A stretch of 38,459 nt of DNA from Hyphomicrobiales bacterium. Its GTDB lineage: Bacteria; Pseudomonadota; Alphaproteobacteria; Rhizobiales; Xanthobacteraceae. Position numbers and translations under genes: made by a program. Under the pieces are notes generated by a model that searched no databases, was not told the origin of the DNA, and worked only from the letters and a program-made list of their open reading frames with translations. The stretch lies in NCBI GenBank assembly GCA_003164375.1, contig PLTE01000108.1, forward strand, positions 1 through 38,459. Reading direction: 5' to 3'. How positions within the stretch are numbered: the first letter of the stretch is position 1; the number at the start of each line of letters is the position of its first letter. This document shows, piece by piece, positions 1 to 38,459 of the stretch.

Positions 1-350
1 TGATCGGAATCGTAGCCGCGATGGGTGGCGAGATCGAAGGCGATCGAAAGGCCCTTCTGGCCGGCGGCGAGATTACGCCGGTAGAAGGCGTTGGAATCCT
101 CGGCCGTCGAGAAGCCGGCATATTGCCGGATGGTCCATGGCTGAGTGACGTACATGGTCGGATAAGGGCCGCGCAGATAGGGCGCGATGCCGGGATAGGA
201 GTTCAGGCCGTCGAGGCCATCGAGATCGGCCGCGTCGTAGCCGCTCTTGACCGCGATGCCTTCAGGGGTGAGCCAAGGCGCGGCGAGCGCAGGCGAGGGG
301 CCGGGCTCGTCGGCGAATGCAATTCTCGAAAAATTCGGGACTGGGCTCAT
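1..350 (-). CDS. mutB: methylmalonyl-CoA mutase large (catalytic) subunit, N-terminal fragment; continues past the window start
   Basis: Not in the ORF track because it is open at the window edge. Manual minus-strand translation from the ATG at 350 gives [116 protein letters not shown]. This is the conserved MCM alpha N-terminus. An ATGA start/stop overlap with the upstream gene lies at 347-350. Confidence 0.85.
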
Positions 351-2227
351 GCGCCACCCGTCTTTGCGGTTCCCCGGTCAGTGCCGTCCAAGATACCGTA
401 TGCTGCGTTTAAAGTCGAAAGCAGGTCGCAGCCATCGTAAATGAAGGACTGCACGCCCGCTTCCCGCAAGCCTGTCTCGCGTTCGCCCGGCCGGCCGGCG
501 AGATAAATGTGCCGGGCGCCGGCAGCCTTGAGCGCCACCGCAGCCGCCGCCGCCTCACTCTCATAGACTTTGTCCGACGAACAAAGACACGCGAGCGCTG
601 CGCCCGATGCCTTAAAGGCTGTGGAAATGGGGGAGGCGTCTTCGTCGCCGCTCACGCCTTCGATGCCGCCTGTTTCGAAAAAATTCTTGGCGAACATGGC
701 GCGCGCGGTGAAGTCCGCAGGCGTGCCGAGCGTGGCCAGGAAAATTTTCGGCCGCGCGCCGGTCTTGGCGAAAATTTCGTCCGATGCATCGCGCAGGGCT
801 TCGAACGGCTCGGCGAGACGCAGCCGCGGCAGCGCCTTAGCGACCGCCGGCTCGTCGTCCGGCGATGGCTGAGCGGCGACGTCGAGAACCGCGGGCACGG
901 CTTCGTGGATGTTAGGAAATGCATTGGCGCCGGTGAGGATATCTTTGCCGCGAGCAAAAGCTTTTTGCCGTTCGGCGCGCACCGCGCTCACCGCCTCTTG
1001 GATCGAGCCGGCCTCCAGCGCCGCCCAGGCGCCGCCGATTTTCTCGATCTCCTGAAACGTTTGCCACGCCGCGGCGCACAATTGTTCGGTGATGGCTTCC
1101 AGCGCGCCGGAGCCTGCGGCCGGATCGGCGACGCGGGCGAGGTTCGACTCTTCGAGGAGAACAAGCTGGGTGTTGCGCGCGGCGCGGCGCGCGAACGCAT
1201 CCGGCAGGCCGAGCGGCGCGGTATACGGCAGCACGGTGATGGCGTCGGCGCCGCCGAGGCCTGCGGCAGCAACCGCGATAGTCGTGCGCAACATGTTGGA
1301 ATAGGTGTCGCGCCGGCTCATCATTCGCCACGCGGTTTCGGCCGTGATCATCGTGGGCTTCGGCTCAAGCCCGCAGGCCGTCTCGACGCGCGCCCATAAT
1401 TTTCGCGCGGCGCGGAATTTCGCCATGGTGGTAAATTGTTCGGCGTCGGCCGACAGCCGGAAATAGACGGCGTCACGCGCCGCTTCGAGCGCCATGCCGG
1501 AGGCCTCGAGCGCGCGAAGATAGGCAACGCCGCTGGCGAGCGCAAAGGCTAGCTCCTGTGCCGGCGAGCCGCCGGCATTGTGAATGATGCGTCCGTCGGC
1601 GACCGCAAACGGCCCGCGAAATCCTGCGCCCGCAAGCGCGCCGACCATCGTCGCGAAAGCCGGCGCCATCGCGTTCCAGCTGCGCGAGCTCTTTCCCAGC
1701 GCGGCAAAGCCGCCGATCGGATTGATGCTGAAACGCAAGTCGAGCGAACCGGGCGCGATGCCGCGATTTTTCACCAAAGCCGCCAGGTCGTGGATGATAT
1801 GGCGCGACGACGGGCTGAGATTGAGGTCGATGGCGATGAGGTCGAGCTCAACGCCGTCAAGGACGCGCGCCAGCGCCGCGCTCGACGCCTGCAGGCCGTA
1901 GCCATCGGCGCTCACCGAGCCGGCGAAGACCAGCACCAAACCGGCGGCGCCGTTGTCGAGGTCGTCCAGCGCCTGGGCATTGGCCGCCGCCGGGTCGGGA
2001 TGATCGACGCGCTGCAAGAGCGTCCAGGCGGCACCCGGCGCGCGGCCGGCAACGGCATGCGCGGCGGCGGGCTCATATAGCGGCTCGATGGTCAGACCGT
2101 CATGGCTGCGGCTCACCAGCCGCTCGAACGGCGCGCCCTTGAGCACGGCGCCAACGAGCTTGCGCCAGTCATCGCGCGTCGCAGGCGCAAAATCGCCAGC
2201 AAACGACAAAGTTTCGGGAGTTGTCAT
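347..2227 (-). CDS. mutA: methylmalonyl-CoA mutase small (beta) subunit
   Basis: 626-aa ORF. The N-terminus ([39 protein letters not shown]) and overall layout are typical of the MCM beta subunit. It is translationally coupled to the large-subunit gene downstream. Confidence 0.85.
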
Positions 2228-2300
2228 AGCCTCAAAATGCCACGGGCGGCCCTAAAGGGCCACACCACAATGACGTGCAAGTGCCGTGCCGCCGTAACCC

Positions 2301-2840
2301 CTAGCGTGGGGCCAGTTTCTCGATGCCGCCGGCATCCACGCGAGCGGCCGCATCGCCGACCCGGATGCCGGCGATCACGCGGTCGGCCGCGATCTCAGCG
2401 AGCGGCAGGAGGACAAAGGCACGCTCGAACAGGCGCGGGTGTGGCAGCGTCAGATCGGCGTCCTGGAGAACCAGATCGTCATAGGCGAGGAGGTCGATGT
2501 CCACGGTGCGCGGCCCCCAGCGGCGTTCACGGGCACGGTCGCGTCCGAGGTCGCGTTCGACTTCAAGCGCGCGCGCGAGCAGTTGGTGCGGCGTAAGCGA
2601 AGTCGCTACCGCAATGACGGCGTTCACGAAAGGCGGCTGGTCGGTGACGCCCCACGGCGGCGTTCGATAATCCGACGAGCGCGCCACAAGGCGTACGGCC
2701 GTGCCGTCGCACAATAGCGCGATCGCCCGATCGAAGTTTCCCCGCACCTCGCCGACATTGCCGCCGAGCGCGAGCAATGCCTCTACCGCAGCCTTACCCA
2801 CGCTTGCGTTCACGCGACCGCTCGACGACGACGCCGACAT
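2301..2840 (-). CDS. folK: 2-amino-4-hydroxy-6-hydroxymethyldihydropteridine diphosphokinase (HPPK)
   Basis: Motifs LALGGNVG, RWGPRTVDIDLL, LTLPHPRLFERAFVLLPLAEI. The ORF overlaps the folB end by 47 nt, and an in-frame GTG at 2813 is an alternative start. Confidence 0.85.
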   Translation of the reverse strand: MSASSSSGRVNASVGKAAVEALLALGGNVGEVRGNFDRAIALLCDGTAVRLVARSSDYRTPPWGVTDQPPFVNAVIAVATSLTPHQLLARALEVERDLGRDRARERRWGPRTVDIDLLAYDDLVLQDADLTLPHPRLFERAFVLLPLAEIAADRVIAGIRVGDAAARVDAGGIEKLAPR

Positions 2841-3171
2841 CGGTAAAAATCGCGGCGATCGGTGCGTGCGGTTTGTGGACGGTGATGCGCACGCTACGCA
2901 GCGGCGGGAAAAGCTCGAGAAGAGCGTCGGCGACGGCGCCGGCGGCGGCCTCGACCAGGCGATAACGGCGCGAGCAGAATGCTTCGCTCGCCGTCTTCAC
3001 CACCAGGTCATAGGAGATGGTGTCCTTGAGCTTGTCGCTGCGCGAGGCCGCAGCAAGGTCGATATCGAGGACGAGATCGAGCCGGAATGTCTGCCCGACT
3101 TTGGCTTCGTGCTGCATCACACCGTGATAGGCGTGCAGTATAAGCCCGTTGACGAAGATCGCATCGCTCAT
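2794..3171 (-). CDS. folB: dihydroneopterin aldolase
   Basis: 125 aa, IFVNGLILHAYHGVMQHEAKVGQTFRLDLVLDIDL is typical FolB. It lies between folP and folK, with an ATGA overlap with the folP stop (3168-3171). Confidence 0.85.
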   Translation of the reverse strand: MSDAIFVNGLILHAYHGVMQHEAKVGQTFRLDLVLDIDLAAASRSDKLKDTISYDLVVKTASEAFCSRRYRLVEAAAGAVADALLELFPPLRSVRITVHKPHAPIAAIFTDVGVVVERSRERKRG

Positions 3172-4130
3172 CGGGCACGCCTGATGGCGGCGGCGATGGC
3201 GAGCGCCTGCACCGTCGGCGCGACATCGTGCGTCCGGATGATGGCGGCGCCGTTCTCGACGGCGATAAGATGTGCGGCAAGCGATCCGCCGAGCCGCTCC
3301 ATCGGCTCCGACGGCAGGACCTCATTGATAAATCGCTTACGCGAAGCGCCGACCAGGAGCGGCAAATCGAAAGCCATAAAGGCATCGAGCCGCGCCAGAC
3401 AGCTAAGACTCTGCTCCGCCGTCTTGCCGAAGCCAATGCCGGGATCGAGCACGATCCGGTCATGGCCGATGCCCGCGGCCCAGGCGATTTCGAGCGAGCG
3501 CGAGAAGAACTCGGCTACGTCGGCAATGATGTCGATGGCAGGATCGGCGGTTTCGCGATTGTGCATGATGACGATGGGCGCGCCATGCTCGGCGACGACG
3601 CGCGCCATGTCCGGATCGCGCTGCAAACCCCAGACGTCGTTGACGATGGAAGCGCCGGCCTCAAGCGCCCATGCCGCCACGGCAGCCTTCATGGTGTCGA
3701 CGGAAACCGGAATGCCGATGGTGGCGACAGCGGGCAGGATCGGTTCAAGACGTTCACGCTCTTCGGCGGCCGACACCGCATGCGCACCGCCATAGGGCCG
3801 GGTCGACTCCGCGCCGACATCGATAATGTCGGCACCTTCGGCGGCCAGGCGCCGGCCGTGCTCGATCGCGGCCGGCGGCTGCATAAAAAGGCCGCCGTCG
3901 GAAAACGAGTCCGGTGTGACGTTGAGCACGCCCATCACCAGCGGACGACGCTTGGCCAACAGCCATGTCAGCACGTTATCGCCGGGCGCGGTGCCCGGCG
4001 CCGCAACCGCGCGTTCGATCGCGCGATGGGGTGCGTCCGTGGCCGCTGTTTTGGCCATCCTGGCGGTCATCCTCGGCGGTGTTTTTGGCCGTTCTCGGCC
4101 GCTCTCTCGGCTGTCGCTTTGCGCGGTCAC
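3168..4130 (-). CDS. folP: dihydropteroate synthase
   Basis: VMGVLNVTPDSFSDGG and IIDVGAESTRPG-like motifs, with a pterin-binding domain throughout. The start is uncertain; in-frame ATGs at about 4070 and 4058 are also possible. Confidence 0.9.
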   Translation of the reverse strand: MTAQSDSRESGRERPKTPPRMTARMAKTAATDAPHRAIERAVAAPGTAPGDNVLTWLLAKRRPLVMGVLNVTPDSFSDGGLFMQPPAAIEHGRRLAAEGADIIDVGAESTRPYGGAHAVSAAEERERLEPILPAVATIGIPVSVDTMKAAVAAWALEAGASIVNDVWGLQRDPDMARVVAEHGAPIVIMHNRETADPAIDIIADVAEFFSRSLEIAWAAGIGHDRIVLDPGIGFGKTAEQSLSCLARLDAFMAFDLPLLVGASRKRFINEVLPSEPMERLGGSLAAHLIAVENGAAIIRTHDVAPTVQALAIAAAIRRAR

Positions 4131-4195
4131 CGGCGGCGAGTCAAGCCGTCGCTAGCCGCCGTGAAAGCCGCAATAGCGTCGCCAAAGTGCCAGGC

Positions 4196-4603
4196 TCAAT
4201 AGCGGATCAGCGGCGGCAGCTTTTTGGCGGTTTCGATCCAGCGCGCTACGGTACTCACCGACGGCAGGATCCGCACCAATTTCCGCTTGGTATTGATGTC
4301 CGCCATGGCCTGCGCGAGTTTCTGCGGATTGCGGAACCGGAGTTCATTGGCGGTTCGGACGCCGGCAGCATGCAGCAGTTCGCAATATTCGCAGCCGACG
4401 CCCTTGACGCGCATGCGATCGGCGGCGGTCACCCAGTCGAGCACGAGTTTCTCCGGCGCGCCGGTCTTCAATGCGATCTTAAGCCGCTGTTTTGGTGTCT
4501 TCGCCGACCTTAACAAGCCGACGGTTGTACGAATCCCGTCCGACTTTAGAATCTTGGCGAAACCGGTTTCGATCCCTTGAATGTTGGTGATGGGATAGAT
4601 CAT
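4196..4603 (-). CDS. DUF4332 domain protein
   Basis: The track ORF 4196..4735 was trimmed to the internal ATG at 4603 (MIYPITNIQGIETGFAKILKSDGI...), which has a GAGG about 10 nt upstream. The HhH-like repeats VKGVGCEYCELLHAAGV are typical of DUF4332. The longer form would overlap the next gene. Confidence 0.7.
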   Translation of the reverse strand: MIYPITNIQGIETGFAKILKSDGIRTTVGLLRSAKTPKQRLKIALKTGAPEKLVLDWVTAADRMRVKGVGCEYCELLHAAGVRTANELRFRNPQKLAQAMADINTKRKLVRILPSVSTVARWIETAKKLPPLIRY

Positions 4604-4652
4604 CGATGTCCCCGCCTCAACGCAACTTCGTCGCCGCACCCACGTCGGTAGT

Positions 4653-5015
4653 TCAAACAAATTGCGCGAGACCGGGAATTGCGGCCACGATCTCGCCGAC
4701 CGTGTCCTCGCCGGCCTTCTCGCGCGCATAGGCAAGGACCGCTCGCGCGACGCTCTGGACCTGCCCCATGCTCAACCCCGCCGACATCATGCGCATACCG
4801 GCGCCCATCACGCCGCCCCCCATCAGGCCGCCGCCTCCGCCAGCTGCGGCTTTCTGCAACAAGGCTTCCGCACCGGGGAGCTTGGCCAAGAGCGGTTGTA
4901 CTTTGTCGGCCGGCCCCTCCTTGACAAGGAAGTCAAGAATAATGCCGACGGCTTTTTCCGCCGCGGCTCGGTCAATCCCGATGTCGGCGACCAGACGTCC
5001 GATCAATTCGTCCAT
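4653..5015 (-). CDS. conserved small hypothetical protein with a Gly-rich linker
   Basis: 120-aa ORF with coding-like composition (MDELIGRLVADIGIDRAAAEKAVGIILDFLVKEGP...). I could not name the family with confidence. Confidence 0.6.
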   Translation of the reverse strand: MDELIGRLVADIGIDRAAAEKAVGIILDFLVKEGPADKVQPLLAKLPGAEALLQKAAAGGGGGLMGGGVMGAGMRMMSAGLSMGQVQSVARAVLAYAREKAGEDTVGEIVAAIPGLAQFV

Positions 5016-5140
5016 TGCCCCTCACCAGCCCCGCACTGTCGGCAGGTTCGGGCGATAATGTAGATTCAAACGCAAGGTGACAAGACAGCGTCGATAAATC
5101 GGGCCATTCTGCGGGCGTCGTGGCGTCGAAACTTGGAGGA

Positions 5141-5160
5141 GCGTTGCAATCTTGCAACGC
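5141..5160. promoter_or_regulatory. perfect 20-bp palindrome GCGTTGCAA-TC-TTGCAACGC, candidate operator
   Basis: 9-2-9 inverted repeat in the divergent intergenic region between 4653..5015 (minus) and the M20 peptidase gene (plus). Confidence 0.4.
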
Positions 5161-5298
5161 ATGAACGAACACGGAGCGCCAGTGGCAATGCGCGCCGGCG
5201 GATATTATAAAATCATATTAGCCCGGATCGCTCGCTCACCCGGGTGCGCGGGGCAGCTCGATCGCGCAAGCGTGCTCGAGGGCGTAAGGTGGTGAAAT

Positions 5299-6726
5299 AT
5301 GACAACGTCAGAAGCTCTGCCTGCAGTCCTTGATCGCGTCGACCGCGATCTCGACCAAAGCCTCGATCGTTTGTTTGCGCTGTTGCGGATCCAGTCGGTG
5401 TCGACCGACCCGGCCTATGCACCGCACTGCCGGGAAGCCGCCGAGCACGTCGCGGCCGACCTGGAGAGCCTCGGCTTTGAGACCAGCGTGCGCCCGACCC
5501 AAGGTCACCCGGTTGTGATCGGTAAAAGCGGTAATGGTCAAAGCGGGGGCCAAAGCGGCGGCAACTTGGTGGGCAACGCGCCGCGCGTGCTGTTCTACGG
5601 CCATTACGACGTGCAGCCGGTCGATCCGCTCGATCTGTGGCAGACCCCGCCATTCGAGCCGCGCATCGAGACGCTTCCCGGCGGCCGCAAGATCATCGTC
5701 GCCCGCGGCGCTTGCGACGATAAGGGCCAGGCCATGACCTTCATCGAGGCCTGCCGCGCCTTCAAAGCGGTTACCGGCAAGCTGCCGCTCGACATCACGA
5801 TGCTGATGGAGGGCGAGGAGGAGTGCGGCTCAAAGCACCTGTTCGGCTTCGTGCGCGACAATGCCGCCGAACTCAAGCGCGACCTGGCTTTAGTCTGCGA
5901 TACCGGCATGTGGGATGCCCAAACACCCTCGATCACAACCTCGTTGCGTGGTCTCGTCTATGAAGAGGTGAGGCTGACTTGCGCCGATCGCGATCTGCAT
6001 TCGGGCCTGTTCGGCGGTGCGGCGCGCAACCCCATCCATGTGCTCGCCGATATTCTCTCGGCGCTGCACAACGCGGACGGTTCGGTGGCCATTGCCGGCT
6101 TCTACGACGGCGTTCATGACCTGCCGGCCGATATCAAGGAAGATCTCGCCGGCTTAGGTCTCACGCCGGAGAAATTTCTCGGCCCCATCGGGCTGAAAAT
6201 TCCGGCCGGCGAAGAGGGACGCATGCTGATCGAGCAAATCTCGACACGGCCGACGGCCGAGGTCAACGGCATCATCGGCGGCTATACCGGGGAGGGCGCC
6301 AAGACCGTCATTCCCGGCAAGGCCATGGCGAAAGTGTCGTTTCGGCTTGTCGGCGCGCAGGATCCGGAGAAAATCCGCTCGGCCTTCCGCGACTTCGTGC
6401 GTGCGCGGGTGCCGTCCGATTGCAGCGTCGAGTTCGGCAATTTCACCAGCGCGCCGGCGTTCGACGTCGCATTCGACAATCCGGCGCTCGCCAAGGCGCG
6501 CGCGGCATTGGCCGAAGAGTGGGGTAAGAAGGCGGTGACGGTCGGGGCAGGCGGCTCGATCCCGATCGTCGGTGATTTCAAGTCGGTGCTCGGCATGGAT
6601 ACGCTGCTGGTCGGCTTCGCGCTCGACGACGACCGCGTGCATTCGCCGAACGAGAAGTACGATCTCAAATCGTTCCACAAAGGCATCCGCAGCTGGGCAC
6701 GGATTATGGCGGCGCTGGCCGGCTAG
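5299..6726 (+). CDS. M20/M25/M40 family metallopeptidase (ArgE/DapE/dipeptidase-like)
   Basis: 475 aa. Motifs GHYDVQPVDPLDLWQTPPFEP, ARGACDDKGQ, MLMEGEEECGS and C-terminal DDRVHSPNEKY. Confidence 0.85.
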   Translation: MTTSEALPAVLDRVDRDLDQSLDRLFALLRIQSVSTDPAYAPHCREAAEHVAADLESLGFETSVRPTQGHPVVIGKSGNGQSGGQSGGNLVGNAPRVLFYGHYDVQPVDPLDLWQTPPFEPRIETLPGGRKIIVARGACDDKGQAMTFIEACRAFKAVTGKLPLDITMLMEGEEECGSKHLFGFVRDNAAELKRDLALVCDTGMWDAQTPSITTSLRGLVYEEVRLTCADRDLHSGLFGGAARNPIHVLADILSALHNADGSVAIAGFYDGVHDLPADIKEDLAGLGLTPEKFLGPIGLKIPAGEEGRMLIEQISTRPTAEVNGIIGGYTGEGAKTVIPGKAMAKVSFRLVGAQDPEKIRSAFRDFVRARVPSDCSVEFGNFTSAPAFDVAFDNPALAKARAALAEEWGKKAVTVGAGGSIPIVGDFKSVLGMDTLLVGFALDDDRVHSPNEKYDLKSFHKGIRSWARIMAALAG

Positions 6727-6771
6727 TCCAATACGTCCGGCTGCGAACGCAAAACGCCGAGGGAGGACACC

Positions 6772-7599
6772 ATGAGGCTTTCTGTTCTTGCCGCCGCCGC
6801 TTGCGTGGCGACGCTCAGCGCGCCTTCCGCCGCGTCGTCTTCGGCGATGGCCGCCGGCGTCGACAAGCTCTACATCCTCGATTGCGGCCATGGCTCCGCG
6901 CCCGATCAGTCGCGCTGGTCGCCCGGCGTCAATGTCGGAGTGCCGCTGCAAGTGTCCGACAATTGTTATCTGATTCACCACGCGCAGGGCTGGTTGCTGT
7001 GGGATACCGGTATCAACGACTCCGTCGCTGCCATGCCGGACGGCCTCAAAGGCGAAAATGGCGCGCCGAGCTGGATACGGACCAAGACGCTTGCCGGCCA
7101 GCTCGAAGAGCTCGGCCTCAAGCCGTTCGATATCAAGGCCATAGCGGTCTCGCACACCCATCCTGACCATATCGGCAATGTCGAGGAGTTCCCGCAGGCC
7201 ATGCTTTACGTGCAGAAAGCCGAATACGATTGGCCGGGATTGAACGGCGCGCCGCGCTTCAACCCAAACCATCCGGTGACCAAGCTCGAGGGCGATCACG
7301 ATGTGTTCGGCGACGGCTCCGTCGTGATCGTTTCGACGCCGGGCCACACGCCGGGTCATCAGTCCTTGCTGGTCCGATTGCCGAAAACCGGCGCGGTGGT
7401 GCTCTCAGGCGACGTCGCACACTTCAAGGACAATTGGGACAATCGCCGGGTGCCGGCGTTCAACACCAGCAAAGAGCAGAGCCTGGCGTCAATGGAGCGC
7501 ATCGCCGGCATTCTGACGAAAGAGCATGCGCAGCTGTGGATCAACCACGATAAAGCGCAGAGCGACGCGCAGAAGAAGTCACCGGACTTCTACGAATAA
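6772..7599 (+). CDS. secreted MBL-fold metallo-hydrolase (N-acyl-homoserine-lactonase-like)
   Basis: Signal peptide MRLSVLAAAACVATLSAPSAASSSAMA. HxHxDH motif SHTHPDHIGN, plus a later TPGHTPGH. Confidence 0.8.
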   Translation: MRLSVLAAAACVATLSAPSAASSSAMAAGVDKLYILDCGHGSAPDQSRWSPGVNVGVPLQVSDNCYLIHHAQGWLLWDTGINDSVAAMPDGLKGENGAPSWIRTKTLAGQLEELGLKPFDIKAIAVSHTHPDHIGNVEEFPQAMLYVQKAEYDWPGLNGAPRFNPNHPVTKLEGDHDVFGDGSVVIVSTPGHTPGHQSLLVRLPKTGAVVLSGDVAHFKDNWDNRRVPAFNTSKEQSLASMERIAGILTKEHAQLWINHDKAQSDAQKKSPDFYE

Positions 7600-7673
7600 A
7601 GCGACGGTCTCGGTGCGCTGGATAGGCGATAGTTCGTTGTCTCGTTGGTCGCCGGCAAAGCGACCCTGTCGCC

Positions 7674-8009
7674 TTACACGGCTTTGAAGTCGCCAGCGCC
7701 GGAATGCATTTCTGCTACGGCGCCGTATTCATCGAGGATTTGCGCGACGAGGTTCTTGGCTTTCGCGAGCGCCGCGCAGATGCGGTCCTTGCTCGGCGAT
7801 TCCGGCCAATCCGACAGCGTGATTTCCTGCTGATCGAGCGCGCTTCTCAAATTGCGCAGCTTCTCCAGCATATGCTGCGGCTCGGCATCGAGGAAATGGG
7901 CCTGCAACGTCCGCGTCAAAAAATGCAGGACATCACTGTCGTCGCTTTGATCGGTAAAACTCGGCACAGGCGCGCGTCCGGTAGCGATTGTTTTCGCCGC
8001 TTTCGACAT
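7674..8009 (-). CDS. hypothetical protein (111 aa)
   Basis: The track ORF 7674..8291 was trimmed to the ATG at 8009 (MSKAAKTIATGRAP...), which is preceded by AAGGAA. The longer form would overlap the response-regulator gene. No family recognised. Confidence 0.5.
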   Translation of the reverse strand: MSKAAKTIATGRAPVPSFTDQSDDSDVLHFLTRTLQAHFLDAEPQHMLEKLRNLRSALDQQEITLSDWPESPSKDRICAALAKAKNLVAQILDEYGAVAEMHSGAGDFKAV

Positions 8010-8241
8010 CAACCGTTCCTTGACGGGCGTCTGGCGCGCCGACGCCAAAACACCCCCACGCATTGCCCATCGGTTGCGGTCATACAGCAATTTGCGCCGA
8101 GGCGAGACCGGAATGCGGATTAGCCCTGTCAGAAATTTCCTGACATCTTTACGCGCAGTTTGACGCGCGATCAGCCTTCCGAGATTTTGTTTGAGCGCTA
8201 TCTTGCCGAAAAAGCCGGCAGTCACTGTTCCGGATCGTACT

Positions 8242-8910
8242 CTAGAGTTGCAGCCATCCTTCGGCGGATGCGTAGCGAACCAATTCCGCACGAGTTTTGA
8301 GTCCGAGCTTCTCGAGACCGCGCGCCTTGTACGTCTCGACGGATTTCACGCCGACATCGAGCCGGCTGGCGATTTCCTTGTTGGTGAAGCCCAGCGCCGC
8401 CATTTTCAACACCTCGGTCTCGCGGTCGGTCAGCGCCGGCGTTCCCCTTCGGCTTGACGCCTGCTTGGCATTAGGGCGCTTGCCGTCGAATAGGCGGCCG
8501 GCGATCGCTGGATCGACATAGGTGCCCCCGACCATGACGGTTCGGATGCCCTGCACGAGATTTTCCACCGCCGATCTTTTCAGGATATAGCCCCGGGCGC
8601 CGGCTTCCAGAGCCTGCTTCAGATAGGCTCTGTCTTCGTGCAGCGTGAGCACAAGCACGCGCAATTCCGGCAACTCGCCGATCAGCCGGCGGCAGAGTAC
8701 GATGCCGTTGAGCTCCGGCATCGATATATCGAGCACCGCCACATCGGGGCGTTTGTCGCGGATGACTTTCAGTGCGGCCAGACCGCTCGCGGCTTCGCCC
8801 GCCAGTTCGAAATCCTCTTCCGCCCGAACCAGATTGCGTAGCCCATCGAGGACGATGGGATGATCGTCGGCAAGCACGATGCGGATTTTTGTCATGTCGC
8901 TTTTTATCAT
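8242..8910 (-). CDS. NarL/FixJ (LuxR-type HTH) response regulator
   Basis: REC domain (RIVLADDHPIVLDGL, VAVLDISMP) plus a LuxR HTH (LTDRETEVLKMAALGFTNKEIASRL). ATGA overlap with the kinase gene at 8907-8910. Confidence 0.9.
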   Translation of the reverse strand: MIKSDMTKIRIVLADDHPIVLDGLRNLVRAEEDFELAGEAASGLAALKVIRDKRPDVAVLDISMPELNGIVLCRRLIGELPELRVLVLTLHEDRAYLKQALEAGARGYILKRSAVENLVQGIRTVMVGGTYVDPAIAGRLFDGKRPNAKQASSRRGTPALTDRETEVLKMAALGFTNKEIASRLDVGVKSVETYKARGLEKLGLKTRAELVRYASAEGWLQL

Positions 8911-10631
8911 GCCGGCGGCCTTTGACCGTCGAGAAGGATGCGGGCGAAGATCGTCGTGCCGGCGTTGATCGCGGATTCGATTTCAAGCGTGCCGCCGATC
9001 AGCGAGAGCCGCTCGCGCATGCCGTCGAGACCGAGGCCGCGATGCGCGCCCAGTTTTGCGCCTGCGGTGCCGACGTCGAAGCCGCAACCGTTGTCTTCGA
9101 TGATCACCTGCAGCGTCATGTCGGCGCGCCGGATAACGACGCTCACGCTGGACGGCCGCTGCGCGTGCTTGACGATATTCGTCAGCCCTTCCTGCACAAC
9201 CCGATAAACGGTCGTACCGATTTCGTCCGGCACCTCATCGAGACCAGTATCTTCACAATGAAAGTCGACGTCGGTGCCGCACCGCTCGCCCCAATCGGCG
9301 ATATAGCTCGCCAGTGCTTTCCGCAATCCCAGTTCGTCGATTGACGGCGGCCGCAGCTCCCATGCGATCCGATGCAGCGTCTTGCCCATCTCCTCCATGT
9401 TCTTGCGAACGAGGTGCAGACGGCCGCGCGCGGGCCCGGAAATCAGCGCATCGATCTCGTTAAGTTCCAGGACGGCGGCGATAAGGCTTTGTCCGGCCTG
9501 ATCGTGCAATTCATGCGACAGTCTCAAGCGCTCGTTTTCCTCCACCATCGATAAGTGGCGCCGCAAGCCGATCACCAAATGAGATTTTTTTTCAGTTTCC
9601 GTCAATAATCGCGCGTTGGCGCGCGACAGATCGCCCAGCAGGCGGTCGCGCTCGGCAAGCAAGCCCGCGGTCGGCAGTGCCCAGAACGAGGTAATGGTCA
9701 GAAACGCCTGCAAGCTCAAGATTTGCGACGACAGTTCGGGCAGCGGCAAAAACGGCTGGCCGATACCCAAAACGACGAAACTGGTGGCGACGAGTGCTGA
9801 GACAAGGGTGGTGGCAGTCGCGCCGATGAGGCCAAACCTCACCGTGGCAATCAATATTGCCGGACCGACGACGAAAGCGGTCGGTCTAAAATACACGGTG
9901 CCGACGCCGATGGCGAAGAACAATGCGAAGATCGCCGCGACCTCCGGCAGCCGCTCTCGCAGGCGCAGCATGCCCCATTGCCGCGACGTGACACTGACCA
10001 GGAACGGCACCACGATGATCATCGCGAGCGCGTGGCCGACGTACCAGTTGCGCCACATGGAAATCCAAGAAACTCCAGACGCCGGGCCAATGGCCGTGGC
10101 GCAAATGATCGTACTTGCGAATGGCGCGAGGCCGCCGGCAATGGCGACGAATATCAGTAAGTTTCGAAACGACGCGAGATTTAATGCGTTGATGCGACAG
10201 AGCCACAATAACGCAACGGCGGAGCCGATCTCGGCGGCGTTCGCGAGCGTCAGGATCCCCGACAGCGCCAGACTGTTGCCCTTGATCGTGCCAGCGAGAG
10301 TCATCGCGGCTAGGCCGCCCAAAAATATCGAGCCGTAATTGCCGAGGGTGCGAACGTGGCGCAGGAGGGCGGCGACGACAATGGCGTTCGATGCCCAAAG
10401 GCCGCCGAGGAACCGCGACGCATGCGCAAACTCGATGCTCAGGATCGAGGCCGCGAAAATTGCCGCTGGCAGCAGCAAATAATCGGCCAAAGTGAGATTT
10501 GACAACAGCTCGGGGGTGGCGAAGCCGTATCCGTGGAAAGCCTGCTCCCCCGAGGTCTGCAAGCGCGGCTTTGGCGCTGCGGCCGACGAACGGCCGCGCG
10601 TGAAGCTAGCGAACATATTAAAAAGCGGCAT
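8907..10631 (-). CDS. membrane sensor histidine kinase, HisKA_3 / NarX-DesK class
   Basis: The N-terminal ~330 aa are multi-pass hydrophobic (MASE1-like). The H-box is HELHDQAGQSL. HATPase motifs are TNIVKHA, EDNGCGF and GLGLDGMRERL. Confidence 0.85.
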   Translation of the reverse strand: MPLFNMFASFTRGRSSAAAPKPRLQTSGEQAFHGYGFATPELLSNLTLADYLLLPAAIFAASILSIEFAHASRFLGGLWASNAIVVAALLRHVRTLGNYGSIFLGGLAAMTLAGTIKGNSLALSGILTLANAAEIGSAVALLWLCRINALNLASFRNLLIFVAIAGGLAPFASTIICATAIGPASGVSWISMWRNWYVGHALAMIIVVPFLVSVTSRQWGMLRLRERLPEVAAIFALFFAIGVGTVYFRPTAFVVGPAILIATVRFGLIGATATTLVSALVATSFVVLGIGQPFLPLPELSSQILSLQAFLTITSFWALPTAGLLAERDRLLGDLSRANARLLTETEKKSHLVIGLRRHLSMVEENERLRLSHELHDQAGQSLIAAVLELNEIDALISGPARGRLHLVRKNMEEMGKTLHRIAWELRPPSIDELGLRKALASYIADWGERCGTDVDFHCEDTGLDEVPDEIGTTVYRVVQEGLTNIVKHAQRPSSVSVVIRRADMTLQVIIEDNGCGFDVGTAGAKLGAHRGLGLDGMRERLSLIGGTLEIESAINAGTTIFARILLDGQRPPA

Positions 10632-10643
10632 TCCGCTTCAGCC

Positions 10644-11168
10644 TTATTCAGTCGCGGCGGCGATCTCGCGCGGACTGACGAATCGCTCCAGCCGGCCGGA
10701 TTGTGCGCGCAATAGCGCCCAATCGTCCAATGGCAGGTCGATGACAACAAGGCCCGAGGTTGGCAAGTTTTCAGCGATCCGCTCGCGCGCGGCGACGTCG
10801 CCGGATGCGATCAATTGGACTGCGAGATCGTGCAAGCTTGGATTATGTCCGACGATCAGAAGAGCGGGCGTCTTGCGCGTCTCGCCGATGACGCTGATCA
10901 GTGTTGTGGTGTCGGCATTGTAAATGCGCGCTTCGGTCACCATCCGTGGCGTTTTGGCCCACGCGGCGGCTACCAGCGCCCAGGTTTCTTGCGCTCGCGT
11001 CGCCGGCGAAACGATGGCGAGGTCGGGAACAAGGCCGTGACGTGTCATATAAGCGCCAATCACCGGTGCGTCGGCGCGGCCGCGTTTTAGCAGCTTGCGA
11101 TCGCGGTCGCGGTCGCCGGGGTTGGCGCGCTCGGTCTTCGCATGGCGCAGCAGCATCAGACGACGCAT
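10644..11168 (-). CDS. histidine phosphatase family protein (SixA-like)
   Basis: Trimmed to the ATG at 11168 (MRRLMLLRHAKTE...), giving the RHA catalytic motif at the N-terminus. A later LIVGHNPSL motif is present. The track ORF starts at an upstream TTG (11240). Confidence 0.75.
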   Translation of the reverse strand: MRRLMLLRHAKTERANPGDRDRDRKLLKRGRADAPVIGAYMTRHGLVPDLAIVSPATRAQETWALVAAAWAKTPRMVTEARIYNADTTTLISVIGETRKTPALLIVGHNPSLHDLAVQLIASGDVAARERIAENLPTSGLVVIDLPLDDWALLRAQSGRLERFVSPREIAAATE

Positions 11169-11271
11169 CGCGGTAATGTCGCTTTCCCGGCAAAATGAGT
11201 CTAGTCGGGCGGAGGTGAACCCCCTACATAGCAGCGACAAACGCGCCGGCCAAATTTCCGGATAAAGTCAT

Positions 11272-12816
11272 ATGAGTGACGTCGATATAAAGGCCTACGG
11301 TGATAGTTGGTACGCCGCGACAATGGTGGATGTACCACCGCGCCCACCCTTGTCGGCCGACCTCGACGTCGATGTTTGCGTGGTCGGCGGCGGCCTCGCC
11401 GGGCTTACCGCGGCACGGGAAATAGCGCGCAGCGGTTGGTCCGTCGTCCTCTTGGAGGCGAGCCGCCTTGCCGCGGGGGCCTCCGGCCGCAATACCGGCT
11501 TCGTGTTGCCGGGCTTCGGCGCGGATGCCGACACTCTGATCGCGCGGGTCGGATTCGAGCGCGCTAAGGATCTGTGGACGCTATCGCAGGCCGGTCTCGA
11601 CTATGTCCGCGACGCCGTCCGCGGCGACGGTGCTGCCGGCGTCGATTCGCAAGACGGCTGGCTTTATGTGTCTAAAGTCGACAACAGCGACGCGTTTTTG
11701 AACTATGTCGCGCTGCTCGGCGAATTGGGCTGCGAGATCGAAGGCTGGCCGACCGAGCGCGTACGCTCGGTGCTGCGCAGCGAGCGTTACTTTTACGGCA
11801 TCAATTATCTGCGCGCTTTCACCATCCATCCGCTCAATTACGCGCTCGCGCTCGCCGCCGCCGCCGAGCGTGACGGCGCGCGTATTTTCGAAAGCACCCC
11901 GGCCCTGTCACTCGACCCGACAGGGGTGCGCAAACGCATCGTGACGCCGAATGCGCGCCTGCGCGCCGATCATGTCGTGCTGTGCGGCAACGTTGGCCTT
12001 GGCTCACTCATACCGCGGCTGGCGGCGACGTTGGTGCCGATGACGACCTATGTGATCACCACGGCTCCGCTTGGCGAGCGTCTTGCCGAGGCGGTCGGCT
12101 ATCGCGGTGCGGTGAGTGACAGCGATCGCGCCGACAATCACTACCGCATCGTGGGCGGCGACCGCTTGATGCTGTCGGGCCGGGCGACGGCCTGGCGGAG
12201 TGATCCGCGCCGCTACGTCGGTGCGCTGACCCGCGATATCAAGAAGATCTATCCGCAGCTCGGCGCTGTCGCCGTCGACCATGCCTGGGCCGGCACGCTT
12301 GGCCTCACCATGCACCGGATGCCGCAGATCGGCGAACTTGGTCCCGGCGTGTGGCTGGCGAGCGGCTTTGGCGGACATGGGCTTAACACCACCGCCATGG
12401 CCGGCAATATCATTGCCCGCGCGATCGTCGGGGGCGATCAAACCTGGCGGCAATTCACGCCATTCGAACTGGTGTGGGCGGGCGGCGCTTTCGGCCGCGC
12501 CGCGGCGCAGATGCGCGTTTGGACCAAGCGACTGCGCTCAGCGATCGCAGTGCGTCGCGCCAAGGCCCGCGAACGGGCGCACCGCAAGGCGCAAAACGCC
12601 GAGCCGGCAATCCAACCGGTTCATCCGGCGGTAGAACCGGCGGCGGTTGTGCCGGCATCCCAAGAACCGAGCCCGACACCCGGCTCCATTATTACGCCAG
12701 CCACCGACGCGACTGCGGCCGCGAGCCCGGACCATGCAACGCCACCGAAGCCACCGCCGCGCGATCCCGCCGCGCCATTAACGGACGAGAAACGCAGGGA
12801 GCGAACCAAGGCGTAG
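11272..12816 (+). CDS. FAD-dependent oxidoreductase (DAO family) with a Pro/Ala-rich C-terminal tail
   Basis: Rossmann dinucleotide motif DVCVVGGGLAGLTAAREIARSGWSVVLLEA, with DAO-like length and motifs up to about aa 410. A basic then Pro-rich tail of ~100 aa follows. Confidence 0.8.
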   Translation: MSDVDIKAYGDSWYAATMVDVPPRPPLSADLDVDVCVVGGGLAGLTAAREIARSGWSVVLLEASRLAAGASGRNTGFVLPGFGADADTLIARVGFERAKDLWTLSQAGLDYVRDAVRGDGAAGVDSQDGWLYVSKVDNSDAFLNYVALLGELGCEIEGWPTERVRSVLRSERYFYGINYLRAFTIHPLNYALALAAAAERDGARIFESTPALSLDPTGVRKRIVTPNARLRADHVVLCGNVGLGSLIPRLAATLVPMTTYVITTAPLGERLAEAVGYRGAVSDSDRADNHYRIVGGDRLMLSGRATAWRSDPRRYVGALTRDIKKIYPQLGAVAVDHAWAGTLGLTMHRMPQIGELGPGVWLASGFGGHGLNTTAMAGNIIARAIVGGDQTWRQFTPFELVWAGGAFGRAAAQMRVWTKRLRSAIAVRRAKARERAHRKAQNAEPAIQPVHPAVEPAAVVPASQEPSPTPGSIITPATDATAAASPDHATPPKPPPRDPAAPLTDEKRRERTKA

Positions 12817-12940
12817 GGGCGAGCGCAGCGAACAGATCGGCAACGACTAACCGCCAAATTTACCATGTGCGCCACCGGCTTCGCTCCCGCATCGTTCTTG
12901 CGCTATGGTGGGGTTGGAATTCTGGGTGGGGTGGATGGCC

Positions 12941-13819
12941 ATGATGTCGCCGGCTTGGCGGGTTGTGCTTGTGTTGTGCGTAATGGGTGCGCCGCGCTTT
13001 GCCGTGGCCGCCGACCTACCGGTGTCGTCTGCGCCGCAGCCCACCGCGCCGGCAGCCTACGCGCCGGCCGCGCCGGACTGGATCGTCACCGTGGGGATCG
13101 AGGGCCGCGTCGTTCCGGCTTGGCCCGGCGCCCCCGACAGCAAATTAACCTGGAGCGGGCTGCCGCTCTTTAGCATCCGCAACGAAGGAATGCCGCCGGA
13201 TTACTTCGGCCCGCGCGACAGTTTCGGAATTCGCCTCATCAATCTCCCTCAGTTCAAGTTCGGCCCGGTGGCCAAGATCATTTGGGAGCGCAAGGCGGCA
13301 GACTACACGCAGCTCTACGGTCTGGGCGACGTCAATTACGCCGTTCAACTTGGTGCCTTCGCCGAATTCTGGGCGGTGCCGTGGCTGCGACTGCGCGGCG
13401 AAGTGCGCCAAGGGATTGGCGGCGAGACCGGCGTTACCGGCGACGTATTCCTCGATGCGGTGGTACCGGCGGGGCAATTCAGATTATCCGCCGGCCCGCG
13501 GGTGACATTGCAATCGGCGGCGGCAGTCTCGCCTTATTTTAGCATCACCCAGGCGCAAGCGATCACTGCCAATACATTACAGCCTGGTCTGCCGGCGTTG
13601 ACGGCGTATAGCGCCAATGGCGGTCTCTACTCATACGGCGCCGGTGGCGAGGTCGAGTATTTCTTTAATCCGCAATGGACGGCCCACGTCTTCACCGAAT
13701 ACGACAGACTGACCGGTTCCGTGGCCGATTCTCCCCTGGTGACCCAGCGCGGTTCGCCGAACCAATTCACGTTCGGTTTGGGCGCCACTTATTCCTTCAC
13801 CATGCACCCGTTGTGGTGA
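12941..13819 (+). CDS. MipA/OmpV family outer-membrane protein
   Basis: Signal peptide MMSPAWRVVLVLCVMGAPRFAVA. Alternating beta-strand pattern with a C-terminal FTFGLGATYSF-type terminal strand. The start could also be 12905 or 12935. Confidence 0.75.
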   Translation: MMSPAWRVVLVLCVMGAPRFAVAADLPVSSAPQPTAPAAYAPAAPDWIVTVGIEGRVVPAWPGAPDSKLTWSGLPLFSIRNEGMPPDYFGPRDSFGIRLINLPQFKFGPVAKIIWERKAADYTQLYGLGDVNYAVQLGAFAEFWAVPWLRLRGEVRQGIGGETGVTGDVFLDAVVPAGQFRLSAGPRVTLQSAAAVSPYFSITQAQAITANTLQPGLPALTAYSANGGLYSYGAGGEVEYFFNPQWTAHVFTEYDRLTGSVADSPLVTQRGSPNQFTFGLGATYSFTMHPLW

Positions 13820-13849
13820 TCCGTCGGCTGCTCGCAGTGACGAGTATTG

Positions 13850-14695
13850 TTAGCGTCCTTCGCGCCGCGCCATAAACGCCAGCCGCTCGAACAGGTGCAC
13901 GTCCTGCTCGTTCTTGATGAGCGCGCCGTGCAGCGGCGGGATCAGCCGTTTCGGATCGCGCTCGCGGAGCGTCTCGACGGAAATATCCTCGACCATCAGA
14001 AGTTTCAGCCAGTCCAGCAATTCGGACGTCGAAGGCTTCTTTTTCATGCCGGGTACGTCGCGGATCTCGTAGAATAATTTCAGCGCTTCCGCGACCAGGC
14101 GATGCTTGATGTCGGGGAAATGCACCTCGATGATCGCCCGCATGGTGTCGGAATCGGGAAACCGGATGTAGTGGAAAAAGCAACGGCGCAGAAACGCGTC
14201 CGGCAATTCCTTCTCATTGTTGGATGTAATGACGACGATCGGGCGGCGGCGGGCATGGATTGTTTCGCCGGTCTCGTAAACGAAGAATTCCATGCGATCG
14301 AGTTCTTGGAGCAGATCGTTGGGGAATTCGATGTCGGCTTTGTCGATTTCGTCGATCAATAGCACCGGGCGCTGCTCGGCGACGAACGCCTCCCACAGCT
14401 TGCCGCGTTTGATGTAATTGCGGATGTCGTTGACGCGTGCGTCGCCCAACTGGCTGTCACGCAGCCGGGTGACCGCATCGTATTCGTAAAGCCCCTGCTG
14501 CGCCTTGGTGGTCGATTTGACGTGCCATTCGATCAGCGGCGCCGACAGCGCCTTGGCGATCTCGATCGCCAGTACGGTCTTGCCGGTGCCGGGCTCGCCC
14601 TTGACGAGAAGCGGGCGCTCCAGCGCGATCGCGGCATTGACCGCGACCTTGAGATCGTCGGTGGCGACATAGGCGCTGGTGCCTTCAAAGCGCAT
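13850..14695 (-). CDS. MoxR-like AAA+ ATPase
   Basis: Trimmed to the ATG at 14695 (MRFEGTSAYVATDDL...), with a GAGG 6 nt upstream. Walker A is GEPGTGKT and Walker B is VLLIDEIDK. The upstream 53 codons of the track ORF are not conserved-looking. Confidence 0.85.
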   Translation of the reverse strand: MRFEGTSAYVATDDLKVAVNAAIALERPLLVKGEPGTGKTVLAIEIAKALSAPLIEWHVKSTTKAQQGLYEYDAVTRLRDSQLGDARVNDIRNYIKRGKLWEAFVAEQRPVLLIDEIDKADIEFPNDLLQELDRMEFFVYETGETIHARRRPIVVITSNNEKELPDAFLRRCFFHYIRFPDSDTMRAIIEVHFPDIKHRLVAEALKLFYEIRDVPGMKKKPSTSELLDWLKLLMVEDISVETLRERDPKRLIPPLHGALIKNEQDVHLFERLAFMARREGR

Positions 14696-14809
14696 GAGAA
14701 ACCTCAAGTGGCCTTGGGATGAAATTAAAACACGTCGAACTTGGCGCTCACAAGGCGCCGGCGTCGATATCTGGCGCCGTTCCCTTAGGGCAGAAATGGT
14801 TTGGTGGCT

Positions 14810-14824
14810 CGGCAATTCTTGCCG
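14810..14824. promoter_or_regulatory. perfect dyad CGGCAA-TTC-TTGCCG, candidate enhancer for a sigma54 activator (FlbD/ftr-like)
   Basis: 6-3-6 palindrome centred about 82 nt upstream of the -24 GG of the flgE sigma54 promoter. The 16-mer GGCAATTCTTGCCGGC (14811-14826) recurs identically at 32287-32302. Confidence 0.55.
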
Positions 14825-14897
14825 GCAGGTCGGCATAACCGTACCGGAGGACACCGCACTCCAATCTTAAGCCTCTGATCTGACATGGCTAATCTCA

Positions 14898-14913
14898 TGG
14901 CACGCGGCTTGCT
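14898..14913 (+). promoter_or_regulatory. sigma54 (-24/-12) promoter for flgE-flgK-flgL
   Basis: TGGCACgcggcTTGCt is an exact match to TGGCAC-N5-TTGCW. It lies about 82 nt upstream of the flgE ATG. Confidence 0.75.
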
Positions 14914-14994
14914 GCATCCGGCGCTGAGTGCGGCTGCCGGTCCATGTGTTGGACTCCCGCCGCTGTCGCGTTGAGCAAGAGTTGGAGACAAGTC

Positions 14995-16965
14995 ATGGGT
15001 ATCTTCGATGCATTGACCACCGCGGTGGCTGGTCTGCAGGCACAATCGTTCGCGCTTCAGAATATTTCCGGCAACATCGCAAACTCACAAACGACGGGCT
15101 ACAAGGAAACCGACACTAGTTTTGCGGATTTGGTTTCGGCTGCTTCGCAAAACCAGCAGACCACGGACGGCGTTATCGCCAATTCGGTCGCGACCAACGG
15201 CGTGCAAGGTTCGATCCAGAGCACATCGGTCTCCACCGACATGGCGATCAATGGCGCGGGCTATTTCGTGGTGGCCCAGCCGACCGGAAATAGCGGCACC
15301 ACCCCGACCTTCAACGGCGTCAGCGACTACACGCGGGCCGGCAATTTTGCGATGAATAACGAGGGCTATTTGGTCAACGGCTCCGGCTATTATCTCATGG
15401 GCATCCCGGTCGATCCGACCACCGGAAATCCGACCGGCAGTTCTCCACAGGTTCTGCAGTTCAACAATGAATTTGTGCCGGCGCAGGCGACGACGGCCAT
15501 CCAATATCAGGCAAACCTGCCAAGCACGCCGAGCTCGGGCGTGCTCAATGCAAGCGATTTCGAAGCCAACCCGCTCGCCGGAGCTCCAGTGGCGGCAACA
15601 ATCACCGGAACCGGCGGCAAGCTCAATCCGGATGCGCTGGCGACCGGCACTGGCACGCAGGGCGGGCTTTCGGCTACCACCACTCTTGCGTCACTGGGAA
15701 TCACGAGCGGACAGACCGTCACGATCGACGACGGAACGAACACGACGACGTTCACGGCAACTGGGACGAGCACGGTCGGCAACCTGCTCACTGCCATCAA
15801 TAGCGGCACTGCGGCGGTCGGGGCCACCATCAACAGCGCCGGGGATATGGTCCTCACCGGCCAAAGCTACACATCGTCGATTACGGTCGGCGGTACCGCG
15901 GCTTCCAATATCGGCTTCGGTGCCGGCCAGAATTCGTTCTCGCCGACCAATCTGCTGACGCAAAGCGCCGTATCGCAAGGGCAAACGCTCACCGTCCAGG
16001 TCGGCACCGGCGCGGCGCAGACCATCACGTTCGGTACCGGAGTCGGTCAGGTCGCGACGCTTGGGGAATTGCAGACTGCGATCCAGGGCTTGTCCGGCGT
16101 AAACGGCAGCGTGAATACAGCCAACGGCGATGTCACGCTGACGGCGGGCAACCCGACCGTCTCCTTGACCGTCGGCGGCACCGCGTCGGCCGCGAAATTC
16201 GGCATTCAAACATTAACCGCTCTGCCGGCCGACGGCACGGTCGTCGCCAATGACGTATCCACGTTCACCGCTCAGTCGATCGATGGCGGTTCGATCACGG
16301 CTTATGATACCGAGGGCAATTCGGTCAACGTCCAGTTCCGCTGGGCGCAGACGGGCACCGGCGCTTGGCAGCTGTTCTATCAAAGCAATTCGGCGGCAAC
16401 GGGCACGCAAGCCGCCTGGCAGAACGTCGGCACAAACTTCACGTTCAATTCGAGCGGCGAGTTGACGCCGCCGATCTCGAACGTGACACTGCAAAACTTG
16501 ACCGTGAACGGCGACTCGCTCGGCGGTGTTCAGCTCAATTTCGGCACTAACGGTCTCACCCAATTCGCCAATCCAAGCGGCACGTCGCAGGTGAGCCAAC
16601 TGCAGCAGAACGGTTACGCTGCCGGCCAGCTCCAATCGGTCGCGGTCAATAGTCAGAACCAAATCACCGGCACGTTCTCGAATGGCCAGACTATTGCGTT
16701 GGCGGATATCTCGCTGGCGACATTCAACGGCCAGGATTCGCTGCAGGCGCTCAACGGCGGCGCTTATGCCGCTACCGCCGATTCTGGATCGGCGATCCTT
16801 GGCGCGTCGGGTAAGATCGTCGGCAGCTCGCTGGAATCCTCAAATGTCGATATCTCCACCCAATTCAGCAATTTGATCATCGCGCAACAAGCCTATTCGG
16901 CCAATGCGCGTGTCATGACGACGTCCGATCAGATGATCCAAAGCCTGCTTCAGGTTATCCAGTGA
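14995..16965 (+). CDS. flgE: flagellar hook protein FlgE (large, 656 aa)
   Basis: ATG at 14995 preceded by GGAGA. The N-terminus is MGIFDALTTAVAGLQAQSFALQNISGNIANSQTTGYK. The C-terminus is LESSNVDISTQFSNLIIAQQAYSANARVMTTSDQMIQSLL. The central part carries a two-module insertion. Confidence 0.9.
   Translation: MGIFDALTTAVAGLQAQSFALQNISGNIANSQTTGYKETDTSFADLVSAASQNQQTTDGVIANSVATNGVQGSIQSTSVSTDMAINGAGYFVVAQPTGNSGTTPTFNGVSDYTRAGNFAMNNEGYLVNGSGYYLMGIPVDPTTGNPTGSSPQVLQFNNEFVPAQATTAIQYQANLPSTPSSGVLNASDFEANPLAGAPVAATITGTGGKLNPDALATGTGTQGGLSATTTLASLGITSGQTVTIDDGTNTTTFTATGTSTVGNLLTAINSGTAAVGATINSAGDMVLTGQSYTSSITVGGTAASNIGFGAGQNSFSPTNLLTQSAVSQGQTLTVQVGTGAAQTITFGTGVGQVATLGELQTAIQGLSGVNGSVNTANGDVTLTAGNPTVSLTVGGTASAAKFGIQTLTALPADGTVVANDVSTFTAQSIDGGSITAYDTEGNSVNVQFRWAQTGTGAWQLFYQSNSAATGTQAAWQNVGTNFTFNSSGELTPPISNVTLQNLTVNGDSLGGVQLNFGTNGLTQFANPSGTSQVSQLQQNGYAAGQLQSVAVNSQNQITGTFSNGQTIALADISLATFNGQDSLQALNGGAYAATADSGSAILGASGKIVGSSLESSNVDISTQFSNLIIAQQAYSANARVMTTSDQMIQSLLQVIQ
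15676..16206 (+). repeat. two tandem protein-level copies of the Thr/Gly-rich ~80-aa module inside FlgE
   Basis: The first copy (ORF-track residues 245-326) is ...GQTVTIDDGTNTTTFTATGTSTVGNLLTAINSGTAAVGATINSAGDMVLTGQSYTSSITVGGTAASNIGFG. The second copy (residues 335-421) is ...GQTLTVQVGTGAAQTITFGTGVGQVATLGELQTAIQGLSGVNGSVNTANGDVTLTAGNPTVSLTVGGTASAAKFGI. Confidence 0.7.
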
Positions 16966-17015
16966 GCGCGGGCTCTCCGGGTCGCAAGCGGTAAGCCGCG
17001 TGGACCGTTAGAACA

Positions 17016-18875
17016 ATGGGACTCTCTCAGGCGTTAGCCTCCGCTGTGGCCGGGGTAAATACGACCCAGCGCAGCCTGTCGGTCATCGCCGGCAACGTGG
17101 CGAACTCCAACACTCCCGGCTATGTCGACGAAAGCGTCAATCAGGTCGAGCTCGCGGCCGGCGGCCAGGCCGGGACGAGCGTCGCGGTCGACGGCATCAA
17201 TCGCAATCTCAACACGTTGTTGCAGAGCCAGTTGTGGACCGAAACGTCGGGCGGTTCCTACGCCGATACGACGGCGTCGCTCTATCAGCAGCTTCAGAAT
17301 GTCTACGGTACGCCGGGATCGTCGACCTCGTTCGATGCGATCTTCAATAATTTCACCAGCGCCCTGCAGTCGCTGTCGACGAGCCCCAGCTCCTACTCCG
17401 CTCAGTCCGCCGTGGTCAGTTCCGCGCAAGCCGTGGCGCAAAATCTCAATTCGATGACCGGGAATATCCAGCAACTGCGCACGCAGGCCGAACAGGGCAT
17501 CGCCAATGACGTGACGACTGCGAACAGCATGTTGACGCAGATCGCCCAAATCAACCAGCAATTGACCGGGGTCACCACGTCCGACAGCGCCAACGCGGCG
17601 CTCGAGGACCAGCGCGACCAGGATATCACACAGCTCACCCAGTTGATGAACGTCAACGTGGTCCAGAATTCCGACAATCAGATTTCGCTCTTCACCGGCA
17701 CCGGCCAGCAACTGGTCAGCGGGTCGCAGGCCTCGCAGCTTTCGTTCAACAACGCGGGATCGCTGTCGCCGACCGCGCAGTGGAGCGCCAATCCGAGCCA
17801 GGACGGCGTCGGCACAATTATGCTGACTTCGCCCGGCGGCGGCACGACCACGGATCTGGTCGCCACCAACGCCATCCAGTCGGGCCAGATCGGCGCCTAT
17901 CTGCAGATGCGCGACACCATCTTGCCGCAGGCGCAGAGCCAGCTCGACGAGATGGCCAATCAGATGTCGCAGGCGCTGTCGAACCAAACGACGTCTGGGA
18001 CGACAGCGACGTCGGGTTCGCAGTCCGGTTATAGCGTCGATGTCGGCTCGATTGTGCCCGGCAATACTGTTCAACTGACGTACACAAATTCCCAAAACGT
18101 CCAACAAACCGTCACCATCGTCGCGCTGGGCGCCGGCGGGGCGGTACCGGCGCAAGCGTCCTCGGCCAATAACCAGGTGATCGGCGTCAATTTTTCCGGC
18201 GGCATGAGTTCGGTCGTGTCGCAGCTCAATTCGGTGCTCGGCACCAACCTGCAATTCTCGAACCCGTCCGGCACGGTCTTGCAGGTGGTCAACAACGGCA
18301 GCGGCAACGTCGTCAATTCGCTTTCGGCGACCTCGACGGTGACGTCGCTGACCAGCGGTAGCCCGCAGCTTTCGCTGTTCACCGACGGAACCGCGCCGAT
18401 TACCGGCGCGCTCACCGCGGACGGTTCGCAGACCACGGGCCTGGCCGGAACTATCGAAGTCAATCCCGCGATCGTCGCCTCGCCGTCGAGCTTGGTCGCC
18501 TATGCATCGACGACCGCGTCGGGCGACCCGACGAGGCCGAACTTCATCCTCAACCAGATGACCGACGCTTCGCTGACCTATTCGCCTGATACCGGCTTCG
18601 GCAGCGCGGCCGCGCCCTATAGCGGTACGCTGAGCGATTACATGAGCCAGGTCGTCAGCCAGCAATCGCAAGCCGCCAACGCGGCGACGAACTTGCAGCA
18701 AGGCCAGGACACCGTCGTCACCGCGTTGCAGCAGCGCTTCAACGATCAGTCCGGCGTCAATATCGATACCGAAATGTCGAACCTGATTGCGCTGCAAAAT
18801 GCTTACGGCGCCAATGCACGCGTCATGAGCACGATTCAACAAATGATGTCGGCGCTAATGCAAGCGGTACAGTAA
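17016..18875 (+). CDS. flgK: flagellar hook-associated protein 1 FlgK
   Basis: N-terminus MGLSQALASAVAGVNTTQRSLSVIAGNVANSNTPGYV. C-terminus GVNIDTEMSNLIALQNAYGANARVMSTIQQMMSALM. Confidence 0.9.
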   Translation: MGLSQALASAVAGVNTTQRSLSVIAGNVANSNTPGYVDESVNQVELAAGGQAGTSVAVDGINRNLNTLLQSQLWTETSGGSYADTTASLYQQLQNVYGTPGSSTSFDAIFNNFTSALQSLSTSPSSYSAQSAVVSSAQAVAQNLNSMTGNIQQLRTQAEQGIANDVTTANSMLTQIAQINQQLTGVTTSDSANAALEDQRDQDITQLTQLMNVNVVQNSDNQISLFTGTGQQLVSGSQASQLSFNNAGSLSPTAQWSANPSQDGVGTIMLTSPGGGTTTDLVATNAIQSGQIGAYLQMRDTILPQAQSQLDEMANQMSQALSNQTTSGTTATSGSQSGYSVDVGSIVPGNTVQLTYTNSQNVQQTVTIVALGAGGAVPAQASSANNQVIGVNFSGGMSSVVSQLNSVLGTNLQFSNPSGTVLQVVNNGSGNVVNSLSATSTVTSLTSGSPQLSLFTDGTAPITGALTADGSQTTGLAGTIEVNPAIVASPSSLVAYASTTASGDPTRPNFILNQMTDASLTYSPDTGFGSAAAPYSGTLSDYMSQVVSQQSQAANAATNLQQGQDTVVTALQQRFNDQSGVNIDTEMSNLIALQNAYGANARVMSTIQQMMSALMQAVQ

Positions 18876-20387
18876 ATGAGCATCACCGGGCCCGGGTCGA
18901 TCGCCGCTCTGAATATTCAGGCGGTCAACAATATGAATAACCAGCTCAACACGTTGAGCACGGAACTTGGCACCAACCAGGCGGCCCAAACCTATTCCGG
19001 CCTCGGCTCGCAGGCCGGCGTGGCGCTGGCCTTGAACGCGCAGCTTTCGGCGATCAACGGTTATAGCAACACCGCCACGACGGTTGGCACGACGCTGAGC
19101 GTCGCGCAATCGACGTTGACGCAACTCGGCAGCAGCGGAAGCTCGGTTCAACAGGCGATCAACCAGCAAGGCGCCTTCAGCCTGAACAGCAACGGACAGA
19201 CGACGACTCAGGCAGCCGCCGCCACGCAGCTCGGCGAGATCCTGTCCCTACTCAACACCCAGGTCGGCAATAATTATATTTTCTCGGGCAGCGCGACGAC
19301 CCAGCCGTCAGTCGCCAGCATGTCCGACATCCTCAACGGCAATGGCGCGCAAGCGGGTTTCACGCAGGTGATGGCGCAACGCCTGCAGGCCGATCAAGGC
19401 GCCAATGGGCTCGGCCGCCTGGTCATTCCGGCGCCCTCAGCCTCGACTGTTTCGATCAGCGAGGATGCCGCCAACTCGCCGTTCGGGTTCAAGCTTGCGA
19501 GCGTGAATTCGTCGCTGACCGGTGCGACCGTCACCGGCCCGACCGGCTCGCCCGCGTCGATCTCGGTCGATTTGGGCTCCAATCCCAATGCCGGCGATTC
19601 GATCGCGTTCGGCCTCACGCTTCCCGACGGCTCAAGCCAAACCATCACGCTACAAGCCACCACGGCCTCGCCGGCGGGCACCAACCAGTTCACCATTGGT
19701 GCGACGCCCGCAGACACCGCAACCAATCTGCAGGCGGCGCTGAGCGCCGCGGTCGGCAATCTCGATCAGACCGCGCTGCCGGCTGCATCCGCCGTCGCCG
19801 CGGCCGATAACTTCTTCAGCTCAGACCCACCCCAACGGGTCGCCGGGCCGCCCTACGACTCGGCCACCTCATTGGCAAACGGGACTTCGGCGAACACCGT
19901 ATTCTGGTACACCGGCGAAAACGGCAGCACGCCGGCGCGGCAGACCGCGACCGCCCAGGTCGGTCCCTCGACGACCATCGATTACGGCATGCGCGCCAAC
20001 GAGCAGGCGATCAGCACGCTGGTCGCGAACGTGGCCGTCCTTGCGGCAACGACCTATTCGGCAAGCGATCCGAACGCCGGAGCGAATTACCAGGCGTTGA
20101 GCCAGAAGGTGACGGCGAACCTCGACGGTCAATCCGGTACCCAGTCGATCGACGATATCGAGGCCGATCTTGCGAATTCGCAGACCACGGTCAGCAACGC
20201 CACCGCACTGAATACGCAGACGCAAACCACGCTACAGGACATGATGCAAAACATCGACGGTATCAATCAAAACCAGATCGGTGAACAGATCCTAACATTG
20301 CAGAACAGTCTGTCAGCCTCGTTGTCGGTGACCGCACGCATGGCGCAGCTCAGCCTGGTCAATTTTCTGGCGCCGTCAACGGGCTAA
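18876..20387 (+). CDS. flgL: flagellar hook-associated protein 3 FlgL (flagellin-fold)
   Basis: The ATG directly abuts the flgK stop. Flagellin-like N- and C-terminal helices are present (…QILTLQNSLSASLSVTARMAQLSLVNFL), and the gene sits immediately after flgK. Confidence 0.8.
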   Translation: MSITGPGSIAALNIQAVNNMNNQLNTLSTELGTNQAAQTYSGLGSQAGVALALNAQLSAINGYSNTATTVGTTLSVAQSTLTQLGSSGSSVQQAINQQGAFSLNSNGQTTTQAAAATQLGEILSLLNTQVGNNYIFSGSATTQPSVASMSDILNGNGAQAGFTQVMAQRLQADQGANGLGRLVIPAPSASTVSISEDAANSPFGFKLASVNSSLTGATVTGPTGSPASISVDLGSNPNAGDSIAFGLTLPDGSSQTITLQATTASPAGTNQFTIGATPADTATNLQAALSAAVGNLDQTALPAASAVAAADNFFSSDPPQRVAGPPYDSATSLANGTSANTVFWYTGENGSTPARQTATAQVGPSTTIDYGMRANEQAISTLVANVAVLAATTYSASDPNAGANYQALSQKVTANLDGQSGTQSIDDIEADLANSQTTVSNATALNTQTQTTLQDMMQNIDGINQNQIGEQILTLQNSLSASLSVTARMAQLSLVNFLAPSTG

Positions 20388-20417
20388 GACGAAGGCGTTG
20401 CGGCGGATAACTGAAGA

Positions 20418-21371
20418 TTACCCGGCACGATCGATCGGCGTTTCACTGCGGCGGGTTGCAGTTCTGACGAATATTGAATCGGCGGCGCAGGTCGCATTGC
20501 GGCCAAAATTGTCGGTAAAACGCGTGTCGACCAGATACTCGCCGGGATGCGCACCGACGAAGTCGCGGATCGCCTGCCGTTTCACGTCGCTGTCTTCGAC
20601 GACCAGATAATCGCCGGGCGACAGCACCGGGTGGAACTGTTCAAGCACGCCGATGACGTTGTGATGCGCGTCCTCGACGACGAGCCATGGATGCGGCTCC
20701 GAGTGGAGAAGGTCGGAATCGAACAGCCGTTCCGGGGCGGAACAATCGCCCTGATAGAATTTGACGTGCGGATACTCCATCTCGACCTTGACCCGGTCGA
20801 CCGAATGGACCTGCCCTTGGATGCCGCTCAGCGCCAGATTATCTGCAAACCAGACGGCACTTGCGCCGAGGCCGGATCCGATTTCGAAAATGGTTTGCGG
20901 GCGCAGCTCCGCGATCAGCGCCGGGTACATGGCGAAATCGAAGACGTTCTTCATCAGCGGCGTGCCGCGCCAGCGCATCAGTGACGGTGCGCCCTGGCAG
21001 GTCAGCAGCACGTCGAGGCCGAACTCGGTGCCGAACCGCGGATGATAATGGACACCCGATCGCTCGCGCTCGGAATACTCGACCAGATGGCCCTGCACCC
21101 AGCGATCGAGGAACAGCCGCAGGCGCATCAAGTCCCATTGCAGGCTAAGGTCTTGCGCGGGCGGCCGCGCGGCATTTTCGCGGACGCTGTCCTCCCACGA
21201 ACGGCTCGGATCGAAAGCGATCAAGCGCGTCAGGACGCGCGTAAACCAACTGTCGAAGATGCTGTGCAGGCCATTTTGTTCGCGCTCAACCTTGTCGCGC
21301 ATTTCACTCAAGAATTTGAGCGCAGCCGCCTTCAAGGCGTCGCCGGAAATCAAAGTTGCCTCGGTCGTCAT
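20418..21371 (-). CDS. CmcI-family (cephalosporin hydroxylase / rhamnosyl O-methyltransferase family) SAM-dependent methyltransferase
   Basis: WRGTPLMKNVFDFAMYPALIAELRPQTIFEIGSGLGASAVWFAD matches the CmcI core pattern (G.P..K...D...Y..L..E.KP..IIE.G...GGSA.W.A) from memory. A later VVEDAHH motif is also present. Confidence 0.7.
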   Translation of the reverse strand: MTTEATLISGDALKAAALKFLSEMRDKVEREQNGLHSIFDSWFTRVLTRLIAFDPSRSWEDSVRENAARPPAQDLSLQWDLMRLRLFLDRWVQGHLVEYSERERSGVHYHPRFGTEFGLDVLLTCQGAPSLMRWRGTPLMKNVFDFAMYPALIAELRPQTIFEIGSGLGASAVWFADNLALSGIQGQVHSVDRVKVEMEYPHVKFYQGDCSAPERLFDSDLLHSEPHPWLVVEDAHHNVIGVLEQFHPVLSPGDYLVVEDSDVKRQAIRDFVGAHPGEYLVDTRFTDNFGRNATCAADSIFVRTATRRSETPIDRAG

Positions 21372-21398
21372 GGGATTTCCTTCCCGACCGGCACGCGC

Positions 21399-22244
21399 CT
21401 AAGCACCGGCGAATTGCGACGCCAGATCGCCGCAAAACGTCATCGGGCCGACGTGGTTGAGCTTGCTTCCAAGATCCGCCCAGATCTCGCCGCCGAGTTC
21501 AATCCAGCGCTTGCAAAAGGCGAAATCCTCGCTGAGGTAGGTGCCGTCATCGGCGATCATGCATTCGAACAAAGCGAAGCGGTTGTCGCTTGCGGTCGCG
21601 GCATCGACGGAATGATCGCGTTTGTAGCGCAGCTGCGGATAATGTGCGCACATTTTTGCCAGCGCTTGGCGCCGGATCATGAGAAAACCGGTGCCGGCGT
21701 ACCGCACCTTGACGAAGCCACCTTTCTCGATGACGGCGTTGGGATCGTCGACCTCGAACACATATTTTAAGGCCGCGCCCGCCGCGTTGGGTCGCCCGCC
21801 CTCGATCGTCGTCTTCACCCTGTCCCAGTCGATCCGCTTGATCGGATAGATCGCGGCACACATGTCGGCGCCGCATTCGATCAGACGCAGCACTTGATCC
21901 GGCTCGAAGCCGATGTCGGCGTCGATAAACAACAGGTGGGTGGCATCCGGATCGTCCAGGAATTGGGAGATCAGGCTCGCCCGCGCCCGCGTGATCAGCG
22001 CGTCGCCGTCCTTGAACAAGATCTTGAGGTTGAAGTCGCTATAGGCGCGGATCAACTTTTGCAGCTTAAACAGCGAGGCTGCATAAAGCACCGAAATCTG
22101 TCCGCCGAAGCACGGTGTGGCGATGACGAGATTGACGGTGTTAGGGGCCGTGGCGGTTCCCGCCAGCTCGGCGGCGGTCCTGCCGGCGGGAGGCGCTGCG
22201 CGGGCGCCGCCGGCCTTGTGATCGGACTCCGAGGCAGTCGACAT
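21399..22244 (-). CDS. putative GT-A-fold (family 2-like) glycosyltransferase
   Basis: VNLVIATPCFGGQISVLYAASL...ITRARASLISQFLDDPDATHLLFIDADIGFEPDQVLRLI. This is the usual GT-A layout with a DxD motif (DAD). The exact family was not identified. It is probably co-transcribed with the methyltransferase downstream (27-nt gap). Confidence 0.5.
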   Translation of the reverse strand: MSTASESDHKAGGARAAPPAGRTAAELAGTATAPNTVNLVIATPCFGGQISVLYAASLFKLQKLIRAYSDFNLKILFKDGDALITRARASLISQFLDDPDATHLLFIDADIGFEPDQVLRLIECGADMCAAIYPIKRIDWDRVKTTIEGGRPNAAGAALKYVFEVDDPNAVIEKGGFVKVRYAGTGFLMIRRQALAKMCAHYPQLRYKRDHSVDAATASDNRFALFECMIADDGTYLSEDFAFCKRWIELGGEIWADLGSKLNHVGPMTFCGDLASQFAGA

Positions 22245-22339
22245 CGAGGTTCGTTCCTTCGTCGATCCGGCGCTGTCGGGTGTTGCGGCGCGACGGAGCG
22301 ACTTTGTAATTATGGTTAAGCAATAGCGAAGAGAAATGG

Positions 22340-22354
22340 TTAATGGCGACTTAA
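22340..22354. promoter_or_regulatory. CtrA-type box TTAA-N7-TTAA
   Basis: TTAAtggcgacTTAA is an exact match to the core consensus. It lies in the AT-rich divergent region between the GT-A gene (start 22244) and the flagellin gene (start 22629), about 100 nt upstream of the GT-A start. Confidence 0.55.
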
Positions 22355-22628
22355 GTGACTACGTAAAAAATCGATGAAGTTGTTAAAACTCATGCCGCTA
22401 CTGCATCGCCGGGTCTGAAGCGTCAGTGCTCATAGCGTCGGGCATTGATTTAGATCATAGCGTTAGTTTCGCCGCCGAAAACCAAATCCAGTACGGGTTT
22501 ACACGTCTTTAAACGAATTGCGTCAAACCTTCGGCAGCCGATCGGTTTGATCGGAACCTGCACTCGCCGGTACGGCACGTACAGCAAGTGCACGCCAGTA
22601 CGTCCTGTAACCAGAAGGGTACGCGAAT

Positions 22629-24467
22629 ATGTCTGACATCACCTTGAGCAGTGGCATTCGGCAGAACTTGCTGGCCCTGCAGAACACGTCCAACGACTTG
22701 AATACCACGCAGGAACAGCTTGCGACCGGTAAGAAGGTCAATACGGCGTTCGACAATCCGACCTCCTATTTCACCTCGCAGTCGCTGACCAACCGGTCCA
22801 ACGACCTGAGCGCGCTTCTCGACCAGATCGGTCAGGCGCAGCAGACGTTGAACGCGGCCAACGACGGCCTCACCGGCTTGACGAGCCTGCTCGAACAGGC
22901 GCTGTCAACAGCGCAGCAGGCGCAACAGGCGACCACGGGCACCGTGACCTATAGCGGCACGCAAACCGGCAGCGCAATTGTCGCCGACACGACGCAAGCC
23001 GTCAGCACGACCAGTTTCGCCAGTGCGGTCAGCGCTTCAACGGCTTCGGTGCAGACCAAGTCGACGTTCGACTCCGCCGGCATCGGCCAGCTGACGAGCG
23101 GCGATACCCTGACCTATTCGCTCGCCGGCACCACGGTGACGGCCACGTTCGGCGCCGCGACCGATACGACCACCAACACCTTCAGCAACGTCGCCGGCCT
23201 GATCAGCGTTCTGCAGAGCGGCACCGGCGCCAGCGGCAACCTCAGCGCTGTGGCGAGCATCACCAACGTCGGCGGCAACGTCCAGGTGCTCGGTGACGAT
23301 CTCACCCACAACCTGACGACAAGCGCCACCAGCACCAACCTCACCGCCGGCAATTTTACAAGTAACACCTCGGCTGCCACGCTTGGCGATGCGCTGACGA
23401 TTTCTGACGGTGAAGGTCACACGTCGTCATTCTACTACGTTGCCGCCAATGCCGTTTCTGCAAGCGACACCTTCACGAGCTCGGCCAATCTTGTCAGCGC
23501 CATCAGCGGCTCCAACCTGGGCAGCACGGTCACAGCGACCGTTCCAAGCTCCGGCGCCAACAATGGCAAACTCGTGCTCAGCAGCCCGGATGGGGCCATC
23601 ACAGTCGGTGGAGCTTTCGGCAACACCGATCTGGGTCTGTCCTCGACGGCTTACAAAAACAACTACAACTCGACATTGGCAGGGCTTGCCGCCGACAGCA
23701 CGCTGACGATCCAGGTCGGCACCGACGCGGTAAATACGCTGACCTTCGGCACCGGCAACGGCCAGATCTCGACCCTGGCGGGGCTCAATAGCGCGCTTTC
23801 GGCCATCGGAGATATCTCCGCATCGGTCAACTCGCAGGGCAAGATCGTGTTGGCGCCGACAAGCTCGAACATCGTCACCATCGGCGGCACCGCCGGGACG
23901 GTGAGCTCGCTCGGCTTCTCCAGCGGCGTCACTACGCCGACTGCGACGGTCGTCACCCCGAGCTCGACCCGCGCCACGCTGCAGAGCAACTATAATGCCC
24001 TGCTGACGCAGATCGATCAGCTCGCCGGGGACTCGTCCTATAACGGCGTCAACCTGCTCGCCGGCAACAACCTGACGGTCAACTTTAATGAGAACGGCAC
24101 CAGCGGTCTGACGATCGGCGGCGTCAACTTCAGCTCGTCGGGGCTTGGACTGTCGGCGATCAGCGGCAACGGTTTCCAGGACAACACCAACATTGCGTCC
24201 ACGGAAACCGCGATCAACAACGCAATCACCAACGTGCGGGCCCAAACCGAGACGTTCGGCACCAACTCGTCGACCATCTCGACCCGCCAGACGTTCGAAA
24301 CCAACCTGATCAACACCCTGCAGACGGGCGCCAGCAATCTCGTGCTGGCCGATCAGAACCAAGCTAGCGCCAACTTGCTGACCGAGCAAACCCAGCAGCA
24401 GTTGGAAATCTCCGCACTGTCCATCGCCAATCAGGCGGACCAGTCGGTGCTCAAGCTGTTCGGCTAA
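22629..24467 (+). CDS. fliC: flagellin (large 612-aa type, as in Bradyrhizobium thick-flagellum FliC)
   Basis: N-terminus MSDITLSSGIRQNLLALQNTSNDLNTTQEQLATGKKVNTAFDNPTSYFTSQSL. C-terminus QASANLLTEQTQQQLEISALSIANQADQSVLKLFG. The central domain is Ser/Thr-rich and repetitive. The RBS is GAAGGG, and an intrinsic terminator follows. Confidence 0.9.
   Translation: MSDITLSSGIRQNLLALQNTSNDLNTTQEQLATGKKVNTAFDNPTSYFTSQSLTNRSNDLSALLDQIGQAQQTLNAANDGLTGLTSLLEQALSTAQQAQQATTGTVTYSGTQTGSAIVADTTQAVSTTSFASAVSASTASVQTKSTFDSAGIGQLTSGDTLTYSLAGTTVTATFGAATDTTTNTFSNVAGLISVLQSGTGASGNLSAVASITNVGGNVQVLGDDLTHNLTTSATSTNLTAGNFTSNTSAATLGDALTISDGEGHTSSFYYVAANAVSASDTFTSSANLVSAISGSNLGSTVTATVPSSGANNGKLVLSSPDGAITVGGAFGNTDLGLSSTAYKNNYNSTLAGLAADSTLTIQVGTDAVNTLTFGTGNGQISTLAGLNSALSAIGDISASVNSQGKIVLAPTSSNIVTIGGTAGTVSSLGFSSGVTTPTATVVTPSSTRATLQSNYNALLTQIDQLAGDSSYNGVNLLAGNNLTVNFNENGTSGLTIGGVNFSSSGLGLSAISGNGFQDNTNIASTETAINNAITNVRAQTETFGTNSSTISTRQTFETNLINTLQTGASNLVLADQNQASANLLTEQTQQQLEISALSIANQADQSVLKLFG
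23076..23918 (+). repeat. three divergent copies of the same module forming the flagellin central domain
   Basis: The clearest copy is DSTLTIQVGTDAVNTLTFGTGNGQISTLAGLNSALSAIGDISASVNSQGKIVLAPTSSNIVTIGGTAGTVSSLGF. Two weaker copies start at GDTLTYSLAGTTVTATFG and GDALTISDGEGHTSSFYY. Confidence 0.6.
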
Positions 24468-24496
24468 TTTCTTCTGGTACAGGTCTTCTGGTGAAG

Positions 24497-24525
24497 GCGG
24501 CGGGGCGAAAGCTCCGCCGCTTTTT
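24497..24525 (+). terminator. intrinsic terminator after the flagellin gene
   Basis: GCGGCGGGGC-GAAA-GCTCCGCCGC forms a 10-bp stem (one G-U pair) with a GAAA tetraloop, followed by TTTTT. It lies 30 nt after the flagellin stop codon. Confidence 0.85.
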
Positions 24526-24592
24526 CGTGGCGAATGGTCGGAGGCTGCACGGTGTCCTGCTCGTTATTGTGTGGCCGCTATTTTTCGGACGC

Positions 24593-24608
24593 TTAGCAAG
24601 CCCTTAAC
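24593..24608. promoter_or_regulatory. near-consensus CtrA box TTAG-N7-TTAAC upstream of flbT-flaF
   Basis: TTAGcaagcccTTAAC has one mismatch. It ends 41 nt upstream of the flbT GTG. Confidence 0.35.
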
Positions 24609-24648
24609 CCGCATCCGTGACGATGGATCGCCTCATAAGGATTCACGC

Positions 24649-25389
24649 GTGGCCCTAAAGATCGAGCTCAAGCCTAACGAACGCATCCTCCTCGGCGATT
24701 GCGTCGTCACCAATAACGGCCAGCGCACGCGTCTCATGGTCGAGGGGAAGGTGCCCATTCTGCGTGAAAAGGACATCATGTCGCTGGGCAGCGCCAATAG
24801 CCTGGCGAAACTCATCTATCTCGCTGTGCAGTTCATCTACACGGCCAAGCGACCGCAGGACCATCACGCGCTTTACGTCCGGCTGGCGGATGAATTTGTG
24901 AAACGCGCGCCCAGTGCGAAGCCATATATTGAGAGCATCAACAATCGAATCTTAACAGGCGAGCCGTATAAGGCGCTAAAGGAAGCGCGCAAGCTCATTG
25001 CCTACGAAAAGGAGCATCTCGACATGCATTACGCCAGCAACGCCTACGCGAAGACCGCCATTGACACGGCAGGCCCGCGCGAACTCGAGGCGAATTTGCT
25101 TTTGCAAGCTGCGGCGAAGTTGCAGGCTGTTCATGATTCGTGGCGCGATAAGCCGTCCGGCCTCGACGATGCAATCCTGTACAATCGCCGGCTTTGGACG
25201 GTATTCCTCGACGCGGTGACGAGCGAAGGCAACAGGTTGCCGGCCGCGGTCCGCGAGAATATCAGGCGGCTCGGCGTTTTCGTCATGGGGGAGACGTTCT
25301 CGCTGATGACCAATCCGAAGCCGGATCACCTGACGTCGATCATCAAGATCAATCGCGGCATCGCCGCCGGCCTGCGCGGCAAGGCGTAA
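24649..25389 (+). CDS. flbT: FlbT-FlaF in-frame fusion ORF (flagellin translation regulator pair)
   Basis: GTG at 24649 with AAGGA 7 nt upstream. The FlbT-like part is (M)ALKIELKPNERILLGDCVVTNNGQRTRLMVEGKVPILREKDIM...AKLIYLAVQFIY. It runs with no stop codon into a FlaF-like part, MHYASNAYAKTA...PRELEANLLLQAAAKLQ...YNRRLWTVFLDAV...LPAAVRENI. The track ORF starts at an upstream GTG (24571). Confidence 0.75.
   Translation: MALKIELKPNERILLGDCVVTNNGQRTRLMVEGKVPILREKDIMSLGSANSLAKLIYLAVQFIYTAKRPQDHHALYVRLADEFVKRAPSAKPYIESINNRILTGEPYKALKEARKLIAYEKEHLDMHYASNAYAKTAIDTAGPRELEANLLLQAAAKLQAVHDSWRDKPSGLDDAILYNRRLWTVFLDAVTSEGNRLPAAVRENIRRLGVFVMGETFSLMTNPKPDHLTSIIKINRGIAAGLRGKA
25024..25389 (+). CDS. flaF: possible independently translated FlaF (internal start within the fusion frame)
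   Basis: ATG at 25024 with a strong AAGGAG 9 nt upstream, exactly where stand-alone FlaF proteins begin (MHYASNAY...). Same frame as the flbT part. Confidence 0.4.
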   Translation: MHYASNAYAKTAIDTAGPRELEANLLLQAAAKLQAVHDSWRDKPSGLDDAILYNRRLWTVFLDAVTSEGNRLPAAVRENIRRLGVFVMGETFSLMTNPKPDHLTSIIKINRGIAAGLRGKA

Positions 25390-25442
25390 GAGACGGCGTA
25401 TAGTTCGGTTTATTGGGGCAACGGCGAGACGCGTTTTCGCTC

Positions 25443-25466
25443 GCATTGCCAACGATCCGGCAATGC
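25443..25466. terminator. hairpin between convergent flbT-flaF and the asnB-like gene
   Basis: GCATTGCC-aacgatcc-GGCAATGC forms a perfect 8-bp stem. There is no U-tract. Confidence 0.35.
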
Positions 25467-25494
25467 TTGAACCGCTGCAAGCGCGCCAGCGCGA

Positions 25495-27042
25495 TCAGGC
25501 GGCGCGCGGGACATCCAGTCGAAGCCGCCCGCGCAGATGCGGTATGCGACTTACATCCATCCTTGCCGCGAGCATCCGCATATAAATCAGCTCTTCTTTG
25601 GTTGCTATTGCAAAATCCGCGAATTCGCGTTGCCCGTCGTGGAGATCTGCGTCCGACAGCGACGTTTCGAAAAGATCGAGCCAGCCGGATTCTTCCACGT
25701 CGCCGTCCGCGCCCTCATGAAACAGCATCTTTTGCCGATCGCGAATGCAAGTCGGTAGCTCGGAAGGATACAGGTCATAGAGCGCTCGTAACGGCGCCTT
25801 GCCGATCGGGGCATTGCTCGTTTGTCGCACCAAACAGGATTCATCGAGCTCACTCGCATAATCGACGACCGTTTGATCGAGGAACGGCTCGCGTATTTCG
25901 AGTTGGAATTGCATCGAACAGCGATCGACCCGTTGAAGATTGGCGCGATGCATCATGCCCAAACATTGCTTCTGCATATCGCGGCCGCCGCCGTCAGGCC
26001 GGGTAAAAGCCCGTTCGAGGGGCGAATAGCCTGCGAATAATTCATCGGCGCCTTCGCCGCACAGCGCGACGCGGAAACCGTCTTGATGTATGCGCTGCGA
26101 GAGAAGATAGGTGTAAAGACTAGGACGGATCACCGAGGGCTCGAACGTCTCCACGGTATCAACGACCGTCTCGATGAGGGGGAGCGTCTTGGTGCAATGC
26201 GCTTCAACGGCCACCTCGCGCAGGTTGAGACCGGTCTCCTCCGCATAATGTTTGGCGTAAAGATGATCGGGCGCATTGCACCCGACCGCGATGTAGCCCG
26301 GCATGGCCGGAGAAAATCTGCGCGCGTAATGCATAACAAGCGTGCTATCGATGCCGCCGCTGAACAAGGCCGCGACCGGAAGGTTCGCGGGCACGCGGAT
26401 GCGCACGGCTTCCGATAGAATTCGGTCCAGTTCCTGGGGCGAGGCGGCGCTCGAGGTTGTTGGGGATGGCAGGTTGTAATGGCGCCCGCAGAAATCACGG
26501 GTCAGCAAATGGCCAGGCGGCAACAATAAGACGGCGTCGCCATCGGTCGCATCCAGGAGCGGTCGGATTTCCGAGCAAAACAGAAAGCCCTTGGGCGACT
26601 GGATGAGATAAAGCGGCTTTACGCCGAAAGGGTCGCGCGCGGCCAAGAACTCGCCGGTCGCCGTATCGATCGCAACGAAGGCATACATGCCGGCCAGGCG
26701 TTTGATCCCGGCTTGGCCCCACGCTCGCAGCACATTCGCGACAACTTCCGTGTCGCATTGCGTGCGGAAACGCACGCCGAGCGCCTCCAATTCCCGACGT
26801 AGAACGTCGTGATTGTAGATCTCGCCATTGAACGAGACGAGAAAGCGCTCATCGAAGGAGGCTTGCGGCTGCGCGCCGTTTGCCGCGTCTACAATGCGCA
26901 AGCGGCGTGTGCACATCGCGGTGTTGTTTCCGACCATGACGAGTGGGTCGGTGACGTCGCCCCGATGCAGCATACCCGCGATCAACTGCCGGACTGCCGA
27001 TCCGGCGTCATCCCAATCGATAGCAACCGCTATGCCGCACAT
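25495..27042 (-). CDS. asparagine synthase (glutamine-hydrolysing) family amidotransferase
   Basis: N-terminal MCGI (Cys2 Ntn nucleophile), PP-loop motif FSGGIDSTLV, and 515 aa of AsnB-like layout. Confidence 0.85.
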   Translation of the reverse strand: MCGIAVAIDWDDAGSAVRQLIAGMLHRGDVTDPLVMVGNNTAMCTRRLRIVDAANGAQPQASFDERFLVSFNGEIYNHDVLRRELEALGVRFRTQCDTEVVANVLRAWGQAGIKRLAGMYAFVAIDTATGEFLAARDPFGVKPLYLIQSPKGFLFCSEIRPLLDATDGDAVLLLPPGHLLTRDFCGRHYNLPSPTTSSAASPQELDRILSEAVRIRVPANLPVAALFSGGIDSTLVMHYARRFSPAMPGYIAVGCNAPDHLYAKHYAEETGLNLREVAVEAHCTKTLPLIETVVDTVETFEPSVIRPSLYTYLLSQRIHQDGFRVALCGEGADELFAGYSPLERAFTRPDGGGRDMQKQCLGMMHRANLQRVDRCSMQFQLEIREPFLDQTVVDYASELDESCLVRQTSNAPIGKAPLRALYDLYPSELPTCIRDRQKMLFHEGADGDVEESGWLDLFETSLSDADLHDGQREFADFAIATKEELIYMRMLAARMDVSRIPHLRGRLRLDVPRAA

Positions 27043-27231
27043 GACGCCCCCGCGCGTGCCGATTCAGTCTAAGTCACTGGAATTACAGCGACAATACAGC
27101 CGAAACCCTGACGCTAGCGTAGATCGCTAGGGTTAACGGTTGGTTCCAGTCGTTTGAGGCGGCGCGGGCAGCTTTTGAGCCCCGCTACGCGGTCGGCTCA
27201 GGACGAAGATCCACCTCAAGTGCGGTTGGTA

Positions 27232-28134
27232 TCAGGCCAGCAGATCGAGCAACGAGCCCGACGAGCCGCTGCTCGCCAAGAGGGTTTCGGCAGTGCCGCC
27301 GGTCTGCAGCGCGAGGGCGGAATTAAACAGGACGGCCGCGGGGGAACTGGCGGCAGTGCTGGTGGACGACCCTGTCGAACTGCTTGCGGCGCTCGTGGAC
27401 GATCCTGCCGCGCTCGAGGAACTTGAAGAAGTGGAACCGGAGGCGCTGGAGGAACTGGAAGAGTTGGCAGCGCTGGAAGTGGGGGCGGTCGGCTGGAAAC
27501 TGGAGTTCTGGGCGCCGAAGCCGACGCTTGATGCAAAAACGCCCCCGACCGAGATCGAATCGGTGAGATTTTTGCCGGTGAGAACCAGGTCGCCGCCGGC
27601 ATTAAGCGACGCCGTCACCTGGGCATTGGCGGCAACGTTTGGATTGTTGATGGCATTGATCAGATCCTGAACCGTATCCGTGCCCGTCGACGCGAAGGTC
27701 GTCGTGTTGGTGCCGTCACTGACGGTGATCGTGCCATTCTGGGGAATCCCGAGCGTTAACAGCGAGGTACTCGCGGAAAGCGGCACCGTGCCGGTTCCGG
27801 TTGCCGGTGCGCCGGTCGTTGGAGCGTTGGACGTAGACCCGCTGGAACTGGCTTGTGAGGCTTGCACTGCGCTTTGCAATGCGGCGGTAAGTTGGGCTTG
27901 GACGCGCGTTTGCGCTTCCTTGGTCGCAATGGCCGCCAAGCCCGACGCTTCGTTGCTCACGGCGCTGCCTAATCCTGTAATCAGCGCATCGCTTAACGAG
28001 GAAGTCTGATTCTCGGTCTGAACCTGGCTCCAATAGGTCTGGTCCTGTTGCCAGAACGTCTGGCTGCTTCCTATGCTTCCGATACTCATGGACTGCGACG
28101 CCTTGCCAGACCGGTCTCCCCTGCGGTCATTCAT
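27232..28134 (-). CDS. orphan Ser/Thr-rich flagellar-cluster protein carrying one hook/flagellin-type module and a poly-Ser tract
   Basis: 300-aa ORF; an alternative ATG lies at 28089 (MSIGSIGSS...). Residues ~121-207 align closely with FlgE module 1. A poly-Ser segment covers residues ~219-264. No signal peptide is visible. Function unknown. Confidence 0.6.
   Translation of the reverse strand: MNDRRGDRSGKASQSMSIGSIGSSQTFWQQDQTYWSQVQTENQTSSLSDALITGLGSAVSNEASGLAAIATKEAQTRVQAQLTAALQSAVQASQASSSGSTSNAPTTGAPATGTGTVPLSASTSLLTLGIPQNGTITVSDGTNTTTFASTGTDTVQDLINAINNPNVAANAQVTASLNAGGDLVLTGKNLTDSISVGGVFASSVGFGAQNSSFQPTAPTSSAANSSSSSSASGSTSSSSSSAAGSSTSAASSSTGSSTSTAASSPAAVLFNSALALQTGGTAETLLASSGSSGSLLDLLA
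27343..27480 (-). repeat. poly-Ser low-complexity coding tract
   Basis: TSSAANSSSSSSASGSTSSSSSSAAGSSTSAASSSTGSSTSTAASS in the orphan protein. The plus strand shows the complementary GAA/GGA-rich periodicity. Confidence 0.8.
27514..27774 (-). repeat. single copy of the module in the orphan protein
   Basis: NGTITVSDGTNTTTFASTGTDTVQDLINAINNPNVAANAQVTASLNAGGDLVLTGKNLTDSISVGGVFASSVGFG is closest to FlgE copy 1. The similarity extends into the following GAQNSSFQPT versus GAGQNSFSPT. Confidence 0.7.
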
Positions 28135-28182
28135 GCACCATTGCAGTTAACAGACCGTCGATTCCCTAACGTTTACCACCGG

Positions 28183-28190
28183 TTAACCAT
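28183..28190. promoter_or_regulatory. CtrA half-site-type 8-mer TTAACCAT
   Basis: Exact TTAACCAT in the divergent region between the Ser-rich orphan gene (minus) and TPR-GT 1 (plus). Confidence 0.35.
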
Positions 28191-28285
28191 CATGGCCGAC
28201 TTTGCGGTAAAGGCACCGTGGGCGGGAGCCGCTCCTCGGCGGTATGGTGCTCCCGTCGCCAGTCCGAGGCTGCAGGCAGGATTCC

Positions 28286-30190
28286 ATGGCGAAGCAGGCG
28301 ACCGCGAGGCTTTCGCAACTCGGCCGCTCTTTCGAGCAGGGGCTGGCACTGCACCGGGGCGGACGGCTCGCTGAGGCCGACCGAATCTATGAAGCCATTC
28401 TCGCGGCCGATCCGCGCCACTTCGATGCGCTGCATCTGTCCGGCGTTCTCAGAAATCAACAGGGCCGGTCTGTCGAGGCTCTGCATTTGGTTTCGGCGGC
28501 ATTGAACATCAAGTCCGGATCGGTGGACGCGCTTGTGAGTCATGGCGTGATCCTTGATGCGCTCAAGCGCCATGAAGAAGCGCTGGCGAGCTTCGATCGA
28601 GCGCTGGCGGCGCGTGCCGGCGACGCTACCTTGCACTATAACCGCGGCAATTCGCTCAAAGGTCTCGGCCGCTACGCGGAGGCGTTGGCGAGCTACGATC
28701 GCGCGCTCGCGCTTGCGCCGGATCTCGCCCCCGCCCACCACAATCGCGGCAGTACCTATGCGGAGCTCGATCGGAACGATGAGGCGCTGGCGAGCTTCGA
28801 CCAGGCGCTTTTGCTGTGCCTTGAGCGGGCCGGCATCAAGATGGAGAATGGCATCTCCCTGGCAACGATTGATCGCGGCGATGAATTGTTTGCAAGGCTC
28901 CGTCAAGCGCTCGCCGCCGATCCCAACAGTGCCGACATACTGAGCAATCGCGGCAAGGTTCTCAACCGGTTCAAACGCTACCATGAGGCGATTGCGTGCT
29001 TTGACGCGGCGCTGGCGCTTCGCCCCGACCAAGCGGACACGCTCTGTCATCGCGGCGACGCATGCGCAGGGATCGGCCGCTACGACGATGCGTTTGCGAA
29101 TTTCGCGGAGGCGCTTTGCGTTGCGCCGAATTTCGCCGATGCGCATCTTAAGCGCGGCAATGCTTTGGTCGAGTTGAACCGAATGGACGAAGCGATGCGC
29201 AGCTTTAGCGCCGCTGTAGCGATCAAGCCGGACAACGCGGACGCGAACTTCAACGAAGCGCTGACCCGGCTGTGCCTGGGCGATTTTCGCCAGGGTTGGA
29301 AAAAGTATGAATATCGGTGGGAAAGGGCTGAATGGGCGAAGGACCGGCCAAATTATCCGCGTCCGATGTGGCGCGGAGAGCAGGAGCTGCAGGGCAAGAC
29401 AATTCTTCTTGTCGCCGAACAAGGCTTTGGCGACGCCATCCAATTCGCACGCTACGCACCGCTGTTAGCAGCGCTCGGCGCAAAGGTGTTGCTTGGCGTC
29501 CGGTCCCCGCTCACTGCACTAATGGCAACCGTACCCGGTGTCTCGCAAGTGATAAGCGCGGGTGAGACTCTGCCCCCCTTCGATCTCTACTGCCCGCTGT
29601 TGAGCCTGCCATTAGCGTTCGGAACCGAACCGGCAACGATACCGGCCACGGTCCCCTATCTGCGAGCTTCTGAAGAGCGCATCGCCAAATGGCGCGGCAG
29701 ATTACCGGACAGTGGCCGGCTGCGAATCGGAATTTGCTGGGCCGGCATAAGCGGGCATCCCAACAATCACCGACGTTCGATACCGCTCGAGCGCTTCGCC
29801 ACGATATTGTCGGCGCCGGGCGTCGACTTCGTCAGTCTGCAAAAGGATGTCGGCGAGTCGGACGCGACGATCCTGAGCGCACACGGCGTAAATCAGCTTG
29901 GGCAGGAATTCGCGGATTTTGCCGATACCGCCGCCGTCGTCGCGATGCTCGATCTCGTGATCTGCGTCGACACTTCGGTCGCGCATCTTGCCGGCGCGAT
30001 GGGCAAGGCCGTCGGCGTGCTGATACCGTTTTCGCCGGACTTCAGGTGGATGCTCGACCGCACCGACAGCCCTTGGTATCCGACCATGCGGCTGTTTCGG
30101 CAACCCGCGATCGGCGACTGGGACGGACCGCTCGATCGGCTGCGCCAGGAACTTTCCGCTCTCGGAAGCCGTCCGCTCAAGCCGCGGTGA
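28286..30190 (+). CDS. TPR-repeat protein fused to a GT9-like (heptosyltransferase-fold, GT-B) glycosyltransferase domain
   Basis: ATG at 28286 (MAKQATARLSQLGRSFEQGLALHRGGRLAEADRIYEAIL...). There are multiple 34-aa TPR units (…A..Y..AL...P....A..NRG...). The C-terminal domain carries KTILLVAEQGFGDAIQFARY, RIGICWAG and DTSVAHLAGAMGK...SPWYPTMRLFRQ. Confidence 0.75.
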   Translation: MAKQATARLSQLGRSFEQGLALHRGGRLAEADRIYEAILAADPRHFDALHLSGVLRNQQGRSVEALHLVSAALNIKSGSVDALVSHGVILDALKRHEEALASFDRALAARAGDATLHYNRGNSLKGLGRYAEALASYDRALALAPDLAPAHHNRGSTYAELDRNDEALASFDQALLLCLERAGIKMENGISLATIDRGDELFARLRQALAADPNSADILSNRGKVLNRFKRYHEAIACFDAALALRPDQADTLCHRGDACAGIGRYDDAFANFAEALCVAPNFADAHLKRGNALVELNRMDEAMRSFSAAVAIKPDNADANFNEALTRLCLGDFRQGWKKYEYRWERAEWAKDRPNYPRPMWRGEQELQGKTILLVAEQGFGDAIQFARYAPLLAALGAKVLLGVRSPLTALMATVPGVSQVISAGETLPPFDLYCPLLSLPLAFGTEPATIPATVPYLRASEERIAKWRGRLPDSGRLRIGICWAGISGHPNNHRRSIPLERFATILSAPGVDFVSLQKDVGESDATILSAHGVNQLGQEFADFADTAAVVAMLDLVICVDTSVAHLAGAMGKAVGVLIPFSPDFRWMLDRTDSPWYPTMRLFRQPAIGDWDGPLDRLRQELSALGSRPLKPR

Positions 30191-30214
30191 TGGTGCCGGC
30201 CGAGCGGTCGGCGC

Positions 30215-30667
30215 CTACAGCGTGCGGCTGACGGCGAGCGGCCGGCCGTGCTTGGGATTGGGCGCGGCGGTCCGCCCGGTCGCGCCGTAGACCTGCGGCG
30301 AAGCTTTGCGGGCGAGGTCGCTCGACAGCCGCCGCATGATTCCCTCCGAGACCGCGTGCGCGGTCGCCAGCACGATCATGTTCTTCTGCAGCACGGCGCG
30401 GAAGATCTCCTGCACACGCACGAGCGCCGCGCAGCGCGCCGGCACGGTCCGCAGCAGAAATTTACCGCTCACCTTCAACTGCTCGCCGGCCGCGAACAAT
30501 TGCCCGGCGAGTTCCGCCTTGGCCGGTTCGAGCGCGCAGGCGGCGCGGATCTTGCCGGCGTGCATCAGCAAGGTTTCCTGTTCGACAAGGCCGGTGAGCC
30601 TCTCGATCAGCGCGGTGAGCTGTTCGATGGCCTGTTCGGCCTCCGCGGCCGTCGTGATGGGTTTCAT
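30215..30667 (-). CDS. flagellar protein, FlgN/FlbY-like (uncertain)
   Basis: Trimmed to the ATG at 30667, which has an ATGA overlap with the upstream rod-binding gene. The 150-aa helical protein reads MKPITTAAEAEQAIEQLTALIERLTGLVEQETLLM... It sits after flgI and the flgJ-like gene, as in Caulobacter flgI-cheL-flbY. The family call is by context. Confidence 0.5.
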   Translation of the reverse strand: MKPITTAAEAEQAIEQLTALIERLTGLVEQETLLMHAGKIRAACALEPAKAELAGQLFAAGEQLKVSGKFLLRTVPARCAALVRVQEIFRAVLQKNMIVLATAHAVSEGIMRRLSSDLARKASPQVYGATGRTAAPNPKHGRPLAVSRTL

Positions 30668-30993
30668 GACGGGGATAGTCCCTGTTCTTTGAGCAATGTG
30701 TCGTAGACCTTGGGCGCGATGCCGATACCGCCCGCCTTGGCGAGTGCTTTGGCGAACTGGTCGATCGCGAAGGAGCGCCACACTTTCAACGCGCCGCTGC
30801 CGCCCATCGGACCGTCGCCGTCCACGCCGGTGAACATTTCCTGGAACATGTTGCTGAGGAACATCGACTCGAAATTTTCCGCGCCGGCCTTCGCCTTGCT
30901 CCTGATCTTCAGCGCGGCCTGAGCCTGTGCGCTGGTCGCGCTGCCGATCGAGGATAGTGATGCGCCGAAATCGACGGGGCTTATGCTCGACAT
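30664..30993 (-). CDS. flgJ: flagellar rod-binding protein (FlgJ N-terminal-domain-like, no muramidase domain)
   Basis: AENFESMFLSNMFQEMFTG...FAIDQFAKALAKAGGIGIA is the Rod_binding pattern. The ATG at 30993 overlaps the flgI TGA (TGATG), and a GTG at 30996 is also possible. Confidence 0.75.
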   Translation of the reverse strand: MSSISPVDFGASLSSIGSATSAQAQAALKIRSKAKAGAENFESMFLSNMFQEMFTGVDGDGPMGGSGALKVWRSFAIDQFAKALAKAGGIGIAPKVYDTLLKEQGLSPS

Positions 30994-32114
30994 CACATCA
31001 CCTCAATATCGGCCTGGATGGCGCCGGCGGCCTTGATCGCTTGCAAGATCACGATCAGATCGCGCGGCCCGATGCCGAGCGCATTGAGGCCGTCGACAAT
31101 CTGTTGCAGCGACACGCCTTCCTGGACCAGCGCTAGCCTCTTGCCCTCTTCCTGCACGCCTACTTGCGTGCGTGGCACGGCGACGGTGCGGCCGCGCGAC
31201 AGCGGCGCGGGTTGACTCACCTGCGGCGATTCCGAGATCGTGACCGTGAGATTTCCCTGCGCCACCGCCACCGTCGAGACGCGCACGTCGCGGCCGATGA
31301 CGATGACGCCGGAGCGTTCGTCGATGACGACCTTGGCGACTTCGTCCGGCTCGACCTGCAATTGCTCGATCTCGGTCAGCATGGCGACGACGTTTTGCGG
31401 AAATTTCTTCGGCAGCGTGAGTTGCACGGTCGAAGGGTCGAGCGGCTCGGCGACTGCCGCGCCGATATAGTCGTTGATGGCAACAGCGATGCGTTTGGCC
31501 GTCGTGAAGTCGGCGTTGCGCAGCGCGAGCCGCAGCTGACCGACGCTATTAAGCGCGAATTCGATTTCGCGCTCAATGATGGCGCCGTTGGGCAATCGCC
31601 CGACGGTCGGTACGCCGCGGGTGATCTTGGCCGCCTGGCCCTCGGCCTGGAAGCCGCCGATCGAGAGCGATCCCTGCGCGACCGCATAGACATTGCCGTC
31701 GGCGCCGAGGAGGGGAGTGACCAGCAAGGTGCCGCCTTCCAAGCTCTTGGAGTCGCCCATGGCCGAGGCCGTCACGTCGATTCGCGTACCCTGCGTCGCG
31801 AAGGGCGGCAGGTCGGCCGTGACCATGACGGCGGCGACGTTGCCGGTACGGATCTGCTGGCCGCGGATGTTGACGCCTAGCCGTTCCAGCATCGCCTGCA
31901 GGGACTGCTTGGTAAAAGGCGCGTTGTTAAGTGTGTCGCCGGTGCCATTAAGGCCAACAACGAGGCCGTAGCCGATCAACTGGTTCTGTCGCACGCCCTC
32001 GATATTGGCGAGGTCTTTGATGCGCGACGTCGCCATCGCCGGCGAGATGGCCGACGATCCAGCACAGCTGACAGCAACCAGCGCGGCAAGCGCGGTTCGA
32101 AAAGGCCCTCTCAT
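30993..32114 (-). CDS. flgI: flagellar P-ring protein FlgI
   Basis: Signal peptide, then RIKDLANIEGVRQNQLIGYGLVVGLNGTGD...ALGIGPRDLIVILQAIKAAGAIQADIEVM. Confidence 0.95.
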   Translation of the reverse strand: MRGPFRTALAALVAVSCAGSSAISPAMATSRIKDLANIEGVRQNQLIGYGLVVGLNGTGDTLNNAPFTKQSLQAMLERLGVNIRGQQIRTGNVAAVMVTADLPPFATQGTRIDVTASAMGDSKSLEGGTLLVTPLLGADGNVYAVAQGSLSIGGFQAEGQAAKITRGVPTVGRLPNGAIIEREIEFALNSVGQLRLALRNADFTTAKRIAVAINDYIGAAVAEPLDPSTVQLTLPKKFPQNVVAMLTEIEQLQVEPDEVAKVVIDERSGVIVIGRDVRVSTVAVAQGNLTVTISESPQVSQPAPLSRGRTVAVPRTQVGVQEEGKRLALVQEGVSLQQIVDGLNALGIGPRDLIVILQAIKAAGAIQADIEVM

Positions 32115-32164
32115 CTCTTGCTCCCCAAGAGGTCGGACGGCTCTTGCTCCCCAAGAGGTCGGAC
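32115..32164 (-). repeat. perfect 24-nt tandem duplication (period 26) forming the flgI leader; each copy is a hairpin with GGGAG in the loop
   Basis: 32115-32138 and 32141-32164 are identical (plus strand CTCTTGCTCCCCAAGAGGTCGGAC). In the mRNA sense each copy reads GTCCGAC-CUCUUG-GGGAG-CAAGAG. The proximal copy ends directly at the flgI ATG, so its loop is the SD sequence. Confidence 0.8.
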
Positions 32165-32175
32165 TGCGTTATGAA

Positions 32176-32191
32176 TGCCAATCGCGTGCCA
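32176..32191 (-). promoter_or_regulatory. sigma54-type promoter for flgI operon
   Basis: The minus strand reads TGGCACGcgatTGGCa. The GG-N10-GC spacing is correct, with one mismatch (TGGC for TTGC). The predicted transcription start is near 32165, at the beginning of the tandem hairpin leader. Confidence 0.55.
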
Positions 32192-32286
32192 GCCGGTCGC
32201 GCCAGTTAAGCAATTGAAATAAAATGATTATTTTTCGCGAGACGGAAGGGGATGCCGGATTGGGACGAGAATCCCTTGCCGGTTCG

Positions 32287-32302
32287 GGCAATTCTTGCCG
32301 GC
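32287..32302. promoter_or_regulatory. second copy of the GGCAATTCTTGCCGGC dyad element
   Basis: Identical 16-mer to 14811-14826. It lies about 100 nt upstream of the flgI sigma54 -24 element and about 45 nt upstream of the fliX ATG. Confidence 0.5.
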
Positions 32303-32318
32303 CGCTTTTTACCGCCCG

Positions 32319-32326
32319 TTAACCAT
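32319..32326. promoter_or_regulatory. CtrA half-site-type 8-mer TTAACCAT upstream of fliX
   Basis: Exact TTAACCAT 20 nt upstream of the fliX ATG. The position is very close to the start codon, so its role is uncertain. Confidence 0.3.
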
Positions 32327-32345
32327 GACGCGACACCTTATTAGT

Positions 32346-32756
32346 ATGCGTGTTTCTGGACCGACTCGGACGTCGCTCGCGACAGCGCCCAGCGTGGCGC
32401 GGTCTTCGCCAAGCGGCACCTTCTCGCTGGGCGGCGCTGACGCCCCACAGGCGCCGAGCGCGGCCGTGGCATTACGAACCGTGGGTGGAATCGACGCGCT
32501 GATTGCGCTGCAAGGCATCGAAGACCCGGTGGAACGCCGACGCCGCGTGGTCAAAAATGGCCGCCGGGCACTTGATGCCCTCGACGAACTTAAGCTCGGT
32601 CTGCTCGCGGGCACGCTCGACCAGAGCACGATGTTGCGGCTGAAATCGGTGGCCGCAGACCTGCACGATATGTCCGGCGACGACCGGCTCGATCAGGTCC
32701 TGGCCGAGATTGATCTGCGGGTGGCGGTTGAACTGGCCAAAGCCGGTATGTCCTGA
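32346..32756 (+). CDS. fliX: flagellar assembly regulator FliX
   Basis: The ATG at 32346 gives MRVSGPTRTS..., the typical FliX start. The C-terminus is LDQVLAEIDLRVAVELAK. The gene is divergent from flgI, as in Caulobacter. There is no obvious SD sequence. Confidence 0.8.
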   Translation: MRVSGPTRTSLATAPSVARSSPSGTFSLGGADAPQAPSAAVALRTVGGIDALIALQGIEDPVERRRRVVKNGRRALDALDELKLGLLAGTLDQSTMLRLKSVAADLHDMSGDDRLDQVLAEIDLRVAVELAKAGMS

Positions 32757-32971
32757 ATCGGGAAAATCCCTAAATTATTGAAGATTATGGGATCTTCTTG
32801 CCGTTCCGGCCGTGCGGAAAGCCCGGCGGCTGGGTCGAATGGCGCCACAAATGCTCCACTACGGCATCCGTCTGCTGCGGTATTCGGCTCCCGATGGTTG
32901 TTGTCACTGTCACAGACCTTGGATATAAGCCGCGGCGCGAGGGGGGCCTCGCGAGTGGAGGGCGGGAGTAC

Positions 32972-33466
32972 ATGCTCATGCAATTGTTGAAGGGCAAAAA
33001 CGGTCGAGTTGCCGAAAAGCCCCAAAAAAACGGCAAGGGCGCTGAAACAAACCTGCGGCAGACAGAAGGACAGTATCGTCCGACCGACAAAGAGCCGTTC
33101 ATGAACGAGCGCCAGCGCGAGTATTTCCGATTGAAGCTGCTCGATTGGCGCGAGGACATCCTCAAAGAGGCCAAGGAGACGCTCCAGCATCTCCAGGATG
33201 AGAGCCAAAATCATCCCGACCTCGCCGATCGGGCCTCGTCGGAGACCGATCGGGCGATCGAATTGCGCGCCCGGGATCGCCAGCGCAAGCTGATCGCCAA
33301 GATCGACGCCGCCTTGCAGCGTATCGAAGACGGCACTTACGGCTATTGCGAGGAGACCGGCGAGCCGATCACGCTCAAACGGCTCGAGGCCCGCCCGATC
33401 GCCACATTGTCGATCGAGGCCCAGGAGCGCCATGAACGGCGCGAGCGCGTCTACCGCGACGACTAA
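32972..33466 (+). CDS. dksA: RNA polymerase-binding transcription factor DksA
   Basis: YRPTDKEPFMNERQREYFRLKLLDWREDIL...DLADRASSETDRAIELRARDRQRKLIAKIDAALQRIEDGTYGYCEETGEPITLKRLEARPIATLSIEAQERHE. The ATG at 32972 follows GGAGGGCGGGAG. The track ORF starts far upstream. Confidence 0.9.
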   Translation: MLMQLLKGKNGRVAEKPQKNGKGAETNLRQTEGQYRPTDKEPFMNERQREYFRLKLLDWREDILKEAKETLQHLQDESQNHPDLADRASSETDRAIELRARDRQRKLIAKIDAALQRIEDGTYGYCEETGEPITLKRLEARPIATLSIEAQERHERRERVYRDD

Positions 33467-33500
33467 GCGCCGCCGGGTTTTCCGGTCTGCGATGAAACCC

Positions 33501-33520
33501 CCTCGTCGCACGGGACGAGG
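33501..33520 (+). terminator. hairpin downstream of dksA
   Basis: CCTCGTC-gcacgg-GACGAGG forms a 7-bp stem 35 nt after the dksA stop. There is no clear U-tract. Confidence 0.3.
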
Positions 33521-33597
33521 ACGGGCCTCTTAAGTCTTCATTTACCATCGGCGCTTACCGATCGTTAACGAACGGCCGGCGAGCGGGCCTGCCGGAT

Positions 33598-35247
33598 GTG
33601 GCATCCCGGCGTCATGCACCGATGAACGACCGCTTGCAGGTTTCGCAATCGAATATTTCGCGCCTATTGCGACGGGCGCTGCGCGCTCACGACGATGGCG
33701 ACTCGGCGAAGGCGGAGCGGCTCTATAACGCCGTCATCGCGCGGCATCCCGGCGACTTCGATGCGCTCCATGGTCTCGGCCGGCTTCATTATCAACGTGG
33801 GCGCTTCGACACCGCGCTCGTGCTCATTCAGTCGGCGCTGAAAATCGATCCCGATCGCGTCGACGGATTTTCGAGCCTCGGGTTGGTGTTTCATTTGCTG
33901 CGTCGGTTCAAGGACGCGCTCGCGAGCTATGATGCGGGATTGCGCCTTGCGCCGGACAATGCGGAGCTCCACAACCGGCGCGGGGTGGCGCTGCTCGAAC
34001 TGCGCCGTCCGCAGGAGGCGCTTGCCGACTTCGAAAGCGCGCTTGCCGTCGATCCCGATCACCGCGATGCGCTCGGCAATTACGGCAATGCCTTGCTCAA
34101 GCTCAATCGTCCCGCCGAGGCGCTTGTGGTCTACGATCGGGCGTTGGCGATGGTGCCCGATAACGCCCAGCTCTTGACCAACCGCGCCGTCGCCTTGCGC
34201 CGGCTCGATCGGCCGCACGAAGCGTTGATGAGCGCAAGCCGCGCGCTGGTCAGCCGGCCGGATTTTGCCCAGGCGCGGTTCGTCGAGAGCGTGGCGCGTC
34301 TGACGCTCGGCGACTTTGCCGCCGGCTGGCGCGGCTATGAAGCGCGTTGGTCGGTCGGGCTCCTGGCATCGCAGCGTCGCAACTTCGCTGAGCCACTGTG
34401 GCTTGGCCAAGAAACGCCTAAAATGTCACTCGCGGGGAAGACCATACTGTTGCACGCCGAACAGGGCTCCGGCGACACGATCCAATTCGTGCGCTATGCG
34501 CGGTTGGTGGCGGCGTGCGGAGCGAAAAAAGTTATTCTTGAAGTTCAGCGCGAACTGGCCCGTCTGCTGCCGGGTATCGCCGGCGTTGACGCAGTGATCG
34601 CGCGCGGTGCGCCATTGCCGCCGTTCGATTGTCATTGTCCGCTGCTCAGTCTGCCGCTCGCCTGCGCAACGGAGCAAGCAACGATCCCGGCGGACGTTCC
34701 CTATATCGCGCCGCCGCCGGAAGCGGAGATTCGCCGCTGGCGCGATCGCTTGCCGCGGCATCGGCCGCTGGTCGGCGTGGTCTGGTCGGGGGACCGTTCG
34801 CACGATAACGACCTTAATCGCTCGATCCGCATCGAGGCGCTGTTGCCGCTGCTCGATTTGCCCGAGTTCTGCTTTGTCAGTCTGCAGCATGCCGTGCGCG
34901 AAGAGGACATTCCAATTTTACAGAGCCGGCCGGACATCATTCGCATCGGCGAGGAGTTTTGCGATTTCGCCGATACGGCTGCGGCGCTCGCCGGGTTGGA
35001 CGCGGTGATCTCAGTCGATACCGCGGTCGCCCATTTGGCGGCGGCGATGGGCAAGCCGCTGTTTCTGCTGCTACCCTATGCTGCGGATTTCCGCTGGCTG
35101 CGCGAGCGGCACGATAGCCCCTGGTATCCGACTGCGCGGCTCTACCGACAGGCAGAATTCGGCGATTGGGATCGCGCGATCGGTGCGTTGTCGCAGGATC
35201 TGATGCGCGCAAGCTTCTTTGCCTGGGGCCGCCAGCGATCAGCGTGA
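33598..35247 (+). CDS. TPR-repeat + GT9-like glycosyltransferase, paralog 2
   Basis: Same architecture as 28286..30190. It carries TPR units, L.LGDF..GW..YE.RW, KTILLHAEQGSGDTIQFVRY, VGVVWSG and DTAVAHLAAAMGK...SPWYPTARLYRQ. The start is a GTG at 33598 or an ATG at 33622. Confidence 0.75.
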   Translation: MASRRHAPMNDRLQVSQSNISRLLRRALRAHDDGDSAKAERLYNAVIARHPGDFDALHGLGRLHYQRGRFDTALVLIQSALKIDPDRVDGFSSLGLVFHLLRRFKDALASYDAGLRLAPDNAELHNRRGVALLELRRPQEALADFESALAVDPDHRDALGNYGNALLKLNRPAEALVVYDRALAMVPDNAQLLTNRAVALRRLDRPHEALMSASRALVSRPDFAQARFVESVARLTLGDFAAGWRGYEARWSVGLLASQRRNFAEPLWLGQETPKMSLAGKTILLHAEQGSGDTIQFVRYARLVAACGAKKVILEVQRELARLLPGIAGVDAVIARGAPLPPFDCHCPLLSLPLACATEQATIPADVPYIAPPPEAEIRRWRDRLPRHRPLVGVVWSGDRSHDNDLNRSIRIEALLPLLDLPEFCFVSLQHAVREEDIPILQSRPDIIRIGEEFCDFADTAAALAGLDAVISVDTAVAHLAAAMGKPLFLLLPYAADFRWLRERHDSPWYPTARLYRQAEFGDWDRAIGALSQDLMRASFFAWGRQRSA

Positions 35248-35255
35248 TAACGATT

Positions 35256-35287
35256 GCGGCCTCCGGCGGGGAGCTGCCGGAGGCCGC
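35256..35287. terminator. strong hairpin between convergent TPR-GT 2 and flgH (probable bidirectional terminator)
   Basis: GCGGCCTCCGGC-ggggagct-GCCGGAGGCCGC forms a perfect 12-bp stem starting 9 nt after the TPR-GT 2 stop. The flanking T-runs are weak. Confidence 0.6.
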
Positions 35288-35427
35288 GTCGTTTCGGGAT
35301 CTGCGTTACACTGACGCAACTGAGTGACACAACGCGGATCCCGGGGAGCCCGAAATCGGTATTCCGTAATCAGAGCGATGCTTCGAATTGTTTTTCTTGA
35401 TGGCTGATAAGCGACACTTGTTCCTGA

Positions 35428-36177
35428 TCAGAACGGCAACAGAACATCGAGCGCCTGCTGGCCCCAGGGTGGTTGCTGAATGTTGGAGAGAGTGCCTTTG
35501 CCGCCGTAAGCGACACGGGCCTCGGCGATCTTGGGCAAATCGATCGTGTTGTCGCTTTCGATGTCCTCCGGACGAACCACGCCGGCAACCAGAAGCTCGC
35601 GCATTTCCGAGTTAAGCCGGATTTCCTGCTTGCCTTCGATCACCATATTTCCGTTCGGCAGCGTTTGCGTTACCACCGCGGCGACATTGGTGACCAATTG
35701 ATCGGTTCGGTTGATCGAGCCGTTGGCGTTGCTCTGCGAATTGGTATCTGCGGTTATGATGCTGCCCGGCAATACGGCCTTGGCCGGATTGGCGATGGTG
35801 TTGGCACCGAGGAAATTGGTTATGCCGGAATCTTCGGTGGAGGTGCGGGTGACCTGGGTCTGATCCTGGAACTGCGCGGTGTCGTTGATGTTGACCTTGA
35901 CGGTTAAAATGTCTCCGATCTGATGCGCGCGCTGATCTTTGAAGAAGGCGCGCGAGCCGTTGCGCCACAGCGAATTGGGATTGTAGGTGACCGGCTGCGG
36001 CGTCGGCATCGGCATCTGCACCGGCTTGTAGCCGGGCTTGGTGGTTGGGTTATCCAACGGCGACAGCGGCGGCTGTTCGCCGATCAGTTTCAGCTTGTCG
36101 ATTGAAGAGCAGCCAGTGGCGAGCATGGCGACCGTCGATAGCAAGGCGCAACGCAGCAGCAATACACGTTTCGACAT
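35428..36177 (-). CDS. flgH: flagellar L-ring lipoprotein FlgH
   Basis: ATG at 36177 after GAAAGG. The lipobox is MSKRVLLLRCALLSTVAMLATGC. Also GDILTVKVNINDTA and GNMVIEGKQEIRLNSEMRELLVAGVVRPEDI. Confidence 0.9.
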   Translation of the reverse strand: MSKRVLLLRCALLSTVAMLATGCSSIDKLKLIGEQPPLSPLDNPTTKPGYKPVQMPMPTPQPVTYNPNSLWRNGSRAFFKDQRAHQIGDILTVKVNINDTAQFQDQTQVTRTSTEDSGITNFLGANTIANPAKAVLPGSIITADTNSQSNANGSINRTDQLVTNVAAVVTQTLPNGNMVIEGKQEIRLNSEMRELLVAGVVRPEDIESDNTIDLPKIAEARVAYGGKGTLSNIQQPPWGQQALDVLLPF

Positions 36178-36201
36178 GGCACTACCTTTCACTCGCACAA
36201 C

Positions 36202-37185
36202 TTACTCGGCGTTGCCCGCCGCATTATCGACGACGCGCGTGACGATCGGGCCGACCGTCACGCGGTCCGGCCCGGAAATCACGGCCTGCACCACGCGTTT
36301 GGATTCGAGGTTGAGCACGCCGATGGTGTCGCCAAGGGCGCCGGCGTCCTGCGCTTGTCCGCGCAGCGTCAACGTCACGCCCGGCGCCTGGTAAACGATG
36401 GTGACGGTGTCGCTGCGCTGGACGACTTCGGGTTTCATCAGATCGCCGGAACTGAGCGGCTGGCCGGGATGCAGCGGATGCCGCGCCGCAAGCCCGACCG
36501 CCGCGTTGAGATCGGTCAAGACGCCGGCATCCGTCTTCGGCCGGCGCAGCACGGTGAGATCGGACGCTTTGAGAACCTGGCCGTGCTCGACCGGATGGTC
36601 GACCGCGACGGCATCGATCGTCCCGATCGCGGTGCCGCTATAGTGGGCCGACTGTCGGCGCAGCTCCACGCTCGACGACAGGCCGAGCGTCACGTCGAAC
36701 CGCGTGGTGCGCGGGTCGTAGGACAGCGCCAGCACCTGCAGCTCGCCGGTCACGTTCGGTTCGACTTGCAGGGTGCGCACGTCGCGATCGAAGTTGACCA
36801 GGATATTATGCGCGTCGCCGAAGCCGTATTGTCCGGCCAGCGCCTGGCCTATGCTTGCGGATATCTCCGGCACGCTGATCGCACGGCTGGCGCGGGTGAC
36901 GATCACCTCGGAGAGCCCGCGCGTGTCGATGCCGATGAGCTGATGCGACCGGATCGCGTCGACGATGCGATCGGTCGCGACTGCGCCGGTGGTGCCGAGA
37001 TCGGGCGCGCGGAAGATCGGTACATCGGCCACCGGGCCGGCATTCTCGACGAGGTCGCCGATGTGCACGACCTCGCTGGTCACAGTGACGCTCGCCTTCA
37101 GGGCAGGAGCGGGCGCCGGGGTTTGCGCGGTCGCGGCGCCGCCGAACAGAAGCAGTGCAGCCAGGATGAGCAACGGACGGGTCAT
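36202..37185 (-). CDS. flgA: flagellar basal-body P-ring formation chaperone FlgA
   Basis: Signal peptide MTRPLLILAALLLFGGAATAQT. SAF-like segments are present (GQVLKASDL, GQPLSSGDL). The gene lies between flgG and flgH. Confidence 0.8.
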   Translation of the reverse strand: MTRPLLILAALLLFGGAATAQTPAPAPALKASVTVTSEVVHIGDLVENAGPVADVPIFRAPDLGTTGAVATDRIVDAIRSHQLIGIDTRGLSEVIVTRASRAISVPEISASIGQALAGQYGFGDAHNILVNFDRDVRTLQVEPNVTGELQVLALSYDPRTTRFDVTLGLSSSVELRRQSAHYSGTAIGTIDAVAVDHPVEHGQVLKASDLTVLRRPKTDAGVLTDLNAAVGLAARHPLHPGQPLSSGDLMKPEVVQRSDTVTIVYQAPGVTLTLRGQAQDAGALGDTIGVLNLESKRVVQAVISGPDRVTVGPIVTRVVDNAAGNAE

Positions 37186-37199
37186 GGATCAGACCTTTC

Positions 37200-37988
37200 T
37201 CATTTCATCAGTTGCGAGGTGGTCTGCAGCATTTCGTCGGCCGCGGTGATGACCTTCGAATTCATCTCGTAGGCGCGTTGCGCCGCGATCAGATTGGAGA
37301 TTTCGCTCACCGCCTCCACGTTGGATTGTTCGAGATAGCCCTGCTGCAACGTGCCGGCGCCATCGGTTCCCGCCAATGTGTCCGTCGGCGTGCCTGACGC
37401 AGGCGTCGCCGTGAACAAATTGTCGCCGTTCGCCTGCAGGCCGGCATTGTTGGAAAAGCGCGTGATGGTGAACTGGCCGAGGATGGTCGAGGTCGTGGAG
37501 CCGGGCAACGTCACCGAGACCTGGCCCTGGTTGTTGATGGTCAGACCGCTCGCATTCGTTGGGATGGTAATGGTCGGCTGGGCGACGTAGCCCTCGGCGG
37601 TCACGATACGGCCGGTGGCGTCCTGCTGGAAAGAGCCGTCGCGGGTATAGCTATAAGTTCCGTCGGGCATCTGGATTTTGAACCAGCCGTCGCCTTGGAT
37701 GGCGACGTCGAGCGTATTGCCGGTTTGCTGGAGCGAGCCTTGCGTCATCAGCCGCGGCGTGCCGACGGTTTTGACGCCGGAGCCGAGCTCGATGCCGACG
37801 GGGAGGATATTGCCCTGTTCGGAGGCCTGCGCACCGATGCGCTGCACGTGCTCATAGAGCAGATCTTGAAATTCGGCGCGTTGGCTCTTGAAGCCGGTGG
37901 TCGTCATATTGGCGATGTTGCCGGCGATGACCTGGACCTGGAGGTCCATGGCCGCCATGCCGGTTGCGGCTGTATCGAGCGCACGCAT
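37200..37988 (-). CDS. flgG: flagellar distal rod protein FlgG
   Basis: MRALDTAATGMAAMDLQVQVIAGNIANMTTTGFK...GYLEQSNVEAVSEISNLIAAQRAYEMNSKVITAADEML; 262 aa. Confidence 0.95.
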   Translation of the reverse strand: MRALDTAATGMAAMDLQVQVIAGNIANMTTTGFKSQRAEFQDLLYEHVQRIGAQASEQGNILPVGIELGSGVKTVGTPRLMTQGSLQQTGNTLDVAIQGDGWFKIQMPDGTYSYTRDGSFQQDATGRIVTAEGYVAQPTITIPTNASGLTINNQGQVSVTLPGSTTSTILGQFTITRFSNNAGLQANGDNLFTATPASGTPTDTLAGTDGAGTLQQGYLEQSNVEAVSEISNLIAAQRAYEMNSKVITAADEMLQTTSQLMK

Positions 37989-38013
37989 TCGACGGTCTCC
38001 TCGACTTTAAGCC

Positions 38014-38459
38014 TTACGAACTGGTCGGCGTCTGCGACAGCTGCGACAGCGCGTTGCGGCGCTGGTCGCTTTGTTGCTGCAGGATGTTGGCGATATCGGT
38101 GTAGCTGCGGGTGAGCTGGATCATGCGCGCCATTTCGGCGACGCCGTTGACGTTCGACTTCTCGATTGCGCCCTGCACAACGCCGGTGCCGGCCGGCGCC
38201 GGATTGGCGTTGACGCCTTCAGGCGCCATGAATGTGGAGCCGCCGTCTTTTTGCAGACGCTGCGGTTGATCGAAGGTGACCAGTTGCAGCGTGCCGCGGG
38301 GCGTGTCGACCGTGCTGTTGCCCTGGCGTACGGAGATGTTGCCGTTCGCGCTGATGACGATGTCGTGGTCGCCGGGCTGCAACGTGATCGCGCCGGCGGT
38401 GCCGGTCACCTGATCGCCTGCGTCGGTGACAAGCTGGCCGCTTGCGCTGATCGAGAGCG
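38014..38459 (-). CDS. flgF: flagellar proximal rod protein FlgF, C-terminal part; continues past the window end
   Basis: The C-terminus is VVQGAIEKSNVNGVAEMARMIQLTRSYTDIANIL. The frame stays open to the window edge, so the M at 38409 in the track is internal. The gene lies directly upstream of flgG. Confidence 0.85.
   Translation of the reverse strand, partial: LSISASGQLVTDAGDQVTGTAGAITLQPGDHDIVISANGNISVRQGNSTVDTPRGTLQLVTFDQPQRLQKDGGSTFMAPEGVNANPAPAGTGVVQGAIEKSNVNGVAEMARMIQLTRSYTDIANILQQQSDQRRNALSQLSQTPTSS

Follow-up and report, generated by a model that had tools for sequence, protein, structure and literature searches.

The hook gene and the insertion in FlgE

The window, that is, the whole stretch of 38,459 nucleotides analysed here, carries a flagellar gene cluster in which flgE is followed by flgK and flgL and, further downstream, by the genes for FlgI, FlgH, FlgA and FlgG. 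The flgE-flgK-flgL order is identical in 53 related loci, and the source organism is a soil bacterium. The features around the hook gene are as follows.

14995..16965, + strand: flgE, flagellar hook protein, 656 aa (Pfam, TIGR03506, alignment to solved structures, gene context)
15574..16218, + strand: FlgE insertion, 215 aa, residues 194-408, holding both modules (alignment with bare relatives; AF2)
15685..15933, + strand: FlgE module 1 (E1), residues 231-313, predicted Flagellin_IN-type domain (shuffle z, PF07196, AF2)
15952..16212, + strand: FlgE module 2 (E2), residues 320-406 (shuffle z, HMM, bootstrap)
17016-18875: FlgK, directly after flgE in gene order
18876-20387: FlgL, after flgK

The 656-aa protein is FlgE by its N-terminal rod/hook segment, its D1, its C-terminal segment and its gene context. 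Its Pfam matches are Flg_bb_rod, FlgE/F/G D1 and Flg_bbr_C, with scores of 50.4 bits against PF06429 (cut-off 23), 37.1 bits against PF22692 (cut-off 27) and 20.3 bits against PF00460, slightly below the cut-off of 20.7, and it reached 244.6 bits against TIGR03506 (cut-off 70.25). Solved FlgE structures aligned to residues 1-179 and 431-653 (best E=2e-31), the second part pairing with Salmonella FlgE residues 181-401, so that the two modules indeed lie between conserved FlgE regions, as the preliminary description had proposed.

We then compared the FlgE of the window with those of relatives. As a result, "bare" FlgE proteins of 455-460 aa were found to keep D2 and to lack the 215-aa insertion, in which E1 and E2 stand in tandem with about 85 aa each. 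Alignment with the FlgE of seven relatives (L050, L044, L025, L027, L020, P0131 and P0258) placed all inserts at one site, and the number of modules at this hotspot is 0, 1, 2 or 3-4. The modules are conserved at 64-75% identity, against 79% for the core, and so nearly as well as the core itself. Furthermore, the ordinary FlgE D2 family PF07559 was placed at residues 433-549 of the related FlgE L020, that is, after the insert. Since this family falls outside the insert and the bare FlgE proteins retain D2, we could rule out that the insert is an ordinary D2 β-barrel, an outcome that the preliminary description had named as fatal to its proposal.

Six copies of one module in three proteins

Outside FlgE, copies of the module lie in the flagellin and in another protein of the same cluster, which is small and conserved and is hereafter called the orphan protein.

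22629..24467, + strand: flagellin, 612 aa (Pfam Flagellin_N, Flagellin_C)
23076..23369, + strand: flagellin module C1, residues 150-247, the copy that has diverged furthest (matched by hhalign to the FlgE-only profile)
23370..23648, + strand: flagellin module C2, residues 248-340 (hhalign, HMM, pairwise z)
23667..23927, + strand: flagellin module C3, residues 347-433, adjoining the C-terminal D1 helices (z, E2 HMM)
27232..28089, - strand: conserved orphan protein, 285 aa (100% identical to P0271; alignment of relatives)
27505..27774, - strand: orphan module O1 (PF07196, FlgE module-1 HMM, bootstrap)

The segments given in the preliminary description, namely 15676-16206 in flgE (residues 228-404, with both modules inside), 23076-23918 in the flagellin gene (residues 150-430) and 27514-27774 on the minus strand in the orphan gene (residues 121-207, numbered on the 300-aa ORF), were correct, as was the length of 656 aa for FlgE. 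The flagellin also matches the NCBIfam flagellin subfamilies PRK12688/PRK14708, with scores under their cut-offs. The orphan protein, identical over its length to the 285-aa P0271, combines a helix region at the N terminus and a conserved tail at the C terminus with a single module and Ser-rich linkers. It has at least 679 relatives, named in their sources either "hypothetical" or "flagellin hook IN motif-containing protein", and its profile returned only low-complexity noise from the PDB sequences. The layout of N-helix, Flagellin_IN and C-helix is suggestive of a reduced FliD cap; this candidate was not supported, as none of the 53 homologues gave a FliD_N or FliD_C signal (E<=1).

We thus tested the copies pairwise, comparing the local BLOSUM62 score with 500 shuffles per pair. 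The scores lay far above those of composition-matched shuffles for E1-E2 (z=9.1), E1-C3 (z=8.4), E2-C3 (z=14.8), E1-O1 (z=23.1), E2-O1 (z=6.0) and C3-O1 (z=5.2), none of the 500 shuffles reaching the observed score in any of these six pairs. The pairwise z was weak for C2 (about 3-3.7) and for C1 (<=2.8). HMMs trained solely on the FlgE modules of 120 homologues recovered the orphan module at 94 bits (module-1 HMM), C3 at 43 bits (E2 HMM) and C2 at 13 bits, and did not detect C1. When sets of orthologs were aligned by hhalign to the FlgE-only module profile, both C1 (probability 96.9%, E=1.3e-10) and C2 (96.2%, E=2.6e-9) were matched over 71-75 columns, while reversed and column-shuffled controls gave scores of at most 19 and probabilities of at most 5%. 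Taken together, the shuffle tests, the FlgE-only HMMs and the hhalign comparisons with their clean controls indicate that all six copies (E1, E2, C1, C2, C3 and O1) are homologous, and bear out the earlier count of two modules in FlgE, three in the flagellin and one in the orphan protein. Stretches of the window's FlgK (~349-460) and FlgL (~240-320) were also considered as modules and proved to be look-alikes, significant neither in shuffle tests nor in HMMs.

Family assignment

The preliminary description had suggested that the module may correspond to DUF1522 (PF07482). The modules gave no row for PF07482 at E<=10, nor did Bradyrhizobium/Afipia-type flagellins at E<=0.01, in a Pfam-A copy from which the model seems to be absent, and PF07196 (Flagellin_IN, "Flagellin hook IN motif") fits instead. 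Against its gathering cut-off of 22.7 bits, O1 alone scored 31.3 bits and the whole orphan protein 27.3 bits, and E1 reached 18.1 bits (E=0.003), under the cut-off; E2, C1, C2 and C3 gave no PF07196 match. The family was also matched by 19 of 48 related modules at E<=0.01 and by 28 of 53 orphan homologues at E<=1, and some FlgE relatives carry a precomputed PF07196 annotation. The I-N pair is present in the central helix of E1 (LLTAINSG) and O1 (LINAINNP), and is substituted in E2 (AIQ), C3 (ALS), C2 (AIS) and C1 (VLQ). Furthermore, the occurrence of the module in FlgE, in the flagellin and the orphan protein of the flagellar cluster, and in FlgL of relatives fits the description of PF07196 as a domain, single or repeated, from the middle of flagellins and of hook or hook-associated proteins. 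Because E2 and C1-C3 lack a direct match and E1 is tied closely to O1 (z=23, 94 bits), membership of the whole set follows by chained homology, by which we assign the module, from sequence comparison, to a divergent subfamily of PF07196. Other searches were negative: the modules had no match above noise to lectin or carbohydrate-binding families in the Pfam sequence search, isolated modules had none in a PHROGs scan, and against PDB sequences no match of the module profile was better than E=0.49.

Predicted fold

AF2 predicted a compact β-β-α-β-β-β fold for the module, with pLDDT 89 and pTM 0.82 for E1 modelled alone. In the full FlgE model (whole-model pTM 0.44), residues 200-410 had pLDDT 92-97 and were bordered by linkers of low pLDDT at 190-198 and 413-419. 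Since Foldseek with the whole FlgE model returned FlgE cores only and nothing informative on the insert, we used the module-only model, whose best neighbours were flagellin outer domains of Vibrio (Vibrio cholerae), FliD, the tail sheath of phage Milano and the Campylobacter cap/junction complex, at probabilities of 0.5-0.89 and TM 0.5-0.6, none of them statistically significant (best E=0.18). We take these Vibrio flagellins to carry PF07196. The solved Flagellin_IN example, Sphingomonas flagellin p5, was missing from the top 50 matches.

Distribution and history of the copies

Only 182 of 1.84 billion cluster representatives matched the module: flagellins, FlgE, FlgL and proteins of the orphan type, together with multi-copy proteins that carry 5-13 modules in tandem and two sheath proteins of contractile tails. 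The C3 type is conserved in flagellins of the wider family, including the Bradyrhizobium/Afipia-type flagellins of L028, L037, L045 and L051. A second, homologous cassette (B type; hhalign probability 95.6%, E=1e-8) is present in FlgE, FlgL and flagellin of Bradyrhizobium-type loci, and its repeat of about 100 aa in Bradyrhizobium flagellins may be what DUF1522 described. The subtype of the cassette (A or B) goes with the lineage, and about two independent lineages stand behind the match in type between FlgE and flagellin. In five loci (L010, L013, L014, L020 and L023), FlgE is decorated and the flagellin has no detectable modules. Cultured relatives that carry the B-type cassette are photosynthetic Bradyrhizobium; Bradyrhizobium sp. 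ORS375 and B. oligotrophicum S58, for instance, have it in FlgE and FlgL.

In a neighbour-joining tree, E1 grouped with O1 in 100 of 100 bootstrap replicates and E2 with C3 in 78, and E1 with E2 in none, which rules out a simple tandem duplication inside FlgE. DNA identity among the copies is 60-66%, no exact run shared by them exceeds 15 nt, and for every copy positional orthologues were seen in more than 20 genomes; recent gene conversion and concerted evolution are thus rejected as well. The pairing of E1 with O1 and of E2 with C3 suggests that shuffling between genes took place and is old, and domain shuffling between exported axial proteins, one of the two possibilities raised in the preliminary description, is the best explanation for the shared module.

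Interpretation and alternatives

We consider it likely that the module is a plug-in cassette of the outer surface, that is, an autonomous Flagellin_IN-type domain of axial flagellar proteins that spread by old transfer between genes. The unit would be a domain of about 85-90 residues with the predicted β-β-α-β-β-β order, used as a cassette in axial flagellar proteins of this lineage of Hyphomicrobiales. In FlgE, two copies occupy the 215-aa insertion at a single hotspot early in the D2-homologous region, tied by two flexible linkers to the conserved D0/D1/D2 core. Given these linkers, the modules would stand out from the assembled hook in a way that resembles the extra outer domains of Campylobacter FlgE. 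In place of the variable region that usually separates the N- and C-terminal D1 helices, the flagellin has three copies, and the small conserved protein of the same cluster carries one more. The spread between genes would reflect old cassette transfer rather than recent duplication or gene conversion, E1 and the orphan module forming one pair of sister groups, and E2 and the D1-proximal flagellin module the other. Most likely, the module decorates the outside of hook and filament as a solvent-exposed domain and gives both the same coat. By analogy, such a coat would present Thr/Ser-rich surfaces and could, as its most plausible benefit, make the structure thicker or more stable when the cell moves through soil pores or viscous media.

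Unlikely, though compatible with a structural role, is the reading that the module is a recognition or acceptor unit, O-glycosylated by the glycosyltransferases of the cluster, so that hook, filament and orphan protein would share a glycan. The two proteins concerned are:

28244..30190, + strand: TPR and GT-B-like protein, FlmG-like architecture (Pfam TPR repeats; paralogue identity)
33598..35247, + strand: second TPR and Glyco_transf_9-like paralogue (Glyco_transf_9 match)

They are 44% identical over 503 aa and have the architecture of Caulobacter FlmG (PMC7591256), and the first of them may be a glycosyltransferase with the modules as its target. The flagellin gene is moreover surrounded by genes for a CmcI-type sugar O-methyltransferase, an AsnB-like amidotransferase and a 281-aa ORF, and the inserts contain 26-31% Ser+Thr and no Arg or Cys. 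However, Ser/Thr is likewise high outside the modules (22-28%), the module is also found on sheath proteins of contractile tails, on which FlmG is unlikely to act, and the FlmG study gave no indication of hook glycosylation (PMC7591256).

A bolder extension, which we regard as quite improbable, would have the same lineage-specific cassette on hook, junction, filament and a secreted partner build one continuous glycosylated coat over the external flagellum, recognised by the FlmG-like TPR-glycosyltransferases or held by module-module contacts. The hook protein would then be glycosylated and the orphan protein a new exported accessory of the coat, and the sheath modules could reflect exchange with phages or tailocins. 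Glycosylation of a hook protein has, to our knowledge, not been described before.

Still more doubtful is a ligand-binding or adhesive domain, for instance for polysaccharide, with the flagellum and the secreted orphan protein acting as adhesins. The Flagellin_IN-bearing β-domain of Sphingomonas p5 has been reported in alginate binding (PMC9751261), the orphan protein, a single module with Ser-rich linkers, resembles a displayed binding domain, and the proteins with 5-13 tandem modules are known. Yet we identified no conserved pocket or charged residues, the conserved positions being mainly Gly and hydrophobic core residues, and the lectin and carbohydrate-binding families gave only noise. Finally, the proposal that the similarity reflects composition (Thr/Gly/Ser/Ala-rich low complexity) or recent gene conversion within the genome is refuted, despite the strong bias of these regions and local alignment scores of 35-57 even for shuffled pairs, by the composition-preserving shuffles, the profile controls, the well-packed fold that AF2 predicts, the positional orthology and the low DNA identity.

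The preferred reading, a shared outer-surface cassette, would make this cluster a clean and datable case of a flagellar outer surface assembled from interchangeable parts, with a single FlgE hotspot holding 0 to 3-4 copies, a subtype matched across hook, junction protein and flagellin in each lineage, and the same domain on contractile-tail sheaths. If the coat is mechanical or carries glycans, the group lends itself to the question of why certain hooks bear such decoration. For annotation, the FlgE inserts, the flagellin repeats and at least 679 "hypothetical" proteins should be assigned to a Flagellin_IN type, not to DUF1522.

Comparison with known systems

Flagellin_IN is the commonest domain of flagellin hypervariable regions, among whose domains DUF1522 is also listed, and it occurs in hook-associated proteins and FliD as well (PMC5595980 Table 1; PMC9751261). 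Flagellin outer domains that are related to FliD/HAP domains and were gained through recombination among flagellar genes have been described (PMC9751261, PMC11532411). Sharing among flagellar proteins is thus already known for this family, whose Pfam name itself refers to flagellins and hook(-associated) proteins, and the premise of the preliminary description, that surface domains of hook and filament are normally unrelated, is overstated. Like Flagellin_IN, the module of the window is single or tandem in axial proteins, with the central-helix I-N pair in E1 and O1 (TAIN, NAIN). In contrast to the 55-aa Pfam motif, the unit is about 85-90 aa long, with a further strand and the conserved tail (I/L)TVGGTA...FG added to the motif; the subfamily is also narrow (182 cluster representatives) and lies within FlgE itself, where the site of insertion is defined.

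The FlgE proteins of Campylobacter jejuni and Helicobacter pylori (5jxl, 5az4, 5npy), the top Foldseek and sequence matches of the whole FlgE, are likewise long and owe their extra length to outer domains (D3/D4), the Foldseek alignment to epsilonproteobacterial FlgE being global and poor (TM 0.35, rmsd 31 Å). The extra domains of Campylobacter and Helicobacter FlgE extend from D2 and contribute contacts that stabilise. Unlike D3/D4, which are not known to be of Flagellin_IN type or to be shared with flagellins, the domains added to the FlgE of the window represent one cassette in two copies, and the flagellin has this cassette too.

A further parallel is found in the Geovibrio thiophilus flagellin and in the tandem "DE" repeats of giant flagellins, where outer domains arose by recombination of flagellar-gene domains followed by tandem duplication; in Geovibrio, the fold of D2 is that of a hook-associated protein, and D4 is similar to D2 of FliD (PMC11532411, PMC6248924). 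Indeed, the Geovibrio flagellum (9au6) and FliD (6sih/6iwy) were among the fold neighbours of the module. Whereas those cases concern flagellin only, here a single genome has one cassette in its hook protein, its flagellin and an accessory protein, and relatives have it in FlgL as well, with subtype A or B according to lineage.

The flagellar cluster and the six module copies

The window holds a flagellar cluster of the Caulobacter/Bradyrhizobium type, with the following genes:

14995–16965 (+), flgE, 656 aa
17016–18875 (+), flgK
18876–20387 (+), flgL
20418–21371 (-), CmcI-type methyltransferase (CmcI/rhamnosyl-O-methyltransferase-like)
21399–22244 (-), ORF of 281 aa without family match
22629–24467 (+), flagellin, 612 aa
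24571–25389 (+), FlbT–FlaF as one ORF
25495–27042 (-), AsnB-like amidotransferase
27232–28089 (-), orphan protein, 285 aa
28244–30190 (+), TPR and GT9-like protein, paralogue 1
33598–35247 (+), TPR and GT9-like protein, paralogue 2
downstream in the window, flgI, flgH, flgA and flgG

The nearest relatives of FlgE (63–97% identity) come from uncultured soil Xanthobacteraceae MAGs, and the remoter ones from Pseudolabrys, photosynthetic Bradyrhizobium and Afipia. FlbT (aa 29–149) and FlaF (aa 156–268) lie within a single unbroken ORF (junction ...EKEHLD-MHYASNAY...), which 11 related loci from the clade share, while the Bradyrhizobium/Afipia-type loci have separate genes.

The preliminary description had held that FlgE, the flagellin and the orphan share a repeated module, and this was borne out by shuffle z-scores, FlgE-only HMMs and profile–profile comparison. 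Translation yielded exactly the peptide stretches claimed, and the copies were delimited as follows:

E1, FlgE residues 231–313
E2, FlgE residues 320–406
C1, flagellin residues 150–247
C2, flagellin residues 248–340
C3, flagellin residues 347–433
O1, orphan residues 121–210, numbered from a 300-aa ORF

Local alignment against 500 composition-preserving shuffles gave pairwise z-scores of 9.1 (E1–E2), 8.4 (E1–C3), 14.8 (E2–C3), 23.1 (E1–O1), 6.0 (E2–O1) and 5.2 (C3–O1), with C1 weak and C2 marginal. Circularity was avoided by training HMMs on the FlgE modules of 120 homologues alone; these gave 94 bits for the orphan, 43 for C3 and 13 for C2, and missed C1. When the ortholog sets of C1 and C2 were compared with the FlgE-only profile, they matched with probabilities of 96.9% (E=1.3e-10) and 96.2% (E=2.6e-9), respectively, and the reversed and column-shuffled controls scored at most 19 (probability at most 5%). 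Thus, all six copies are homologous. Module-like stretches in FlgK and FlgL of the window were not significant, either in the shuffle test or with the FlgE-only HMMs.

Family and predicted fold

The sequence matches class the module as an autonomous Flagellin_IN-type domain. In Pfam, the orphan copy falls in PF07196 (Flagellin_IN, 'Flagellin hook IN motif') with 31.3 bits, where the cut-off is 22.7; E1 scored 18.1 bits. No family other than PF07196 recurred among the related modules and the orphan homologues, of which 19 of 48 and 28 of 53, respectively, matched it, and precomputed PF07196 matches are found on several FlgE relatives. The AlphaFold2 model of FlgE (120 homologues) placed residues 200–410 at pLDDT 92–97, between low-confidence linkers (residues 190–198 and 413–419), with a strand-strand-helix-strand-strand-strand topology in each module, and the module modelled alone reached pLDDT 89 and pTM 0.82. 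A Foldseek search of this model against the PDB yielded nothing significant (best E=0.18); the best-ranked neighbours were nevertheless coherent, comprising flagellins of Vibrio cholerae, the Campylobacter cap/junction complex, FliD (two species), the tail sheath of phage Milano and the flagellum of Geovibrio. Against viral models, large baseplate-J-like proteins ranked first without significance, and a PDB sequence search with the module profile found nothing.

The orphan is conserved at its N-terminus (SFWQQDQNFW) and in its C-terminal tail, and it also contains a helix and Ser-rich linkers; the FliD signature was absent across 53 orphan homologues.

A copy-number-variable site in FlgE

FlgE residues 1–179 and 431–653 align to solved FlgE structures, and alignment with the 'bare' 455–460-aa FlgE of relatives defined a single insertion point, occupied by residues 194–408; the Pfam FlgE_D2 domain maps C-terminal to this insert. 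Depending on the lineage, the point holds no module, one (P0258; also Bradyrhizobium, with one module of the longer B-type), two (the clade of the window; also locus L027, both B-type), or three or more (P0131, 879 aa, with three by HMM and a fourth visible in the alignment). Identity among homologues is 64% and 75% for the two modules, against 79% for the core; the modules therefore evolve under purifying selection, not as hypervariable filler.

In Pseudolabrys-type FlgE (L020, residues ~235–310) and P0131, the first module is of a third subtype, closer to canonical Flagellin_IN (INGTPIAITAGDNAAAVLAAINAQTG...; PF07196, 29.8 bits), and is followed by E2-type copies, so that the hotspot takes mixed cassettes. 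In one FlgE homologue among P0001–P0120, strands 1–2 of module 1 are partly duplicated internally (...TFTIDDGTTTTTYTITSANTITADDGTNTTTYTG...), which suggests continuing small-scale rearrangement inside the cassette.

Old shuffling and two cassette types

A tree built on 84 copies (24 genomes) placed every position in a clade of its own across genomes, with bootstrap values of 100/100 for E1 with the orphan, 78/100 for E2 with C3 and 0/100 for E1 with E2. The HMM cross-scores agreed with this tree, and the copies of the window share 60–66% DNA identity without long identical runs. On this sequence evidence, the transfer of cassettes between genes is old, and inheritance since then has been vertical. 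Of the preliminary interpretation, the shuffling of domains between exported axial proteins is thus supported, while the proposed identity with DUF1522 (PF07482) was not upheld, since neither the modules nor Bradyrhizobium-type flagellins matched it in the Pfam copy used, from which the model appears to be absent.

The Bradyrhizobium/Afipia-type loci (L025, L027, L042, L045 and others) carry the B-type repeat of ~100 aa (for example, L025 FlgE residues ~240–340), with one or two copies in FlgE, one in FlgL and up to four in flagellins. It is homologous to the A-type cassette of the window (hhalign probability 95.6%, E=1e-8, clean controls), and it may be what DUF1522 once described. From the hook through the junction protein to the filament, the cassette subtype goes with lineage, on the basis of few independent events and with an imperfect match to flagellin content; several flagellins of the wider family retain a C3-type A module adjoining the C-terminal D1.

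Distribution across proteins

The six-copy profile, run exhaustively against 1.84 billion cluster representatives, matched only 182 proteins at E<=1e-3, which we sorted by their termini:

flagellins, 1–5 copies
FlgE proteins
FlgL proteins, 2–3 detected copies, up to 1234 aa
orphan-type proteins, 260–340 aa
tandem-copy proteins, 5–13 copies with a ~93-aa period and non-flagellin termini
contractile-tail sheath proteins (PF04984/PF17482, phrog_23), two members

The tandem-copy proteins, P0121 (1523 aa) and P0122–P0127 (~820–875 aa; the P0122 cluster from Rhodobiaceae), may be another filament or surface protein class. At their helical termini they resemble the flagellin, FlgE, FlgK and FlgL ends of the window little or not at all, apart from a match to the flagellin C-terminus alone in P0123 and P0125. 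The sheath proteins are P0185 (L054, 10001–12622; 57.7 bits) and P0262, one of which sits within a sheath-tube-baseplate cluster. Genes for two LodA-like oxidases and a flavin-dependent halogenase-like gene come before P0185, and a T4 gp19-like tube gene and a baseplate gene come after it, surroundings that resemble a prophage tail or injection system.

Proposed role and comparison with known systems

Besides its defined insertion site in FlgE, the domain occurs within the variable region of the flagellin and within an accessory protein. These genes share it through old between-gene shuffling, and it is under selection. By analogy with the outer domains of flagellins and of Campylobacter and Helicobacter FlgE, we infer that the modules would project outward as a coat on hook and filament, which would probably affect thickness and stability in soil-like media.

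As a complement to such a coat, the modules may present a glycosylated surface: Ser and Thr make up 26–31% of the inserts, and the cluster encodes sugar-modifying enzymes and two FlmG-like TPR-glycosyltransferase paralogues (PMC7591256). These TPR and GT9/GT-B-like paralogues, which flank flgI and share 44% identity over 503 aa, match the architecture of Caulobacter FlmG, a flagellin O-glycosyltransferase. The methyltransferase gene and 281-aa ORF (20418–22244 (-)) and the amidotransferase gene surround the flagellin gene in what looks like a small flagellin-glycan modification island.

What appears to be new is the subfamily itself and the fact that FlgE carries it, at a hotspot where copy number varies. 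The pairing of particular copies from different genes as sister groups also appears new, as do the matching of A and B cassettes to lineage in FlgE, FlgL and flagellin, the large family of orphan proteins, and the sheath proteins that bear the module; the literature searched yielded no account of these features. The principle is already established: Flagellin_IN, the commonest domain of flagellin hypervariable regions (PMC5595980), has been reported from hook-associated proteins as well as from flagellins (PMC9751261), the recruitment of flagellin outer domains by recombination from other flagellar genes was put forward in a 2024 survey (PMC11532411), and giant flagellins are known to have outer-domain repeats in tandem (PMC6248924).

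Follow-up and report, generated by a model that had tools for sequence, protein, structure and literature searches.

A predicted flagellar sugar-decoration island with distant FlmG-class TPR-glycosyltransferases in an uncultured soil bacterium

In Pseudomonas, Campylobacter and Clostridioides, the islands for flagellin glycosylation include the genes that make their sugars, and the transferases are of the Maf, Fgt or GT2 type. FlmQ of Burkholderia cenocepacia reportedly transfers a viosamine derivative, not a nonulosonic acid. This protein (BCAL0111) is predicted to be a flagellin glycosyltransferase linked to motility (PMC4462625). In FlmG, the TPR domain binds flagellin and the GT-B domain sets the donor choice (PMC7591256; 10.1101/2022.03.25.485807). 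Between the two characterised FlmGs, those of Caulobacter crescentus and Brevundimonas subvibrioides, the identity is 43% (10.1101/2022.03.25.485807), and FlmG is said to be confined to the order Caulobacterales (10.1101/2023.12.03.569772). Maf-1 uses a TPR for flagellin binding, and Maf-2/GlfM is a tripartite flagellin sialylation system (10.1101/2023.12.03.569772). The autotransporter heptosyltransferases form the TibC/AAH family (PMC7591256). The polar flagellin of Azospirillum brasilense Sp7 was reported to be glycosylated (PMC12826043), and for the related subpolar flagellum of Bradyrhizobium, glycosylation was treated merely as a possibility in a 2021 review (PMC8429497).

The window analysed here is the whole 38,459-nucleotide stretch of contig PLTE01000108.1 (assembly GCA_003164375.1) from an uncultured soil bacterium. 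The initial annotation had placed a flagellum-linked surface-modification system around its flagellin gene, and each ORF that it named was present at or close to the position it had been given (Table 1). The comparison set consisted of the 80 best-matching species-level loci, from metagenome-assembled genomes (MAGs) of uncultured Xanthobacteraceae or Alphaproteobacteria.

Table 1. Features of the island and associated flagellar genes (window positions)
Feature	Position	Strand	Remarks
Hook protein FlgE	14944..16965	+	Pfam FlgE domains
CmcI/rhamnosyl-O-methyltransferase-family methyltransferase	20418..21371	-	317 aa; PF04989 RMNT_CmcI
GT-A-fold glycosyltransferase-like protein	21399..22244	-	281 aa; D108-x-D110 invariant
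Divergent intergenic region, GT-A gene/flagellin gene	22245..22628	.	384 bp
Flagellin	22629..24467	+	612 aa; Flagellin_N, Flagellin_C
FlbT + FlaF domains, single ORF	24571..25389	+	PF07378 E 6e-35, PF07309 E 3e-29
AsnB-type glutamine-dependent amidotransferase	25495..27042	-	515 aa; TIGR01536
Conserved Ser-rich protein	27232..28089	-	285 aa; ORF extends to 28134; Flagellin_IN motif
TPR + GT-B glycosyltransferase 1 (TPR-GT1)	28286..30190	+	634 aa; ORF from 28244; TPR families, weak GT9
TPR + GT-B glycosyltransferase 2 (TPR-GT2)	33598..35247	+	549 aa; paralog between dksA-like gene and flgH

Judged from gene families and gene order, the genes around flagellin are predicted to make up a genuine island for sugar decoration, conserved yet differing between strains. 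The GT-A gene was found inside the flagellar cluster, syntenic with flagellar genes, at 80/80 related loci (69-88% identity), and is the universal core gene of the island. Each island holds one to three TPR-GT genes, and the interval between flgL and flgI contains different glycan-tailoring enzymes in different species, including in sister islands a GT7-like transferase, TylF and class I methyltransferases, a PhyH dioxygenase, sulfotransferases and a GSCFA-domain protein. The island is hypervariable in length (6.3-17.9 kb), and two divergent gene pairs persist despite the rearrangements. The GT-A gene, which had been described as divergent from the flagellin gene, keeps this arrangement at 72/73 loci, across inversions too, with a median gap of 385 bp, and the Ser-rich and TPR-GT genes form the other pair at 73/75 loci. 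With the gene set found again around flagellin at all 80 species-level loci, the clustering exceeds chance by far; all of these loci come from a single family-level clade, so the synteny is partly due to shared ancestry. The latter point favours an explanation without flagellar modification, in which the gene order is inherited, the TPR-GT and GT-A enzymes work on LPS, EPS or different secreted proteins, or else the TPR proteins assist assembly, and the AsnB-type enzyme makes asparagine. We consider this improbable, as the flagellar adjacency withstands inversions and insertions, and unrelated tailoring enzymes have been inserted repeatedly, in different species, exactly between flagellar genes.

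The two TPR-glycosyltransferases had been annotated as TPR + GT9-like and contrasted with FlmG-type systems. A TPR region plus a C-terminal GT domain was observed in both, while the GT9 part of the label rests on a short, weak signal of 18.8 bits in TPR-GT1 (below the cutoff of 22) and 24.9 bits in TPR-GT2, spanning only about 30 of 247 profile positions in each. Solved GT9 structures gave no sequence match from the TPR-GTs. Some TPR-GT homologs carry the JGI name "ADP-heptose:LPS heptosyltransferase". Against a Caulobacter FlmG ortholog, both enzymes are collinear across the TPR and GT domains (26% identity, E 1e-38 for TPR-GT1; 26% identity, E 3e-35, almost full length for TPR-GT2), and the GT domains alone retain 25-28% identity (E 2e-29 and 2e-22; for TPR-GT1, 28% over 317 aa). 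The contrast with FlmG-type systems is not supported, as this homology places in the island the very transferase class that had been listed as missing. The TPR-GTs are predicted to be distant FlmG-class enzymes and not an FlmG substitute. The second paralog was confirmed, TPR-GT1 and TPR-GT2 being 44% identical in the main alignment; a TPR-GT1-type match was present in 75/80 related loci, and TPR-GT2 occupies the same position in 44 loci (58-78% identity). Equally close TPR-GT homologs adjoin giant secreted proteins or occur in unrelated contexts (Azospirillum B510, Burkholderia arboris, Paraburkholderia), the one in Azospirillum B510 lying beside a giant secreted protein and not flagellin, indicating that the subfamily is not flagellin-specific. 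This again favours a non-flagellar role, against which stands the homology of the TPR-GTs to FlmG, a demonstrated flagellin glycosyltransferase.

The GT-A protein gave no match of its own in the Pfam scan, and the earlier GT-A-like call proved right. A profile built from diverse homologs matches the GT-A protein A197 of STIV (E 2e-4) in an alignment that pairs the DxD motifs, and the AlphaFold (AF2) model (pLDDT 87) retrieved A197 (2e-9) and the LH3 glycosyltransferase domain (5e-8), then GlfT2 and SpsA, in Foldseek. In Aliidongia, Rhizobium and other genomes, homologs with 47-60% identity are solitary genes in non-flagellar surroundings, in line with a function unrelated to flagella, but on Acetobacteraceae plasmids GT-A homologs lie between fliJ and motB inside flagellar clusters, linking the family to the flagellum in a second order too.

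Two tailoring enzymes are predicted next to this core, in the families that had been annotated. The methyltransferase, whose gene follows the GT-A gene at a distance of 27 bp, matches PF04989 RMNT_CmcI (E 8.8e-15; 55 bits, cutoff 23), has CmcI 2br3 as its nearest solved structure (E 2e-16), and is probably a tailoring enzyme; it was present in 40/80 related loci. The AsnB-type enzyme exceeds the TIGR01536 cutoff (279.5 bits, cutoff 267), has the N-terminal MCGI nucleophile, matches E. coli AsnB 1ct9 (E 6e-39), and probably amidates a carboxyl group; its gene was found in 30/80 loci, inside the island every time. Because it passes a generic asparagine synthase model, it could have a metabolic role, as the non-flagellar explanation holds, but both genes are patchy, linked accessories, unlike core metabolism. 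They tend to co-occur as a linked optional module, with both present in 24 loci and neither in 25 (Fisher p 4e-7, kinship ignored).

Flagellin is the presumed main acceptor. Its label as "DUF1522-type" was not borne out, since Pfam at E<=0.01 gave only Flagellin_N and Flagellin_C. Flagellin and hook had also been described as having Ser/Thr-rich repeated surface modules. Ser and Thr make up 30% of flagellin and 24% of the hook protein, and flagellin residues 287-422 are homologous to FlgE 280-414 (39% identity, E 3e-11), but no internal repeats were detected in either protein by BLAST self-comparison. The FlbT/FlaF ORF, called as one 246-aa product by the gene caller, is, by its domains, predicted to be a flagellin translation regulator and secretion chaperone. 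FlgE is a possible additional acceptor, because it carries a surface module common to flagellin and the Ser-rich protein. The latter was confirmed as a real protein with 35% Ser+Thr; its description as an orphan no longer applies, since it was found in 75/80 related loci, has the Flagellin_IN motif, and contains a 108-residue module (residues 94-201) matching FlgE 231-335 at 55% identity (E 2e-18). This hook-like module lies between a conserved N-terminal region and a variable, Ser-rich tail.

By its composition and module, the Ser-rich protein is a candidate second substrate or adaptor. Its divergent pairing with a TPR-GT gene, the hook module and the variable tail would also fit an arrangement in which TPR-GT1 has this protein instead of flagellin as its main partner, either as a heavily glycosylated substrate of flagellar export or as a GlfM-like adaptor presenting hook or flagellin modules to the transferase, for which the GlfM-Maf-2 system is a precedent (10.1101/2023.12.03.569772). 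This arrangement seems unlikely, as FlmG works without an adaptor (10.1101/2023.12.03.569772) and a search for a homolog of known function or structure found none.

The absence of pse/leg/neu genes, from which a different glycan chemistry had been deduced, was confirmed for the window ORFs scanned and for the 10-kb flanks at all 80 related loci. No sugar-nucleotide biosynthesis genes were found within the same limits, nor cytidylyltransferase or GNAT genes in the window or the 80 related islands. Genes of the pse/leg/neu, cytidylyltransferase or GNAT kinds are adjacent in the flmG locus of Caulobacter type and in that of A. brasilense. These differences raise the possibility of a new chemistry in the same island, where the FlmG-like GT-B domains would use a non-nonulosonate donor (hexose, deoxyhexose, heptose or uronic acid), the GT-A enzyme would extend the chain, and the glycan, methylated and amidated here and sulfated in sister species, would be unlike all described flagellar glycans. 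It is consistent with the weak GT9/heptosyltransferase signal of the TPR-GTs, which has no counterpart in the FlmG ortholog at E<=0.01, with the NDP-sugar implied by a DxD GT-A, with a methyltransferase family that includes rhamnosyl O-methyltransferases, and with the equally close Azospirillum B510 homolog, which lies in a region with SIS-domain and GDP-fucose synthase genes.

We regard this new chemistry as doubtful. Absence from a 38-kb window or 10-kb flanks does not mean absence from the genome, and pse genes may lie beyond them, as the Caulobacter pseudaminic-acid genes have locus tags scattered over the genome, away from flmG (PMC7591256). The sole subfamily member observed to adjoin flagellin in an annotated genome, that of A. 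brasilense, sits in a pseudaminic-acid cluster. The GT9 match is, as noted, only about 30 residues long, and AsnB-type amidation calls for a carboxylate, a group that nonulosonic acids have. The donor is most likely an acidic sugar, and a nonulosonic acid made elsewhere is the leading single candidate, although with somewhat less than an even chance. An amide form of pseudaminic acid was reported on Caulobacter-modified flagellin (10.1101/2023.12.03.569772), which fits an amidotransferase working on an acidic sugar.

For the island as a whole, a cytoplasmic flagellar O-glycosylation function of the FlmG class is favoured as the more probable reading, from which we infer the following substrates, steps and chemistry. 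The N-terminal TPR domains of both TPR-GTs would bind unfolded flagellin before export, and may likewise bind FlgE and the Ser-rich protein, both of which have the common surface module. The C-terminal GT-B domains would move a nucleotide-activated sugar, supplied by genes outside the window, onto Ser/Thr in the central surface-exposed region of flagellin, and the GT-A enzyme would use an NDP-sugar to add or extend with a second sugar, a role that the DxD motif fits. In roughly half of the related species each, the CmcI-type methyltransferase would O-methylate the glycan and the AsnB-type enzyme would turn a glycan carboxyl group into an amide. The FlmG-class reading is weakened by the low identity to FlmG, by the TPR-GT and GT-A homologs in non-flagellar contexts, and by the missing sugar-nucleotide genes in the window and flanks.

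Compared with the Pseudomonas, Campylobacter and Clostridioides islands, the locus likewise has a transferase and tailoring block of variable content adjoining flagellin, methyltransferases included, but here FlmG-like transferases occur alongside a new GT-A family, and a sugar-nucleotide pathway is absent. With the GT9/TibC/AAH heptosyltransferases it shares a weak resemblance to the nucleotide-sugar motif in the C-terminal part of PF01075, and some members of the TPR-GT subfamily adjoin giant secreted proteins, but the match is short, below cutoff for TPR-GT1, and ADP-heptose genes are not nearby. The Ser-rich protein, encoded beside a transferase, could speculatively be an accessory as in Maf-2/GlfM, but Maf proteins are GT-A enzymes (MAF_flag10) and no Maf domain was found here. 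FlmQ is comparable by its description as a predicted flagellin glycosyltransferase linked to motility. In A. brasilense Sp7 (plasmid p3, NZ_CP033315.1), a TPR-GT whose GT domain is 49-50% identical to those of the two enzymes of the window is encoded about 8 kb upstream of the gene for a large (670-aa) flagellin, but in a pseG / GNAT / nucleotidyltransferase / pseI cluster that also holds fatty-acid-type tailoring genes; tblastn of this locus with the window proteins detected flagellin and the TPR-GTs only, and no GT-A, Ser-rich, CmcI or AsnB homologs.

The FlmG system shares the N-terminal TPR and C-terminal GT-B domains in one cytoplasmic protein with collinear homology, encoded amid flagellar genes in an alphaproteobacterium with FlaF and FlbT. 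In contrast to FlmG, the present enzymes have diverged GT domains, occur as one to three island paralogs plus, in the window, another between dksA and flgH, belong to a lineage outside Caulobacterales, have no adjacent pse/leg genes, and are always accompanied by the GT-A enzyme and nearly always by the Ser-rich module protein, with optional methyltransferase, amidotransferase and sulfotransferase genes.

The window carries a flagellar cluster of alphaproteobacterial type with a GC content of about 62%, and the gene map built from Pfam and NCBIfam assignments is listed in the table together with the features of other loci mentioned below. Twelve metagenomic contigs carry an identical AsnB protein in the same gene order as the window, and the gene caller on these contigs gave a TPR-GT1 protein of 634 aa, a Ser-rich protein of 285 aa and a FlbT-FlaF product of 246 aa. 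These calls match those of the initial annotation, which is therefore correct on ORF coordinates and families. In the 246-aa product, FlbT (a repressor) and FlaF (an activator and chaperone) are fused, while in some related loci (L011, L046) they are apparently two neighbouring genes. A gene encoding an AAA-family ATPase lies directly upstream of flgE and shows 73-96% identity over 33 related loci, with a constant place at the edge of the flagellar cluster. The DksA-like zinc-finger gene between fliX and the TPR-GT2 gene was kept in 51 related loci, and the 272-aa ORF overlapping it on the opposite strand has no Pfam match and is probably spurious.

Positions of the genes in the window and of selected features in related or more distant loci (the latter in the coordinates of each locus)
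Feature	Location	Position	Strand
AAA-family ATPase	window	13850-14854	-
flgE	window	14944-16965	+
flgK	window	17016-18875	+
flgL	window	18876-20387	+
CmcI-family methyltransferase	window	20418-21371	-
281-aa protein without Pfam match (GT-A)	window	21399-22244	-
Flagellin	window	22629-24467	+
FlbT and FlaF domains, single ORF	window	24571-25389	+
AsnB-type amidotransferase	window	25495-27042	-
Ser-rich protein, Flagellin_IN motif	window	27232-28134 (28089 in the 285-aa version)	-
TPR + GT protein 1 (TPR-GT1)	window	28244/28286-30190	+
150-aa protein without Pfam match	window	30215-30667	-
FlgJ-like rod-binding protein	window	30664-30996	-
flgI	window	30993-32114	-
fliX	window	32295-32756	+
272-aa ORF, probably spurious	window	32693-33511	-
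dksA-like gene	window	32972-33466	+
TPR + GT protein 2 (TPR-GT2)	window	33598-35247	+
flgH	window	35428-36198	-
flgA	window	36202-37185	-
Rod protein	window	37200-37988	-
Sulfotransferase	related locus L035	8770-9606	
Sulfotransferase	related locus L053	2671-3696	
Sulfotransferase	related locus L011	2872-4122	
DUF2336 protein	related locus L056	6633-7748	
GT-A homolog between fliJ and motB	L094, Komagataeibacter saccharivorans p92689	5974-6738	
GT-A homolog between fliJ and motB	L095, Aristophania vespae plasmid	5629-6402	
Region with TPR-GT in pse cluster and 670-aa flagellin gene	L098, Azospirillum brasilense Sp7 plasmid p3 (NZ_CP033315.1)	4561-22977	
Region with TPR-GT, 2751-aa calcium-binding protein and type I secretion system	L099, Azospirillum sp. 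B510 pAB510f	4252-19870	
Region with three tandem TPR-GTs and 2369-aa ORF	L101, Burkholderia arboris	6380-20425	

The Caulobacter flagellin glycosyltransferase FlmG has 596 aa, with a TPR domain (1-313) that binds flagellin and a GT-B domain (309-596) (PMC7591256). The reference used here was a metagenomic Caulobacter-type flmG locus found via the published flmG 5' primer (PMC7591256 supplement), which encodes a 598-aa TPR and GT protein (N-terminus MSRKSAL) and adjoins a cytidylyltransferase gene and a GNAT acetyltransferase gene resembling flmH. In TPR-GT1 and TPR-GT2, TPR families in Pfam cover roughly the N-terminal half and are followed by a C-terminal GT domain in one chain of about 550-650 aa, and both proteins are collinear with the 598-aa FlmG ortholog. 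The identity was 26% for TPR-GT1 (E 1e-38), with an alignment through both domains, and 26% for TPR-GT2 (E 3e-35) over almost the full length; without their TPR parts, the GT domains still aligned end to end with that of the ortholog (28% over 317 aa, E 2e-29 for TPR-GT1; 25% over 319 aa, E 2e-22 for TPR-GT2). Both proteins are encoded among flagellar and flagellin genes, a setting in which a TPR-GT1-type match occurs in 75 of the 80 related loci compared. FlmG had been counted among the absent transferases in the initial annotation, and this homology over both domains overturns that point.

The similarity does not reach the level of orthology, because two characterised FlmGs share 43% identity (10.1101/2022.03.25.485807) against the 25-28% found here. 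Among TPR-GT1, TPR-GT2 and the TPR-GTs of A. brasilense and Azospirillum sp. B510, the GT domains are 45-52% identical, and 25-31% identical to FlmG. TPR-GT1 and TPR-GT2 are predicted from these comparisons to be distant FlmG-class members in a separate subfamily, not FlmG orthologs. Their earlier description as GT9-like holds for a stretch of about 30 residues, where TPR-GT2 scored just over the PF01075 cutoff (24.9 bits against 22; profile positions 174-205 of 247), but TPR-GT1 fell below it (18.8 bits) and most of the domain was unmatched. When the GT domain and the family profile were compared with PDB sequences, no solved glycosyltransferase was matched; the domain alone gave a chance-level sulfatase match and the profile gave TPR matches.

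The 281-aa protein encoded divergently from flagellin has thousands of homologs, all annotated as hypothetical and without Pfam domains. The protein itself had no Pfam match, Anp1 was matched weakly by 7 of 46 homologs, and GT2 or GT21 models were matched by one or two; with matches so few and weak, the protein was not placed in a named Pfam or CAZy-type family. Residues D108 and D110 (DxD) are invariant, and a profile of diverse homologs matched the STIV GT-A protein A197 (E 2e-4) across D108-x-D110. AlphaFold gave a pLDDT of 43 with a shallow alignment (74-88% identity) and of 87.4 with a deeper alignment, and Foldseek on the model returned A197 (2e-9), the human LH3 glycosyltransferase domain (about 5e-8), GlfT2, SpsA and mannosylglycerate synthase. 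A Rossmann-like GT-A fold with a DxD metal/nucleotide-sugar motif is thus predicted by the model, the earlier wording "GT-A-like" is borne out, and the protein belongs to an unnamed family of GT-A enzymes.

In a scan of species-representative genomes, 419 carried a relative of the GT-A protein. The best 80 of these 419 loci, all from uncultured Xanthobacteraceae or Alphaproteobacteria MAGs, were compared, and their content was scored by tblastn of the window proteins. The initial annotation had made its proposal depend on synteny with flagellar genes in related genomes, and this synteny is kept, with the GT-A gene inside the flagellar cluster of every one of the 80 loci. The Ser-rich gene was present in 75 loci, as was the TPR-GT1-type gene, and TPR-GT2 was found between dksA and flgH in 44. 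Of the 73 loci with upstream sequence, 72 have flagellin divergently upstream of the GT-A gene (median gap 385 bp), an arrangement that persists despite inversion of the segment with respect to flgL in many of the loci. A second divergent pair, seen in 73 of 75 loci, consists of the Ser-rich gene and a TPR-GT gene. Five related loci (L022, L048, L056, L060 and L064) encode a DUF2336 protein, and in four of them its gene is a few kilobases upstream of that for the GT-A protein.

In the 60 loci with both flanks, the gene island around flagellin spans 6.3-17.9 kb, and its TPR-GT genes number one in 32 loci, two in 24 and three in 4. The islands of other species contain genes encoding a GT7-like galactosyltransferase, class I and TylF methyltransferases, a PhyH dioxygenase, three kinds of sulfotransferase, a TPR+GSCFA protein and a DUF5672+methyltransferase protein, and all of these alternative tailoring genes are situated between flgL and flgI. 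Transferase and tailoring genes stand beside flagellin, with a content varying among relatives, which is the signature of a putative hypervariable island for glycan tailoring linked to the flagellin gene. Sulfotransferase genes are inserted in the flagellin islands of some sister species (three examples are included in the table), and these insertions suggest that flagellar glycans, or the flagellar proteins themselves, are sulfated in the clade.

For the methyltransferase, the score against PF04989 (CmcI/rhamnosyl O-methyltransferase) was 55.4 bits (cutoff 23.2) and the match to the CmcI structure had an E of 2e-16. The score against the NCBIfam rhamnosyl O-methyltransferase equivalog was 53.6, under the cutoff of 400, and the PF04989 assignment therefore stands at family level only. 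AsnB has an MCGI N-terminus with the Cys nucleophile, GATase_7 and Asn_synthase domains and a score of 279.5 against TIGR01536 (cutoff 267.1), which place it among AsnB-type enzymes; against the PRK09431 AsnB equivalog it scored 274.9, under the cutoff of 499. The methyltransferase was found in 40 and AsnB in 30 of the 80 related loci. Of the 60 loci with both flanks, 24 carry both genes and 25 carry neither, and the two occur singly in 8 and 3 (Fisher's exact p 4e-7, uncorrected for phylogeny). Literature searches returned nothing on flagellin glycosylation with AsnB-type enzymes.

The Ser-rich protein has three parts, of which the N-terminal region and the central module are conserved and the Ser-rich tail varies. 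Its residues 94-201 match FlgE 231-335 (55% identity, E 2e-18), and flagellin 287-422 matches FlgE 280-414 (39% identity, E 3e-11), so that a surface module of about 100-140 residues is common to the three proteins, and it is kept across related genomes. As an explanation for the likeness of the Ser-rich and FlgE modules, gene conversion was tested and rejected: the likeness is ancient and not upheld by conversion, because identity to the FlgE of the own genome and of other genomes was the same (49.8%). The profile of the Ser-rich protein found no PDB relative and, in Pfam, only the IN motif, and its comparison with the flagellin profile was not significant (probability 11%). BLAST self-comparison gave no internal repeats in flagellin, FlgE, FlgL or the Ser-rich protein, and Pfam gave no DUF1522 assignment for the flagellin, which had been labelled DUF1522-type. 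Plausibly, the shared module serves all three proteins as acceptor or recognition element; the Ser-rich protein itself may act as an adaptor or as one more substrate.

Genes of the pse, leg or neu type and genes for a cytidylyltransferase or GNAT are missing from the window and, within 10 kb, from each of the 80 loci. The earlier observation that no pse, leg or neu gene is visible thus extends to the relatives; it had been read as suggesting a different glycan chemistry, and a non-nonulosonate glycan as donor is a serious, if rather unlikely, rival to a nonulosonic acid made elsewhere. The missing genes near the island do not show a different chemistry, because the pseudaminic-acid genes of Caulobacter have locus tags genome-wide (CCNA_00233/00234, 01523, 02946/02947 and 02961; PMC7591256) and a homolog in A. 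brasilense lies in a pse cluster. The GT domain of this homolog on plasmid p3 of strain Sp7 is 49-50% identical to those of TPR-GT1 and TPR-GT2, and its gene lies inside a cluster of pseG, GNAT, nucleotidyltransferase and pseI genes, together with fatty-acid-type genes (ketoacyl-ACP synthase III, ACP and acyl-CoA ligase), 8 kb upstream of a 670-aa flagellin gene. It is likely to be an FlmG-like enzyme for the polar flagellin, which is known to be glycosylated. The B510 TPR-GT, equally close to the window enzymes, has no pse linkage. An acidic sugar is suggested by the AsnB-type enzyme, which requires a carboxylate, and pseudaminic acid in an amide form was described on Caulobacter-modified flagellin (bioRxiv 10.1101/2023.12.03.569772). 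The donor is tentatively put as a nonulosonic acid made elsewhere, the leading single candidate at somewhat less than an even chance.

A flagellar role of the GT-A family everywhere was rejected, with stand-alone homologs in Aliidongia, Rhizobium, Burkholderia, Mesorhizobium and others. Homologs at 47-60% identity stand alone among unrelated genes in Aliidongia, on a Rhizobium chromid and in three other genomes, and the more distant homologs of Burkholderia and Mesorhizobium are non-flagellar too. Plasmid-borne flagellar clusters of Acetobacteraceae carry homologs with 40-43% identity between fliJ and motB, which is an independent second link to flagella and makes the family flagellum-linked in two alphaproteobacterial orders. 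The TPR-GT subfamily is also broad, with up to 12 copies on Azospirillum replicons. On B510 pAB510f, a TPR-GT gene has as neighbours a type I secretion system and the gene for a 2751-aa calcium-binding protein; in Burkholderia arboris, a 2369-aa ORF follows three TPR-GTs in tandem, and a Paraburkholderia copy has an unrelated context. These neighbourhoods hint that large adhesins may be glycosylated as well as flagellin, and the subfamily, given its copies in non-flagellar contexts, looks like TPR-guided protein glycosyltransferases of a general kind, for which flagellin is one client.

FlmG enzymes were said to have a narrow distribution, within Caulobacterales only (bioRxiv 10.1101/2023.12.03.569772), and glycosylation of the Bradyrhizobium subpolar flagellum was a mere possibility in a 2021 review of rhizobial motility (PMC8429497). 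Literature searches returned nothing on flagellin glycosyltransferases of Rhodopseudomonas or Bradyrhizobium, no description of this gene set, and no cultured representative or MS data. Judged from gene content and synteny, the system is real and widespread, and it is a predicted FlmG-class flagellar glycosylation island outside Caulobacterales, a distant branch in a very large uncultured soil clade in which the partner GT-A gene reaches 419 species-level genomes. Together with the Azospirillum member at a pse/flagellin locus, this clade would extend the range over which TPR-guided protein glycosylation in the cytoplasm is known. The module common to hook, filament and Ser-rich protein is a concrete candidate recognition element, and the swapped tailoring modules (methyl, amide, sulfate) are a natural test set for flagellar glycan diversification, for example under pressure from phage or protists. 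In its fullest form, which we regard as quite improbable, the system of soil Xanthobacteraceae would be modular, with distant FlmG-like enzymes and the unnamed GT-A family decorating filament, hook and an exported Ser-rich protein at the shared module with a non-nonulosonate glycan, diversified between species by O-methylation, amidation and sulfation; this would mean a hypervariable flagellar glycocode and the first sulfated or amidated flagellar glycans, plus hook glycosylation. Compared with known flagellin glycosylation, the logic of the island is familiar and a new glycan chemistry is putative, while the constant GT-A partner of an unnamed family, the conserved module protein and the swappable tailoring modules are new here.

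Follow-up and report, generated by a model that had tools for sequence, protein, structure and literature searches.

The window analysed here is a stretch of 38,459 nucleotides from a Hyphomicrobiales bacterium (GCA_003164375.1 PLTE01000108.1:1-38459). It carries a flagellar cluster in which flgE (14944-16965) and flgK (17016-18875) are followed, in the position of FlgL after flgK, by an ORF of 503 amino acids (18876-20387, + strand) with no Pfam match at E 0.001. The counterpart of this ORF in one related locus (L087) has a weak Flagellin_N match. Further along lies a flagellin gene of 612 amino acids (22629-24467, + strand; Pfam Flagellin_N and Flagellin_C), and directly downstream of it the gene studied here, in which flbT and flaF form one reading frame. 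The downstream part of the cluster includes a protein with a flagellin IN motif, a tetratricopeptide-repeat (TPR) protein and flgI.

The flagellin is unusually long, with a central region rich in Thr, Ser, Ala and Gly. A flagellin gene lies directly upstream of flbT in nearly all of the fused and split relatives described below; before the fused gene, relatives have a single long flagellin or a tandem pair of 384 amino acids each. The 612-amino-acid flagellin is likely to be the substrate or target of FlbT and FlaF. Around it are genes for a CmcI-type methyltransferase (20418-21371, − strand), an asparagine-synthase-like amidotransferase on the opposite strand after the fused gene (25495-27042, − strand) and a TPR protein (28244-30190, + strand). 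This set is syntenic in relatives, some of which add TPR-glycosyltransferase or sulfotransferase genes, and its position flanking the flagellin gene suggests a flagellin modification module.

The fused gene and its signals

The fused flbT–flaF ORF occupies positions 24649-25389 on the + strand, a single stop-free frame that runs from GTG 24649 to TAA 25387-25389 and encodes 246 amino acids plus the stop. Read mechanically, the ORF could open farther upstream, at GTG 24571. GTG 24649 is the likely true start because it has an upstream Shine–Dalgarno sequence, AAGGA (24637-24641, 7 nt before the GTG), is conserved across all aligned relatives and is where the family models begin. The AAGGA itself is conserved in relatives as RAGGA. 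Some annotations choose an upstream ATG, which is out of frame in this window.

The sequence-only reading had placed an FlbT-like and an FlaF-like domain in this frame without a stop between them, and the ORF, Pfam and NCBIfam all bear this out. The FlbT domain (residues 1-125; 24649-25023) matches PF07378 over residues 3-123 (E 5e-35, 120.7 bits against a cut-off of 27, profile positions 1-124 of 125). The FlaF coding region of 121 amino acids (25024-25389) matches PF07309 over residues 130-242 of the fusion, nearly full length (E 3e-29, 101.7 bits, cut-off 23.6). Each half matches equally well when scored alone, FlaF at E 5e-30. NCBIfam gives 103.2 bits for FlaF (NF009435, above the cut-off of 91) and 149.5 bits for the FlbT equivalog (NF009432), just below its cut-off of 153 but with a full-length match over positions 1-124 of 126. 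The first 54 residues of the fusion, searched against Pfam at E values up to 10, returned FlbT alone. No second flbT or flaF occurs within the 38-kb window.

An AlphaFold2 model of the fusion (mean pLDDT 85, pTM 0.66) has two folded domains, FlbT with beta structure plus helix and FlaF as a helical bundle, with a segment of low confidence between them (residues 121-140, linker pLDDT <60); no clear interface between the domains is evident in the model. With the fusion as query, a sequence search of the PDB found no relative. Foldseek comparison with the PDB gave no match for the FlbT domain; for the FlaF domain model, the top matches were FliS chaperones, which are weak (TM 0.68 on the target, E 0.17), and unrelated designed or generic four-helix bundles match at similar scores. 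We also considered a likeness of the FlbT N terminus to CsrA; a profile comparison with Escherichia coli CsrA aligned 12 columns at E 0.11, which is not significant.

At the junction, the protein runs from ...AYEKEHLD directly into MHYASNAY..., and the DNA reads GAAAAGGAGCATCTCGACATG. It contains an internal Shine–Dalgarno sequence, AAGGAG (25009-25014, + strand), which lies inside the codons for the YEKE motif at the C terminus of FlbT, and, after a spacer of 9 nt, an in-frame ATG (25024-25026, + strand). Pairing of this Shine–Dalgarno sequence with the anti-Shine–Dalgarno sequence is worth −7.9 kcal/mol, which places it among the top 3% of positions within the gene. This ATG, which serves as the flaF start in split relatives and flaF-only copies, is the ancestral start codon of flaF. 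Positions 25024-25389 encode the C-terminal domain of the fusion and would double as a nested gene for free FlaF. The tryptic peptide of the fusion that spans the junction is EHLDMHYASNAYAK.

Between the flagellin gene and the fused gene is a terminator-like hairpin followed by a T-run (24493-24529, + strand; 14-bp stem, GAAA loop, −29.7 kcal/mol, z −3.1). A consensus terminator and promoter scan did not flag this hairpin; it was shown by folding and alignment, is conserved in relatives and has substitutions that preserve the pairing. A second element, TTAG-N7-TTAAC (24593-24608, + strand), lies about 40 nt upstream of the flbT start and is invariant in 12 aligned fused and split loci. We take this candidate promoter element to be CtrA-box-like. 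The window has two copies of the degenerate form TTAR-N7-TTAAC where 0.06 are expected; the other one (22339-22354, − strand) is located between a divergent gene of 281 amino acids and the flagellin gene. Given the hairpin after the flagellin gene and the invariant upstream motif, the fused gene probably has its own promoter.

Distribution and origin of the fusion

All 120 of the best database relatives (ENA, JGI, NCBI and Logan) have both Pfam domains, at 72-91% identity and lengths of 246-255 amino acids, and the fusion is present in more than 120 protein clusters. Named members among these 120 are Xanthobacteraceae metagenome-assembled genomes (MAGs), and the carriers are uncultured soil Xanthobacteraceae. 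Fused proteins are already in public databases, labelled as either FlbT or FlaF. A full-text literature search found no description of the fusion, of how it arose or of the nested start; the main paper on the Caulobacter mechanism may mention it in passing.

To compare orthologous loci, we scanned one genome per species, which yielded 79 loci that were re-analysed by tblastn and ORF tracing. FlbT and FlaF are in one frame in 32 of them, including Illumina-assembled MAGs (SMAG k141, _ilm_asm), so that 32 species-level genomes share the in-frame junction. About 28 loci are cleanly split; these come from sister Xanthobacteraceae, Rhodoplanes, Pseudolabrys, Methyloligellaceae and Tepidamorphaceae. 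Each of the split loci starts flaF with the same ATG as the fused loci, again preceded by AAGGAR but in the +1 frame, and its flbT extends 17-160 nt into flaF. The FlbT ends vary within flaF among the split loci L043-L079, which gives FlbT out-of-frame C-terminal tails of about 5-53 amino acids. The claim that the Shine–Dalgarno sequence and ATG of flaF had been retained in the fused gene therefore holds, as split relatives begin flaF with the same pair.

The split junction reads ...GAACTGCTCGACC ATG and the fused junction ...GAGCATCTCGAC ATG, a difference of one nucleotide (CTCGACC ATG in the split state, CTCGAC ATG in the fused state). As every outgroup has the split arrangement and a flaF in the +1 frame, the fusion is the derived state, and because the ancestral order was flbT then flaF, with the two overlapping, a fusion in one step by one nucleotide was possible. 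The fusion arose through the loss of one base in an already overlapping flbT/flaF pair. A neighbour-joining tree of FlbT plus FlaF places the fused loci in one group beside the closest split group, with a weak support of 33%. One fused locus (L019) is placed among the split loci, which a second origin or a nanopore indel could explain. We infer one origin, possibly two, within the fusion family of the window.

The closest relative of the window (L033, a SPRUCE peat MAG, 91% identity) has the same fused junction and a 62-nt frame-shifting deletion in flaF (3376-3410), either a genuine lesion or an artefact of the assembly.

The sequence-only reading had allowed that an assembly error might have removed a stop codon, and a lost base or stop that falsely joins two genes has some points in its favour: a single junction nucleotide separates the split from the fused state, and frameshifts do occur in nanopore MAGs of the set (L031, L032, L037, L040, L059, L061 and L067). 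The in-frame junction is, however, common to 32 species-level genomes, Illumina assemblies included, and to more than 120 protein clusters. Conservation in so many independent assemblies excludes such an error for practical purposes, leaving it a negligible probability, and the fusion is almost certainly real and fixed.

A search of 1.84 billion representatives recovered a second family of fused proteins. Two of its members (P0153 and P0154) are 34-37% identical to the window protein, and the family as a whole (P0153, P0154 and P0271-P0303; loci L080-L082) comprises 35 clusters of 245-265 amino acids with both domains. The domain order, FlbT then FlaF, and the length are similar to those of the window fusion, whereas the genomic setting differs: the genes of L080-L082 follow fliK in an fliX-flgI-flgJ cluster on metagenome contigs of low GC content (39-49%). 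A variable linker of 20-25 residues replaces the N-terminal segment of FlaF, and no Shine–Dalgarno sequence is visible before the FlaF core of this family. Since the intermediate lineages are split, we judge the second FlbT–FlaF family to be an independent fusion.

Several other candidates were rejected. The C-terminal half of P0130 (274 amino acids) is low-complexity frameshift junk, and P0163 (235 amino acids), P0194 (287 amino acids) and P0266 (325 amino acids) have tandem FlaF or tandem FlbT domains instead of a FlbT–FlaF fusion. More generally, the representative search gave proteins with two or three tandem FlaF domains and one with two FlbT domains, which could be real or frameshift artefacts.

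Maintenance of the internal start and of both domains

Among the 32 fused loci, the junction codon is ATG in 26, GTG in 5 and ACG in 1, and 30 of the 32 keep both the internal start and its Shine–Dalgarno sequence. The strength of that sequence is unchanged by fusion (mean −5.99 kcal/mol in fused loci versus −6.22 kcal/mol in split loci). At the protein level, the junction residue in 121 fused proteins is M in 117, V in 3 and K in 1, and the residues that flank it vary freely (D, K, N, E, T and others before; H, R, N or Q after). The Lys codon within the Shine–Dalgarno sequence is AAG 21 times and AAA once, compared with 424:167 for the other Lys codons of the fused genes (binomial p 0.0065, ignoring phylogeny). 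Replacements of this Lys (E, R and Q) are consistent with an RGGA core, and the variants at the DNA level are GAGGA, AGGGA or GGGGA. As the Shine–Dalgarno sequence lies inside the conserved YEKE motif, conservation of the peptide may account for some of its own. The locus nevertheless has what is expected of a nested gene: an internal start and a Shine–Dalgarno sequence at functional spacing, conserved beyond the need of the protein.

The two fused loci that have lost the signals are L022 (GTG, without a Shine–Dalgarno sequence) and L030 (ACG, without a Shine–Dalgarno sequence). Both have a stand-alone flaF no more than 3 kb away, located behind a decayed 3′ remnant of flbT, with AAGGA and the start codon kept. 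A stand-alone flaF is found near both of the loci without signals and near none of the 30 that keep them (Fisher p 0.002). We had predicted beforehand that fused proteins without the junction Met would adjoin a separate flaF. Two such proteins, P0070, in which the junction codon is AAG, and P0043, in which it is GTG and the Shine–Dalgarno sequence is broken by a synonymous AAG-to-AAA change, come from loci (L083 and L084) that have a flaF of 121 amino acids 4 kb upstream, behind an flbT remnant, with TAAGGA and ATG. No separate flaF was present within 10 kb in three controls with an ATG junction. The association comprises four loci, of which L083 and L084 share one duplication; the search for a second flaF covered 3-10 kb around most loci, so that controls might carry a copy elsewhere, and many MAGs in the set are nanopore assemblies, which are prone to indels.

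The ATG is also used where no intact flbT precedes it. In about ten loci, flaF follows a degraded or missing flbT (L034, L036, L038, L039, L041, L042, L047 and L057, and the second copies in L022, L030 and L083), which indicates that the same ATG works as a stand-alone start; these flaF-only loci nest among the fused loci in the FlaF tree. The comparison across loci shows the internal start signals to be under selection, and to be dispensable only where flaF is supplied separately.

Substitution rates bear on the protein as a whole. Among 25 fused loci of identical architecture (median dS ~0.9), the median dN/dS is 0.22 for FlbT, 0.29 for the 16 junction codons and 0.20 for FlaF. By this measure both domains are evidently under purifying selection, across a deep radiation. 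The components are separate in related genomes and the fused form is under purifying selection, as in a Rosetta-stone fusion. The copies with a separate flaF are informative here. Between L083 and L084, dN/dS is 0.28 for the fused FlaF core, 0.08 for the stand-alone FlaF and 0.23 for FlbT; in the first 17 FlaF residues of the fusion it is 0.82, so this segment has relaxed into a linker. The second fused family, with its variable linker, displays the final stage of this course. The fusion in L030 has an intact FlaF domain, with a dN/dS of 0.17-0.30 (dS saturated). In these copies, the FlaF part of the fusion is neither decayed nor truncated by a stop even though a separate flaF is present.

Probable products and comparison with known systems

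Considered together, these observations suggest that the gene yields both a FlbT–FlaF fusion and free FlaF and that both are needed, a reading to which we assign a probability of roughly two in three. The sequence-only reading had left the choice between a fusion, free FlaF or both, and the comparative evidence favours both. In the ancestor, flbT overran the start of flaF by 17-160 nt; flaF lay in the +1 frame and had an ATG of its own, with its Shine–Dalgarno sequence within the YEKE codons. When a single nucleotide directly before this ATG was lost, flaF came into the flbT frame. Ribosomes starting at GTG 24649 would now make the 246-amino-acid FlbT–FlaF protein, and the kept Shine–Dalgarno sequence (25009-25014) and ATG 25024 would give free FlaF of 121 amino acids. 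As translation of flbT in the ancestor already passed through the start of flaF, initiation of flaF has presumably always taken place inside a translated region. Fusion would then have left flaF initiation unchanged, and the sole change would be a FlaF domain on every FlbT. The fusion may thus be a form of FlbT with a permanently attached flagellin-binding FlaF domain, with the extra free FlaF acting as the general flagellin chaperone.

Two simpler accounts keep only one of these products. The 246-amino-acid protein could be the sole product, with the ATG and Shine–Dalgarno sequence kept merely as Met and Lys-Glu codons. That the Shine–Dalgarno sequence overlaps the conserved YEKE motif of FlbT is in keeping with this, as are the second fused family, which has a long linker and no visible Shine–Dalgarno sequence before the FlaF core, and the existence of fusion-only copies that are constrained. 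Yet the Met is kept beside variable neighbours and changes mostly to GTG, another start codon; the replacements of the Shine–Dalgarno Lys all keep the RGGA core, and Lys itself is encoded by AAG in preference to AAA; decay of the signals coincides exactly with the presence of a separate flaF; and flaF-only copies with decayed flbT start at the same ATG. We consider a fusion-only gene improbable. The converse, in which only the internally started free FlaF works and the FlaF on FlbT is a tolerated, inert passenger of a neutral accident, seems rather unlikely. The out-of-frame FlbT tails of variable length in split relatives imply a permissive C terminus, a one-base deletion is an easy event and L031 has a TAG at the Shine–Dalgarno Lys codon, but the flbT of L031 is frameshifted and its assembly is nanopore. 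Moreover, copies that cannot make free FlaF keep the FlaF core (dN/dS 0.28, versus 0.82 for the linker-like N-terminal segment), none of the 32 species has re-split the gene with a clean stop at codons 120-122 despite single-base routes, and the independent fused family is kept across 35 clusters. The flbT part might alternatively be a decaying pseudogene, with only flaF expressed, as the roughly ten related loci with a degraded or missing flbT might suggest; the FlbT of the window is full length (Pfam 5e-35), with a conserved GTG and Shine–Dalgarno sequence and a clade dN/dS of 0.22, which makes this very improbable.

What the fusion does beyond yielding two products is a more tentative matter. 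Speculatively, and borrowing from Caulobacter, a FlbT that carries its own flagellin-binding domain could be a direct sensor of unsecreted flagellin, with free FlaF as the bulk chaperone. It is conceivable, although we would not call it probable, that FlbT–FlaF is a chaperone-tethered translational regulator in which the FlaF domain presents unsecreted flagellin to FlbT and internal initiation sets the ratio of sensor to chaperone. If so, one molecule would both sense secretion and set flagellin translation. Such a regulator would have arisen by fusion at least twice, and after duplication it would re-split into fusion-only and flaF-only genes, a pattern that would show, for alphaproteobacteria at large, that FlbT and FlaF act jointly on one and the same flagellin molecule.

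In alphaproteobacteria, it is through FlbT and FlaF that flagellin translation is tied to flagellar assembly, and the roles reported for the pair in Caulobacter and Brucella are opposite. A fusion that is kept across dozens of species and has evolved at least twice argues for close-proximity action of the two proteins on the same flagellin. It also supplies binding and structural studies with a natural single-chain construct, and the locus clearly exemplifies a gene fusion in which the downstream gene has retained its own start. In four loci, duplication has re-separated the two products, which provides testable predictions on the need for both forms.

In the Caulobacter model, FlbT represses flagellin translation together with the flagellin paralogue FljJ, and FlaF is a flagellin secretion chaperone whose action relieves the repression (PMC7591256, PMC9812332). 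In Caulobacter, FlbT binds the 5′ leader of flagellin mRNA and/or a flagellin co-repressor and controls flagellin translation (PMC7591256, PMC4894983). The window gene shares the two families and the flagellin locus with Caulobacter crescentus. In the alphaproteobacteria that have been studied, however, flaF is generally upstream of flbT and the two are cotranscribed, separate genes (PMC9812332); Caulobacter makes two polypeptides, with flaF upstream, whereas the window does not have this canonical flaF–flbT operon but a single ORF, flbT then flaF, with a nested flaF start. In Brucella melitensis, FlbT enables and FlaF represses FliC (PMC8781033). The genes are of the same families, adjacent and functionally coupled, but separate, unlike those of the window (PMC8781033). 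Because these roles are reversed relative to Caulobacter, the logic of the pair differs from lineage to lineage, and neither the role of the fusion nor its regulatory sign can be assumed from a single model. The CsrA–FliW–FliS system of Bacillus and Campylobacter also couples flagellin translation to secretion, and has been suggested to be analogous to FlbT/FlaF (PMC4894983). FliS is the best, if weak, fold match of our FlaF model, and the profile comparison of FlbT with CsrA was not significant.

Close counterparts are the overlapping pairs of sister Xanthobacteraceae, Rhodoplanes, Pseudolabrys and Methyloligellaceae (L043-L079), which have the same flagellin–flbT–flaF synteny, the Shine–Dalgarno sequence within YEKE and the flaF ATG, and differ from the window by the extra nucleotide before the ATG, with FlbT ending 17-160 nt inside flaF. 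In gene structure, the window resembles cheA, with its long and short forms, and the type III secretion genes yscQ/spaO, in which an internal Shine–Dalgarno sequence and start within one ORF lead to a full-length protein plus a protein of the C-terminal domain; both products have been shown experimentally in those cases. The window gene differs in that its internal start is a relic of a once separate gene, and its two products are predicted by comparison. The locus is no new kind of system, but a natural fusion with a built-in comparative test, and as such a handle on the cooperation of FlbT and FlaF.

What the first reader, a model, noticed from the sequence alone, without database searches (positions are those of the whole stretch)
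27232..28134. Orphan 300-aa Ser-rich protein with a hook-type module and a ~45-residue poly-Ser tract, of unknown flagellar role
This ORF has no signal peptide. It has a Gln/Ser-rich N-terminus (MSIGSIGSSQTFWQQDQTYWSQVQ) and one module that is the closest relative of FlgE module 1; by eye more than half the positions are identical, including flanking residues. After the module come a poly-Ser tract and a short hydrophobic C-terminus (LLASSGSSGSLLDLLA). It lies between TPR-GT 1 (divergent) and the amidotransferase gene (same strand). Four roles seem possible: a flagellar type III-exported accessory, sheath or decoration protein; a decoy or competitor substrate for the modification enzymes; a carrier for glycan assembly; or a regulator of secretion. 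I do not recognise it as any named flagellar protein such as FlgD, FliK, FlaG, FliD or FlgM.
Basis: partly seen in the sequence, partly recalled or inferred. Interest (0 to 1): 0.65.

Follow-up and report, generated by a model that had tools for sequence, protein, structure and literature searches.

The report
Stand-alone hook-domain protein paired with glycosyltransferase
This is a real, conserved but uncharacterised gene of uncultured soil Xanthobacteraceae: a serine-rich protein carrying a free-standing copy of the flagellar hook's outer domain, always encoded head-to-head with its own FlmG-type glycosyltransferase; its role is still unknown.

Summary
The ORF is real. It lies on the minus strand at 27232-28134, but homologues start at the internal ATG at 28089, giving 285 aa. 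dN/dS is about 0.2. It is not an orphan: 679 homologues were found and 126 genome loci, all of the 79 listed from uncultured Xanthobacteraceae or Alphaproteobacteria MAGs.

Residues 94-201 are 55% identical to FlgE residues 231-335 in the same window. They match Pfam Flagellin_IN and form the only confidently folded part. Trees show an ancient duplication, not recent copying.

The N-terminal segment (invariant FWQQDQ..W motif plus a helix) and the C-terminal segment (…LLxLLA) are conserved. They match no known flagellar family: not FliD, FlgD, FliK, FlgM, FlaG or the axial-protein termini. The Ser-rich tract is a variable-length spacer.

The most informative new fact is context. In about 95% of loci the gene is divergent from one orthologous clade of FlmG-like TPR-glycosyltransferase. 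The shared intergenic region carries a conserved CtrA-type box. flgE instead has a sigma-54 promoter.

Best guess, at low confidence (0.35): it is a dedicated O-glycosylation substrate that is exported by the flagellar type III system and acts as a hook or filament accessory. Nothing here tests export or glycosylation directly.

The parts
27232..28089 (-). Most likely CDS: 285 aa plus stop. The ORF from the first in-frame ATG extends to 28134 (300 aa).
   Evidence: ORF list. Homologues all start at MSIGS/MGIGS. dN/dS 0.18-0.35 against 7 relatives.
27850..28089 (-). Family-specific N-terminal segment, residues 1-80. It holds a near-invariant S-F-W-Q-Q-D-Q-x-[YF]-W motif (residues 11-20, nt 28030-28059) and then a predicted amphipathic helix.
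   Evidence: Invariant F12, Q14, I37, G50, A59 and R62 in 112 sequences. phmmer of residues 1-88 against 1.84 billion representatives finds only 63 proteins; all but one spurious repeat protein are 344 aa or shorter, and the nine read have the same architecture. No profile match to flagellin, FlgE, FlgK or FlgL. AF2 predicts helix 10-80 at low confidence.
27811..27849 (-). First Ser/Thr-rich linker, residues 81-93.
   Evidence: S+T 62%, variable in alignment A1. pLDDT below 50.
27487..27810 (-). Folded Flagellin_IN-type beta-rich module, residues 94-201. It is a paralogue of FlgE outer module 1.
   Evidence: Pfam PF07196 scores 27.3 bits, above the gathering score of 22.7. 55% identity to FlgE 231-335. 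hhalign probability 99.7. pLDDT 70-87. Foldseek top hits are outer domains of flagellins, FliD and FlgK, all weak.
27340..27486 (-). Ser-rich disordered spacer, residues 202-250 (the 'poly-Ser tract').
   Evidence: 27 Ser in 49 residues, written in six codon types. Length varies among homologues. pLDDT 31-36. No significant tandem DNA repeat.
27235..27339 (-). Conserved C-terminal segment, residues 251-285: LFNSAxALQTGGTAETLLASxGxxGSLxNLLA.
   Evidence: Consensus and near-invariant N256, S257, A260, L261, A267, L270, L271, G278 and A285. dN/dS 0.14-0.27 against the four closest relatives, higher (0.24-0.92) in three others.
28172..28190 (-). Conserved upstream box ATGGTTAACCGGTGGTAAA. It fits the CtrA consensus: TTAA-N7-TAAA, and it contains the reverse complement of the 8-mer TTAACCAT. 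It lies 97 nt before the ATG, roughly midway to the TPR-GT1 start.
   Evidence: Same box at -80 to -127 in most homologous loci. 40 of 57 distinct upstream regions carry the exact 8-mer, against 3.1% of background 260-nt windows. ATGGTTAA occurs only 4 times in the window, all in flagellar intergenic regions.
28146..28150 (-). Second conserved TTAAC block, about 40 nt downstream of the first box. It may be part of the promoter.
   Evidence: Conserved column block A(A/T)TTAAC in the alignment of 30 upstream regions.
28286..30190 (+). Divergent partner gene TPR-GT1, with FlmG-like architecture: N-terminal TPR repeats and a C-terminal GT-B/GT9-like domain. The ORF opens at 28244, but the conserved start MAKQ is at 28286.
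   Evidence: Pfam TPR families plus a partial Glyco_transf_9 match. Divergent from the target in about 95% of 79 loci. Target-adjacent copies form one clade, distinct from the TPR-GT2 clade. The reciprocal look-up from a TPR-GT1 homologue again finds a target homologue next door.
15634..15948 (+). FlgE module 1 (FlgE residues 231-335), the paralogous copy within the hook protein.
   Evidence: BLASTP. T and E modules form separate clades; same-genome identity of 46% is about equal to cross-genome identity of 45.5%.

Best explanation
The gene encodes a lineage-restricted flagellar accessory protein.

Anatomy. It has a family-specific N-terminal docking/export segment (FWQQDQ..W motif plus an amphipathic helix). 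This is followed by one folded beta-rich Flagellin_IN domain, an ancient stand-alone copy of the first outer module of the hook protein FlgE. Ser/Thr-rich disordered linkers flank that domain. A conserved C-terminal segment closes the protein.

Proposed mechanism:
(i) The gene and the divergent FlmG-type TPR-glycosyltransferase (TPR-GT1) are switched on together from a shared CtrA-type control region. This is the same early/glycosylation class as flmG in Caulobacter, and it differs from the sigma-54 class of flgE.
(ii) In the cytoplasm the TPR domain of TPR-GT1 binds the protein, and the enzyme O-glycosylates Ser/Thr residues of the module and/or linkers.
(iii) The modified protein has no Sec signal and leaves through the flagellar type III export apparatus.
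(iv) Outside the cell it acts as a glycosylated accessory or decoration associated with the hook-filament surface. The FlgE-derived domain may provide the contact.

Shown here: gene reality and conservation; domain anatomy; paralogy with FlgE; strict gene pairing with one GT clade; the conserved upstream box; absence of a Sec signal or TM segment.

Inferred: CtrA control; glycosylation by TPR-GT1; the export route; the final location.
For: - Real and constrained: dN/dS is about 0.2 overall, and lowest in the module, the N-terminus and the C-terminus. One search found 679 homologues.
- Flagellar context is conserved in 79 loci.
- TPR-GT1 is divergent from the target in about 95% of loci. The adjacent GTs form a single orthologous clade, separate from TPR-GT2. 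Reciprocal adjacency is confirmed.
- TPR-GT1 has the FlmG architecture. In Caulobacter, FlmG binds its acceptors through the TPR domain and O-glycosylates them in the cytoplasm before export, and flmG is directly CtrA-controlled (PMC7591256).
- A CtrA-type box is conserved at about -97. In the window the same motif occurs only in the orf281/flagellin and fliX/flgI intergenic regions. flgE and flgI carry sigma-54 sites instead.
- Composition resembles exported flagellar proteins and extracellular Ser-linker proteins: 35% Ser+Thr, pI 4.05, no Cys or His, only 3 Lys+Arg. There is no signal peptide or TM segment.
- The locus is a glycosylation island: two TPR-GTs, a GT-A-like orf281, a CmcI-type methyltransferase and an AsnB-like amidotransferase.
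- The module is homologous to FlgE's central inserted module. Its fold resembles flagellar outer domains, but only weakly.
Against: - There is no direct evidence of expression, glycosylation or export.
- The termini match none of the export or assembly domains of axial proteins, so assembly onto the hook is pure inference.
- The early (CtrA-type) promoter class differs from that of the hook gene, which is odd for a hook-stage structural partner.
- Outside the module the AF2 model has low confidence.
- A distance-matrix co-evolution test between the target and the TPR domain of TPR-GT1 was weak and uninformative (r=0.33).
- Gene adjacency is equally compatible with an adaptor or a regulator of the enzyme.
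- TPR-GT1 could instead act on FlgE or on flagellin.
Confidence: 0.35

Rival explanations
1. Cytoplasmic specificity factor or adaptor for TPR-GT1, working like GlfM does for Maf-2. The protein would bind the glycosyltransferase through its conserved termini. Its FlgE-like domain would then help recruit, or template, the hook protein or flagellin for O-glycosylation. It would not itself be the main exported product.
For: - Strict pairing with one GT clade.
- Co-localised CtrA-type box, i.e. the same regulatory class as the glycosylation enzymes.
- Precedent for a cis-encoded specificity factor that forms a ternary complex with flagellin and a glycosyltransferase: GlfM (bioRxiv 10.1101/2023.12.03.569772).
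Against: - FlmG-type enzymes already carry their own TPR acceptor-binding domain (PMC7591256).
[quoted passage not shown] This protein instead mimics a substrate domain and carries long Ser-rich spacers, which are typical of extracellular proteins.
- A domain that resembles the substrate is expected to compete with it, not recruit it.
Confidence: 0.15
2. Regulatory mimic or secreted checkpoint protein, analogous to the regulatory flagellin FljJ or to FlgM. It would be made early. As a hook-domain look-alike it would titrate TPR-GT1 or another hook-recognising factor. That block would be relieved when the protein is exported through the completed basal body or hook.
For: - In Caulobacter the CtrA-activated class includes the regulatory flagellin FljJ and the glycosylation genes (PMC7591256). 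The target has that promoter type, not the sigma-54 type of flgE.
- The module is a paralogue of a structural subunit's domain.
- There is no Sec signal.
- Extra tandem paralogues with altered N-terminal motifs exist in L009, L011 and L022.
Against: - The mimicry covers only an outer domain. It does not cover the D0/D1 termini, which chaperones and FlbT/FlaF-type regulators are thought to recognise.
- No homology to FljJ, FlgM, FlbT or FlaF.
- A 49-residue Ser spacer and a well-folded module are not needed for a titration device.
Confidence: 0.15
3. Structural cap-like or junction-like component, a functional stand-in for FliD or an extra hook-tip or hook-surface protein. The N- and C-terminal helices would insert into the axial structure and the beta domain would form the plate or decoration.
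For: - The layout, N-terminal helix, Flagellin_IN beta domain and C-terminal helical segment, echoes FliD.
- Foldseek hits include FliD D2-D3 domains.
- Several alphaproteobacterial flagellar systems have no recognisable FliD (Rhizobiaceae: PMC6913195).
- The composition is typical of exported axial proteins.
Against: - No FliD_N, FliD_C, Flg_bb_rod or Flagellin_N/C signal in any of 112 members, even at E<=10, nor by profile-profile comparison.
- The C-terminal segment is short and Gly-rich.
- The family is confined to one uncultured lineage, whereas a cap would be expected throughout the FliD-less relatives.
- Whether these genomes lack FliD was not tested.
Confidence: 0.1
4. A surface or secreted protein unrelated to flagellar export, for example a type I-secreted adhesin-like protein with a C-terminal secretion signal, that merely sits in the flagellar island.
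For: Acidic pI, no Cys, Ser/Thr/Gly/Ala-rich composition, and a conserved uncleaved-looking C-terminus that ends in an acidic or amide residue followed by hydrophobic residues (DLLA, NLLA, DMLA).
Against: - No ABC transporter or membrane-fusion protein genes in the window or in the related loci.
- No RTX repeats.
- Synteny with flagellar genes is invariant, and the promoter box is shared with other flagellar genes.
Confidence: 0.05

Closest known systems
Outer (inserted) domains of the hook protein FlgE, here FlgE module 1 of the same window
   Same: Clear sequence homology: 55% over 109 aa in the same genome and about 46% on average across 14 genomes. Same Flagellin_IN-type fold.
   Different: The target lacks every other part of FlgE: Flg_bb_rod, D1 and the Flg_bbr_C termini. 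It has its own conserved termini and Ser-rich linkers. It has evolved as a separate clade since before the radiation of the lineage. Its promoter region is CtrA-type, not sigma-54.
FliD (HAP2) filament cap
   Same: Order of elements: N-terminal helix, a beta domain containing a Flagellin_IN motif, then a C-terminal helical segment. Weak structural hits to FliD D2-D3.
   Different: No FliD_N or FliD_C homology. It is much smaller. It has a poly-Ser spacer. Its beta domain is related to FlgE rather than to FliD.
Flagellins as acceptors of the TPR-glycosyltransferase FlmG (Caulobacter, Brevundimonas)
   Same: Encoded next to a glycosyltransferase with FlmG architecture. Ser/Thr-rich surface domain. 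CtrA-type control of the enzyme gene (PMC7591256).
   Different: It is not a flagellin: no Flagellin_N or Flagellin_C. Modification was not demonstrated. The partner enzyme belongs to a paralogous clade, distinct from the one next to flgH.
Campylobacter FlaC (flagellum-secreted flagellin-like protein)
   Same: A non-structural derivative of an axial protein, encoded by a flagellated bacterium and, in the case of FlaC, secreted through the flagellum (PMC8306008).
   Different: It is the inverse design. FlaC keeps the flagellin termini and lacks the central domain. This protein keeps only a central outer domain, from the hook protein, and lacks the axial termini.
FljJ regulatory flagellin (Caulobacter) and GlfM specificity factor (Shewanella Maf-2)
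   Same: Small accessory proteins of flagellar glycosylation or regulation, encoded in cis. FljJ is CtrA-activated. GlfM forms a ternary complex with the enzyme and its acceptor.
   Different: No sequence or predicted structural similarity to either. FljJ is a full flagellin paralogue. GlfM is predicted to be a four-helix bundle.

Membership tests
Pfam Flagellin_IN (PF07196) domain proteins | Match to the Flagellin hook IN motif profile above the gathering score. | tested here: met
   27.3 bits against a cut-off of 22.7, at residues 120-174 of the 285-aa form. 53 of 112 family members match at E<=10.
Flagellar axial proteins (FlgE, FlgK, FlgL, flagellin) | Conserved N-terminal (Flg_bb_rod or Flagellin_N) and C-terminal (Flg_bbr_C or Flagellin_C) helical assembly domains. 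| tested here: not met
   No such Pfam hit in any of 112 members, even at E<=10. Profile-profile comparison with alignments of the loci's flagellin, FlgK, FlgL and FlgE matches only the central module.
FliD filament cap | FliD_N and FliD_C domains. | tested here: not met
   No hits. Only weak fold resemblance of the beta domain to FliD D2-D3, with Foldseek E>=0.037.
FlgD, FliK, FlgM, FlaG | The family-defining Pfam or NCBIfam domains (FlgD, Flg_hook, FlgM, FlaG). | tested here: not met
   No hits in Pfam or NCBIfam. No PDB sequence relative at E<=1.
Acceptor substrates of FlmG-type O-glycosyltransferases | Bound by the enzyme's TPR domain and O-glycosylated on Ser/Thr before export. | not testable with these tools
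   Only indirect evidence: strict divergent pairing with one TPR-GT clade and 35% Ser+Thr content.
CtrA regulon (alphaproteobacterial cell-cycle and flagellar class) | TTAA-N7-TTAA(C) or TTAACCAT box in the promoter region. The consensus is recalled from my own knowledge of Laub et al. 2002. | tested here: met
   ATGGTTAACCGGTGGTAAA at 28172-28190. It is conserved at about -97 in homologous loci, and the motif is restricted to flagellar intergenic regions in the window. One half-site is TAAA or TGAA rather than TTAA. Binding by CtrA is not testable here.
Sec- or Tat-secreted proteins, or membrane proteins | N-terminal signal peptide (basic n-region plus hydrophobic h-region) or a TM helix. | tested here: not met
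   No K or R in the first 30 residues. The maximum 8-aa hydropathy in the first 35 residues is 0.96. The maximum 19-aa hydropathy is 1.1; across the family the median is 1.15 and the maximum 1.68. No dedicated predictor such as SignalP was available.
Type I secretion substrates | C-terminal secretion signal, usually with RTX repeats, and a cognate ABC/MFP transporter. | tested here: inconclusive
   The C-terminus is conserved and ends in D/N followed by hydrophobic residues. However, there are no GGxGxD repeats and no transporter genes in the window or in 79 loci.
Gram-positive serine-rich repeat glycoproteins (SRRPs) | Long N-terminal signal peptide, SRR dipeptide repeat regions, LPXTG anchor and an accessory Sec locus. 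| tested here: not met
   No signal peptide, no LPXTG, an irregular Ser tract of only 49 aa, and a flagellar rather than SecA2/Y2 context.

The most novel reading that the evidence does not exclude
The protein is a previously unrecognised extracellular structural component of a Caulobacter-type flagellum. It would be a heavily O-glycosylated, flagellar-T3SS-exported protein. Its free-standing hook outer domain would dock onto the hook or hook-filament tip, either as a decoration or as a cap substitute in a lineage whose relatives lack a recognisable FliD. Its own dedicated FlmG-paralogue glycosyltransferase would service it, making this the first non-flagellin client of the FlmG enzyme class.
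Probability: 0.12. Interest if true: 0.75.

Novelty: new variant of a known kind. Interest (0 to 1): 0.45.

Why it matters
Only flagellins are known as clients of FlmG-type (TPR plus GT-B) protein O-glycosyltransferases. A conserved, dedicated enzyme-partner gene pair whose partner is not a flagellin would widen the substrate range of this enzyme class. It would also give a compact model acceptor: one about 110-residue domain plus linkers.

The gene is also a clean example of an outer decoration domain of an axial protein being released as an independent gene and kept for a long evolutionary time. This bears on how flagellar surface domains evolve, and possibly on unexplained parts of alphaproteobacterial flagella, such as the missing cap and hook surface chemistry.

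The practical weight is limited. The family is confined to uncultured soil and peat Xanthobacteraceae, and no function is demonstrated.

Tried and rejected
1. Low-complexity or GC-rich ORF artefact. Rejected: strong protein-level conservation, dN/dS about 0.2, mixed Ser codons. The overlapping plus-strand ORFs have no support.
2. Recent copy or gene conversion from flgE. Rejected: target and FlgE modules form separate clades, and same-genome identity (46%) equals cross-genome identity (45.5%).
3. Diverged flagellin, FlgK, FlgL or FlgE. Rejected by Pfam and hhalign, which match only the module.
4. PDB sequence profile search: nothing below E=2.
5. Foldseek against PDB and BFVD: only weak generic hits (E>=1e-3) to outer domains of flagellins, FliD, FlgK and phage sheath or baseplate proteins. 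These give no functional lead.
6. Sigma-54 promoter near the target: none. Perfect or near-perfect sites occur only upstream of flgE and flgI.
7. tblastn against annotated plasmids and phages: no match.
8. Search of the protein database with the FlgE module alone: no hit at all. This is probably a limitation of the word index. As a result, the distribution of the FlgE module outside this lineage is unknown.
9. P0131, the 2295-aa hit to the N-terminal query, is an unrelated repeat surface protein and is spurious.
10. Mirror-tree co-evolution between the target and the TPR or GT domains: correlations were low and noisy (r 0.22-0.33, with one NaN). It is uninformative.
11. Searching the other proteins of the window for the FWQQDQ motif as a shared docking peptide: the motif is unique to the target.
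12. More distant TPR-GT homologues (P0306, P0207) lie in non-flagellar contexts and are not informative.
Full report
**1. The observation**

The ORF reported at 27232-28134 lies on the minus strand and is 300 aa from the first ATG. Every homologue starts at the internal Met16 (MSIGSIGS… or MGIGS…), so the likely CDS is 27232-28089, 285 aa.

Composition of the protein:
- 22% Ser and 13% Thr
- pI 4.05
- no Cys or His
- only three Lys+Arg

It has no basic or hydrophobic N-terminal signal region and no TM-like stretch.

It has 27 Ser in 49 residues, written in six different Ser codons, and shows no significant DNA tandem repeat. Its length varies between homologues. It is therefore a selected Ser-rich spacer, not a slippage product.

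Pairwise dN/dS against seven relatives is 0.18-0.35. It is usually lowest in the module (0.12-0.26) and is also low in the N- and C-terminal segments against the closest relatives. The gene is real.

**2. The hook-type module**

Residues 94-201 align with FlgE residues 231-335 of the same window at 55% identity (60 of 109, E 2e-18). Profile-profile comparison gives probability 99.7.

The flagellin of the window matches the module only weakly. FlgK and FlgL do not match at all.

Pfam recognises the region as Flagellin_IN, at 27.3 bits against a gathering score of 22.7.

In an AlphaFold2 model built on 112 sequences, this is the only confident part (pLDDT 70-87). The N-terminal part is predicted as one long helix (10-80) at low confidence, and the Ser tract and C-terminus are below pLDDT 50.

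Foldseek places the module among outer domains of flagellins, FliD, FlgK and phage sheath proteins. All hits are weak (E>=1e-3).

In 14 genomes where both genes are on the fetched locus, target modules and FlgE modules form two separate clades. Same-genome identity (46%) equals cross-genome identity (45.5%). The module is thus an old duplication of a FlgE domain that has since been kept as an independent gene. It is not a recent copy or a conversion tract.

That the FlgE module is surface-exposed is inferred from the nested domain topology of hook proteins. The module sits centrally, between the D1 hit (101-153) and the C-terminal hit (629-670).

**3. The rest of the protein**

The family has a fixed architecture:
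- An N-terminal segment with a nearly invariant S-F-W-Q-Q-D-Q-x-[YF]-W motif. The motif is duplicated in some members.
- A conserved amphipathic stretch: ALITAMGS…GLASIANQTAL.RVN.QLTAALQSA.
- A short Ser/Thr linker.
- The module.
- The Ser-rich spacer.
- A conserved 35-residue C-terminus: LFNSA.ALQTGGTAETLLAS.G..GSL.NLLA.

A phmmer search with residues 1-88 against 1.84 billion representative proteins found only 63 proteins. All but one are 344 aa or shorter, and the nine read in full have this same architecture. The exception is a spurious repeat protein.

No member gives any Pfam hit to FliD, FlgD, FliK, FlgM, FlaG or the axial-protein termini, even at E<=10. NCBIfam and PDB sequence searches are empty. 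The FWQQDQ motif occurs in no other protein of the window.

**4. Distribution**

One search returned 679 homologues; the 120 listed are 48-100% identical. A scan of one genome per GTDB species found 126 encoding loci. All 79 loci listed are MAGs labelled Xanthobacteraceae, Alphaproteobacteria or similar, from soil and peat projects.

Sources call the proteins 'hypothetical' or 'flagellin hook IN motif-containing protein'. No match exists in annotated plasmids or phages.

The family is therefore not an orphan, but it is uncharacterised and lineage-restricted. No cultured carrier was seen.

**5. Context**

The window carries a Caulobacter-type flagellar cluster:
- flgG, flgA, flgH
- TPR-GT2
- fliX, flgI, a rod-binding protein, and an unnamed ORF (orf188)
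- TPR-GT1
- the target
- an AsnB-like amidotransferase
- an FlbT-FlaF ORF
- flagellin
- a GT-A-like ORF (orf281)
- a CmcI-type methyltransferase
- flgL, flgK, flgE

Across 79 loci the constant neighbour of the target is TPR-GT1, transcribed divergently, in about 95% of loci. The downstream gene varies.

A tree of the glycosyltransferase domains shows that the target-adjacent copies form one orthologous clade. This clade is separate from the TPR-GT2 clade next to flgH and from a third clade.

The reverse look-up gave the same picture. A TPR-GT1 homologue at 57% identity again has a 283-aa target homologue as its divergent neighbour. More distant TPR-GT relatives sit in non-flagellar contexts.

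TPR-GT1 has the architecture of FlmG: an N-terminal TPR domain that binds the acceptor flagellins, and a C-terminal GT-B domain (PMC7591256).

**6. Regulation**

The intergenic region of about 196 nt contains ATGGTTAACCGGTGGTAAA (28172-28190). It lies 97 nt from the target ATG and about the same distance from the conserved TPR-GT1 start.

The box is conserved at -80 to -127 in most homologous loci. A second TTAAC block follows about 40 nt downstream. 40 of 57 distinct upstream regions carry the exact 8-mer ATGGTTAA, against 3.1% of background windows. The rest carry one-mismatch variants at the same place.

ATGGTTAA is the reverse complement of TTAACCAT, and the whole site fits TTAA-N7-TTAA. 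These are the two CtrA motifs described in Caulobacter; this is my own knowledge (Laub et al. 2002) and was not checked here.

In the window the 8-mer occurs four times against 0.24 expected. All four lie in flagellar intergenic regions: orf281/flagellin (twice), TPR-GT1/target, and fliX/flgI.

By contrast, a perfect sigma-54 consensus lies 32 nt before flgE, and a one-mismatch site lies before flgI. There is none near the target.

In Caulobacter, CtrA directly activates flmG, the sugar-synthesis genes and the regulatory flagellin FljJ (PMC7591256). The target therefore appears to belong to the early/glycosylation regulatory class and not to the hook class. CtrA binding itself is an inference.

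**7. Interpretation**

The best-supported reading has four steps. The protein is a dedicated partner of TPR-GT1, most simply its acceptor substrate. It is made together with the enzyme. It is O-glycosylated on its Ser/Thr-rich module and/or linkers in the cytoplasm. It then leaves the cell by the flagellar type III pathway and acts as an extracellular glycoprotein associated with the hook or filament.

The following are shown:
- the anatomy
- the paralogy with FlgE
- the gene pairing
- the conserved box
- the lack of a Sec signal

The following are inferred: glycosylation, the export route and the final location. I give this model 0.35.

Rivals that the data do not exclude:
- a GlfM-like adaptor for the enzyme (0.15; GlfM precedent)
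- a secreted regulatory mimic in the manner of FljJ or FlgM (0.15)
- a cap-like or junction-like structural protein (0.10; Rhizobiaceae lack FliD according to PMC6913195, but the termini match no FliD domain and the family is too narrowly distributed)
- a type I-secreted surface protein (0.05)

A co-evolution test between the target and the enzyme domains was uninformative.

**8. Comparison with known systems and novelty**

The only family membership that holds is the Flagellin_IN domain. Membership in the axial-protein families, FliD, FlgD, FliK, FlgM, FlaG, Sec substrates and Gram-positive SRRPs was tested and not met.

The nearest functional analogies are:
- flagellins as FlmG clients
- FliD, by layout
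- Campylobacter FlaC, which has the inverse design: flagellin termini without the central domain (PMC8306008)
- FljJ and GlfM, as cis-encoded accessory proteins

I found no description of a free-standing hook outer domain with its own termini and its own FlmG-paralogue partner. I therefore rate it a new variant of a known kind.

Interest is moderate (0.45). It is a clean and testable enzyme-partner pair and a neat case of domain release. It is functionally unproven, however, and confined to uncultured bacteria.

Noticed in passing
window 24571-25389 (+): FlbT and FlaF Pfam domains lie in a single uninterrupted ORF (FlbT at residues 29-149, FlaF at 156-268). Related loci call one 246-aa gene with both domains. 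In this lineage the flagellin translational repressor and the secretion chaperone/regulator therefore appear to be fused.
   Followed up: partly
window 14898-14912 (+) and 32177-32191 (-): A perfect sigma-54 consensus, TGGCACGCGGCTTGC, lies 32 nt upstream of the flgE ATG. A one-mismatch site lies upstream of flgI. This implies a Caulobacter-like class III arrangement.
   Followed up: partly
window 22312-22319, 22336-22354, 28172-28190, 32308-32326: ATGGTTAA (the reverse complement of the CtrA 8-mer TTAACCAT), often extended to TTAA-N7-TNAA, occurs 4 times in 38 kb against 0.24 expected. It is found only in flagellar intergenic regions: orf281/flagellin, TPR-GT1/target and fliX/flgI.
   Followed up: partly
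window 21399-22244 (-): A 281-aa ORF with no Pfam or NCBIfam hit that looks like a GT-A glycosyltransferase (…LLFIDADIGFEPDQ…, a DXD motif). In related loci it is always divergent from the flagellin gene, and it often lies convergent with the target.
   Followed up: no
window 28286-30190 (+), 33598-35247 (+); loci L001-L082: FlmG-like TPR-glycosyltransferases occur as two to four paralogues per locus and fall into at least three clades. Only one clade is tied to the target. This suggests division of labour among acceptors or sugars.
   Followed up: partly
L009 about 10870-11640, L011 about 10870-11640, L022 about 10930-11735: Tandem second copies of the target gene. The second copies in L009 and L011 have an altered, more basic N-terminal motif (SFWQQNQNFRARWQ).
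   Followed up: partly
window 14944-16965 (+): FlgE is long (673 aa). It carries two consecutive IN-type modules, at residues 231-335 and about 343-445. The target resembles the first much more than the second (55% against about 32%).
   Followed up: partly
window 25495-27042 (-) and 20418-21371 (-): An AsnB-type glutamine amidotransferase and a CmcI/rhamnosyl O-methyltransferase-like enzyme sit within the flagellar cluster. This is consistent with synthesis of a modified, amidated or methylated flagellar glycan. The donor sugar is unknown.
   Followed up: no
window 15619-15963 (+) used as protein query: The large protein database returned no hit at all for the FlgE module alone (130 candidates, none scored), although target-family proteins share about 50% identity with it. 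This is probably a word-index limitation for this Ser/Thr-rich sequence.
   Followed up: no

Follow-up and report, generated by a model that had tools for sequence, protein, structure and literature searches.

A candidate FlmG-like TPR-glycosyltransferase encoded in the flagellar gene clusters of uncultured Xanthobacteraceae

The stretch of DNA analysed here (38,459 nucleotides of contig PLTE01000108.1, assembly GCA_003164375.1; hereafter the window) comes from a member of the Xanthobacteraceae and contains, among flagellar genes, a gene whose product joins a tetratricopeptide repeat (TPR) array to a domain resembling the GT9 heptosyltransferases. This raises the question of what such a protein would do in a flagellar locus, namely whether it is a protein glycosyltransferase, which acceptor it would modify and which donor sugar it would use.

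The gene is located at 28286..30190 on the forward strand, within an open reading frame of 28244-30190 (+). AGGA stands just before the ATG at 28286, and the same start was chosen by the gene callers in four independent assemblies with an identical product, a 634-aa TPR + GT9-like GT-B protein of FlmG-like type. Bases 28286-29338 (+; aa 1-351) encode the TPR array, as delimited by Pfam TPR matches and an AF2 model, and bases 29339-30166 (+; about aa 352-627) encode the GT-B domain, as delimited by a weak PF01075 match, the AF2 model and Foldseek. The earlier note, made from the sequence alone, had assigned the N-terminal ~350 aa to TPRs, and both lines of evidence agree with it: Pfam detects 5-7 TPR stretches from about aa 15 to 340 with E-values down to 1e-37, and in the full-length AF2 model (pLDDT 90.6, pTM 0.84) aa 2-351 form 20 paired helices, followed by two Rossmann-like halves at aa 360-627. 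About 10 TPR repeats make up this N-terminal part (aa 1-350). The translation also contains GFGDAIQFARY, DTSVAHLAGAMGK and SPWYPTMRLFRQ. The N-terminus is polar and the sole hydrophobic peak falls in high-pLDDT residues of the modelled Rossmann core, so that the protein is predicted to be cytoplasmic.

Regarding the genomic setting, the flagellar context claimed in the earlier note was confirmed by Pfam assignment of the neighbouring genes, which encode FlgE, FlgK, FlgL, flagellin, FlbT/FlaF, FlgJ, FlgI, FliX, FlgH, FlgA, FlgG and FlgF. The flagellin gene (22629..24467, +) encodes a 612-aa protein with Flagellin_N and Flagellin_C domains, matches to NCBIfam flagellin subfamilies, a long central region and 30% Ser+Thr. 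One open reading frame at 24649..25389 (+), called as a 246-aa product, carries both an FlbT (Pfam, aa 29-149) and an FlaF domain (aa 156-268), which are flagellin translation and secretion factors; the flbT/flaF pair also flanks flmG in Caulobacter, homologs being found beside FlmG in locus L004. A paralog of the target, a TPR + GT9-like protein of 541-549 aa (33622..35247, +), is encoded between a dksA-like gene and flgH, starting 3.4 kb downstream of the target. It is 44% identical to the target over 503 aa and scores 24.9 bits against PF01075, over the 22-bit cut-off, but this match spans just ~32 residues. Its orthologs occupy the same position in eight related loci (L019, L023, L024, L027, L029, L050, L054 and L063).

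Upstream of the target, TTAACCAT (28183..28190, +) matches the CtrA half-site consensus 96 nt before the ATG, in a 150-bp divergent intergenic region common to the target and a Ser/Thr-rich gene. We take this half-site to be that of CtrA from Caulobacter, and as a consensus match it is putative here; the window contains four such matches where 0.32 would be expected, each of them in an intergenic region between flagellar genes. No sigma-54 promoter was detected at the target; the single good match in the window is located upstream of flgE.

FlmG of Caulobacter crescentus and Brevundimonas subvibrioides is a flagellin O-glycosyltransferase (PMC7591256; bioRxiv 10.1101/2022.03.25.485807), the TPR domain of which binds flagellins (PMC7591256); its donors are CMP-pseudaminic or CMP-legionaminic acid, and the literature places it in Caulobacterales alone. 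The FlmG reference used here was the Caulobacter vibrioides OR37 ortholog, recovered via published flmG primers. The exact 27-mer from these primers had no match in the scanned genome contigs; a pattern in which the third codon positions were left degenerate found the OR37 locus and 11 other loci. All of these 11 but L002 and L007, which yielded no hit, encode members of the broad family to which the target belongs; L009 repeats the Caulobacter sequence. By BLASTP the target is 27% identical to OR37 FlmG over 517 aa (E 1e-38), colinear through the TPR and GT domains, and the two have the motifs GW..YE.R, W.G..L.GKT, EQGxGD, LAGA.G, PWYP and GDW in common; the paralog is 26% identical to FlmG (E 4e-34). 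PF01075 gave no hit in FlmG even at E 0.1. Since the target aligns colinearly with FlmG in both domains, FlmG also carries a GT9-like domain, and judged by this alignment its GT-B is the same domain as that of the target, but more diverged. In view of the colinear homology and shared motifs, the suggestion that a TPR-fused GT9 differs from the FlmG solution is thus not supported, and the target is probably related to Caulobacter FlmG, albeit distantly, and not a separate invention.

A specific closeness of FlmG to the flagellar clades was looked for and not found. FlmG scores alike against the flagellar clades (median 85 bits) and the non-flagellar family members (80 bits), and because it is nearly equidistant from both, orthology is not claimed and the flagellar linkage could have arisen twice. 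The target itself has 33-52% identity with non-flagellar family members of other phyla, compared with 27-31% with FlmG. The two proteins are alike in size (596-598 aa for FlmG and 634 aa for the target), in the order of an N-terminal TPR and a C-terminal GT-B domain, in having flbT/flaF and flagellin genes as neighbours and in being cytoplasmic, as predicted for the target. They differ in copy number, with one copy of FlmG and 2-3 paralogs in each of the target-type clusters, and in host, the target being found in uncultured Xanthobacteraceae and FlmG being described as confined to Caulobacterales. We know of no TPR + GT-B flagellin glycosyltransferase other than FlmG that has been studied so far.

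Domains, modelled fold, catalytic-type residues and synteny all agree with the proposal that a bipartite TPR + GT9-like candidate protein glycosyltransferase is encoded in this flagellar cluster. From homology, structural models and analogy to FlmG, we favor, with a probability of roughly 0.6, the reading that the target is a soluble cytoplasmic FlmG-type protein O-glycosyltransferase acting on a flagellar export substrate, the likeliest being the 612-aa flagellin. The TPR superhelix of ~10 repeats would dock this substrate, most likely the Ser/Thr-rich flagellin, the GT9-like GT-B domain would move a sugar from a nucleotide-activated donor onto Ser/Thr hydroxyls, and glycosylation would precede export of the substrate via the flagellar type III system. 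By analogy with FlmG, the 612-aa flagellin is the most likely acceptor; we infer the acceptor, the catalytic activity and a CtrA-type co-regulation with the flagellar genes. An analogous role is known from Maf proteins (MAF_flag10), which modify flagellin in the cytoplasm, are encoded within flagellar loci and in some cases also use a TPR. The catalytic fold of Maf, however, is GT-A and unrelated to the GT-B fold of the target, and neither the target nor any other part of the window gave a Maf domain hit.

An active FlmG-like enzyme might instead modify another flagellar export substrate encoded nearby, with the paralogs dividing the acceptors between them, and this, although unlikely, is the alternative that survives best. 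Candidates are an enlarged 673-aa hook protein, a 503-aa FlgL-like protein and a Ser/Thr-rich (35%) protein of 285-300 aa (27232..28134, -), which is encoded divergently from the target and carries a Flagellin_IN motif (PF07196). The Ser/Thr-rich protein is an alternative acceptor candidate by virtue of its gene, which has the 150-bp promoter region in common with the target and is found again beside target orthologs in related loci, and several acceptors would be consistent with the 2-3 TPR-GT paralogs per cluster, the TPR arrays of which differ, and with the paralog that adjoins basal-body genes and not the flagellin gene. Against this, the TPR of FlmG, the sole characterised relative, binds flagellins (PMC7591256), the flagellin encoded here is itself 30% Ser/Thr, and the Ser/Thr-rich protein is linked to a family by the Flagellin_IN motif alone, no other assignment being obtained with Pfam, NCBIfam or further profile searches.

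Comparison with relatives shows that, in uncultured Xanthobacteraceae, the gene is conserved as a component of the flagellar clusters. Core flagellar genes are present in the loci of 13 of the 17 closest metagenomic relatives, and three of the four exceptions are contigs of <4.2 kb. Among the homologs on long contigs, the nearest three have the gene at the same spot, with flagellin, FlaF and AsnB-like genes on one side and a 150-aa gene, FlgJ, FlgI and FliX on the other. Separate TPR and GT open reading frames in three related loci (L017-L019) were not accepted as real, since L017 and L018 are otherwise near-identical and differ by frameshifts, which suggests assembly errors.

The broad family of the target is far larger (41,810 clusters at 50% identity) and mostly non-flagellar, so that membership by itself does not predict a flagellar acceptor. 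Flagellar genes were found at none of ~45 sampled loci with <=50% identity, and the sampled distant members stand in miscellaneous contexts, one of them adjoining a TPR-GT41 OGT-like gene; the family also includes giants of 1,000-3,100 aa with 2-6 stretches matching the GT-domain query. It is accordingly conceivable, at a quite low probability, that the target is a general or regulatory OGT-like cytoplasmic protein glycosyltransferase and that its position in the cluster reflects co-regulation or history. The enormous, mostly non-flagellar family with its unrelated contexts would fit such a role, as would the overall fold: OGT and SPINDLY (GT41) follow the same logic, a superhelix of TPRs delivering protein substrates to the GT-B domain at the C-terminus, and both were the best Foldseek matches of the full-length model. 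That match is driven by the TPRs, for which reason the GT domain was searched alone; GT9 proteins then came first and the OGT homolog 2vsn ranked 42 (E 1e-3), and PF13844 (Glyco_transf_41) gave no hit in the target at E up to 1. GT41 membership was rejected on these grounds, and the resemblance of the target to OGT is convergent or very distant and not that of a common family. An OGT-like role is further opposed by the flagellar position, which is conserved down to ~53% identity across many loci, by the distinct clades that the flagellar-linked copies form (in an NJ tree without support values), by the co-conservation of further candidate glycan-modifying genes and by FlmG as a precedent.

Regarding the C-terminal domain, the earlier note had described a heptosyltransferase-like GT-B signature, which is borne out by the fold and is weak in sequence. 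The PF01075 match of the target reaches 18.8 bits over aa 545-575 only (31 residues), under the 22-bit gathering score, TIGR02193 (NCBIfam heptosyltransferase I) gives 16.6 bits against a cut-off of 185.3, and sequence searches of the PDB with the target (phmmer and a clean GT-domain profile) detected no solved relative; an earlier GT-domain profile with leftover TPR columns was uninformative, TPR proteins dominating its matches. The Pfam check proposed for this domain thus yields a GT9-like GT-B with a sub-threshold PF01075 score, and Foldseek backs a glycosyltransferase fold. Modelled on its own, the domain retains an intact GT-B fold (pLDDT 88.7), and its Foldseek matches are led by WaaF (1psw; E 4e-8, TM 0.61), followed by the Veillonella GT9 protein 3tov, TibC (4rap/4rb4) and WaaC (2h1h), with GT9-type proteins ahead of other GT-B families. 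Among 40-50 homologs, G382, D383, D562, T563 and H567 do not vary, G382-D383 being aligned to the GD of GT9, and the GD, DT..H, RS and PWYP motifs are likewise invariant in these homologs, at a mean column identity of ~40%. These residues presumably correspond to those of WaaC.

Among solved structures, WaaC and WaaF (GT9, PF01075) have the nearest folds (E 4e-8 for 1psw and 1.6e-5 for 2h1h), and the target shares with them the N-terminal G-D as well as a C-terminal motif of the D-T/S-x-x-x-H-L-A type; it differs from them in being just 11-17% identical in structural alignments, in its fused TPRs, in its flagellar setting and in its presumed protein acceptor. TibC and AAH (BAHT; 4rap, 4rb4), which act on Ser residues of proteins in the cytoplasm, share the GT9-like GT-B fold and rank from fourth on (E 8.5e-6, TM 0.49-0.53). 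TibC, a dodecameric iron protein that recognises autotransporter passenger repeats, has no TPRs and no sequence similarity to the target detectable by phmmer or the GT-domain profile.

It is very improbable that the GT domain is inactive and that the protein serves flagellin or flagellar assembly as a TPR-based scaffold or chaperone. TPR proteins are common chaperones in flagellar and type III systems, NCBIfam SycD/LcrH and SctY models hit the target, all under their cut-offs, and the sub-threshold PF01075 score would also suit an inactive domain; the invariance of the four motifs and the confidently modelled, intact GT-B domain argue against it. Least credible of all is a conventional GT9 heptosyltransferase with the LPS core or some other glycolipid as acceptor and no more than a positional link to the flagellar genes: WaaF and WaaC are the best structural matches, and JGI named some fragments of relatives 'ADP-heptose:LPS heptosyltransferase', but the heptosyltransferase I score is far under its cut-off, the domain is joined to a TPR array of 350 aa, the target is homologous to FlmG, a proven protein glycosyltransferase, and no LPS genes were found in the window, in the loci of relatives or around the sampled distant relatives, so that the homologs in LPS loci which the earlier note had named as counter-evidence did not appear, close relatives being flagellar and sampled distant ones in miscellaneous non-LPS contexts.

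For the preferred reading, a FlmG-type enzyme acting on a flagellar substrate, there are indirect indications of what the donor sugar is not. The view that the window does not reveal the donor still stands and extends to the contig end: no sugar-biosynthesis genes were detected from the housekeeping genes at the left to the contig end 9 kb rightward (83-kb contig), and no nonulosonic-acid genes (NeuB/PseI-type; Pse/Leg) within about 47 kb (the window and on to the contig end). In the donor half, VD(T/S)xVAHLAGAxGK and RS are the motifs of both the target and the broad family, whereas FlmG has FSNATINLAGACGA and QF; the target keeps VDTSVAHLAG, while FlmG reads FSNATIN at VDTSVAH and QF at RS. 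The donor pocket of the target hence looks ancestral and GT9-like rather than FlmG-like, and because the GT9 donor-half motifs are retained and nonulosonate genes are absent nearby, the donor is probably not the CMP-pseudaminic or CMP-legionaminic acid of FlmG.

Three further genes of the cluster may act on a glycan. An asparagine-synthase-type glutamine amidotransferase (25495..27042, -; Pfam; TIGR01536 at 279.5 bits, cut-off 267.1) has copies of 81-86% identity in six flagellar clusters (L017, L018, L020, L024, L025 and L029) and is possibly a glycan-modifying enzyme. A hypothetical protein of 281 aa with a DxD-like FIDADIG motif (21399..22244, -) always adjoins the flagellin gene, with flagellin neighbours of 78-85% identity in relatives and >5,200 homologs, all named 'hypothetical'; it has no Pfam or NCBIfam hit, matches phrog_1574 at 3e-32 and, with weak glycosyltransferase (GT-A) hints from PDB and PHROGs, is possibly a second, GT-A-like transferase. 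A protein resembling CmcI and rhamnosyl O-methyltransferases (20418..21371, -; PF04989 at E 9e-15, NF045824 far under cut-off), possibly a sugar O-methylase, is encoded in L013, L024, L025 and L029 and missing from L017-L020. Together with the 2-3 paralogs, these genes suggest a multi-step glycan or several acceptors.

A wider and tentative proposal, which we regard as possible though doubtful, is that the Xanthobacteraceae clades are FlmG-like enzymes using a common, non-nonulosonic nucleotide-sugar donor, with several paralogs that build or diversify the glycan; ADP-heptose would be the obvious candidate, because the GT9 donor motifs are intact. The whole family of ~41,800 clusters would then amount to a large, unrecognised set of tools for O-glycosylating proteins in the cytoplasm, the bacterial equivalent of OGT on a GT9 scaffold, and FlmG would be one derived branch in which the donor was switched.

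Thus, outside Caulobacterales, abundant and uncultured Xanthobacteraceae of soil and wood carry enzymes homologous to FlmG as conserved components of their flagellar clusters, in multiple copies. In GTDB, the Xanthobacteraceae also include Bradyrhizobium-type bacteria. The literature collection that was searched contains no account of FlmG-like or TPR-GT9 enzymes for the flagella of Bradyrhizobium, Rhodopseudomonas or Hyphomicrobiales, and glycosylation of the Bradyrhizobium subpolar flagellum appears as speculation only, in one rhizobial motility review. FlmG-type enzymes are also of interest for engineering O-glycosylation in the cytoplasm (PMC7591256), and variants that use other donors would be useful parts for this purpose. 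If confirmed, the function proposed here would widen the FlmG class in taxonomy and chemistry, make it possible to test if such flagella are glycosylated, and in what way, and provide a working functional hypothesis for a very large family that is labelled just 'tetratricopeptide repeat protein'.

The gene of interest is located at 28286-30190 on the + strand, within an open reading frame of 28244-30190, and its ATG at 28286 is preceded by AGGA. This start was chosen by gene callers in four independent metagenome assemblies, all with an identical 634-aa product; the feature exists, with the boundaries given in the earlier note, and the three peptides quoted there are all present in the translation. 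Multiple TPR families were detected with Pfam at about aa 15-340 (E down to 1e-37), and an AlphaFold2 model based on 40 homologs (pLDDT 90.6, pTM 0.84) contains 20 paired helices at aa 2-351, in agreement with the TPR repeats previously proposed for the N-terminal ~350 aa, followed by two Rossmann-like halves at aa 360-627. The N-terminus is polar and the sole hydrophobic peak lies within high-pLDDT residues of the Rossmann core, so that the protein as modelled should be cytoplasmic.

Regarding the C-terminal domain, modelling it alone (pLDDT 88.7) gave Escherichia coli WaaF (1psw; E 4e-8, TM 0.61) as the best fold match, with the Veillonella GT9 protein 3tov, TibC (4rap/4rb4) and WaaC (2h1h) also ahead of all other GT-B families. 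The term "GT9-like GT-B" is therefore right as a statement on fold, but it does not hold by the Pfam family criterion, the Glyco_transf_9 match (31 residues, aa 545-575) reaching 18.8 bits where the cut-off is 22. NCBIfam heptosyltransferase I scored 16.6 bits, below its cut-off of 185, and PDB relatives of the domain were not detected by sequence with either a single-domain query or a clean 10-sequence profile. TibC, whose fold the domain resembles, is a protein O-heptosyltransferase. The bacterial OGT homolog 2vsn came only at rank 42 in the domain fold search; SPINDLY and OGT matched the full-length model because the TPR array drives the similarity. The residues G382-D383, D562, T563, H567, R497-S498 and W597-Y598 are invariant in 40-50 homologs, a pattern which argues for a working active site; GD and DT..H presumably correspond to the catalytic Asp and donor-site residues of WaaC known from the GT9 literature.

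The Caulobacter flagellin glycosyltransferase FlmG was recovered using the flmG primers of an eLife supplement, joined to give 47 nt. A scan of genome contigs for an exact 27-mer from these primers had no match, whereas a pattern that left the third position of each codon degenerate led to a locus in Caulobacter vibrioides OR37 (L004) encoding a 598-aa ORF that agrees with the primers (MARKSAL.., FQIPGTRWSGQDLRGK); the reported length of FlmG is 596 aa (PMC7591256). The target is colinear with OR37 FlmG along both its TPR and its GT domain (27% identity over 517 aa, E 1e-38), as is a paralog encoded in the same cluster (26% identity, E 4e-34), and the GT domains have the motifs GW..YE.R, W.G..L.GKT, EQGxGD, FV.LQ, D.AA, LAGA.G, PWYP and GDW in common. 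FlmG itself has no match to PF01075 (Glyco_transf_9), even at E 0.1, which is why it is described in the literature only as "GT-B" (PMC7591256). The suggestion that a TPR-fused GT9 would be a solution different from FlmG is thus rejected on the alignment of both domains: the TPR-fused GT9-like enzyme is itself the FlmG design and not an alternative to it. The flmG gene of Caulobacter adjoins flbT/flaF, and the target cluster likewise contains FlbT-FlaF.

The degenerate motif also matched 11 loci beyond OR37, nine of which encode members of the same family; no member was found at L002 and L007, and L009 carries the Caulobacter sequence again. The nine loci, from betaproteobacteria, Casimicrobiaceae, Tardiphaga and unclassified proteobacteria, encode proteins 29-52% identical to the target, most of them nearer to it than FlmG, and no flagellar genes were seen at these loci. 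The broad family has VD(T/S)xVAHLAGAxGK and RS in the C-terminal half, which binds the donor, and so do the target and the paralog; the corresponding FlmG residues are FSNATINLAGACGA and QF. Flagellar-linked and non-flagellar members obtain similar scores with the FlmG GT domain (medians of 85 and 80 bits). Among representatives of clusters at 50% identity, an exhaustive HMMER scan returned 41,810 at E <=1e-3 and 20,066 at E <=1e-30; many members have 1,000-3,100 aa with 2-6 stretches matched to the GT-domain query. Three to four tandem copies occur at some loci (noted with L012, L059 and L093), and the giant and tandem-copy members appear to be without characterisation so far. FlmG is a divergent offshoot of this very large family, whereas the target belongs to its mainstream.

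The setting in a flagellar cluster stands: the genes encode, in order, FlgE, FlgK, an FlgL-like protein, a CmcI-like methyltransferase, a 281-aa protein, flagellin, FlbT-FlaF, an AsnB-like amidotransferase, a Ser/Thr-rich protein, the target, a 150-aa product, FlgJ, FlgI, FliX, DksA, the paralog, FlgH, FlgA, FlgG and FlgF, and the three nearest homologs on long contigs hold the same slot. A metagenome scan returned 80 relatives, of which the top 17 have GT-domain identities of at least 53%. Core flagellar genes are present at 13 of these 17 (three of the four exceptions lie on contigs <4.2 kb) and at five of the remaining 63; in a neighbor-joining tree, three of the five (L050, L054, L063) cluster with the paralog and two (L046, L048) belong to a sister clade. 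Flagellar genes were not seen at ~45 loci with <=50% identity. Three non-flagellar members have MetW-like, MFS, TPR-GT41, BamA, ABC-F and RNase D neighbors and no LPS gene among them. The refuting case set by the earlier note, homologs generally in LPS loci, does not apply to the close relatives, which are flagellar, or to these sampled distant ones.

Two or three TPR-GT genes per cluster are frequent in relatives. The paralog (33598/33622-35247, +) encodes 541-549 aa, shares 44% identity with the target and has the dksA-like gene on one side and flgH on the other; its orthologs occupy the equivalent place in several related loci and make up a separate clade. In related loci the TPR and GT parts also occur as separate ORFs, and L019 has a TPR + GT + GT arrangement (6461-10243). 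L017 and L018 are near-identical loci apart from frameshifts, and one of them has split flagellin and AsnB-like genes; thus the split ORFs may be assembly errors and not true two-polypeptide systems.

Regarding regulation, TTAACCAT, which we take to match the Caulobacter CtrA half-site consensus, has four copies in the window (0.32 expected), all in flagellar intergenic regions: upstream of the flagellin/281-aa genes (22312-22319, 22336-22343), upstream of the target/Ser/Thr-rich genes (28183-28190, 96 nt before the target ATG) and at fliX (32319-32326). One full TTAA-N7-TTAA site is present at 22340-22354. A good sigma-54-type -24/-12 motif (TGGCACGCGGCTTGC, 14898-14912, +) precedes the flgE start by ~30 nt, and no equivalent was found at the target gene.

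Several neighboring genes could have glycan or acceptor roles. The 281-aa protein (21399-22244, -) carries a DxD-like motif, LLFIDADIGFEPD, and is the neighbor of flagellin here and, at 78-85% identity, in all related loci whose flanks are long enough; Pfam and NCBIfam assign it to no family, its >5,200 homologs are all named 'hypothetical', and besides phrog_1574 (3e-32) there are weak GT-A hints (GlfT2, E 1.5; PHROG glycosyltransferase, E 0.04). The AsnB-like, glutamine-dependent asparagine-synthase-type amidotransferase (25495-27042, -) passes the TIGR01536 cut-off, is kept inside the flagellar cluster of relatives (81-86% identity) and may act by amidating an acidic sugar or serve the flagellum in some other way. 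The CmcI/rhamnosyl O-methyltransferase-like gene (20418-21371, -), between the flgL-like and 281-aa genes, is present in L024, L025 and L029 and missing from L017-L020; it is an accessory gene with a possible role in glycan methylation. Together these three, each insecurely assigned, are consistent with a modified, possibly multi-sugar glycan. The Ser/Thr-rich gene (27232-28134, -) is divergent from the target and has 1-2 copies in related loci; its product (285-300 aa, 35% Ser+Thr, long poly-Ser/Thr runs, a Flagellin_IN motif), which received no family assignment, may be a secreted protein of the flagellum and an acceptor for glycosylation. FlbT (aa 29-149) and FlaF (aa 156-268) are encoded in a single ORF (24571/24649-25389, +), called as one 246-aa product, as in L019 and L020, whereas in Caulobacter they are two separate genes. 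At the cluster edge, an AAA ATPase (13850-14854, -; weak MadB-family match) is 81-86% identical to a protein ~1.4 kb from Caulobacter flmG (L004 6-404), a conservation that is unusually high across orders, with a shared neighborhood.

The window belongs to an environmental assembly (ENA ERZ28653482), and near-identical members of its FlgI cluster and of the 281-aa protein bear the label Xanthobacteraceae bacterium. FlmG is said to be confined to Caulobacterales, and the Xanthobacteraceae host lies outside this order. A literature search found no report of such enzymes in Bradyrhizobium-type flagella, for which glycosylation is only speculated. Contig DATLXF010000058.1 (L009), labelled as a Bradyrhizobium sp. 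MAG, repeats the Caulobacter sequence of L004: in tblastn, the FlmG and FlbT/FlaF matches have the same statistics at both loci. It therefore looks Caulobacter and is probably mis-binned.

Thus the candidate protein glycosyltransferase of the earlier note is retained, with both domains homologous to FlmG and with flagellar synteny, and we infer (probability about 0.6) that its product follows the FlmG design, acting in the cytoplasm as an O-glycosyltransferase of flagellar proteins guided by its TPRs, with flagellin as the favoured acceptor. Genes for nonulosonic-acid, heptose or deoxyhexose biosynthesis were not detected in the window, nor over the further 9 kb up to the contig end. A more novel reading, which combines a donor other than a nonulosonic acid with a very large family of protein-glycosylating enzymes, has a rather low probability. 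The donor-half motifs of the target are the ancestral GT9 ones; these motifs, the several copies per cluster and the other bacterial order set the enzyme apart as a variant, within the known FlmG design because of the homology in both domains.
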